Numbered from the stretch's first letter, positions 1 to 32,000 are shown. The stretch: 32,000 nucleotides of DNA from Copranaerobaculum intestinale (GCF_009831105.1 NZ_WUUQ01000006.1:60001-92000); one strand, 5' to 3'. Numbers and translations are program-made. The notes: generated by a model not told the origin, from the sequence alone.

Positions 1-1
1 C

Positions 2-868
2 AAAGTAAAAATTCCAGGTATCTATGTTGATGCAATTGTAATATCACGTCCGGAAAATCATTGGCAGACATACCAGGGCTATTACAACCCTGCTTTCAGC
101 GGTGAATGCCGGGTGCCTGTGGATTCCATCGAACCAATGGCACTCAATGAGCGTAAGATCATTTGCCGCCGGGCTGCGATGGAGCTCGATCCAAGGGCGA
201 TCATCAACCTGGGCATCGGAATGCCGGAAGGAATCGCGAACGTAGCCAATGAAGAAGGAATGCCGGGTCTAAAGCTGACGGTTGAGACCGGCGGTATCGG
301 CGGTGTACCGGCGGCAGGAACCGCATTCGGTGCAGTTACGAATCCGGAATGCATCATTGATCAGCCGTATCAGTTTGATTTCTATGACGGCGGCGGTCTG
401 GATCAGGCATTCTTAGGCTTGGCGGAATGTGACAAAGAGGGAAATATCAATGTATCACGCTTTGGACCGAAGATTGCCGGCTGCGGCGGATTTATCAATA
501 TCACGCAGACAACTCCGGTAGTTATTTACTGCGGTACCTTTACATCCAAAGGATTGAAGCTGGATATCAAGGATGGCAAGCTGAATATTCTGCAGGATGG
601 CAGTATCATGAAATTCAAAAATAAAGTAGAGCAGGTAACCTTCTCAGCTGAATTTGCGAAGGAACAGCATCAAAAAGTTCTGTATATCACGGAACGATGT
701 GTATTTGAACTGCGTCCGGAAGGCTTGACCCTCACGGAAATTGCCCCGGGAGTGGACTTAAAGAAGGATATTCTGGGACATATGGAATTTGAGCCATTGA
801 TCGCAAAGGATTTAAAACTGATGGATGAGCGCTTATTCCGAGAAGCAAAAATGGGTTTGATAAAATAA
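2..868 (+). CDS. Family-I CoA-transferase (propionate/acetate CoA-transferase, Pct/YdiF-like), 5'-truncated by the window edge
   Basis: The frame is open from nt 2 (KVKIPGIYVDAIVISRPENHW...) and runs into the listed ORF 113..868. It carries the motifs GIGMPEGIANVA and TVETGGIGGVPA, typical of acyl-CoA:acetate/3-ketoacid CoA-transferases. A hairpin plus T-run terminator follows. Confidence 0.8.
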   Translation, partial: KVKIPGIYVDAIVISRPENHWQTYQGYYNPAFSGECRVPVDSIEPMALNERKIICRRAAMELDPRAIINLGIGMPEGIANVANEEGMPGLKLTVETGGIGGVPAAGTAFGAVTNPECIIDQPYQFDFYDGGGLDQAFLGLAECDKEGNINVSRFGPKIAGCGGFINITQTTPVVIYCGTFTSKGLKLDIKDGKLNILQDGSIMKFKNKVEQVTFSAEFAKEQHQKVLYITERCVFELRPEGLTLTEIAPGVDLKKDILGHMEFEPLIAKDLKLMDERLFREAKMGLIK

Positions 869-880
869 TTATGAATATAG

Positions 881-920
881 AAAAAGTACCTTTATAAAAT
901 GATTTGAGGTACTTTTTTAC
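881..920 (+). terminator. Rho-independent terminator after the CoA-transferase gene
   Basis: Arms AAAAAGTACCT (881-891) and AGGTACTTTTT (907-917) are complementary and are followed by a T-run. Confidence 0.7.
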
Positions 921-958
921 CGATTTTACCAAAACATCTACCGATCATGCCAAATAGC

Positions 959-987
959 TTTACGCATTATATGTTTCTTTTTATAAT
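959..987 (+). promoter_or_regulatory. Sigma-70-like promoter for the structured leader/sRNA
   Basis: -35 TTTACG (959-964), a 17-nt spacer, then a perfect -10 TATAAT (982-987). Confidence 0.4.
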
Positions 988-993
988 GTAGAC

Positions 994-1240
994 GTAAAGA
1001 AGCCATAGAGCTTCTTGAAAAGAAAATCGCTTATAGAAATGGATGACAGGCATTCCGGGTCATCATAATAAACAGGAGAATGATGTGCGTCCAAGCATAT
1101 AAGTGATGGTCTTATCCGAAAGTTGAAATTGAAGGAAAATAAGAAAATTGGGAAAATAGGCTTTCGGTAAGACATTCGTGAATATACAGTCCAGCGGATA
1201 GAGGAAGTATGGAAGAAGGCGCTGGGCTGTATATTTTTTT
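994..1240 (+). ncRNA. Candidate structured RNA (cis-regulatory leader or small RNA) upstream of the threonine-aldolase-family gene
   Basis: Three hairpins: 997-1003/1010-1016 (7 bp), 1042-1047/1059-1064 (6 bp) and 1109-1122/1161-1173 (13 bp with one bulge). A terminator-like stem follows at 1186-1196/1220-1230 with a T-run at 1233-1240. No convincing ORF is present. I did not recognise any known riboswitch class. Confidence 0.3.
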
Positions 1241-1326
1241 ATCTGTTTTTTTATGAAAATATACCGTATAATAAAGGCAGTTTGTAAAAGCATGTAAAAT
1301 ATCAAGAAATTGAAAGGGGTGTTTGG

Positions 1327-2355
1327 ATGATCAGCTTTAAGAATGATTACAGTGAGGGTGCCTGCCCACAAATTATGCAGGTTCTTCAGGAAACAAATGA
1401 ACAGCAGTCTGATGGCTATGGACTGGATCCCTATTGTGAAGAAGCAAGGGCGTTAATTAGAAAAAAGCTGGGCTGTGAAAATGGTGATGTTCATTTCTTT
1501 GTGGGCGGTACACAGGCCAATCAGACGATTATCGCCTCCGTACTGCGTCCATATGAAGCGGTGATTGCCGTTGACAGCGGTCATATCAATGTTCATGAAA
1601 CCGGAGCGATCGAAGCAACCGGACATAAAGTGCTGACAGCTTTGGGAAAAGCGGGTAAAGTACTGCCAAAGGAAGTGCAGCAGATTGTTGATGCGCATAC
1701 TGATGAACATATGGTGAAACCGGCAATGGTGTATATTTCTAATGCGACAGAAATCGGTACGGTTTATACTAAGGAAGAATTACAGGCGCTTCGTAAGGTA
1801 TGCGATGAAAACGGTCTTTATCTGTTCATGGATGGAGCCCGGCTGGGAGCGGCAATGAGCGCTTGTGACAATGATGTAAAGTGGACTGATTATCCCGATC
1901 TTGTTGATGTGATGTATATCGGCGGTACTAAAAACGGCGCCTTATTTGGAGAGGCGTGTATCATCATGAATGATGCTTTAAAAAAAGATTTCCGCTATCA
2001 CATCAAACAGCGTGGAGGAATGCTTGCCAAGGGGCGTCTGCTTGGACTTCAGTTTCAGTGTCTGATGCAGGATGACTTGTTGGAAAAATTGGCTGATCAT
2101 GCGGTATCGCAGGCTCAGAAGCTGCAGGCCGGTATCAAGGAAAAGGGCTATACGTTCTTTGTTGAAACAACAACCAATCAGATCTTTCCGATCTTGGACA
2201 ACACAACCATGAAATGTATGGAGGAAAGCTTCGCATTCCAGACATGGGAAACGGTGGATGAAACACATACGGCAATTCGTCTGGTCACCTCTTGGGCAAC
2301 CAAACCGGAGGCAGTTGAGGACTTTCTGCATGCATTGCCGAAGGTTGGAAAATAA
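1327..2355 (+). CDS. Threonine aldolase / beta-eliminating lyase family PLP-dependent enzyme
   Basis: 342 aa. Motifs include FKNDYSEG, GGTQANQ, SGHINVHETGAIE and YIGGTKNGALFGEA (the PLP-lysine region). RBS GAAAGGGG lies upstream of the ATG. Confidence 0.8.
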   Translation: MISFKNDYSEGACPQIMQVLQETNEQQSDGYGLDPYCEEARALIRKKLGCENGDVHFFVGGTQANQTIIASVLRPYEAVIAVDSGHINVHETGAIEATGHKVLTALGKAGKVLPKEVQQIVDAHTDEHMVKPAMVYISNATEIGTVYTKEELQALRKVCDENGLYLFMDGARLGAAMSACDNDVKWTDYPDLVDVMYIGGTKNGALFGEACIIMNDALKKDFRYHIKQRGGMLAKGRLLGLQFQCLMQDDLLEKLADHAVSQAQKLQAGIKEKGYTFFVETTTNQIFPILDNTTMKCMEESFAFQTWETVDETHTAIRLVTSWATKPEAVEDFLHALPKVGK

Positions 2356-2418
2356 GTAACTTTTCTCAATGAGCGAAAGGTTGAAACCGTATTCTTGGAG
2401 TATTAAGGGTATGAAATA

Positions 2419-2447
2419 CAGCGGGTGCTTCTCATCCCGCTTTTTTA
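2419..2447 (+). terminator. Rho-independent terminator
   Basis: AGCGGG / CCCGCT stem followed by TTTTTT. Confidence 0.55.
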
Positions 2448-2530
2448 ATGTATATTTTTTTCTTTTCTCTTTTCTGATTTCACATATTATATTGATCGGG
2501 TGTATAATATTTTATTAGGAAGGTGAGAAC

Positions 2531-3205
2531 ATGAATCTATCATATTGGCAGGATATCGAGTTTTTGATTCGAATTATATTAGCGGCAGTTTGCGGTGGCA
2601 TCATTGGCTATGAACGCCAAAACCGCAAGAAAATGGCTGGTATTCGTACCCACTTGATTGTTGCGCTCGGATCCGCACTTATCATGATTGTATCAAAATA
2701 TGGTTTTTCCGATATTTTAGGACTAAAAGGAATAGCGTTGGATCCGTCCCGTATTGCGGCTCAAATCGTTACGGGGGTGGGCTTCTTAGGTGCCGGTATT
2801 ATCTTTGTCCGACATGAAACAATAAATGGATTAACCACTGCGGCTGGTATCTGGGCGACTGCCGGGGTTGGTATGGCGATCGGTGCGGGACTATACAGCC
2901 TTGGTATTGCCACGGCAGTGGTTATCATTCTGGTTCAGATTATCTTGCACCGACAATTCAAGTGGCTGCAGGAACCGATCATCAATCAGATTACCATTCA
3001 GATTCAGGATGAACCGCATGTCCTCAGTCAGATTAAACAGATGTTTGAGGAAAACGGATTTACGATCGAGCATATGAAAGCTTCCAAGGGTGATGGTGAT
3101 GACCTCACTGTCAAGATGACAATTATATACCCCTTAGGTAAGCATGATCAGGATTTACTGGATATGATTCATCAGGACAAAGCGATTCACGTCTTGGAAT
3201 TCTAG
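2531..3205 (+). CDS. mgtC: MgtC/SapB-family membrane protein
   Basis: 224 aa. The N-terminus reads LIRIILAAVCGGIIGYERQNRKKMAGIRTHLIV, typical of MgtC, followed by hydrophobic helices and a soluble C-terminal domain. An extended -10 (TGTATAAT, 2501-2508) and RBS GGAAGGTGAG lie upstream. Confidence 0.85.
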   Translation: MNLSYWQDIEFLIRIILAAVCGGIIGYERQNRKKMAGIRTHLIVALGSALIMIVSKYGFSDILGLKGIALDPSRIAAQIVTGVGFLGAGIIFVRHETINGLTTAAGIWATAGVGMAIGAGLYSLGIATAVVIILVQIILHRQFKWLQEPIINQITIQIQDEPHVLSQIKQMFEENGFTIEHMKASKGDGDDLTVKMTIIYPLGKHDQDLLDMIHQDKAIHVLEF

Positions 3206-3512
3206 TGTTTTTAATAGGGATATGTAACCATAAAAATATAATGAAAATTGGGACAGCGATTTTATCATAATTGCTTTTCTGCTTAGATCTGTATCATCAC
3301 CGTATTATGTGTTTTATGCATGTGATGAGAAGCGTGCAGGTTGATGATACATGATAAAAACTAAAAAGTGTGAGTAATGTTAGTATATCAATAGCATGAA
3401 ATTTAACAGCTGGGAAGGGAATAGTCCTTATTCATTACCAAACACAGAGCGTAAGCAGATGATACTTTAAAAGTGGATGCCGGAATTGCATACGGATATG
3501 TAAGAAACTGCA

Positions 3513-3538
3513 AGGGCGTGTGATCACGCTCTTTTTAT
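3513..3538 (+). terminator. Terminator-like hairpin inside the long mgtC-ABC intergenic region
   Basis: AGGGCGTG / CACGCTCT stem (one mismatch), loop TGAT, then TTTTAT. Confidence 0.45.
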
Positions 3539-3757
3539 ATGGAAGGATTTGATGAAAGATTTCATACATAAAGGTTAGTTGGTAAAAAATAAATATAATA
3601 CTTGCAATCACAATCTAAAAAGTATAAAAAAACCAATGATAGCTTAGATTAGGCAGGGTAGTGATCAGATGCTTACAATCATAAAAAAGGCATATGATAA
3701 CGTTTAACAAAACCCTTTGATTATGGTAAACTTATTTAAATGACGGGAGGGATAGCA

Positions 3758-5479
3758 ATGGTAAAACGTTTTATTTCGTATTATAAACCGCATATGCGTC
3801 TGTTCATCTTGGACATGGCAGCCGCTTTTTTTATTGCGGTAGGGGATTTGTTTTATCCAATTATTACCCGGGACATGTTAAATATTTACATTCCGCGGAA
3901 AGAGATTCAACTGTTAATTGTATGGAGTATTGTGCTGCTGGTCGTTTATCTGATAAAAATGGTGCTGAATTATTTTGTGCAGTATTATGGACATCTGGTA
4001 GGTGTCTATATGCAAGCGGATATGCGCCGTCAGATGTTTAGGCGGCTTCAAAAGCTTCCGTTCAGTTATTTTGATGAACATGAAACAGGACAGATCATGT
4101 CGAGAATGGTGAATGATTTAATGGATATAGCAGAGCTTGCTCATCATGGCCCGGAGGATTTATTTATTTCCATTGTTATGATCATCGGAGCATTCTTCTA
4201 TTTGTGCACGATCAATATACCATTAACCGTAATTATCTTTATCTTTATTCCGATACTGGTCTATTTTAGTATTCGCATGCGAACCAGAATGTCTGAGGCA
4301 TTCACCGAGAGCCGAGTAAAGGTAGCCATGATCAATGCCAATCTGGAAAACAGTATATCCGGGATTCGCGTATCAAAAGCTTTTACGAATGGTATATATG
4401 AAGAGGAAAAGTTTCAGAAGGGAAATCATGCCTTTATCAAGGCGAGAGAAAAAGCGTATAAAGCAATGGGACAATTTTTCAGCGGAACCGGCTTTATCAT
4501 GGATTTACTGAATGTAGTTGTTTTGGTAGCAGGCGGTATTTATACCTATTACGGTCAGATCAATTATGGAGATTTGGTAGCTTATATGTTGTTTATCAAT
4601 ATGTTTATCAATCCGATCAAAAAGCTGATCAATTTTATGGAAATGTTCCAGGAAGGCATGACCGGCTTTAAGCGTTTCTGTGAGCTTGTCGATGAACCGA
4701 TTGAAGAAGAACAGCCCGATGCGGTGGAACTCAAAAATGTCCAGGGAGAGATTGTGTTCGATCATGTAAGCTTTACATATACAGACGGCAAAGAAGTATT
4801 GCACGATGTGAATCTGCATATTCGGAAGGGGGAAAAGCTCGCCCTGGTAGGACCAAGCGGCGGTGGAAAAACAACTATTTGTCATTTGATTCCGCATTTC
4901 TATACCCTGGACAGTGGGATGATTTCGATTGACGGTACACCGATCAAAGATATCCGTTTTGAAAGCTTGAGAAAAAACATCGGCATCGTTCAGCAGGATG
5001 TATTCCTCTTTGGTGGATCAATCCGTGATAATATAGCTTATGGAGATCTATCAGCGGGTGATGATGCCATCATGGAAGCCGCAAAACGGGCCAATATCCA
5101 TGATTACATTATGAGCCTTCCAGAAGGTTATCATACCAACATCGGAGAACGCGGTGTGAAATTATCGGGCGGTCAAAAACAGCGTCTGTCGATTGCCAGG
5201 GTGTTTCTGAAGGATCCGGCTATTTTGATTTTGGATGAAGCAACCAGTGCTTTAGATAATACGACGGAGCTATTGATTCAGGAAGCGCTGGATGAATTAT
5301 GCAAAGGACGTACGACCTTAATTGTGGCGCATCGTTTATCAACGATAAAAAATGCGGACACGATCGTTGTGATTACCCACGGACAAATTGATGAAATCGG
5401 CACCCATGAGGAATTGCTTAAAAAAGATGGTTTATATACAAAGCTGTATAACAGTCAATTTAAGACGATGGACGATTAG
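3758..5479 (+). CDS. ABC transporter, fused permease/ATP-binding exporter (type-I half-transporter)
   Basis: An N-terminal transmembrane domain is followed by Walker A GPSGGGKTT, signature LSGGQKQR and Walker B ILILDEATSALD. I prefer the ATG at 3758 over 3740 because GGGAGG (3745-3750) sits 7 nt upstream of it. Confidence 0.9.
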   Translation: MVKRFISYYKPHMRLFILDMAAAFFIAVGDLFYPIITRDMLNIYIPRKEIQLLIVWSIVLLVVYLIKMVLNYFVQYYGHLVGVYMQADMRRQMFRRLQKLPFSYFDEHETGQIMSRMVNDLMDIAELAHHGPEDLFISIVMIIGAFFYLCTINIPLTVIIFIFIPILVYFSIRMRTRMSEAFTESRVKVAMINANLENSISGIRVSKAFTNGIYEEEKFQKGNHAFIKAREKAYKAMGQFFSGTGFIMDLLNVVVLVAGGIYTYYGQINYGDLVAYMLFINMFINPIKKLINFMEMFQEGMTGFKRFCELVDEPIEEEQPDAVELKNVQGEIVFDHVSFTYTDGKEVLHDVNLHIRKGEKLALVGPSGGGKTTICHLIPHFYTLDSGMISIDGTPIKDIRFESLRKNIGIVQQDVFLFGGSIRDNIAYGDLSAGDDAIMEAAKRANIHDYIMSLPEGYHTNIGERGVKLSGGQKQRLSIARVFLKDPAILILDEATSALDNTTELLIQEALDELCKGRTTLIVAHRLSTIKNADTIVVITHGQIDEIGTHEELLKKDGLYTKLYNSQFKTMDD

Positions 5480-5622
5480 CAGAGAACGGCTATGAAATGT
5501 GTAATTTCAAGCAAGACTTTGATAACCGGTAAATGACTGACTGCATTACTGATGAAATTTATTATCGGCAGCTGAATGACATGTATTCTATTTATTTTTG
5601 ATCAATTATCATAAATATGAAT

Positions 5623-5703
5623 AAAAAAGAATGCCAATAACATGCGCCTCCGTTTATTGTTGTCCAACTTACGGGGTGCACTTCATAATGGCATTCTTTT
5701 TTT
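5623..5703. terminator. Long inverted repeat between convergent genes (possible bidirectional terminator)
   Basis: AAAAAAGAATGCCA (5623-5636) is complementary to TGGCATTCTTTTTT (5689-5703). An A-run flanks one side and a T-run the other. The loop is large (about 50 nt). Confidence 0.4.
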
Positions 5704-6337
5704 ATAAATACTTTTCGGCTTCCCGAAGCAGCAGCGTTTTCCAGCTTTCACTTTTTGAGAGCTGTTCCTCCATCCGCTTTTGCCAAGCAGTACGCAAGGC
5801 ATCATCCTGTAAAGAGGACAGGTTGATCCGTACATTGTATCCTGCGCTTTTTACCGCAGTATCCAGCATTAGGACACCGACTGCAATGTCAGATACGGCA
5901 TTTTTATTTCCGAAAGGAATGATGTCCATAAACGTACTCATGATTTCGGTACTCAGTTCCATGATGTGATAGGGAGATTCAATTGCCGTAATGGTAGCTT
6001 TCTGCATTGCTTCACTGCGGGCAGTCCTTTGTTCATCACTATCTTTAGGCATATGAATAGCTTCCATAACCGTATTATACGCTTCACTGTCTTGATCGAT
6101 TGCTTCCAGCAGTTCACTGCGTTTGGCTTCCATCATTTGAAAAGTCCGCAGAAACTGTATCTGTACTGTCTCATCCAAGTCTTTAAAGCGTTTTTTGGAA
6201 ATTGATAAATGCGCATACATGCGGCTCAATGCAACTCCCAGCGAACCGCATAATGCGGCAACACTGCCGCCGCCGGGGGCAGGGGAAGGGCTGTCCACTT
6301 CATTTAAAAAGTCAATTATTTTCATTTCCTGATACAT
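5702..6337 (-). CDS. Formimidoyltetrahydrofolate cyclodeaminase / methenyl-THF cyclohydrolase family (FtcD C-terminal-domain type)
   Basis: Motif SPSPAPGGGSVAALCGSLGVAL, typical of the cyclodeaminase/cyclohydrolase family. The ATG at 6337 has RBS GAAAGG 9 nt upstream and lies 1 nt after the hutI stop. The upstream ATG at 6358 is an alternative start. Confidence 0.8.
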   Translation of the reverse strand: MYQEMKIIDFLNEVDSPSPAPGGGSVAALCGSLGVALSRMYAHLSISKKRFKDLDETVQIQFLRTFQMMEAKRSELLEAIDQDSEAYNTVMEAIHMPKDSDEQRTARSEAMQKATITAIESPYHIMELSTEIMSTFMDIIPFGNKNAVSDIAVGVLMLDTAVKSAGYNVRINLSSLQDDALRTAWQKRMEEQLSKSESWKTLLLREAEKYL

Positions 6338-6338
6338 A

Positions 6339-7559
6339 TTACACAACCTTTCGTCCATTCTTATATACCTGAGTTATCGGATTTTTCTGCATGTTTGCGA
6401 TCACTTCATCAAAGCTGGCGACGTTCATAACGATAAAGTCAGCCTGCTTGCCAACCTCCAGTGAACCGATTTCATGATCGCGGTCAACTGCTTTGGCGGC
6501 ATTGATCGTAGCCATGCTGAGTACTTCGTTCGGCGTTAGCTTATAACCGCGGCTGGCGATTCTAAGCATCCATAGAAAGTCACTGCATGGGCAGGAACCG
6601 GGATTATAATCTGTGGCAACCGCGAGGGTAACACCATGCTTCAGCATCATTTTTGCGCGGGCATATGCGCTGCCCAAGTTAAAAGAGGTAGCAGGCAGCA
6701 GTACTGCCATTATATCATGAGCCGCTAGCTTATCACTGTCCGCTTCTGTGGTTACCATACAATGCTCCACACTGACAGCGCCCAGTTCACAGGCAACATC
6801 AACACCGCCGATGGATGCGATCTCATCGACATGAATTTTGATCTTTAATCCGGCGTCTTTGCCGATCTGTAAAATTTCTTTGGCTTCTTCAGCATTAAAT
6901 ACACCGGTTTCCAGAAAACAATCCATATATTCAGCCAGATGGTGTTCCATAACATAGGGAAGTACTTCATTCTTCTGATAGGTAAAGAAGGCATGCGCAT
7001 CAGGATAATTTTTAGGGCGGGCATGCGCGGGAAGAAATGAAGAAATAAGCGTGATCGGTGTGTCCTTCTGCAGCTCCTTCACCACTTCCAGCTGTTTGAT
7101 TTCCGTATCTCTATCCAAGCCGTAGCCGCTTTTTGCTTCCAGGGTCGTTACACCGCACGTCAGCATATAATCCAGTGTAGCTTTGGCCTTGTTATATAAT
7201 TCTTCAAACGTGGCTTTGCGGGTTGCTTCCACTGTGGCATGAATCCCGCCGCCGGCCTGTAAGATATCCAAATAGGCAACTCCGGCCATTTTTTTCCGAT
7301 ATTCATTGCTTCGATCTCCGCCGTATACCAAATGGGTATGCGCATCTATAAAACCGGGCAATACGATCTGGTTATTACAGTCGATGATTTCTCCGTCGAC
7401 GAATGGTGCTTTGCCTGTGCCGATTTCTTGAACCCGCCCATCCGCTACGATCATCCAAGCATGTTCAATGATCGATGCATCATCCAGCCGGTCTTTTTTA
7501 CGGACGCCGCCGGCCATGGTATACAGCTTGGCGATATTGGTAAACAGTTTAATGGACAT
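6339..7559 (-). CDS. hutI: Imidazolonepropionase
   Basis: Amidohydrolase-fold motifs (GFIDAHTHLVYGGDRSNEY, KIHVDE, ATDYNPGS) and placement in the hut operon. The ATG at 7559 is preceded by AAGGTG; the listed start at 7568 is TTG. Confidence 0.9.
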   Translation of the reverse strand: MSIKLFTNIAKLYTMAGGVRKKDRLDDASIIEHAWMIVADGRVQEIGTGKAPFVDGEIIDCNNQIVLPGFIDAHTHLVYGGDRSNEYRKKMAGVAYLDILQAGGGIHATVEATRKATFEELYNKAKATLDYMLTCGVTTLEAKSGYGLDRDTEIKQLEVVKELQKDTPITLISSFLPAHARPKNYPDAHAFFTYQKNEVLPYVMEHHLAEYMDCFLETGVFNAEEAKEILQIGKDAGLKIKIHVDEIASIGGVDVACELGAVSVEHCMVTTEADSDKLAAHDIMAVLLPATSFNLGSAYARAKMMLKHGVTLAVATDYNPGSCPCSDFLWMLRIASRGYKLTPNEVLSMATINAAKAVDRDHEIGSLEVGKQADFIVMNVASFDEVIANMQKNPITQVYKNGRKVV

Positions 7560-8508
7560 GGTACTCAATCACCTTGGAAGCGTCAAAATCATGAAGCTTC
7601 AGCTGTTCACTTACATAAGCGACAAGCTCTTCCAAATTCAATGTCACCTCAGCTTTGGAAGCGACATGAAGATAGTAAGCGGCAATATCCTTTAAACAAT
7701 CCACGGATACAAGGCCGATGAATTCAGAACCAATCACTTTTACATCATAGCGCTTTGCTTCCATCTTAACGGCTTCAAAGGCACGGTATACGCTGGTTTT
7801 GGTAAAATCGGTTACATTCATGGTCACCTGAACGATTCCTTTATCTTCCAGGGTAACGGGTCCCGCCTGAATACAGCGGTATCCGCCGCCTGAGTAACGA
7901 ACCATGCGGGCAATTGCGGCCGCGATCTTACGGTTATCCGTATTCAGATCAATATTAAAAGCAATTAATAGCGGACGGCATCCTACTGCGGTTACCCCGG
8001 CTGTGGGATGCACGGCAGTTCCAAAATCCGGCTTCCAATACGGATCCTTCAATTTTTCTGCCATACCTTCAAATTCACCCTTGCGGATATCCGGCAAGCT
8101 GGCGCATTGTTCACGCTTTGCGGAAAGCGAATACAGGAAAACCGGAATATCGGTTGCTTCATGAAGCTCTTTGGCGCATTCTTCACTCAGCGCAACGGCT
8201 TCCTCAACTGTCATATCCTGAATTGGTATGAATGGCACCACATCAATCGCGCCCATTCGTTTGTGTTCCCCATGGTGTTTTCGCATGTCAATGCATTCCA
8301 CCGCGATTTTAGCGGATTCTACCATTGCGGCTTTAACCGCCTGCGGTTCTCCGATTACTGTTACCACAGTGCGGTTGTAGCTGGTATCACCTTCGACATT
8401 TACCAGGTGTACGCCCTTGGTTGTCTGAAAGGGTAAGGTAATTTGTTCCATCGCGGCAGGATTGCCGCTGATGGAGTAATTTGGCACACATTCTACGATC
8501 TTAGTCAT
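7549..8508 (-). CDS. Glutamate formimidoyltransferase (FtcD N-terminal-domain type)
   Basis: 319 aa starting MTKIVECVPNYS. RBS AAGGAG lies 7 nt upstream. The start overlaps the hutU stop by 8 nt. Confidence 0.85.
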   Translation of the reverse strand: MTKIVECVPNYSISGNPAAMEQITLPFQTTKGVHLVNVEGDTSYNRTVVTVIGEPQAVKAAMVESAKIAVECIDMRKHHGEHKRMGAIDVVPFIPIQDMTVEEAVALSEECAKELHEATDIPVFLYSLSAKREQCASLPDIRKGEFEGMAEKLKDPYWKPDFGTAVHPTAGVTAVGCRPLLIAFNIDLNTDNRKIAAAIARMVRYSGGGYRCIQAGPVTLEDKGIVQVTMNVTDFTKTSVYRAFEAVKMEAKRYDVKVIGSEFIGLVSVDCLKDIAAYYLHVASKAEVTLNLEELVAYVSEQLKLHDFDASKVIEYHVH

Positions 8509-10489
8509 GATTCAGCTCCTTATCTACCAATGCTTGAATCATATCCATATCTGCAAGATAAGGCATGGTGATGCTGTCGGTATCTTTCATTGTTTCATTA
8601 TAGCGGGCTGCTGTTTCTATAGAGTGATCATTGCCGGCCCAGCTGCGCCGAGCAACCCCGCCCATGACATCCCAAAGCATGGAGTTCCTTAAAATTTCAT
8701 CTACGCGTTCACTGCCGTCAAGCACTAAGCCGAAGCCGCCATTGATCGCTTTACCGATGCCGACACCGCCGCCGTTATGCAAAGCACATAAAGACATGCC
8801 GCGGGCCGCATTGCCGGCGAAACACTGGGTAGCCATATCGGCCATGAACTGTGAACCGTCTTTGATGTTGGAGGTTTCGCGGAATGGCGAATCCGTACCG
8901 GACACATCGTGATGATCACGACCCATCATGATCGGGCCGACAATTCCTTTACGAACCATATCATTGAATTTTAAACCGATGTTTAAACGTCCGAAAGCAT
9001 CCTGATATAGAATGCGGGCCTGCGTTCCGACCACCAGTTTATTGGCTTTGGCATCCTTGATCCATTTCCAGTTATCATAGTCCTGGAAGCGGCGATCCTT
9101 ATCAATGCAGTCCATTGCCGCCTGATCGGTTAGATCGAGGTCTTTTGGCTCACCGGACAGACATACCCAGCGGAACGGGCCATAGCCATAATCAAACAGT
9201 TCCGGTCCCAAAATATCTTCTACATAGGAAGGGAAGATAAAACCGTCTTTGTCATCTAAGCCATTTTTACTGATTTCTTTTATCCCGCTGTCAAATACAG
9301 CTTTCATGAAGCTGTTGCCGTAATCAAAGAAGTAGGTTCCCTGTTCATGAAGCTTACATATGCATGCAAAGTGTTTGCGAAGCGATGCGTCAACCAGACT
9401 GCGGAATGTATCGTGATCATTTTTTAAAAGCTCAGTACGTGTCGCAAAATCAATACCAACTGGACAGTAGCCGCCTTCATAGGCTTCATGGCAGGAGGTC
9501 TGATCGGACAAGATGTCAATTTTGATGTTATGATCGATCGCATAGCTCAGCAGATCAACGATATTGCCATGGAACGCAATCGCACAGGCGCGTTTTTCTG
9601 CCTGACATTTGTGAGCCAGATCAAAGGCATCCTGTTCACTTTCTACAACCTCATCAACCCAGCCCTGTGAATGACGGGTTTCAATCCGTGAACTGTCAAC
9701 CTCCGCAACAATCGCAACGCCGTTCGCAATCTTCGCCGCTTTGCCCTGAGCGCCGGACATGCCGCCTAAACCGGAGGATACAAACAGCATATGTTCCATA
9801 TCATTTTGTCCCGGATGAAGCATTCGTGCGGCGTTCAACAATGTGTTGTATGTGCCATGAACGATACCCTGCGGTCCGATATACATCCAGCCGCCGGCGG
9901 TCATTTGGCCATAATTTGCCACGCCTAATGCCGCGAAGCGCTTGAAATCTTCCAAATTATCAGCTTCTCCGACCATTAATGCATTGGTAATGATAACGCG
10001 GGGGGCATGCTTTTGAGAATGAAACAGTCCCAACGGATGACCGGATTCCATAACTAAGGTTTGCGTATCGGTTAATTGTTCAAGATATTTTTTGATTAAG
10101 CGATACTGCATCCAGTTTTGACAAACCTGTCCGGTTTCTCCATATGTTACCAGTTCATAAGGATACAGAGCAGTTTCAAAATCGAGATTGTTGTCAATCA
10201 TGACCTGAAAGGCTTTGCCCTCAATGCAGTTTCCTTTGTATGAATCAATGCTCTTACCGTAAATTCTTCCTTCCGGACGGAAACGATATCCATAGATACG
10301 GCCGCGTGTCATCAGTTCATCTAAAAATTCCGGTGCCAGCTCTTCGTGATATTCTTTCGGAATATAGCGCAGGGCATTGCGCAAGGCGAGAGCGATATCG
10401 GCTTTGGATAATTTTGCTTCCCGTTTAGGGGCACGGCGGATGCCTTCGACAAAGGCCGGGGTCGATTTTGGAATTTCCGTTAAAATCAT
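8501..10489 (-). CDS. hutU: Urocanate hydratase
   Basis: 662 aa, collinear with urocanase. Long conserved blocks include GGMSGAQ and GMSLCALHNGGGVGIGKAINGGFGLVLDGS. RBS AAAGGAGG is present. Confidence 0.93.
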   Translation of the reverse strand: MILTEIPKSTPAFVEGIRRAPKREAKLSKADIALALRNALRYIPKEYHEELAPEFLDELMTRGRIYGYRFRPEGRIYGKSIDSYKGNCIEGKAFQVMIDNNLDFETALYPYELVTYGETGQVCQNWMQYRLIKKYLEQLTDTQTLVMESGHPLGLFHSQKHAPRVIITNALMVGEADNLEDFKRFAALGVANYGQMTAGGWMYIGPQGIVHGTYNTLLNAARMLHPGQNDMEHMLFVSSGLGGMSGAQGKAAKIANGVAIVAEVDSSRIETRHSQGWVDEVVESEQDAFDLAHKCQAEKRACAIAFHGNIVDLLSYAIDHNIKIDILSDQTSCHEAYEGGYCPVGIDFATRTELLKNDHDTFRSLVDASLRKHFACICKLHEQGTYFFDYGNSFMKAVFDSGIKEISKNGLDDKDGFIFPSYVEDILGPELFDYGYGPFRWVCLSGEPKDLDLTDQAAMDCIDKDRRFQDYDNWKWIKDAKANKLVVGTQARILYQDAFGRLNIGLKFNDMVRKGIVGPIMMGRDHHDVSGTDSPFRETSNIKDGSQFMADMATQCFAGNAARGMSLCALHNGGGVGIGKAINGGFGLVLDGSERVDEILRNSMLWDVMGGVARRSWAGNDHSIETAARYNETMKDTDSITMPYLADMDMIQALVDKELNHD

Positions 10490-10492
10490 AGG

Positions 10493-12022
10493 TTATACCT
10501 CCTTTAATGTACAAGTATGTTCAACTGCCGCTAACAGGGATCCGTCATGGATCATGTCGGCAATCTGATGAATAAATGGATAGAATACCGTATCCTCTTC
10601 AAAGAACGGCACGGCCTTGCGAATGGTTTCGTAGGCTGGCTGAGTACCTTTTCCGAGTTTTCCGTTTTCCTGCAAATCAATAGCCTGAGTACTGCACAGC
10701 ATTTCCATTGCCAATACATCCTGAGTATTTTTCAGAATATCTTGCGCTTTGCGGGCAGCGATCGTTCCCATTGATACATGATCTTCCTGATTAGCACTGG
10801 ATGGAATGGAATCCACACTGGCCGGATGGGCGAGCACCTTGTTTTCAGAAACCAATGCCGCAGCCGCATACTGAACGATCATAAAGCCGGAGTTCAGGCC
10901 GCCCTTCGGCGTTAAGAAAGCGGGAAGATCATTGTTGAGCGCCGGATTGACCAAACGTTCCACACGGCGTTCTGCAATATTCGCCAGCTCGCTGATCGCA
11001 ATGCCTAAATAATCAAATGCCATCGCAACACTTTCGCCGTGGAAGTTGCCTCCGGATATCGCGTATTCATCTTCCACAAACAAAATGGGATTATCGGTTA
11101 CGGAGTTGATCTCAATTTCCAGCTTTTCAACGACATGGCGGATTGCATCCTTGCAGGCACCGTGTACCTGTGGCGCACAGCGAAGTACATAAGCATCCTG
11201 TACGCGTTTCTCTCCTTGATTGGTAATGCGTTCACTGCCGTCCAATAAATCTCTTACGTTATCCGCGGTGTGAATCTGCCCGCTATGCGGACGCACCGCG
11301 TGGACTCTTGCATCAAAGGCATCACGGATGCCTTCCAGCGCCTCCATGCTTAATGCCACCGATACATCGGCTAGCTTACTAGCCTGCAGTGCATCATAAG
11401 CGGTGATACAGCCAACTGCACACATAGCCTGCGTGCCATTGATCAGCGATAATCCCTCTTTGGCGCTTAATACGACCGGTTTGATGCCTGCCGCTTCCAT
11501 CGCTGCTTTTGAAGGCACCCTTTTTCCGTTCAGGAATGCTTCCCCTTCACCAATTAAAGTGAGCGCCATATGGGCAAGCGGACATAGGTCGCCGGACGCG
11601 CCCAAGCTGCCTTTCTCATATACCAAAGGATATACATCACGGTTCAGCATATTCACCAGGGTTTCTAAGGTGGAAAGCCGAATTCCGGAGAATCCTTGTG
11701 AAAGTGAGTTGATCCGCAGCAGCATCATCGCTCTTACGATTTCTTCGCTGAAGGGATCACCGACCCCAACCGCATGCGACATAATCAAATTGCGCTGCAG
11801 TTCTCCGGTTTCTTCTTTTGATATCAATGTATCGGAAAATTTACCGAAACCGGTTGTGATTCCATAACTTACCTTGCCCTGTTCGACAAAGTCTTTTACC
11901 ATTTGTTCCGCCTTGCGGATTTTTTCTTTTGCCTCATCGGATAAGGCAATTCTGCGGCGATTTCTCGCTACGTCAATTACATCATCCAAAACCAGATGAT
12001 GACCGTCTATCATCAATTCCAT
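10493..12022 (-). CDS. hutH: Histidine ammonia-lyase
   Basis: The GSLGASGDLCPLAH block contains the Ala-Ser-Gly triad that forms the MIO cofactor. I prefer the ATG at 12022 (MELMIDGHH...) because AAGGAG (12031-12036, minus strand) lies 8 nt upstream. The listed 12085 start adds 21 unsupported residues. Confidence 0.92.
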   Translation of the reverse strand: MELMIDGHHLVLDDVIDVARNRRRIALSDEAKEKIRKAEQMVKDFVEQGKVSYGITTGFGKFSDTLISKEETGELQRNLIMSHAVGVGDPFSEEIVRAMMLLRINSLSQGFSGIRLSTLETLVNMLNRDVYPLVYEKGSLGASGDLCPLAHMALTLIGEGEAFLNGKRVPSKAAMEAAGIKPVVLSAKEGLSLINGTQAMCAVGCITAYDALQASKLADVSVALSMEALEGIRDAFDARVHAVRPHSGQIHTADNVRDLLDGSERITNQGEKRVQDAYVLRCAPQVHGACKDAIRHVVEKLEIEINSVTDNPILFVEDEYAISGGNFHGESVAMAFDYLGIAISELANIAERRVERLVNPALNNDLPAFLTPKGGLNSGFMIVQYAAAALVSENKVLAHPASVDSIPSSANQEDHVSMGTIAARKAQDILKNTQDVLAMEMLCSTQAIDLQENGKLGKGTQPAYETIRKAVPFFEEDTVFYPFIHQIADMIHDGSLLAAVEHTCTLKEV

Positions 12023-12110
12023 AATATCAGCTCCTTTAGCTTTTATTATACTTGTTTTTAGGCCGGATTGACAGTGGGAAACCACAGGAAAATCACTGCG
12101 AATTTACGGG

Positions 12111-12125
12111 ATCATAAATTATGAT
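12111..12125. promoter_or_regulatory. Palindromic candidate operator ATCATAA-A-TTATGAT (copy 1) in the hutH/GRE divergent region
   Basis: Perfect 7-bp arms around one central nucleotide. The core CATAAATTATG recurs at 12230-12240. Confidence 0.35.
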
Positions 12126-12229
12126 AAAAATTTTGTATTTAAGTGTTCATTTATGTTCGATTTGCGGATTTATGTGGTCTGTAATCAAATTATTTTGTCA
12201 TATATATGTTCGGTTTCATAGGATAACAC

Positions 12230-12240
12230 ATAAATTATGA
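12230..12240. promoter_or_regulatory. Palindromic candidate operator CATAA-A-TTATG (copy 2)
   Basis: Identical 11-nt core to copy 1, about 117 bp away. It lies immediately upstream of the TTGACG -35-like hexamer (12248-12253) in front of the GRE gene. Confidence 0.3.
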
Positions 12241-12302
12241 ATGCCTATTGACGGTAAATGTTTGATTGTGTTACTTTGAAATCGTAAAAGGAGGAATACC
12301 CT

Positions 12303-14720
12303 ATGAAATGTTTAAGTTTTCAGCCTAAAAATAACGACTGCGATTTTGAGCGCATCGCACGTTTTCAGAAAGACATGAATATACGTACTGCTACCCTTTG
12401 TGCCGAACGTGCCGAGATCATCACGCGTTCGTTTCAGGAAACAGAAGGAGAGCCGATCGTAATTCGCCGTGCCAAGGCGTTTGCGGATATCTTGAAAGAA
12501 ATGACCATCTATATTCAGAAAGATTCCTTGATTATCGGCAATCAAGCCTGCCGTAATTTTGCGGCTCCGGTTTTCCCGGAATATTCCTATGATTGGGTAA
12601 TTGAGGAAATGGATGAATTTGCGCACCGCAGCGGTGACAGCTTTCAGGTTGATGAAGCTACGAAACAGCGGCTCCGTGCTTTAGAGGGCTATTGGATCGG
12701 CAAGACGCATAAGGATGAAGTATTGAAAAATCTTCCTTTGATCAATCGTGAAGCGGAAAAACAGAGTGTATTGCATCGGGGCGGCATCAGTATGTCCGGT
12801 GACGGCCATATTATCCCTAATCATGATTTTGTGTTGAAATATGGTTTTGGCGGTATGCGTGATATAGCGAAAGAGAAGCTGACACATGACGATCTTACCG
12901 AAGAACAGCGTGATTTTTATCAGGCATCGATACTTGCGATGGAGGGTGCTTTAACGTATATCAAGCGTTTTTCTGAGCTGGCGCTTCAGGAAGCAAAGCA
13001 CTGTACTGATGAAAAACGTGCCAAAGAGCTGGAAGCACTTGGTGAAATGTTTGCGACCTTCATGGAAGGCGGCGCCCGCAGTTTCCATGAAGCGGTTGAG
13101 GCAGTATATATGACACACCTGCTGATGATGATTGAAAGCAATGGACATTCTTTCTCTTTCGGGCGGTTTGATCAGTATGTCTGGCCGTATTATCAAGCAG
13201 ATATTGAATCTGGAAAACTCTCAAAAGAGAAAGCGCTGGAAATCATAACGCATTTCTTTATCATGACAAATTCTTTGAATAAGATTCGTCCATGGGATCA
13301 TACCCAGTACAGCGGCGGCTATCCGTTGTATTCCAATCTGATGGTCAGCGGCTTAAAGCCAAACGGAGAGGATGGAACCAATGATATTTCCTACCTGTGT
13401 TTAGAAGCGATGAATTTATCCATGCTTCCTGAGCCAAACTTATCTGTACGCTTTCATGAGCATACTCCGCATTCTTTGATGAAGGATGCGGCGAAGCTGA
13501 TCCGCAAAGGATTCGGCATGCCTTCAATTTTCTGCGATGAAGTATGCATTCCGGCGATGCAGTCACTGGGACTTGATTTAGCGGTAGCCCGCGATTATGC
13601 GTCAATGGGCTGTGTCGAAACGGCGATTCCGGGACGCTGGGGACATCGCGCAACCGGCATGACCTATGTGAATTTCGGAAAAATTCTGGAGCTTGTCATG
13701 AATAATGGTATGGATCCGGAAAGCGGAGTCCAGCTGGTGAAGCTGAACGGTGAACCCGGCCGTGACATCCACTATGAAAGTTATGAGGAAATCTGGCAGG
13801 CTTGGGAAAAGCTGCTTGCGTTCTATACCGGTTTGGCGGTGGACTGCGATCTGGTCTGTGATCGTTCCTTAAAGTATCATGATGCGGATGCATTTGCTTC
13901 CTGTACGGTAAACAGCTCCTTAGCGCGCGGTAAAACCTTGAAAAACGGCGGTGCAGAATATGACTATGTATCCAGCTCCAGCATCGGAATGTCGGTGGTC
14001 GGCGATTCCTTGGCGGCCATCAAAAAGCTGGTCTTTGAGGACAAGAAACTGACCTTGCAGCAGATCCGCGATGCGATGGATCACAATTTTGAAGGCCTGG
14101 AAGGCGCGAAGATTCGAAAGCTTTGCAAGCAGGCACCGAAATTCGGCAATGATGATGACTATGTCGATGAAATTGTTGCGGATGTTTATGAATCCTATCT
14201 GAAGCTGCTGCCGAGCTTTAAAACAGATCGTTATGGAAAAGGCCCAATCGGCTGTACCTATACGATGTCAACATCCAACATCACCTCCTATGTGCCGAAC
14301 GGCTTTGAAGTAGGGGCAACCCCGGACGGCCGTTTAGCTACCAAACCGCTGAACGAAGGGGCATCACCTTGCCTAGGCGCTGATAAAGAGGGACCGACGG
14401 CTGTGATCAATTCCATTTCCAAGCTGCCTAATAAGCGCATGGCGGGAGGACAGCTGCTGAATATGCGCTTCTCTCCGAATGCGTTGGACGGTGAAGAAAA
14501 CTTAGAGAAATTTACCCGGTTCATGGAAGCGGGACGTAACAAGAATATTTTTCATAATCAATTTAATATCGTTGACTCGGAAACCTTGAAAAAGGCCAAA
14601 GCACATCCGGAAGAATATCCGGATCTGATGGTGAGAGTAGCCGGCTATTGCGCGTTATTCTCAACCCTGATGCCGGAAGCGCAGGATGCGATCATCGCAC
14701 GGACGGAACTGAGCTGGTAA
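12303..14720 (+). CDS. Glycyl radical enzyme, PFL-like superfamily, eliminase (dehydratase/lyase) class; PflD/YbiW-like context
   Basis: 805 aa. C-terminal glycyl-radical motif MVRVAGY (Gly781, nt 14643-14645). Cys loop MGCVETA (Cys437 at nt 13611-13613, Glu439), not the Cys-Cys pair of pyruvate formate-lyase. Conserved blocks include IESNGHSFSFGRFDQY, PNLSVRFH, KFGNDDDYVD and TPDGR. RBS GGAGG lies 8 nt upstream. Confidence 0.92.
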   Translation: MKCLSFQPKNNDCDFERIARFQKDMNIRTATLCAERAEIITRSFQETEGEPIVIRRAKAFADILKEMTIYIQKDSLIIGNQACRNFAAPVFPEYSYDWVIEEMDEFAHRSGDSFQVDEATKQRLRALEGYWIGKTHKDEVLKNLPLINREAEKQSVLHRGGISMSGDGHIIPNHDFVLKYGFGGMRDIAKEKLTHDDLTEEQRDFYQASILAMEGALTYIKRFSELALQEAKHCTDEKRAKELEALGEMFATFMEGGARSFHEAVEAVYMTHLLMMIESNGHSFSFGRFDQYVWPYYQADIESGKLSKEKALEIITHFFIMTNSLNKIRPWDHTQYSGGYPLYSNLMVSGLKPNGEDGTNDISYLCLEAMNLSMLPEPNLSVRFHEHTPHSLMKDAAKLIRKGFGMPSIFCDEVCIPAMQSLGLDLAVARDYASMGCVETAIPGRWGHRATGMTYVNFGKILELVMNNGMDPESGVQLVKLNGEPGRDIHYESYEEIWQAWEKLLAFYTGLAVDCDLVCDRSLKYHDADAFASCTVNSSLARGKTLKNGGAEYDYVSSSSIGMSVVGDSLAAIKKLVFEDKKLTLQQIRDAMDHNFEGLEGAKIRKLCKQAPKFGNDDDYVDEIVADVYESYLKLLPSFKTDRYGKGPIGCTYTMSTSNITSYVPNGFEVGATPDGRLATKPLNEGASPCLGADKEGPTAVINSISKLPNKRMAGGQLLNMRFSPNALDGEENLEKFTRFMEAGRNKNIFHNQFNIVDSETLKKAKAHPEEYPDLMVRVAGYCALFSTLMPEAQDAIIARTELSW

Positions 14721-14722
14721 GT

Positions 14723-15631
14723 ATGGTACAGGGACGAGTTTCCAAACTCCAGCGTTATGCGACCAAGGATGGACCGGGCCTTCGCACGACCGTATTTATG
14801 ACCGGATGCAACCTTCGCTGTAAATGGTGTGCCAATCCGGAGATGCTGAATGCAAAGGGCGGTATGTTCTATTATAAGGAACGCTGTCAGCACTGTGGAA
14901 TTTGTGTCCAGATGGCGGCTTTGGGAACGATCACATTTGCGGAAATCGGATGTGCAATCGACCGGGAACACTGCGGTGATCTGGAGCCGATCAAGGACGC
15001 TTGTCCGTTTGAAGCTTATGAAAGCACCAGTCAGCTCATGGACTGTGAAACGCTGGTGCATAAGCTGCTACGGGATCGTGAATTCTATGAGAACAGCAAT
15101 GGCGGAGTTACCTTCTCCGGCGGAGAAGCCGGACTGCAGGATGATTTTCTGTATGCGTGTGCCGCCAAGCTGCGCCAAGCGGGCATCCATACCGCTTTGG
15201 ATACGGCAGGATTGCTGGAGCCTCAAAGATTGTTAAGGCTTTGTCAGGTATTTGATTTGGTGCTGTATGACATCAAAGCATTTGACGCGGATATTCATAA
15301 ACGTTGTACCGGTGTTGACAATACTTTGATTTTAGAAAATGCCAAGCTGCTGTGTAAACAAAAGATGCCGATGATCGTACGGATGATCGTTGTGCCTGGC
15401 ATGAATGATGATCCCGCGGACATAACCGCCCGCCTGCAATTCGTGAAATCCTTGGGATCAAGTGTGAAACAGGTCGATTTACTGCCTTATCATAACCTTG
15501 GCGAAGGAAAATATGATAAACTTGGTATGACATATGAATTACATGATATTGGAAAAATGAGTGATGAACGCATGGAAGCCATCAAGCAGGAAGGTCAAAA
15601 GCTCGGCCTGCATATGACGATCGGCGGATAA
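14723..15631 (+). CDS. Glycyl-radical-enzyme activating enzyme (radical SAM)
   Basis: The ATG lies 2 nt after the GRE stop. CNLRCKWC (Cys29/33/36, nt 14807-14830) is the CX3CX2C radical-SAM motif. A Cys-rich ferredoxin-like insert follows (CQHCGICV ... CAIDREHCGDLEPIKDACP). The listed 14648 start overlaps the GRE and is unsupported. Confidence 0.9.
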   Translation: MVQGRVSKLQRYATKDGPGLRTTVFMTGCNLRCKWCANPEMLNAKGGMFYYKERCQHCGICVQMAALGTITFAEIGCAIDREHCGDLEPIKDACPFEAYESTSQLMDCETLVHKLLRDREFYENSNGGVTFSGGEAGLQDDFLYACAAKLRQAGIHTALDTAGLLEPQRLLRLCQVFDLVLYDIKAFDADIHKRCTGVDNTLILENAKLLCKQKMPMIVRMIVVPGMNDDPADITARLQFVKSLGSSVKQVDLLPYHNLGEGKYDKLGMTYELHDIGKMSDERMEAIKQEGQKLGLHMTIGG

Positions 15632-15646
15632 CTGGAGGGAATGGAC

Positions 15647-16321
15647 ATGAAATTATTATTGGATACAGCGAATTTAGAAGACATCAAAGAGGGGATGGAG
15701 TACTATCCCATGATCGGCGTTACGACGAATCCTTCGATCTTAGCGAAAAGCGGCGAGCCGATGTTTGACCATCTGCGGAAAATCCGTCAGATCATCGGCA
15801 GAGATAAGCTGTTATTTGCCCAGGTAATGGGTGAAACCTATGAGGAAATGATGGCGGATGCGAAACGCATGGTGGAAGAGGTCGATGAGGATCTGCACAT
15901 CAAGGTGCCGATGACGCAGGAGGGCCTGAAAGCGATCAAGGCGATGAAAGCCCAGGGCTATAAAGTGCTGGCCACAGCGGTATTCTCTGCCCAGCAAGCG
16001 ATGCTTGCGGGAGCGGCCGGAGCCGATTTTGTCGCACCGTATATCTCCCGGATGATGCAGGCGGGCATGGATGCCTATGCGATCATTGAGGAGATTGCGA
16101 TCGCCTATGAAGAACACAGCATCGAAACCAAGATCATTGCGGCCTCTTTTAAGCATAGTGTGCAGGTTGAAAAATGTATTTTGGCAGGTTCTCCTTACAT
16201 TACCGCTACGCTGCCGATCTATAAGCAGATGCTGGCAGAACCGCTGACCGATGTTGCGGTCAAAGGATTTCAGAGTGACTGGCAGAATGCTTTTGATGGC
16301 GTGCTGCCGCACAAAATGTAA
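15647..16321 (+). CDS. fsa: Fructose-6-phosphate aldolase-type enzyme (transaldolase family 3B, FSA subtype)
   Basis: Collinear with E. coli FSA as I recall it. Numbered from the ATG at 15647 it has Asp6 (LLLDTA), Gln59 (LFAQVM), the Schiff-base Lys86 (HIKVP) and Tyr132 (VAPYISR). GGAGG (15634-15638) is 8 nt from 15647 but only 2 nt from the listed 15641 ATG. Confidence 0.85.
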   Translation: MKLLLDTANLEDIKEGMEYYPMIGVTTNPSILAKSGEPMFDHLRKIRQIIGRDKLLFAQVMGETYEEMMADAKRMVEEVDEDLHIKVPMTQEGLKAIKAMKAQGYKVLATAVFSAQQAMLAGAAGADFVAPYISRMMQAGMDAYAIIEEIAIAYEEHSIETKIIAASFKHSVQVEKCILAGSPYITATLPIYKQMLAEPLTDVAVKGFQSDWQNAFDGVLPHKM

Positions 16322-16327
16322 CAGCTA

Positions 16328-16367
16328 AAACGGCAGGATGTCAAAAAGTGACATCAGCCGTTTTTTT
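16328..16367 (+). terminator. Rho-independent terminator ending the GRE-activase-fsa operon
   Basis: ACGGCAGGATGTCA / TGACATCAGCCGT stem (one bulge) followed by TTTTTTT. Confidence 0.75.
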
Positions 16368-16394
16368 ATATTCTTGTAGTCGGTAAAAAAAGCG

Positions 16395-16403
16395 TGCTAT
16401 AAT
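16395..16403 (+). promoter_or_regulatory. Extended -10 promoter element (TGCTATAAT) for the LevR-like regulator gene
   Basis: TGnTATAAT match about 40 nt upstream of the ATG at 16445. Confidence 0.45.
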
Positions 16404-16444
16404 GCAGATACAAAAATTTGATACACGAGCGGAGGACGGTCGAT

Positions 16445-19150
16445 ATGAAAAATGAAGAGAAAATCTATCTGGGCCTGTGTGAGCTGAGTGAAAAAGCAAT
16501 TGCTTCATTGAGCGACGGCGTTACCACCAGTGAATTGGCAGATCATTTAAAAATGGATCGGACTCTGGTTTCCCGCCACTTGGGAGTGCTGGTACAAGCA
16601 GGAAAAGCGGTAAAAGCAGGAAGCAAACCGATTTATTACCGCAGTTCTTCCAGCGTTCCCGCTTCCGATGCAGTGAAAACCGATGTTTTTGCCCAGCTGA
16701 TCGGTTTTAACGGTTCGCTGTTGACCGCGGTAGAGCAGTGTAAATCCTCGGTGCTGTATCCCAATGGCGGACTGCCGCTTTTGATTACCGGCTCCAGCGG
16801 TGTCGGCAAGAGTTATCTGGCCAACCTGATTTTTGAATATGCAAAGAATGAGGGAATCATTGAAAAGGATGCAAAATGTGTGATCTTTAACTGCGCTGAT
16901 TACGCCAACAACAAGGAGCTGCTTTCCAGTAAGCTGTTCGGTTATAAAAAAGGAACCTTTACCGGAGCGGATGAAGATAATGATGGTGTGATCGCGCTGG
17001 CCGACGGCGGTTATCTCTTTTTGGATGAAGTACACCGGTTGTCTCCCGAGGGTCAGGAAAAGCTGTTCCTGCTGCTGGATAAGGGAATTTATCAGCGCAT
17101 GGGTGATAAAAATTATCAAAGTGTGCAGGTACGAGTGATCGCGGCAACAACCGAGGATCCGAAAACTGCCCTGATCGACACTTTTCTGCGCCGGATCCCG
17201 ATTCAGGTGCATCTGCCTGATTTTGCATCGCGAAACATCAGTGAGCGGCTGGAGTTGATACAGCTGTTTTATGCCCAGGAGAGTCAGACCTTTCATAAGT
17301 CGATTCGAATATCAAAGAAGGTTGTGAACTACCTTTTATCCTGCGCGCTGCTTGGCAATATCGGTGCGCTTCGCAATATCATCAAGGTGAGCTGTGCCAA
17401 CGCTTCACGCAAAAATCGGGAAGCGCTGGTGCAAGTGGATATTGAAGATATTGCCCGGGAGCTTCCTCAGCATGTCGAAGTGCATGAGTTCACCAGCGCC
17501 GATTTAGAAATCGGCAGCAGCTTCGCAAGATCGCCGATCACGCCTTCCTCACTTCCGAATGTGAAGGAGGTCATTGATATCATTACCGATATTTACGAAC
17601 AGCTGAAAGCATGTCAGCGGCTCGCCATCAGTGAAGAGGAAGTAGAAAAATGCATTCGTTTGGATGTGAACCGTATTTCTGACGTGCTGTATTTTCATTC
17701 TAATAACAATGCCCAATCACTGTACTATTCATTATTCGCAACCCATGTGGAAAACGGCCTGAAGCTGTTGGAAAAGACATACGGCTTGAAATATTATGGC
17801 AATACGGTGAAAACCTTAAGCAGTGTATTAAATACCTTCAGTAAGGAACCGCTGTTTCAAAGCGATGAATATGTAGCGCTGTACCGCAAGACTTTAGAGT
17901 TGATCAAACATCGCAGCTATAAATATAATTTCGTTACCAACCGACTGCTGGAATATCTGCGCGATTCCTTTCATTATCAGTACGGAGTTTTAGAAGAGCT
18001 GTATTTGACGCTGTATATTTATTCATCGGTAGTCGATCATCACAGCGATATCAATGCAATCATCGTGGCTCACGGGTATTCTACCGCGAGCAGTATCGCC
18101 TCGGTCGTCAATCAGATGCACAGCAATTATATCTTTGAATCGTTTGATATGCCGATCGATATGGAACCGCAGGATATCGTTAAGGAAATCTGCGAATACG
18201 CAAAGCACTTAAATAAGGATAAGGATACGATATTCTTAGTGGATATGGGTTCGCTGTTTGAAATCTACTCATTGGTCAAGGACAGCTTTAACGGTGAAAT
18301 GGTTGTTATTAACAACATTACGACGCAGCTGGCTCTGGGGGTGGGAAGCATGATCAATCAGGGCCGCAGTCTGATTGATATCGTGGACAGTGTTGTGCGG
18401 GACTGCTCGATCAAATACAAGTATTTTGAACGCAAGGGCAAAAAGCGGGCAATCGTCACTACCTGCGCATCCGGAATCGGCATTGCCAATAAAATACGCG
18501 ATATGATTAAAAAGTGTGTGGCCGGAGAGAAACAGAATATTGAAATAATTTCCTGTGATTATTTCACCCTGAAAAATATGGGCCGCAACAGTGAAATATT
18601 TAAAAAATATGATGTGCAGCTGATTATCTCGACCTTAGGCTTAACCATCGAGGGTGTATCTACTATTTTATTTTCTGATTTGTTCTCCCAGAAAAATGAA
18701 GAACGAGTACGGGATGTATTCGCAAAGCTGTACGGAGAAGAGAACCTGCATCAGATCATCAACAATCTCATGAAGATGCTGACGCTGGAAAATATCATTT
18801 CCCGCTTGATCATATTGAATCCCAACCGAGTGATCGAAAATGTCGATGCGATCCTCAGCGACATTGAAAACTGCTTTGCTTATCAGCTTGATTCCAGTTT
18901 AAAGCTGACGCTATACATTCATATCGCGATCATGCTGGAACGGTGTATCCTATCCCGTAACGAGCTGCAGGAGCAGCCCTACAGCGGGAAAGAAAGCGTT
19001 GCGGATATCAATAAGATGCGCCGTATCTTTGAAAAACAGCTGACAGACTTCGAAGTACATATTCCCGATCATGAGCTTGCCCTTGTTTTAAGTATCATCA
19101 AGGAGTATGACAACACTGCGGCAGCTTCGTTATCGGATGAGGATGAATAA
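16445..19150 (+). CDS. LevR-type sigma-54-dependent transcriptional activator with PTS regulation domains
   Basis: N-terminal wHTH, then an AAA+ domain: Walker A GSSGVGKS, Walker B YLFLDEVHRL, and the sigma-54 contact loop GTFTGA (residues 170-175, nt 16952-16969). Downstream are PRD-like regions, an EIIA-Man-like segment (AIIVAHGYSTASS), an EIIB-Gat-like Cys segment (AIVTTCASGIG) and a second PRD (YIHIAIMLER). I prefer the ATG at 16445 because GGAGGA lies 9 nt upstream. Confidence 0.88.
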   Translation: MKNEEKIYLGLCELSEKAIASLSDGVTTSELADHLKMDRTLVSRHLGVLVQAGKAVKAGSKPIYYRSSSSVPASDAVKTDVFAQLIGFNGSLLTAVEQCKSSVLYPNGGLPLLITGSSGVGKSYLANLIFEYAKNEGIIEKDAKCVIFNCADYANNKELLSSKLFGYKKGTFTGADEDNDGVIALADGGYLFLDEVHRLSPEGQEKLFLLLDKGIYQRMGDKNYQSVQVRVIAATTEDPKTALIDTFLRRIPIQVHLPDFASRNISERLELIQLFYAQESQTFHKSIRISKKVVNYLLSCALLGNIGALRNIIKVSCANASRKNREALVQVDIEDIARELPQHVEVHEFTSADLEIGSSFARSPITPSSLPNVKEVIDIITDIYEQLKACQRLAISEEEVEKCIRLDVNRISDVLYFHSNNNAQSLYYSLFATHVENGLKLLEKTYGLKYYGNTVKTLSSVLNTFSKEPLFQSDEYVALYRKTLELIKHRSYKYNFVTNRLLEYLRDSFHYQYGVLEELYLTLYIYSSVVDHHSDINAIIVAHGYSTASSIASVVNQMHSNYIFESFDMPIDMEPQDIVKEICEYAKHLNKDKDTIFLVDMGSLFEIYSLVKDSFNGEMVVINNITTQLALGVGSMINQGRSLIDIVDSVVRDCSIKYKYFERKGKKRAIVTTCASGIGIANKIRDMIKKCVAGEKQNIEIISCDYFTLKNMGRNSEIFKKYDVQLIISTLGLTIEGVSTILFSDLFSQKNEERVRDVFAKLYGEENLHQIINNLMKMLTLENIISRLIILNPNRVIENVDAILSDIENCFAYQLDSSLKLTLYIHIAIMLERCILSRNELQEQPYSGKESVADINKMRRIFEKQLTDFEVHIPDHELALVLSIIKEYDNTAAASLSDEDE

Positions 19151-19171
19151 TGTCACACATAATCTATTAAG

Positions 19172-19210
19172 CTGTCACAGATGATGAAAAGTGATGTTTA
19201 TCTGTGACAG
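19172..19210. promoter_or_regulatory. Candidate upstream activating sequence: perfect 10-bp inverted repeat CTGTCACAGA-N19-TCTGTGACAG
   Basis: The arms at 19172-19181 and 19201-19210 are exact reverse complements. A third TGTCACA half-site lies at 19151-19157. The repeat sits about 50-110 bp upstream of the -24/-12 promoter. Confidence 0.5.
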
Positions 19211-19216
19211 GTAATG

Positions 19217-19246
19217 AAAAAAGACCGATAAAATCGGCCTTTTTCA
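19217..19246 (+). terminator. Terminator-like hairpin after the regulator gene
   Basis: AAAAAGACCGAT-AAA-ATCGGCCTTTTT with one internal mismatch, flanked by an A-run and a T-run. Confidence 0.45.
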
Positions 19247-19260
19247 TCTTTTCAGCGAGT

Positions 19261-19276
19261 TGGCATGTTTTTTGCT
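19261..19276 (+). promoter_or_regulatory. Sigma-54 (-24/-12) promoter
   Basis: TGGCATG-TTTT-TTGCT matches TGGCAC-N5-TTGC with exact spacing (TGGCA at 19261, TTGC at 19272). It lies 28 nt upstream of the EIIA ATG and directly downstream of a sigma-54 activator gene. Confidence 0.8.
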
Positions 19277-19303
19277 TCAATATAGGCAGAAAGGAGAAAT
19301 TCT

Positions 19304-19720
19304 ATGTACAGTATCATCGTTATGAGCCATGGGGACATGGCAAACGGGCTGAAAGACACGATGATGATGATCCTCGGGGAACAGGAGGATATCTATTTTA
19401 TCAGTTTCACGCCAAGTGACAGTATCGAGGATTTTCGTAAACGGGTAAATGTTATTTATCATTCGATCGAGGAAGACAGACAGGTGCTGTTTCTTACCGA
19501 TCTATACGGGGGAACACCCAACCATGTGGCAACCGCTATGAAAATCGCTGAGCCGGGTCGAGTAGAGGTGCTCAGCGGCGTGAATATGCCTTTACTGATG
19601 GAAGCAACATTAGGAAAAGCGAAAGTTCTGAGTGACATTGTCGAGCACTTATTAGAGCAGGGACGCGGAGGCATGATCCGCATTGAGCCTGCCCTTGATC
19701 AAAACGAAGAGGATGAATAA
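19304..19720 (+). CDS. PTS mannose/fructose/sorbose-family EIIA component
   Basis: 138 aa starting MYSIIVMSHGDMANGL (the phospho-His region). RBS AAGGAG is present. Confidence 0.88.
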   Translation: MYSIIVMSHGDMANGLKDTMMMILGEQEDIYFISFTPSDSIEDFRKRVNVIYHSIEEDRQVLFLTDLYGGTPNHVATAMKIAEPGRVEVLSGVNMPLLMEATLGKAKVLSDIVEHLLEQGRGGMIRIEPALDQNEEDE

Positions 19721-19739
19721 TTAAGAAGGAGGAAGTTTC

Positions 19740-20522
19740 ATGGAAATTTCATTTTTGCAGATCATCTTGTTATCTGCATATGGTTTCATCGCTATCTGGG
19801 ATGACTTGAATCCCGGATTCAAATTAGGTAAACCGGTTGTTGCCGGAATGTTTGCCGGTCTCATCATGGGTGATATCCAAATGGGTCTGTTGGTCGGCGG
19901 TACGCTGCAGCTGATGATTCTGGGTGTCGGCACATATGGCGGTGCATCCATTCCCGATTATATGACCGGTGCCGTAGTAGGTACTGCCTTCGCAGTTTCT
20001 TCCGGAAAAGGTCTGGAGTATGCGCTGGCAATCGCTGTTCCGGTGGGGCTGTTGATGGTTCAGCTGGATGTATTGGGAAGATTTTGTAATACTTATTTCC
20101 AACATATGGCGGATAAAGGCGCTGAGCAGCGCAACTACCGCAAGGTGGAACTGGGCAATGTGCTCGGTATGATTCCCTGGGGGCTGTCCCGTGCCCTGCC
20201 GATATTCCTGGCACTGTTCTTCGGACAGGATATTGTAAAAACTTTACTGGATAATTCTCCTGAATGGCTGATGAACGGCTTAAAGACAGCCGGCGGTCTG
20301 CTGCCTGCGTTAGGTATTGCCATTCTGCTGCGCTACATGCCGTTAAAGACATACTGGATGTATGCCATTGCCGGCTTCGTAGCTGCTACGTATTTGAAGG
20401 TGCCGATGCTGGGTGTAGCCCTTGTCGGTCTGGTTGCTGCCGGCGTTGCTTACGCACGTTCGGATGAACCGGCGGTGTCAGCTGTAGTAAATGAAGGAGG
20501 TACGATCGAAGATGATGAATAA
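19740..20522 (+). CDS. PTS mannose-family EIIC component
   Basis: 260-aa polytopic membrane protein with a typical ManY/AgaC-like N-terminus (ILLSAYGFIAIWD). RBS GGAGG is present. Confidence 0.88.
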   Translation: MEISFLQIILLSAYGFIAIWDDLNPGFKLGKPVVAGMFAGLIMGDIQMGLLVGGTLQLMILGVGTYGGASIPDYMTGAVVGTAFAVSSGKGLEYALAIAVPVGLLMVQLDVLGRFCNTYFQHMADKGAEQRNYRKVELGNVLGMIPWGLSRALPIFLALFFGQDIVKTLLDNSPEWLMNGLKTAGGLLPALGIAILLRYMPLKTYWMYAIAGFVAATYLKVPMLGVALVGLVAAGVAYARSDEPAVSAVVNEGGTIEDDE

Positions 20523-21321
20523 TAGTAATGTCTGTGATAAAAAAATTCGTCGTAAGGTGTTCCTGCGTTGGTTCTTAAACGGTGAATCAGGCTGGAACTA
20601 TGAAAAAATGCAGGGCTCTGGATACTGCTATTCTATGATGCCGGCATTAAAAGAAATCTATAAGGATGATCCGGATGCGCTTCAGGCTGCGGTAAAAAAT
20701 CATCTTCAGTTCTTCAACACAACGCCGCATACAGCCAATATTATTTTAGGTGTCAACATGGCGGTTGAACAAACCGTGAAACAGGACGGTAAAGATGCTA
20801 TTGCCAGTATCAAAACCGGTCTGATGGGTCCGTTAGCCGGAGTTGGCGACTCCTTATTCGGAGTAATCATTGATACTGTATTAGGCTCTATCGCTGCTTA
20901 TATGGCCCTGGAAGGCAATCCGATGGGATGTTTGATCTGGGTATTGGTCAGTGCGATCGGCATTACGGCACTGCGCTATGCTATGCTGGAAATCGGTTAT
21001 AAGCAAGGTACCGATGTCGTTGCGAATATCTCTACTAAAATGAAAAAGATTACGGAAGCTGCCAGCATCCTCGGTCTGACGGTTGTCGGCGCTTTGATCC
21101 CTACCGTAGTCAATGCGAAGGTACCCTATGTATTTGAATGGGGAAAAGTAAAAATGCCGGTTCAGGATATGATCGATTCGATCATGCCAAACCTGCTTCC
21201 GGTACTGTTTGTCGTATTGATTTATTGGCTGCTGTCGAAAAAAGGAATGAATTCCACAAGAGTGATTATTTTCATTATCGTATTTGCGATTTTGTTCAAC
21301 TTCTTAGGAATTCTTGGATAA
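20512..21321 (+). CDS. PTS mannose-family EIID component
   Basis: ManZ-like motifs (FLRWFLNGESGWNYEKMQGSGYCYSMMP, FFNTTPH). The ATG at 20512 lies 11 nt after GGAGG (20496-20500) and overlaps the EIIC stop by 11 nt. Confidence 0.88.
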   Translation: MMNNSNVCDKKIRRKVFLRWFLNGESGWNYEKMQGSGYCYSMMPALKEIYKDDPDALQAAVKNHLQFFNTTPHTANIILGVNMAVEQTVKQDGKDAIASIKTGLMGPLAGVGDSLFGVIIDTVLGSIAAYMALEGNPMGCLIWVLVSAIGITALRYAMLEIGYKQGTDVVANISTKMKKITEAASILGLTVVGALIPTVVNAKVPYVFEWGKVKMPVQDMIDSIMPNLLPVLFVVLIYWLLSKKGMNSTRVIIFIIVFAILFNFLGILG

Positions 21322-21324
21322 TGT

Positions 21325-21804
21325 ATGGAAGGTATCGTACACGTAAGAATTGATGACCGTCTGCTGCATGGACAAGTCTGTGCCTTTTGGTCAAATGCCC
21401 TTAAGTTAACAAGAATTATGGTGGCAAATGATGAGGTTGCCGTCGATGAAATGCAGAAGTCGGTACTGCGCATGGCGGCGCCTGCCGGCGTCCGTACATC
21501 CTTGATTTCACTGGAAAAAGCTTCTGCCAACATTCTGGCGGAGAAATACAAGGGACAGCGCGTACTGCTGATTTTAAAAAGCCCGAAAGATGCTTTGCGC
21601 TTAATCGAGATGGGTTTGCCGATCAAGTCGCTCAATGTCGGCAATATGGCAAACCGCCCGGATACGACCCAGTATAAACGTTCTATCTCACTGACAAAAT
21701 CGGAATACGATGACTTCATGAAACTGCATGAGCTGGGAGTTCAAATGACGGCACAGATGGTTCCAGAGGAAGCGGTCAGTGATCTGATGGAGTTCCTGAA
21801 ATAA
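21325..21804 (+). CDS. PTS mannose-family EIIB component
   Basis: 159 aa with VRIDDRLLHGQV, the phospho-His motif of EIIB-Man. Confidence 0.88.
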   Translation: MEGIVHVRIDDRLLHGQVCAFWSNALKLTRIMVANDEVAVDEMQKSVLRMAAPAGVRTSLISLEKASANILAEKYKGQRVLLILKSPKDALRLIEMGLPIKSLNVGNMANRPDTTQYKRSISLTKSEYDDFMKLHELGVQMTAQMVPEEAVSDLMEFLK

Positions 21805-21821
21805 AAAAGAAAGGAAAGATC

Positions 21822-22535
21822 ATGAGAAATATCGGAAAACAATTTAATGATGCAATTATCAACTGTTTGGAGCATATCGCTGACGGACAGGAAGAAGCAA
21901 TCGCAAAAGCGGCGGAAATCATCGCCGATACGATTGAAAACGGGGGCATTGTGCAGTCGTTTGGTTCGGGACACAGCTATGGCAATGCGCTGGAGATCAG
22001 CGGCCGTGCCGGCGGTTTCATCCAGACGAAAATTATCAATGAGCCGTCCCGCGGAAACTATGAGATGATCGAAGGAGTCGGTACGATTTTTATGAACCAT
22101 CTCGATCTGCAGGTACAGGACTGCTTGATTATCATTTCCAATTCCGGACGTAATCCGTTGGGGATTGAAATGGCAATGGCGGCGAAAAAAATGGGCGTCA
22201 AGCTGATCGTCGTCACTGCTTATGATGTTGCTTCCCATTCAACATCCCGCCATTCAAGCGGTAAAATGCTGCATGAATTTGCGGATGTTATTCTGGATAA
22301 CAAGTCAATTTTCGGGGATGCCTGCATCGAAGTAGCGGGACTGCCGGTGAAAGTCGGAGGTACTTCGCTGTATACCGGAAGCATGCTGTTAGACCGGGCA
22401 ACGATGGATGCGATTGATATCCTGCTGGAACGAGGTGTGACACCGCCGCTGTTTATGAGTGCCAATGTGGATGGCGGACCGCAGTTCAACCAGAAATATC
22501 TGGATATGTATAAAGATCGTCTTCGCCGTTATTAA
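21822..22535 (+). CDS. SIS (sugar isomerase) domain protein, small single-domain type (UPF0309-like)
   Basis: 237 aa. The SFGSGHSYGNALE and IIISNSGRNP blocks are typical of SIS phosphosugar-binding folds. RBS GAAAGGAAAG is present. It is the last gene of the sigma-54 operon. Confidence 0.75.
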   Translation: MRNIGKQFNDAIINCLEHIADGQEEAIAKAAEIIADTIENGGIVQSFGSGHSYGNALEISGRAGGFIQTKIINEPSRGNYEMIEGVGTIFMNHLDLQVQDCLIIISNSGRNPLGIEMAMAAKKMGVKLIVVTAYDVASHSTSRHSSGKMLHEFADVILDNKSIFGDACIEVAGLPVKVGGTSLYTGSMLLDRATMDAIDILLERGVTPPLFMSANVDGGPQFNQKYLDMYKDRLRRY

Positions 22536-22541
22536 AGGATC

Positions 22542-22570
22542 AAGAGGAACGGGAGTTCCTCTTTCTTTTA
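22542..22570 (+). terminator. Rho-independent terminator ending the PTS-SIS operon
   Basis: AAGAGGAAC-GGGA-GTTCCTCTT followed by a T-rich tract. Confidence 0.75.
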
Positions 22571-22701
22571 CCCTATTATGAAGTAGGAAATAGCTGAAAA
22601 GCTTCATGATATGATTAGCTATGACGATCATAAAGGGCGAATGATTCAACCTTTTTATGAATTGAGCATGCTGAACATATTGTGCCGGGATGCGTACCGC
22701 A

Positions 22702-22737
22702 TGGTATATACACGGGATAAGTAATGAATATTCATTA
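22702..22737 (+). promoter_or_regulatory. Extended -10 (TGGTATATA) followed by a perfect 16-bp palindrome TAATGAATATTCATTA (candidate operator) upstream of cutC
   Basis: TGnTATATA at 22702-22710. The palindrome at 22722-22737 is exactly self-complementary and sits between the -10 element and the RBS. Confidence 0.4.
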
Positions 22738-22755
22738 GGAAAGAAGGTTAACGAC

Positions 22756-23499
22756 ATGAAAGAAAAAATAATTGAAATTTGCTGCGTGAATTATAAAGAC
22801 TGCATCCATGCTGAAATGTGCGGAGCGGATCGCATTGAATTGTGCGCATCCATGGCGGCCGGCGGACTGACCCCGTCGCTGGGTGTATTTCAAATGGTAA
22901 AGGAGCATGTCCATATCCCAGTCATGGTCATGATTCGTCCCCGCGGTGCTGGCTTCTGTTATCATGATTATGAGTTTGAGATCATGAAAAGGGATACGGA
23001 AATTTTTTTAAGCAATGGCGCCGAAGGGTGTGTCTTCGGTATCCTGAATGCGGATAAGACAGTTGATCTGACACGTACTGAGGAACTTGCGGCAATCATT
23101 CATAAATACGGAAAGGAAGCGGTATTTCACCGTGCCTTTGATGAATGCCCAAATAAAGAACAAGCCATTCAGGAATTGATCGCATGCGGAATCGATCGGA
23201 TCCTAACTGCGGGCGGTCAGGGAAATGCGGATGAGCATCTGGATGACTTAAAGCGCTGGCAGGATACATATGGTGAACAGATACAGCTTCAGGTATGCGG
23301 CAGTATCCGCAGTCATAATGCCATGTCTATTATGAAGCAAATTGGCTTTGATCAAGTTCATTCCGCCTGCCGCAGCTTTCATCAGGACGCCAGCGATGAA
23401 CCGGCACAGAATTTGGGTTATCACAATGCGTATGATTGTGTCGATGAAACAGAATGCCGGCGTTTTGTGGACAGCCTGCGTAAGTCATGCGGTTGTTAA
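22756..23499 (+). CDS. cutC: CutC-family TIM-barrel protein (annotated in databases as copper homeostasis protein; biochemical role unclear)
   Basis: The N-terminus EICCVNYKDCIHAEMCGADRIELC and the blocks VMIRPRGAGFCY and RILTAGG are typical of the CutC family. The ATG at 22756 is preceded by GGAAAGAAGG. Confidence 0.75.
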   Translation: MKEKIIEICCVNYKDCIHAEMCGADRIELCASMAAGGLTPSLGVFQMVKEHVHIPVMVMIRPRGAGFCYHDYEFEIMKRDTEIFLSNGAEGCVFGILNADKTVDLTRTEELAAIIHKYGKEAVFHRAFDECPNKEQAIQELIACGIDRILTAGGQGNADEHLDDLKRWQDTYGEQIQLQVCGSIRSHNAMSIMKQIGFDQVHSACRSFHQDASDEPAQNLGYHNAYDCVDETECRRFVDSLRKSCGC

Positions 23500-23550
23500 G
23501 CGGTTTTTCTCATACCTCATGTTATGATATAATACAAGCGAGGTGATAGC

Positions 23551-24345
23551 ATGCAGGCAGCACAGCGGCGAATGGAAATTTTTGATGATCTGCAGCGTAA
23601 TAAAACGGTGGAGGTCAATGCTTTAGCGAATCATTACAAGGTGACACCGATGACCATTCGCCGGGATTTGGCAATTTTTCAGAAACAGGGATTGGTCACA
23701 ACCACATACGGCGGCGCTTATCTAAATCAGGGTGCAGCCGTGGAGCCTAATTTTGCCTTAAAGAGCTCCCAGATGAAAGAGGGTAAGCAGTTGATCGCAA
23801 GAAGGGCGGCGTCTTTGGTGAATGAGGGGGAAACCGTTATCATCGACTGCGGTTCCACTGCTTATGAGCTGGCAAAGTATATAGCGCATATGAATATAAC
23901 GGTCATAACCAATTCACTGCCGGTCATGAATATCCTAAAGGATCATGAATCAATTAAGCTGATCATGGCTCCGGGACAATATAATCATGTATCTGCCGGT
24001 GCACTCAGCACATACACGCTAAGCTTTTATCAGGAGCTTCATGCGGACAAGGTCTTTATGTCCACACAGGGCTTTGATGAGCGCATCGGACTGAGCGTTC
24101 CGGATATGGAAGACGCGGCTGTAAAAAAAGCTATTCTGCAGGCAGCTCGGGAGAAAATTTTGTTAGCGGATATGTCTAAGTATAAACGGGAATATCTGGC
24201 AGTACACGCACAGCTGGAAGACTTCTCGATCATTGTGAATGACGGGAAATTTCCAATCGATGTTCAGCAGCGGCTGGAAGCAAAAAATATCCGCGTATAC
24301 ACCGTTGACCCTGATCATGATATGATCGGACTTTCATCTCGATGA
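23551..24345 (+). CDS. DeoR/GlpR-family transcriptional regulator
   Basis: N-terminal HTH (VNALANHYKVTPMTIRRDLAIF) plus a C-terminal sugar-phosphate sensor domain. TGATATAAT lies upstream. Confidence 0.88.
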   Translation: MQAAQRRMEIFDDLQRNKTVEVNALANHYKVTPMTIRRDLAIFQKQGLVTTTYGGAYLNQGAAVEPNFALKSSQMKEGKQLIARRAASLVNEGETVIIDCGSTAYELAKYIAHMNITVITNSLPVMNILKDHESIKLIMAPGQYNHVSAGALSTYTLSFYQELHADKVFMSTQGFDERIGLSVPDMEDAAVKKAILQAAREKILLADMSKYKREYLAVHAQLEDFSIIVNDGKFPIDVQQRLEAKNIRVYTVDPDHDMIGLSSR

Positions 24346-24426
24346 TCATGAGGATCTTTTAAAGCAATAAATCCATGTAGTCTATATCACAGAATTATGA
24401 TGACCAATTTGTAAAATAGCATAGTG

Positions 24427-24453
24427 AGCCGTTGAATCAAGACGGCTTTTTTA
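24427..24453 (+). terminator. Rho-independent terminator
   Basis: AGCCGT / ACGGCT stem followed by TTTTTT. Confidence 0.55.
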
Positions 24454-24501
24454 ATGTTTTAGAAACCTGATGAATATACTGTGGTGAAAGATGAGGTATT
24501 C

Positions 24502-25575
24502 ATGGAAGATCGTAAAAAACTGCACATGCTGATCACTACCGCTTATCTGTTTGTGATCTTCTGCATTCTTTATATTGTGCTGCGTTATGGCATCTATTAT
24601 TTTCTGCCGTTTCTGTTTGGTTTTCTCATTGCGTCCTGTTTGAAACCGGCAGTACGTAAGCTCTATCATATCACCCATATCAGCAAGCGTTTTTGGGGTA
24701 TGGTATTGCTGCTGCTATTCTATGGCGTTACATTTTTTCTATTGGCTTTCGCCAGTGTCAAACTTTACGCATGGCTGAGAACCTTCATTCTTAATCTGCC
24801 ATATCTTTACAGCCAACAGATTGAACCGCGAATGTTACTAGTCTTTGCTGCGATCAATCATCAGATGGCTGATCTGGATCCCGATTTACTGCATACGCTG
24901 GATGAACTGGGAAGGGAAATCATGTTTTCTTTAGGGGATGTTTTATCTGCATTTTCAGGCAGTGCGCTTTTGGCATTATCGCAGTTTGTAACCACCCTTC
25001 CGGGCTTTTTCATGAACAGTATGATCATGATTCTTTCCTCGATCTTTTTCACCCTCGATTATCAGCAGATCGTTAATTTTATCATGCGTCAAGGCTCTCA
25101 GCGGTTTCAGGATATTACTTTGGCAATACGGCGCTATCTCAGTGAGACCTGCAGCAGCTATGTAAAAGCATATACAAAGATTATGCTTATTACCGCCTTG
25201 GAGCTGACTGTTGGTTTTACTGTTTTAAAGCTGCCGCATCCTTTGGGACTGGCTCTGGGCATTGCTCTTTTCGATGTATTGCCGGTGCTGGGCTGCGGCG
25301 GTATCTTGATTCCCTGGGTATTGGCGTGTTTCATATTGAATATGCGTAAGCTGGGGGTTGGACTGCTGATCCTGTATTTTATTGTAACGCTTGTCCGCAA
25401 TATCATCGAACCTAAGATTGTCGGCAAACAGGTTGGTATCCATCCGCTGCTGATGCTGGCGGCAATGTTCATCGGTGCGAAATTCTTCGGCTTTCTGGGA
25501 TTTCTGCTTCTTCCATTTTTTGTGAGTGTTGTGAAAAGCTTGAATGATCAGGGTTATATTCATTTATTTCAGTAA
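24502..25575 (+). CDS. AI-2E/UPF0118-family integral membrane protein (YtvI-like)
   Basis: A polytopic membrane protein with a conserved C-terminal block (NIIEPKIVGKQVGIHPL). I prefer the ATG at 24502 (GAGG 5 nt upstream) over the GTG at 24481. Confidence 0.75.
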   Translation: MEDRKKLHMLITTAYLFVIFCILYIVLRYGIYYFLPFLFGFLIASCLKPAVRKLYHITHISKRFWGMVLLLLFYGVTFFLLAFASVKLYAWLRTFILNLPYLYSQQIEPRMLLVFAAINHQMADLDPDLLHTLDELGREIMFSLGDVLSAFSGSALLALSQFVTTLPGFFMNSMIMILSSIFFTLDYQQIVNFIMRQGSQRFQDITLAIRRYLSETCSSYVKAYTKIMLITALELTVGFTVLKLPHPLGLALGIALFDVLPVLGCGGILIPWVLACFILNMRKLGVGLLILYFIVTLVRNIIEPKIVGKQVGIHPLLMLAAMFIGAKFFGFLGFLLLPFFVSVVKSLNDQGYIHLFQ

Positions 25576-25632
25576 GGATATGTTCACATCGACAGTCTCG
25601 TGATAAAATAACAGAAGAAAAGAGGGATCATC

Positions 25633-26493
25633 ATGAAATTGGAAAATGCGTTGTATGAAGTTACATTTACGTTAAAGGGCGCTGAAATTCAGAGCTTTAC
25701 CGATAAGCGTACCGGCATCCAGTATATGTGGCAGGGCGATGAAAAGTTCTGGACCGGCAAAAATCCTACATTATTTCCGATCGTTGGTAATACATATACC
25801 AAGGATTATGAGATAAATGGAAAACGCTACGCGATGAAAAATCACGGTATCATCCGGATCAGTACATTTACCTGTATTGAACAAAGCGATCATCGTATCG
25901 TATTTGAATTATGCGATAATGAAGAAACCAGAGCAGTGTATCCGTTCTCCTTCCGCTTCCATACCATTTATGAATTAAGTGATTGGGGTTTAACGATCAG
26001 CTATGAAATTACCAATACCGGTGAGACAGACATGCCGTTTAGCTTTGGTCTGCATCCGGGCTTTAACTGTCCGCTTATGGAAGGTGAATCATTCGAGGAC
26101 TATCGGCTGGTATTTGATCATGAGGAGCATTTGAATCATTGGATCATGGATGAGACAGCAAAGAAGGGGGTACGGATAAAACCGATAACGGTCAAAGAAA
26201 TTCCGCTTCGTTATGCGGAGATTGAAGCATATGAAACCCTGATGTATACCGGTATGAAAAGTAACACGGTTACCCTGCAAGGCAAGGAGCACGGGGTTCG
26301 TGTAGGCATTGCCGGCTATCCGATGCTGGCCTTCTGGACCTGTAAGCCGGGTGCGCCATACCTATGCATTGAGCCATGGTATGGATACGGTGATTTCTAT
26401 GCGACCGAGAAGGATTTTTATCATCGTGACGGCACAATGATCCTTTCCCCCCAAAAACTGTTTACGACCTCCTACACAATTGAAGTGTTCTAA
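25633..26493 (+). CDS. Aldose 1-epimerase-family protein
   Basis: 286 aa with mutarotase-like motifs (TLFPIVGN, FSFGLHPGFN, CIEPW). Confidence 0.75.
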   Translation: MKLENALYEVTFTLKGAEIQSFTDKRTGIQYMWQGDEKFWTGKNPTLFPIVGNTYTKDYEINGKRYAMKNHGIIRISTFTCIEQSDHRIVFELCDNEETRAVYPFSFRFHTIYELSDWGLTISYEITNTGETDMPFSFGLHPGFNCPLMEGESFEDYRLVFDHEEHLNHWIMDETAKKGVRIKPITVKEIPLRYAEIEAYETLMYTGMKSNTVTLQGKEHGVRVGIAGYPMLAFWTCKPGAPYLCIEPWYGYGDFYATEKDFYHRDGTMILSPQKLFTTSYTIEVF

Positions 26494-26517
26494 TACTCCT
26501 GAGGGAGTATTTTTTTC
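26492..26517 (+). terminator. Rho-independent terminator
   Basis: AATACTCC-TGAG-GGAGTATT followed by TTTTTT. Confidence 0.75.
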
Positions 26518-26772
26518 TTTCAAAAGGACTGGAGAGGTGATTGCATCGGCCTACATGAAGAATCCCAAATATAAAAGCGATCAAAAGGCCGAAGAAGCCG
26601 CGTAATGCAAAAGATATGTTCAACTAGCATCAAGTGATTATTCTTTATATGGATTATGGAAATCAAGTTGGCTTGTTTTCACATTTTCGGCTCTCGTTAG
26701 TTTATGAGAACAAGACAGTATCAATCCCCTGAAAATGCGAGGTTTAAAGCCTTTATTTTGACCGGTCTTACA

Positions 26773-26801
26773 TTGCATTGAAGGGCGCTTCGTGCTATGA
26801 T
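26773..26801 (+). promoter_or_regulatory. Sigma-70 promoter for nagB
   Basis: -35 TTGCAT (26773-26778), a 17-nt spacer, and -10 TATGAT (26796-26801) preceded by TGc (extended -10). Confidence 0.55.
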
Positions 26802-26828
26802 TATATGGTAAAATTAGGAGGACATTTT

Positions 26829-27548
26829 ATGCATGTAATCATTGTTAAGAATTACGATGAGGTTAGTGAAAAAGCATTTGAAGTAATGAAGGAAATTGTT
26901 ACATCTAAACCAAACGCAGTGCTTGGATTGGCAACTGGATCGAGTCCGATCGGTCTTTATCAGAATATGATTAAGGATCACAAAGATAACGGCACCAGCT
27001 ATGCTGCAGTTCAGTCATTCAATCTGGATGAATATGTAGCGCTGCCGCGTGATCATGAGCAGTCATACTGGACATTTATGCATGAGAACCTATTTAAAGG
27101 AATTGATATCAAAGAAGAAAATGTACATGTACCTTATGGAAGTACTAAGGAAGACTGCGAAGCTTATGAAAAAGCTATGGAAAACGTGAGTGTTGATGTA
27201 CAGGTGCTGGGAATCGGCGCAAACGGTCATATTGGTTTTAATGAACCGGGTACTTCCTTTGATGAAGAAACGCACATCGTTACTTTGACAGAGAAAACAC
27301 GTCAGGACAATGCTCGTTTCTTTGAAAATGATATGAATAAGGTTCCGACTCATGCGATCACCATGGGGATTGCGACGATTATGAAAGCAAAGAAAATCCT
27401 GATGGTTGCGACTGGTGAAAATAAAGCAGATGCAGTGAAAGCAATGATTGAAGGCAAGCCTTCTATAGACTGTCCGGCATCCGTTCTGCAGAATCATAGC
27501 GATGTTGTGGTTATCCTGGATGAAGCAGCTGCTTCCAAGCTTCAGTAA
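26829..27548 (+). CDS. nagB: Glucosamine-6-phosphate deaminase
   Basis: MHVIIVKNYDEVSEKA..., GLATGSSP and GIGANGHIGFNEPG motifs. AGGAGG lies 7 nt upstream of the ATG at 26829; the listed 26778 start is unsupported. Confidence 0.92.
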   Translation: MHVIIVKNYDEVSEKAFEVMKEIVTSKPNAVLGLATGSSPIGLYQNMIKDHKDNGTSYAAVQSFNLDEYVALPRDHEQSYWTFMHENLFKGIDIKEENVHVPYGSTKEDCEAYEKAMENVSVDVQVLGIGANGHIGFNEPGTSFDEETHIVTLTEKTRQDNARFFENDMNKVPTHAITMGIATIMKAKKILMVATGENKADAVKAMIEGKPSIDCPASVLQNHSDVVVILDEAAASKLQ

Positions 27549-27601
27549 GCTTTATGTATTAAAGAAACAATTATTATCATAAAATTTATTTTATACCAAA
27601 C

Positions 27602-27637
27602 GATGGATGTTGCCGTTAAAAGGTACATCCATTTTTA
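27602..27637 (+). terminator. Rho-independent terminator
   Basis: GATGGATGT / ACATCCAT stem followed by TTTTT. Confidence 0.65.
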
Positions 27638-27801
27638 TCTGCATTCTGATGTTAGGAAGCTTTCGAAACGACACGGATCAATAAGCGGTCAGTTTGAAAC
27701 GATTATGGAAGATGCTATCCTTTTTCAAACTTAAAAATGTAGGAAACGCGTGCTTTTCCCTTTCGTATCTTCTATAATATCTATAAAAGGAAGGTGTAAA
27801 A

Positions 27802-28668
27802 ATGGATATCAAAATGATTGCCTGTGATCTGGATGGTACGTTGTTAACAAAAAATCATGAGGTTTCCCCATTTACCAAGCAGATGCTTTTAGAAGCACAG
27901 AAACGCGGTATCATTGTCACCCTGGCAACTGGCCGTGATAAAGGAAGCTTGGATTTTGTCTATGAACCGCTGGAACTGGAAAATGGAAATAACTATGTGG
28001 CCGGCATTAATGGGCAGGTGATTTACAGCTTTCAGAAAAAGGAATATTTCGTCGATGCTGTCATGGATGGGGAAGATGCCAAAAAATGTATGCAGGTAGC
28101 CAAAGCGTTTAATCTGGAATGTATCTGCTGCTGCGGCTATGACCATTACAATTATATTTCCAAGCCATTGAAGCTGATGAAGCAGGTTCGCTCGCTGCTT
28201 GCCGGTCAGCCTACGGATTATGGACTGCAGGATGGCAAGCGTAATTTCATTGAGGTGGACATCGACCAGCTTGAGATAACGCAGGATATTAATAAGATCA
28301 TTTATATTCAGTCAGCGAAATTCTTCCGCAAAAATCTTCCAGTCCTGCGTGAAGCCTTAAAGGATTATGAAGTACTCATGGTAGGTGATGCCTGGATGGA
28401 GATCATGCCAAAAGGGGTCAGCAAAGGTAATGCTTTGAAAAGAATTGCTGAGGAAAACGGCTTTACAATGGATCATGTGATGGTCTTTGGTGATGCCGAA
28501 AACGATCTGTCTATGTTTGATATGGCAGGCTACAGTGTAGCAATGGGCAATGCAATGCCGGTTGTGAAGGAACACGCTTCCATGGTCTGCGATGATAATG
28601 AACATGACGGCATTGGCAAAACAATTGAAAACTATCTTTTTCAAGCAAAAACAGAACCTACGAACTAG
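27802..28668 (+). CDS. Cof-type HAD-IIB family phosphatase
   Basis: DLDGTLL motif I, TGR motif II, and GDAENDLSMF with AMGNA as motif III/IV. Confidence 0.85.
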   Translation: MDIKMIACDLDGTLLTKNHEVSPFTKQMLLEAQKRGIIVTLATGRDKGSLDFVYEPLELENGNNYVAGINGQVIYSFQKKEYFVDAVMDGEDAKKCMQVAKAFNLECICCCGYDHYNYISKPLKLMKQVRSLLAGQPTDYGLQDGKRNFIEVDIDQLEITQDINKIIYIQSAKFFRKNLPVLREALKDYEVLMVGDAWMEIMPKGVSKGNALKRIAEENGFTMDHVMVFGDAENDLSMFDMAGYSVAMGNAMPVVKEHASMVCDDNEHDGIGKTIENYLFQAKTEPTN

Positions 28669-28681
28669 GCTCTGTTTTTTC
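28647..28681. terminator. Bidirectional terminator embedded in the overlapping 3' ends of two convergent genes
   Basis: AAAAACAGAACC (28647-28658) pairs with GGCTCTGTTTTT (28668-28679) with one mismatch. An A-run flanks the left and a T-run the right. Both stop codons fall inside the hairpin. Confidence 0.55.
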
Positions 28682-29155
28682 ACATATGGATGCGTATTCA
28701 GCATGAATGATATCGACAAGATCATGAGGGCTGCATGCAATCTGCAAGCCGATTTTGCCGCCGCTGAAGATGATGGTGGAATATGCTTGTGCGCTTTCAT
28801 CGAGAATTGTGGGAAACTGCTTTTTCATGCCCAGCGGTGAGCACCCGCCTCGGACATAACCGCTGATTTTGGTGATGTCCCGAACCGGAATCATCTCGAT
28901 GCTTTTTTCATGTACGGCCTTTGCGGCTTCTTTCAGATGCAGCGTTTCCGCAACCGGCACCATAAATACATAATATTGCTTGGAATGGCCGACACAAATC
29001 AGTGTTTTGAATACCTGTTCAGGATTTTGATTCAGCATTTGGGCGACATGGACACCATCCACTGCTTCTCCCTGATGCTTATAGGTATAGGTCTGATAGG
29101 TTATCTTTGCTTTATCCAGCAAACGCATGGCATTGGTTTTACTTATTTTCGGCAT
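28658..29155 (-). CDS. ybaK: Cys-tRNA(Pro)/Cys-tRNA(Cys) deacylase, YbaK/EbsC family
   Basis: 165 aa starting KTNAMRLLDKAKITY, with GYVRGGCSPLGMKK typical of YbaK. Confidence 0.85.
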   Translation of the reverse strand: MPKISKTNAMRLLDKAKITYQTYTYKHQGEAVDGVHVAQMLNQNPEQVFKTLICVGHSKQYYVFMVPVAETLHLKEAAKAVHEKSIEMIPVRDITKISGYVRGGCSPLGMKKQFPTILDESAQAYSTIIFSGGKIGLQIACSPHDLVDIIHAEYASICEKTEPSS

Positions 29156-29266
29156 ACGATCACTCCTGCGCCTACTATAAGCTAAGAAGCGAAAAAAGGC
29201 AAGTGATCGATAAACATTTTACAGGGGTAAGAAAAGTATTGTATAATTGAGCAGGATGGTGTGAAT

Positions 29267-30145
29267 ATGAATATTAAAATGATTGTAACGGATATGGATG
29301 GGACTTTGCTAAACAGCCGTGACGAATGTTCTGCCGCTACCTGTGCAGCCTTGATCAAAGCTCAGGAAAAAGGAATGCGGCTGGTGTTAGCCAGCGGCCG
29401 CAGCTATACGAAAATGCTGAAATATGCTGATATGCTGCATATGCGTGAGTTCGGAGGCTACTTGATCGAAGTTAACGGCATGGCGCTGATGGATTTAAAA
29501 ACATCAAAACGCACTGTGTATCAGCAGCTGAATCAGCAGGACTGCCAACGTTTGTTTGATGCGTTGGCTCCCTATGTAGTAGAACAAATTTATATGATCG
29601 ATGATGGCATGTATCATTATTTGCCGCAGCCGATATATGAGAAAAAGGCCGCATATCGCAAGCAGCATGGTTATCCCGATGATTATCCGCTGACTGCTAG
29701 TATATTAGGATATCTTTATGATAACCGGGAAGGCTATCCCCGTCTGATGACGATGCAGACTCCAAAGGATATTAAGCTTCCCATCAATAAGCTATGTGTA
29801 TATGAAGAGCCAAATAAATTGAAACCGATTGCGGACGATATCAAAGCAACTTTTCAACAGGATTATTGGGCCGGCTTGGTTCATAACAATTGGCTGGAAA
29901 TTACGCCGCTTGGGGTCTCAAAGGCCGTGCGGCTGAAACAGCTGGCAGATCAGCTGCACATTAAATCTGACGAAATTTTATGCTTTGGTGATGGTGAAAA
30001 TGATATAGAAATGCTTCAAAGCGTCACATATGGCATTGCGATGGGCAATGCTTTGGATAATGTGAAGCAGGCTGCGTTCGATGTGACATTATCGAATGAT
30101 GAAGACGGTATTTGGGCTGCTTTAAAGCAGTATGAAATTATATAG
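29267..30145 (+). CDS. Cof-type HAD-IIB family phosphatase
   Basis: DMDGTLL, SGR, and GDGENDIEML with AMGNA. TGTATAAT (29240-29247) lies upstream. The start could be 29267 or 29261 (GTG). Confidence 0.85.
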   Translation: MNIKMIVTDMDGTLLNSRDECSAATCAALIKAQEKGMRLVLASGRSYTKMLKYADMLHMREFGGYLIEVNGMALMDLKTSKRTVYQQLNQQDCQRLFDALAPYVVEQIYMIDDGMYHYLPQPIYEKKAAYRKQHGYPDDYPLTASILGYLYDNREGYPRLMTMQTPKDIKLPINKLCVYEEPNKLKPIADDIKATFQQDYWAGLVHNNWLEITPLGVSKAVRLKQLADQLHIKSDEILCFGDGENDIEMLQSVTYGIAMGNALDNVKQAAFDVTLSNDEDGIWAALKQYEII

Positions 30146-30162
30146 GAAAGGTTTTGATTCCA

Positions 30163-31077
30163 ATGAGTACAAAAAAGAAAAAACGCAGACTCCGGCTGGG
30201 ACGGCTGTTAATCGTAATACTCGGTTTTTTAATGGTATTTGTCGTCATCGCGGGAGCTGGGGTGTTTGCGTATTATAAATACGTGACCTCACAGGCTAAA
30301 GATATGAATATCCTACTAATCGGAACAGACGGCAGGGAATCTACTGATAATTCTTCACGTGCTGATACGCTGATGATGATTCATGTCGATAAGGATACCA
30401 ATACGATTACTACGGTTTCTCTGCCGCGTGATTCATATGTTTATATACCTTGTGAGGATGCCTATGATAAAGTCAATCATGCCTTTTCATATGGAGATGC
30501 CAACTGGGCAAACAAAGGCGGCGGACGTGCCTGTACGATGAAAACCGTACAGAATGTGTTTGAATTGCCGGAGCTGGATAATTACGTGGAAGTCGATTTT
30601 TCCAAAATGATGAAAATTGTTGATTTAGTGGGAGGAATCGATTTGACCCCAACACATACGTTTTGTGAGATGGATGAAAATGAACTAGCGGATCAATACT
30701 GTTTTACCGAAGGAAAAACCATACATATGAACGGTGCTATGGCACTTGCCTATTCTCGTCATCGCAAGAGTGACAGTGATATTTACCGTGCTGGCCGCCA
30801 AGAAGAAGTGGTAAAGTCGCTCTTTTCCAAAGCCAAGCGTCAGGGCTTGTGGGATTTGTATAAGCTGAGTAAGGAAGTTCTTAAAATTGTCGATACAAAC
30901 TTGACCTTTCAGGATTTGATCGGGTATGCGGATATGCTGGAGGGTGAACTGAAAATCGATCAGCAGGTTGTTTCGGGCAGTGATGATTGGGAATATGTGC
31001 CGGCTTATGGTCAGGAGATTTATTACTACAAACTGGATCAGGATTGGTTAAGTAATATTATAAAAACCTTTCAGTAA
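30163..31077 (+). CDS. LytR-CpsA-Psr (LCP) family cell-envelope phosphotransferase
   Basis: A basic N-terminus and one TM helix, then LLIGTDGRE...RADTLMMIHV...SLPRDSYV and ALAYSRHRK motifs. I prefer the ATG at 30163 over the TTG at 30154. Confidence 0.85.
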   Translation: MSTKKKKRRLRLGRLLIVILGFLMVFVVIAGAGVFAYYKYVTSQAKDMNILLIGTDGRESTDNSSRADTLMMIHVDKDTNTITTVSLPRDSYVYIPCEDAYDKVNHAFSYGDANWANKGGGRACTMKTVQNVFELPELDNYVEVDFSKMMKIVDLVGGIDLTPTHTFCEMDENELADQYCFTEGKTIHMNGAMALAYSRHRKSDSDIYRAGRQEEVVKSLFSKAKRQGLWDLYKLSKEVLKIVDTNLTFQDLIGYADMLEGELKIDQQVVSGSDDWEYVPAYGQEIYYYKLDQDWLSNIIKTFQ

Positions 31078-31081
31078 AAAG

Positions 31082-31115
31082 AAAAGAGCGATGGATGCGC
31101 TCTTTTCTTTTTCTT
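31082..31115 (+). terminator. Rho-independent terminator
   Basis: AAAAGAGCG (31082-31090) pairs with CGCTCTTTT (31098-31106), followed by a T-rich tail. Confidence 0.75.
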
Positions 31116-31139
31116 TATTATTTTTAAAAGGGAGAAAGT

Positions 31140-31412
31140 ATGAAAAATTGGATTAGGAAATTACATTTTTCATCGGCAAGTATTCCTCTTGCCTATACTC
31201 AGTATAGAAAATGTTTATATGAATATTACGTCATAAGAATGTTAAAATATGTGATTTATGTTAACCGAAAGATCAAGGAATTTATTGTTGTATCAAGCTA
31301 TCTTTTAAAGAATGAATTTGTTATTTCTTCAGCAGCTTTCATCATATTCAAACGGTATCTGAATTCTACATTTACATTCGCTTTCACGGATCTCAAAGTT
31401 ACCTCACAATGA
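31140..31412 (+). CDS. Hypothetical small basic protein (orphan, AT-rich)
   Basis: 90-aa ORF with RBS AGGGAG 5 nt upstream and a hairpin plus T-run (about 31448-31477) downstream. No recognisable motifs, and the amino-acid composition is driven by AT-richness. Confidence 0.35.
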   Translation: MKNWIRKLHFSSASIPLAYTQYRKCLYEYYVIRMLKYVIYVNRKIKEFIVVSSYLLKNEFVISSAAFIIFKRYLNSTFTFAFTDLKVTSQ

Positions 31413-31684
31413 AGATTGACAATTATTCAAATAATGCGATAAATAAAGGAAAAAACCGCTGGGAGGCGGCTTTTTCCGATTATAGGGGATAGAATGATAT
31501 ACGGAACTTGGGATAATTTCTAGGGGATTCCGTATTAGCAAGATGTACTTGCTGATAACACTATATCATTTTAGATTGTCGAAAGATGACGAATCATCGT
31601 TTATGACTCTTTTTCTGAATTTTTTATTCTTTTTTTATGGAATGCTTTGAAATTTGATATAATTTGGTCGAAGGGTTTGATGGT

Positions 31685-32000
31685 ATGCGTGAAAATACAT
31701 GGAAAAAAGCCGCAATGGCAGCGATGAAGCAGCACGGTTTTAAAAGGAATGCCATAAATCATAGCTTTTATTGCGAATGGCCGCACTGTTTGGCTGCCGC
31801 AGAATTTGAAATCGTACATAATAAACAAACGATGCGGATACGGCTTGATCTGTATGTATATGCAAAACATGACCTGAAGAACCTGATGGATAAGGTGGAT
31901 GCCAGTGATTATTTGACCTGCCAAGGTAAAGCGGATTTTCTGCTTGAGGGAGTAACCAGAGAAGCGGTTTATGACCAGGTGATCGATGCCTTGCAGGAAA
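31685..32000 (+). CDS. Hypothetical protein, 3'-truncated by the window edge (not in the supplied ORF track)
   Basis: My own translation from the ATG at 31685 gives MRENTWKKAAMAAMKQHGFKRNAINHSFYCEWPHCLAAAEFEIVHNKQTMRIRLDLYVYAKHDL... and the frame stays open to nt 32000. GAAGGG lies 9 nt upstream and TGATATAAT (31655-31663) precedes it. Composition is more protein-like than the minus-strand ORF 31601..31924. Confidence 0.5.
   Translation, partial: MRENTWKKAAMAAMKQHGFKRNAINHSFYCEWPHCLAAAEFEIVHNKQTMRIRLDLYVYAKHDLKNLMDKVDASDYLTCQGKADFLLEGVTREAVYDQVIDALQE

Follow-up and report, generated by a model that had tools for sequence, protein, structure and literature searches.

Two adjoining but separable catabolic modules around a glycyl radical enzyme of an uncharacterised clade in Copranaerobaculum intestinale: a probable variant of anhydroglycolysis

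In the stretch of Copranaerobaculum intestinale DNA analysed here (32,000 nucleotides, NZ_WUUQ01000006.1:60001-92000; "the window"), genes for a glycyl radical enzyme (GRE), its activating enzyme (AE) and an FSA-type aldolase lie next to a sigma-54-controlled phosphotransferase system (PTS), which raises the question of whether these genes form one pathway and on what sugar phosphate the radical enzyme acts. The region contains two catabolic modules that adjoin yet are separable, one made up of the GRE, its activase, the aldolase and a displaced DeoR repressor, and the other of a LevR-type activator, a sigma-54 promoter, a mannose-family PTS, a NagS-like SIS protein and a CutC-family protein. 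To judge from sequence, the locus is probably a real, uncharacterised variant of radical "anhydroglycolysis", with an amino-sugar-derived 6-phosphate as the probable substrate. Gene content was checked against Pfam and NCBIfam, and every gene and operon signal listed in a preliminary description was found, at the same coordinates or nearby. At least four independent metagenome assemblies show the identical gene order, which rules out an assembly artefact. The features are as follows.

12144-12156, + strand: operator-like motif TGTTCATTTATGT, 147 nt 5′ of the GRE start, candidate DeoR site
12303-14720, + strand: GRE, 805 aa (Pfam PFL-like, 626 bits, and Gly_radical)
14723-15631, + strand: GRE-activating radical SAM enzyme, 302 aa (TIGR02494, 301 bits, over cut-off)
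15641/15647-16321, + strand: FSA-type class I aldolase (Pfam TAL_FSA)
16330-16368, + strand: intrinsic terminator of the GRE-AE-FSA operon (GC-rich hairpin and T-run)
16445-19150, + strand: LevR-type sigma-54 enhancer-binding protein (Pfam HTH, AAA+, EIIA-Man, PRD)
19151-19210, unstranded: three TGTCACA-type repeats, two direct and one inverted (inverted repeats I1 and I2)
19261-19276, + strand: sigma-54 (-24/-12) promoter TGGCATGTTTTTTGCT, 28 nt 5′ of EIIA
19304-19720, + strand: EIIA (Pfam EIIA-man)
19740-20522, + strand: EIIC (Pfam EII-Sor)
20512-21321, + strand: EIID (Pfam EIID-AGA)
21325-21804, + strand: EIIB (Pfam PTSIIB_sorb)
21822-22535, + strand: SIS_2 protein, last gene of the PTS operon (PRK02947, 244 bits, over cut-off)
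22542-22563: terminator-like hairpin 3′ of the SIS gene, splitting it from the CutC gene
22756-23499, + strand: CutC-family TIM-barrel protein (PF03932; PDB 3IWP, 1TWD)
23551-24345, + strand: DeoR/AgaR-like repressor (Pfam HTH_DeoR and DeoRC)
24426-24448: terminator-like hairpin 3′ of the DeoR gene

The terminators, hairpins and -24/-12 promoter placed between the genes therefore divide the region into four transcription units, GRE-AE-FSA, levR, PTS-SIS and cutC-deoR. Translation and independent gene calls replaced an activase start at 14648 by 14723, and the LevR start at 16445 likewise follows from the sequence and independent gene calls.

The GRE has a Cys437-Val-Glu439 loop and Gly781 within RVAGY, and the Cys-x-Glu loop marks it as a probable eliminase/isomerase-type enzyme. 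TIGR01774 is the sole NCBIfam subfamily cut-off that it passes. Assignments as PflD, HpsG, the choline lyase CutC or HypD were rejected, since its scores are far under those equivalog cut-offs. Its top PDB match is YbiW (585 bits), and it is 38% identical to YbiW, 37% to glycerol dehydratase and 34% to PflD. Its relatives in Firmicutes, Enterobacteriaceae, Spirochaetes and Chloroflexi form a tight clade (59-78% identity among members), which a neighbour-joining tree without support values places beside a YbiW-like group. YbiW and the clade have in common the loops SGDxH and WG[HY]R[AC]TGM, together with six residues inserted ahead of the TS..VP segment, all missing from PflD and glycerol dehydratase; however, the clade loops also carry many invariant substitutions that differ from YbiW. 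An AlphaFold model of the GRE was of too poor quality for active-site reading. The earlier view of the enzyme as eliminase-class and uncharacterised is thus borne out by its loop, identities and cut-offs, and the comparison with characterised GREs then proposed sets it apart from HypD and choline lyase. By these sequence measures the clade is distinct and uncharacterised, being neither YbiW, PflD nor any other named GRE. It appears to be a widespread sister family of the 1,5-anhydroglucitol-degrading enzymes, composed of oxygen-sensitive radical enzymes.

The activase carries CNLRCKWC and ferredoxin-like Cys clusters and is 32% identical to E. coli YbiY. The aldolase is 40% identical to E. coli FsaA and scores 216 bits against TIGR00875, slightly below the 246 cut-off; its FAQV, IKVP and APYISR segments align with the FSA marker residues Gln59, Lys85 and Tyr131.

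The DeoR protein had been listed simply as a gene that comes next, but it appears to be the GRE clade's own, cognate regulator. GRE-adjacent DeoR proteins of Erysipelotrichaceae, Christensenellaceae and Enterobacteriaceae share 50-55% identity with it, and a DeoR gene lies within 6 kb of the GRE in 55 of 81 clade loci, directly 3′ of FSA in two of them (L006 and L096). In the window the PTS block, once inserted, seems to have separated the DeoR gene from the GRE operon. The motif TGTTNNTTTATGT occurs 28 times over 80 clade loci (1.41 Mb), where 1.6 matches are expected. The ~350 nt preceding GRE or DeoR starts make up 3.4% of this sequence and contain 23 of the matches, and this recurrence spans phyla. 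The only exact copy in the window is 5′ of the GRE, and a scan of the window found no DeoR-type motif upstream of the PTS block. We regard TGTTNNTTTATGT as a candidate binding site of the cognate DeoR-family regulator, and DeoR, GRE and activase as the conserved core of the clade loci.

The second module has signals of its own. Its -24/-12 promoter, already recognised in the preliminary description, is the one exact match to TGGCAY-N5-TTGCW in the 32 kb, and its position just 5′ of EIIA is kept in other loci that have the enhancer-binding protein and PTS (L006, L089 and L086). The LevR-type protein may use the TGTCACA-type repeats as an upstream activating sequence; their position 5′ of the -24/-12 promoter fits such a function. 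For the LevR-type protein the closest NCBIfam model is DagR, with a score far under cut-off, and L006 has an orthologue of 66% identity ahead of the same PTS. The closest NCBIfam models of the PTS components are Aga (GalNAc/GalN), all below cut-offs. The SIS protein, previously suggested as a possible isomerase, is by its sequence a NagS/UPF0309-family homologue and not a member of an ordinary isomerase family: in addition to the PRK02947 match, it aligns with NagS (SCO4393, PDB 9EOL) at 147 bits and keeps catalytic residues, with H53, R64, E94, D179 and N228 identical and S91 replaced by Asn. This family comprises GlcNAc-6-P dehydratase and HexNAc-6-P dehydratase/etherase-like enzymes (PMC12680351), and homologues of the SIS protein are found in HexNAc settings, among them gnb-like, NanE and MupG clusters. 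Module 2 may therefore be read as a unit with its own regulation that takes up a HexNAc-type sugar and begins its processing. The CutC-family gene, of the copper-homeostasis PF03932 type and unrelated to choline lyase, also accompanies the PTS-SIS_2 module in L044 and L089.

Are the two modules functionally linked? One explanation, which we hold quite possible though somewhat short of an even chance, is that the block is a self-contained HexNAc module inserted by chance, and that the GRE substrate enters through another transporter. This explanation bears on the inter-module link alone; the chemistry could be ordinary anhydroglycolysis or the amino-sugar variant. A single syntenic MAG (L006) has close relatives of the window PTS proteins (72-89% identity), and there the block is placed differently; the PTS genes near other clade GREs are 28-41% identical to those of the window. 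The block is missing from L096, whose GRE is 79% identical, and L089, a contig of the same sample, has it with no GRE inside 10 kb. The regulatory signals also differ, LevR and the -24/-12 promoter as against a DeoR motif found solely 5′ of the GRE, and terminators split all the units. On the other side, neither a transporter nor a kinase is encoded in the GRE operon, the block has stayed no further than 7 kb from the GRE in both the window and the syntenic L006 although the loci are rearranged, and amino-sugar chemistry is indicated by each module independently. Man-family PTS operons, of differing kinds, recur beside clade GREs in several lineages, and such PTSs and SIS-type enzymes are found there in L024, L044, L050, L078, L082 and L096. 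The LevR/PTS/SIS/CutC block is thus, as far as these comparisons go, a separable module inserted between FSA and the cognate DeoR in the window lineage, and its joining to the GRE operon, which the preliminary description took as one system, is lineage-specific. A neighbourhood survey had been proposed there, and a conserved GRE-FSA-PTS linkage had been made essential to the reading; the FSA part of that linkage recurs across the clade, and the part involving the window's PTS/SIS block is confined to its lineage.

Neighbours within 6 kb were counted in the 81 clade GRE loci, with family-level clusters (≥25% identity, 60% coverage). Besides DeoR, the activase adjoins the GRE in 75 loci, and FSA is present in 30, NagB-type enzymes in 24, NagA-type in 19 and AgaS-like deaminases in 6. 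Amino-sugar enzymes accompany the GRE in 34 loci, some in tight operons; the scores of the clade-linked NagB and NagA copies exceed the equivalog cut-offs of nagB and nagA, and L097 is a compact DeoR-GRE-AE-NagB-NagA-FSA operon. In Phytobacter, Klebsiella and Yokenella, the frw-pflD genes are absent from the 10 kb upstream, and the fsaB-gldA pair remains with the new GRE cluster. In another 34 of the 81, no FSA and no amino-sugar gene lies inside 6 kb; the Pelolinea and Negativicutes groups (~60% identity) stand out among these, and their GREs may differ in function from the rest of the clade. In five enterobacterial loci the clade GRE has a PflD cluster as neighbour, and two Oscillospiraceae MAGs pair it with a YbiW-like GRE; its substrate is therefore likely to be unlike that of YbiW and PflD and undescribed, as had been proposed. 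The same description envisaged a generic hexose or hexitol derivative; because the clade GRE travels with NagA-type and NagB-type or AgaS-type enzymes, an amino-sugar-derived substrate seems most likely instead.

According to reviews, AG6P and AM6P undergo ring opening by YbiW and PflD to 1-deoxyfructose-6-P, and an aldolase then cleaves this product; this agrees with the chemistry put forward in the preliminary description (anhydrohexitol-6-P to 1-deoxyfructose-6-P, then FSA cleavage). The E. coli context was also given correctly, with ybiW-ybiY beside fsaA, and pflD-pflC beside frw, ptsA, fsaB and gldA. By analogy, the activase would install a radical on Gly781, and Cys437 would take the C2 hydrogen atom of the substrate, a cyclic 6-phosphate derived from a hexose; the ring C1-O5 bond would then break heterolytically with the aid of Glu439, as in YbiW and PflD. 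The product would be an acyclic 1-deoxy-ketose-6-phosphate or its 2-imine, which FSA could split into glyceraldehyde-3-phosphate and hydroxyacetone. In place of AG6P or AM6P, a candidate substrate is 1,5-anhydrohexitol-6-P bearing a 2-amino or 2-acetamido group, and module 2 may supply the 6-phosphate used by module 1. We give about an even chance to this combination of a GRE-clade pathway on an amino-sugar-derived 6-phosphate with a separable HexNAc PTS module that perhaps feeds it. NagB-type and AgaS-type deaminases normally require a free C1 aldehyde, so for an anhydro or 1-deoxy sugar, which has none, a deaminase role (imine hydrolysis) is ad hoc; nor do we know of a natural source of 2-amino or 2-acetamido-1,5-anhydrohexitols.

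It seems unlikely that the clade carries out ordinary anhydroglycolysis, in which the GRE would have the YbiW/PflD function or act on a non-amino epimer such as 1,5-anhydrogalactitol-6-P to give a 1-deoxy-ketose-6-P for FSA, with NagA and NagB coincidental or part of a mixed-sugar regulon. YbiW is the closest characterised relative, its specific loops and the CxE motif are kept, and YbiW and PflD are themselves just 39% identical yet catalyse near-identical reactions. In addition, the window lineage has a minimal GRE-AE-FSA-DeoR set in which no GRE-linked NagA or NagB was found (the window NagB, at 26778-27548, resembles a housekeeping copy). The PflD or YbiW-like paralogues in the same loci, the amino-sugar enzymes in 34 of the 81 and the invariant loop substitutions nevertheless argue for another specificity.

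Still less probable, in our estimate, is a 1,2-eliminase in place of a ring-opening isomerase: a C-N lyase or dehydratase whose substrate would be the phosphate of an amino sugar or amino alditol (for instance with ammonia lost next to a carbinol radical, as in choline TMA-lyase), with FSA acting on some other downstream product. The CxE motif is common to all eliminases, similarity of the clade to glycerol dehydratase (37-41%) is on a par with that to YbiW (38-41%), and the amino-sugar genes would fit; but the co-occurring dedicated deaminases would be redundant with an ammonia-lyase, the YbiW-specific loops are present, and the obvious elimination products, 2-deoxy or 3-keto sugars, are not known to be FSA substrates under its donor/acceptor rules.

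A small-diol dehydratase of the glycerol or 1,2-propanediol type, acting on a C3 product of FSA and GldA, is very improbable: the equivalents of His164, Ser282, Tyr339 and Tyr640 of the C. butyricum enzyme (37% identity) are kept and the GRE adjoins gldA in Enterobacteriaceae, but its Asp447 is Gly in the clade, YbiW-type insertions occupy the Cys-loop region and the loops after it, the cognate regulator is a DeoR/AgaR-type sugar-phosphate repressor, and microcompartment or aldehyde-handling genes were not found nearby.

The gene content of the window was taken from six-frame open reading frames and Pfam/NCBIfam scans, and every gene listed in the preliminary description is present. The features on which the following sections draw are these:

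5702–12085, minus strand: complete histidine-utilization operon (hutH, hutU, glutamate formiminotransferase, hutI and FTCD_C cyclodeaminase)
12303–14720, plus strand: glycyl radical enzyme (GRE), 805 aa; PF02901 626 bits, PF01228 100 bits
from 14723, plus strand: activase, starting 3 bases past the GRE stop; TIGR02494 301 bits
15641/15647–16321, plus strand: fructose-6-phosphate aldolase (FSA)-type aldolase, 40% identical to E. coli FsaA
16330–16368, plus strand: hairpin with T-run closing the GRE operon
16445–19150, plus strand: LevR-type activator with HTH, sigma-54 AAA+, EIIA-Man and PRD domains
19151–19210: TGTCACA-type repeats, candidate activator-binding sites found by repeat search
19261–19276, plus strand: sigma-54 −24/−12 promoter, TGGCATGTTTTTTGCT, 28 nt 5′ of EIIA
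between the promoter and the SIS_2 gene, plus strand: EIIA, EIIC, EIID and EIIB, in that order, from four Pfam families
21822–22535, plus strand: SIS_2 protein, passing PRK02947
22542–22563: terminator-like hairpin after the SIS_2 gene
22756–23499, plus strand: CutC-family gene, PF03932
23551–24345, plus strand: DeoR regulator, with a terminator after it at 24426–24448

The hut operon runs divergent from the GRE operon and is kept in L006, a syntenic locus of an Erysipelotrichaceae MAG; in L096, the locus of a GRE 79% identical to that of the window, a Man-PTS/AgaS unit stands in its place. The region 3′ of deoR (24481–30145) encodes an AI-2E-family permease like YtvI and an aldose-1-epimerase-family protein of 286 aa; in both L006 and L096 the two genes are in synteny with the GRE core. 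Judged from its size, the epimerase-family protein may be a hexose-6-P mutarotase. This pair is followed by a canonical NagB gene and then by two Cof-type HAD sugar phosphatases. The window's gene arrangement recurs in at least four independent assemblies. An Rfam scan of the whole window gave zero family matches, and hence no riboswitch.

The 805-aa protein has the PFL-like barrel and C-terminal glycine-radical domain of the GRE superfamily, with an RVAGY motif containing Gly781 and an adjacent radical-SAM activase. Its GCVET loop (Cys437, Glu439) is of the 1,2-eliminase/isomerase type, with a single catalytic Cys and a Glu serving as base, is invariant in the group of GREs to which the protein belongs (hereafter the clade), and aligns with C441/E443 of YbiW and C433/E435 of glycerol dehydratase. 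The sole NCBIfam subfamily cut-off that it passes is that of the broad TIGR01774 ‘PFL2-3’. It is not a PflD ortholog (NF007437 532 bits vs. a cut-off of 1109; 34% identity), and scores of 165–521 bits vs. cut-offs of 994–1150 separate it from HpsG/HpfG, choline lyase CutC, HypD, the arylacetate decarboxylases and PflB. A B12-independent glycerol or diol dehydratase was rejected on the replacement of Asp447 by Gly452 and on the YbiW-type loop WGHRATGM. The GRE matched YbiW best in a search of solved structures (585 bits, followed by glycerol dehydratase at 521, diol dehydratase at 513 and PflD at 464), and yet it is not a YbiW ortholog: identity to E. coli YbiW (RefSeq sequence) is 38%, and the protein lies in a separate clade beside YbiW and YbiW-like proteins.

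Many homologs 72–79% identical to the window GRE were found by protein search in widely differing taxa, and a scan of species-representative genomes gave 159 loci, of which 80 were kept. The clade's hosts comprise Enterobacteriaceae (Phytobacter, Klebsiella, Yokenella, Citrobacter, Pluralibacter) and, from the gut, Erysipelotrichaceae, Lachnospiraceae, Christensenellaceae and Oscillospiraceae, as well as Enorma, termite-gut Treponema, Pelolinea/Anaerolineae and Negativicutes. Its members are 59–78% identical to the window GRE in a MAFFT alignment, and the nearest proteins outside it are at 41% (a second, YbiW-like GRE in two loci), 38% (YbiW), 37% (glycerol dehydratase) and 34% (PflD). In a neighbor-joining tree with few outgroups and no bootstrap, the clade is monophyletic and sister to the YbiW-like group. 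Three traits are common to the clade and YbiW and absent from PflD and glycerol dehydratase, namely the loop SGDxH, the loop WG[HY]R[AC]TGM that follows the Cys loop, and six inserted residues ahead of the TS..VP segment; many invariant clade positions in the compared loops differ from YbiW. The AlphaFold model of the GRE, made from a 10-sequence alignment, was discarded, with a pLDDT of 52.8 and the barrel core below 50, and the pocket comparison is a loop-level alignment. From the identities, the tree, the shared loops and the invariant differences from YbiW, we conclude at the sequence level that the clade is a distinct YbiW-like GRE family, and no characterized member was found in the literature searched. 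Its identity of about 75% across phyla suggests horizontal spread under strong constraint. A megablast search with the enterobacterial cluster as query covered all 5,426 complete E. coli genomes and returned zero matches.

The aldolase encoded with the GRE is predicted to be an FSA rather than a transaldolase. Its FAQV, IKVP and APYISR segments align with the corresponding segments of FsaA, in agreement with the marker residues of the E. coli enzyme (Schiff-base Lys85 with Gln59 and Tyr131), and its TIGR00875 score of 216 bits is slightly below the cut-off of 246.

For the neighborhoods, the window and 82 loci were searched for open reading frames, which were then clustered by BLASTP. Within 6 kb of 81 clade GREs we found an activase in 75 cases, DeoR in 55, FSA in 30, a NagB-type protein in 24, a NagA-type protein in 19, GldA in 11 and an AgaS-like SIS protein in six. 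More variable neighbors are GH4 enzymes, PTSs of the Man and Glc families, and ABC transporters accompanied by BadF/ROK-type kinases. The NagB and NagA proteins linked to clade GREs pass the nagB and nagA equivalog cut-offs, and in one locus (L097) the genes run DeoR-GRE-AE-NagB-NagA-FSA (AE, activase) with gaps of at most 12 nt. The enterobacterial order is DeoR-GRE-AE-NagB-NagA, at times with a Glc-family EIICB, directly after fsaB-gldA; in L001 and L003–L017 this cluster lies between gldA and metF, the place of the E. coli pflD/frw/fsaB/gldA locus. It occurs 3′ of fsaB-gldA with or without upstream frw-pflD genes in the fetched stretch: Phytobacter, Klebsiella and Yokenella have no frw-pflD genes in the 10 kb upstream, and fsaB-gldA still adjoin the clade GRE. 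The enterobacterial clade cluster probably shares fsaB-gldA.

NagB-type and AgaS-like deaminases alternate by lineage, a pattern of non-orthologous displacement which suggests that a deaminase step is integral to the clade's pathway. Twelve NagB copies near clade GREs (in L020, L022, L026, L029, L032, L035, L036, L039, L042, L045 at 7231–7863, L049 and L075) have FNMP for the canonical FNEP, replacing Glu148 (E. coli NagB numbering), presumably part of the ring-opening triad, by Met; their sequences suggest a specialized NagB subfamily. FNEP is retained in the second NagB of L045 and in the window NagB (26778–27548). The latter was considered as a GRE-linked paralog and rejected, having the canonical NGHIGFNEP and 32–47% identity to the GRE-adjacent NagBs compared, and by sequence it looks like a housekeeping copy. 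In Christensenellaceae and relatives (L026, L029, L032, L037, L046) the clade GRE stands with a ribose-type ABC transporter, an SDR, a BadF-type kinase and NagB, and in L032, L037 and L046 also with an oxidoreductase, of Gfo/Idh/MocA type as judged from sequence without a profile search. Such loci suggest that an unphosphorylated sugar, possibly a keto or anhydro sugar, is imported, reduced and phosphorylated before the radical step.

The window DeoR is 50–55% identical to the DeoRs that adjoin clade GREs in other phyla, and judged by this identity it is the cognate regulator of the clade GRE. A conserved motif accompanies these genes. The sequence TGTTNNTTTATGT has 28 matches in 1.41 Mb of clade loci vs. 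1.6 expected, and 23 of them lie immediately 5′ of GRE or DeoR starts, in zones that make up 3.4% of the sequence. These upstream matches are spread over 18 loci, among them loci of Enterobacteriaceae/Proteobacteria, Firmicutes and one spirochaete, with sites in L003–L016 (at about 8970–8990), in L006 (9925 and 9956), and in L037, L046, L048, L051, L059, L060, L075 and L096. The window has one exact copy, at 12144–12156, and none upstream of its PTS, levR or cutC-deoR units. This distribution makes the motif the probable operator at which the clade's DeoR-family repressor acts. A second candidate, TATGTTCGRTTT, occurs twice upstream of the window GRE but was set aside, as none of the other loci matches it.

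The activator and promoter of the second block are of the LevR type. The exact TGGCATGTTTTTTGCT at 19261–19276 is the only exact TGGCAY-N5-TTGCW in the 32 kb, and the same element precedes EIIA in three other EBP-PTS loci. Pfam families for EIIA, EIIB, EIIC and EIID of the Man family are all present, with every component below every substrate-specific NCBIfam cut-off. In its activator (HTH, AAA+, EIIA-Man, PRD), its −24/−12 promoter and its Man-family EIIA–D followed by a sugar-phosphate processing enzyme, often SIS-type, the block is like B. subtilis LevR/lev and the sigma-54-dependent Man-family PTS operons gfr (glucoselysine/fructoselysine) and dga (glucosaminate) of Salmonella. It differs in its processing enzymes, which are CutC and a NagS-like SIS_2 protein where the known operons have levanase, deglycases or DgaE/DgaF. 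The nearest NCBIfam model of the activator, DagR, gives 447 bits vs. a cut-off of 1400, so the activator is not an ortholog of a characterized regulator.

Close relatives of the window EIIA–D, LevR and SIS_2 (66–89% identity) were found only in L006; the Man-PTS genes near other clade GREs, at 28–41%, are related at the paralog level. L006 has the order GRE-AE-FSA-DeoR-YtvI-epimerase-LevR-PTS, and in the window the LevR-PTS-SIS-CutC block lies between FSA and DeoR. L096 has GRE-AE-FSA-DeoR-YtvI-epimerase without the LevR block; upstream it carries another Man-PTS, together with an AgaS-like SIS. L089, a contig from the same sample, carries LevR-IIA-IIC-IID-IIB-SIS_2-MFS-aminotransferase-CutC and no GRE within 10 kb. 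The block order in L006, the absence in L096 and the GRE-less copy in L089 mean that the physical joining of GRE and PTS is lineage-specific and that the two units are regulated separately. The preliminary description had joined them in one system; the joining is there in the window, but it is not a conserved property. We consider it somewhat short of an even chance that the PTS block is simply an unrelated neighbor of the GRE operon, a view that the lineage-specific joining favors; on the other side, the GRE operon itself encodes neither a transporter nor a kinase, and Man-PTS and SIS genes recur beside clade GREs, which makes it plausible that the Man-PTS feeds the GRE.

The SIS protein had been thought possibly to isomerize the incoming sugar phosphate, and here the evidence leads elsewhere, to the NagS/UPF0309 family (PRK02947) and N-acetylhexosamine (HexNAc) contexts. 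NagS of Streptomycetaceae dehydrates GlcNAc-6-P to 6P-chromogen I; bona fide NagS is found only in that family, at 58.7% identity or more, and homologs at 26–36%, one of them from Clostridium, show negligible dehydratase activity on GlcNAc-6-P or none at all (PMC12680351). The window protein resembles NagS in SIS family and amino-sugar context. It matches PDB 9EOL (SCO4393, NagS) with 147 bits, lacks a loop of about 10 residues, and keeps the NagS-essential H53, R64, E94 and D179 plus N228, with S91 replaced by Asn; family and catalytic residues thus match, and identity is below the 58.7% orthology threshold. Given this low similarity and the inactivity of the 26–36% homologs on GlcNAc-6-P, SIS_2 probably acts on another HexNAc-6-P or on a 3-O-substituted HexNAc-6-P. 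Homologs 55–73% identical occur in a gnb-like GH35/Man-PTS/AgaS/NagA cluster, beside NanE under a sigma-54 activator, in a MupG PTS operon, and next to glycosaminoglycan lyases and fucosidases, and these HexNAc-related contexts point to a predicted HexNAc-6-P elimination or etherase chemistry and not to simple isomerization. The S. aureus operon order is murQ-murP-mupG; in L090 (4949–10711) the SIS_2 homolog (73%) of a Lac-family PTS operon with MupG (6-phospho-N-acetylmuramidase) stands at the expected place of MurQ and, by this analogy, may be a non-orthologous MurNAc-6-P etherase.

The chemistry proposed for the locus is modeled on two characterized enzymes. YbiW opens 1,5-anhydroglucitol-6-P (AG6P) and PflD opens 1,5-anhydromannitol-6-P (AM6P), both to 1-deoxyfructose-6-P, which aldolases then split into glyceraldehyde-3-P (G3P) and hydroxyacetone (PMC13450708, PMC12441222); the two reviews, one of June 2026 and one of 2025, confirm what the preliminary description had put forward on these reactions of 1,5-anhydrohexitol-6-phosphates. 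YbiW-YbiY-FsaA forms the AG6P C–O lyase branch of ‘anhydroglycolysis’ (Ma et al. 2024, as relayed in PMC13450708 and PMC12441222), and YbiW and PflD are the only sugar-phosphate GREs described in the June 2026 review. The analysis demonstrates the protein families, the operon signals, the structure of the clade, its recurring partners and its shared motif; we give a GRE-based sugar-phosphate pathway about an even chance of being the right overall picture of the locus. In such a pathway the activated GRE would take the C2 hydrogen from a ring-locked hexose-derived 6-phosphate and, with Glu439, break the C1–O5 bond as YbiW does. FSA would cut the acyclic 1-deoxy-ketose-6-P into G3P and hydroxyacetone, and GldA, where present, would reduce the hydroxyacetone.

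The association with NagA, NagB and AgaS suggests further that C2 of the substrate carries nitrogen. A 2-acetamido/2-amino 1,5-anhydrohexitol analog or other ring-locked HexNAc derivative would then be taken up and phosphorylated, and the NagA paralog would deacetylate it before ring opening. Ring opening by the GRE would pass through an alpha-amino radical at C2 and yield a 1-deoxy-ketose 2-imine, the specialized NagB or AgaS paralog would hydrolyze the imine, and FSA would give G3P and hydroxyacetone. We offer this amino-sugar version of radical ‘anhydroglycolysis’ tentatively and think it rather unlikely to hold as drawn. Canonical deaminases need a C1 aldehyde, we know of no natural source of anhydro-hexosamines, the window lineage is without a dedicated NagA and NagB, and in Pelolinea and Negativicutes, whose GREs are at about 60% identity, the neighbors are different. 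The literature searched contained no relevant report on a GRE together with an amino sugar.

That the clade GRE has instead a plain AG6P/AM6P-type function seems to us distinctly unlikely. The window locus resembles YbiW-YbiY-FsaA, where GRE, activase and FSA-type aldolase are also encoded together, the Cys-x-Glu loop is shared and a PTS is expected to supply the 6-phosphate, and also the AM6P branch (PflD-PflC/frwCBD-ptsA-fsaB-gldA), which likewise has a GRE, aldolase and PTS neighborhood. Unlike the YbiW system, the window locus has a cognate DeoR and its own conserved motif, the clade has NagA, NagB and AgaS as recurrent partners, and clade GREs adjoin YbiW-like or PflD GREs within the same loci; the PflD locus uses a Fru-family PTS where the window has a Man-family PTS under sigma-54 control, and PflD is without the YbiW-type loops. 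Two Oscillospiraceae MAGs illustrate the pairing, each having one YbiW-like and one clade GRE; the two genes occupy 4925–7405 (minus strand) and 9989–12424 (plus strand) in L057, and 4989–7418 and 14568–17060 in L041. Their YbiW-like GREs are 52–53% identical to YbiW and stand with an ABC transporter and a ROK kinase. Because a single activase is visible in these loci, it may serve both GREs.

A GRE sugar-phosphate lyase with FSA has been known as a type of system since 2024; in the literature searched we found no account of the clade, of the regulator and motif that go with it, or of its amino-sugar partners. The clade is a putative third sugar-phosphate GRE group beside YbiW and PflD, well delimited, highly conserved and widely distributed, and its partners NagA, NagB, AgaS, FSA and GldA raise the question of which amino-sugar-derived compound needs radical chemistry for its fermentation. 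The answer could reveal a new nutrient niche for communities of anaerobes and bring substrates with nitrogen at C2 within the reach of GRE chemistry. If the amino-sugar proposal is true, this would be the first glycyl radical enzyme acting on an amino sugar, and an unrecognized natural pool of such compounds would exist in gut and sediment habitats; if the GRE duplicates the activity of YbiW or PflD, the finding is the annotation of a widespread variant of anhydroglycolysis.

The locus also draws attention to NagS-like SIS proteins outside Streptomyces and to copper-type CutC in HexNAc contexts. The window cutC gene does not encode a choline TMA-lyase: its product is a PF03932 copper-homeostasis TIM barrel with best PDB matches 3IWP and 1TWD. 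The searched literature gave no relevant report of an enzymatic role for this type of CutC. It accompanies a Man-PTS and NagS-like SIS module in the window (22756–23499), in L044 (5703–6419) and in L089 (13112–13846), where an MFS transporter and an aminotransferase also stand beside it. These associations may mean that the protein serves as an enzyme in the metabolism of amino sugars and not in the handling of copper.
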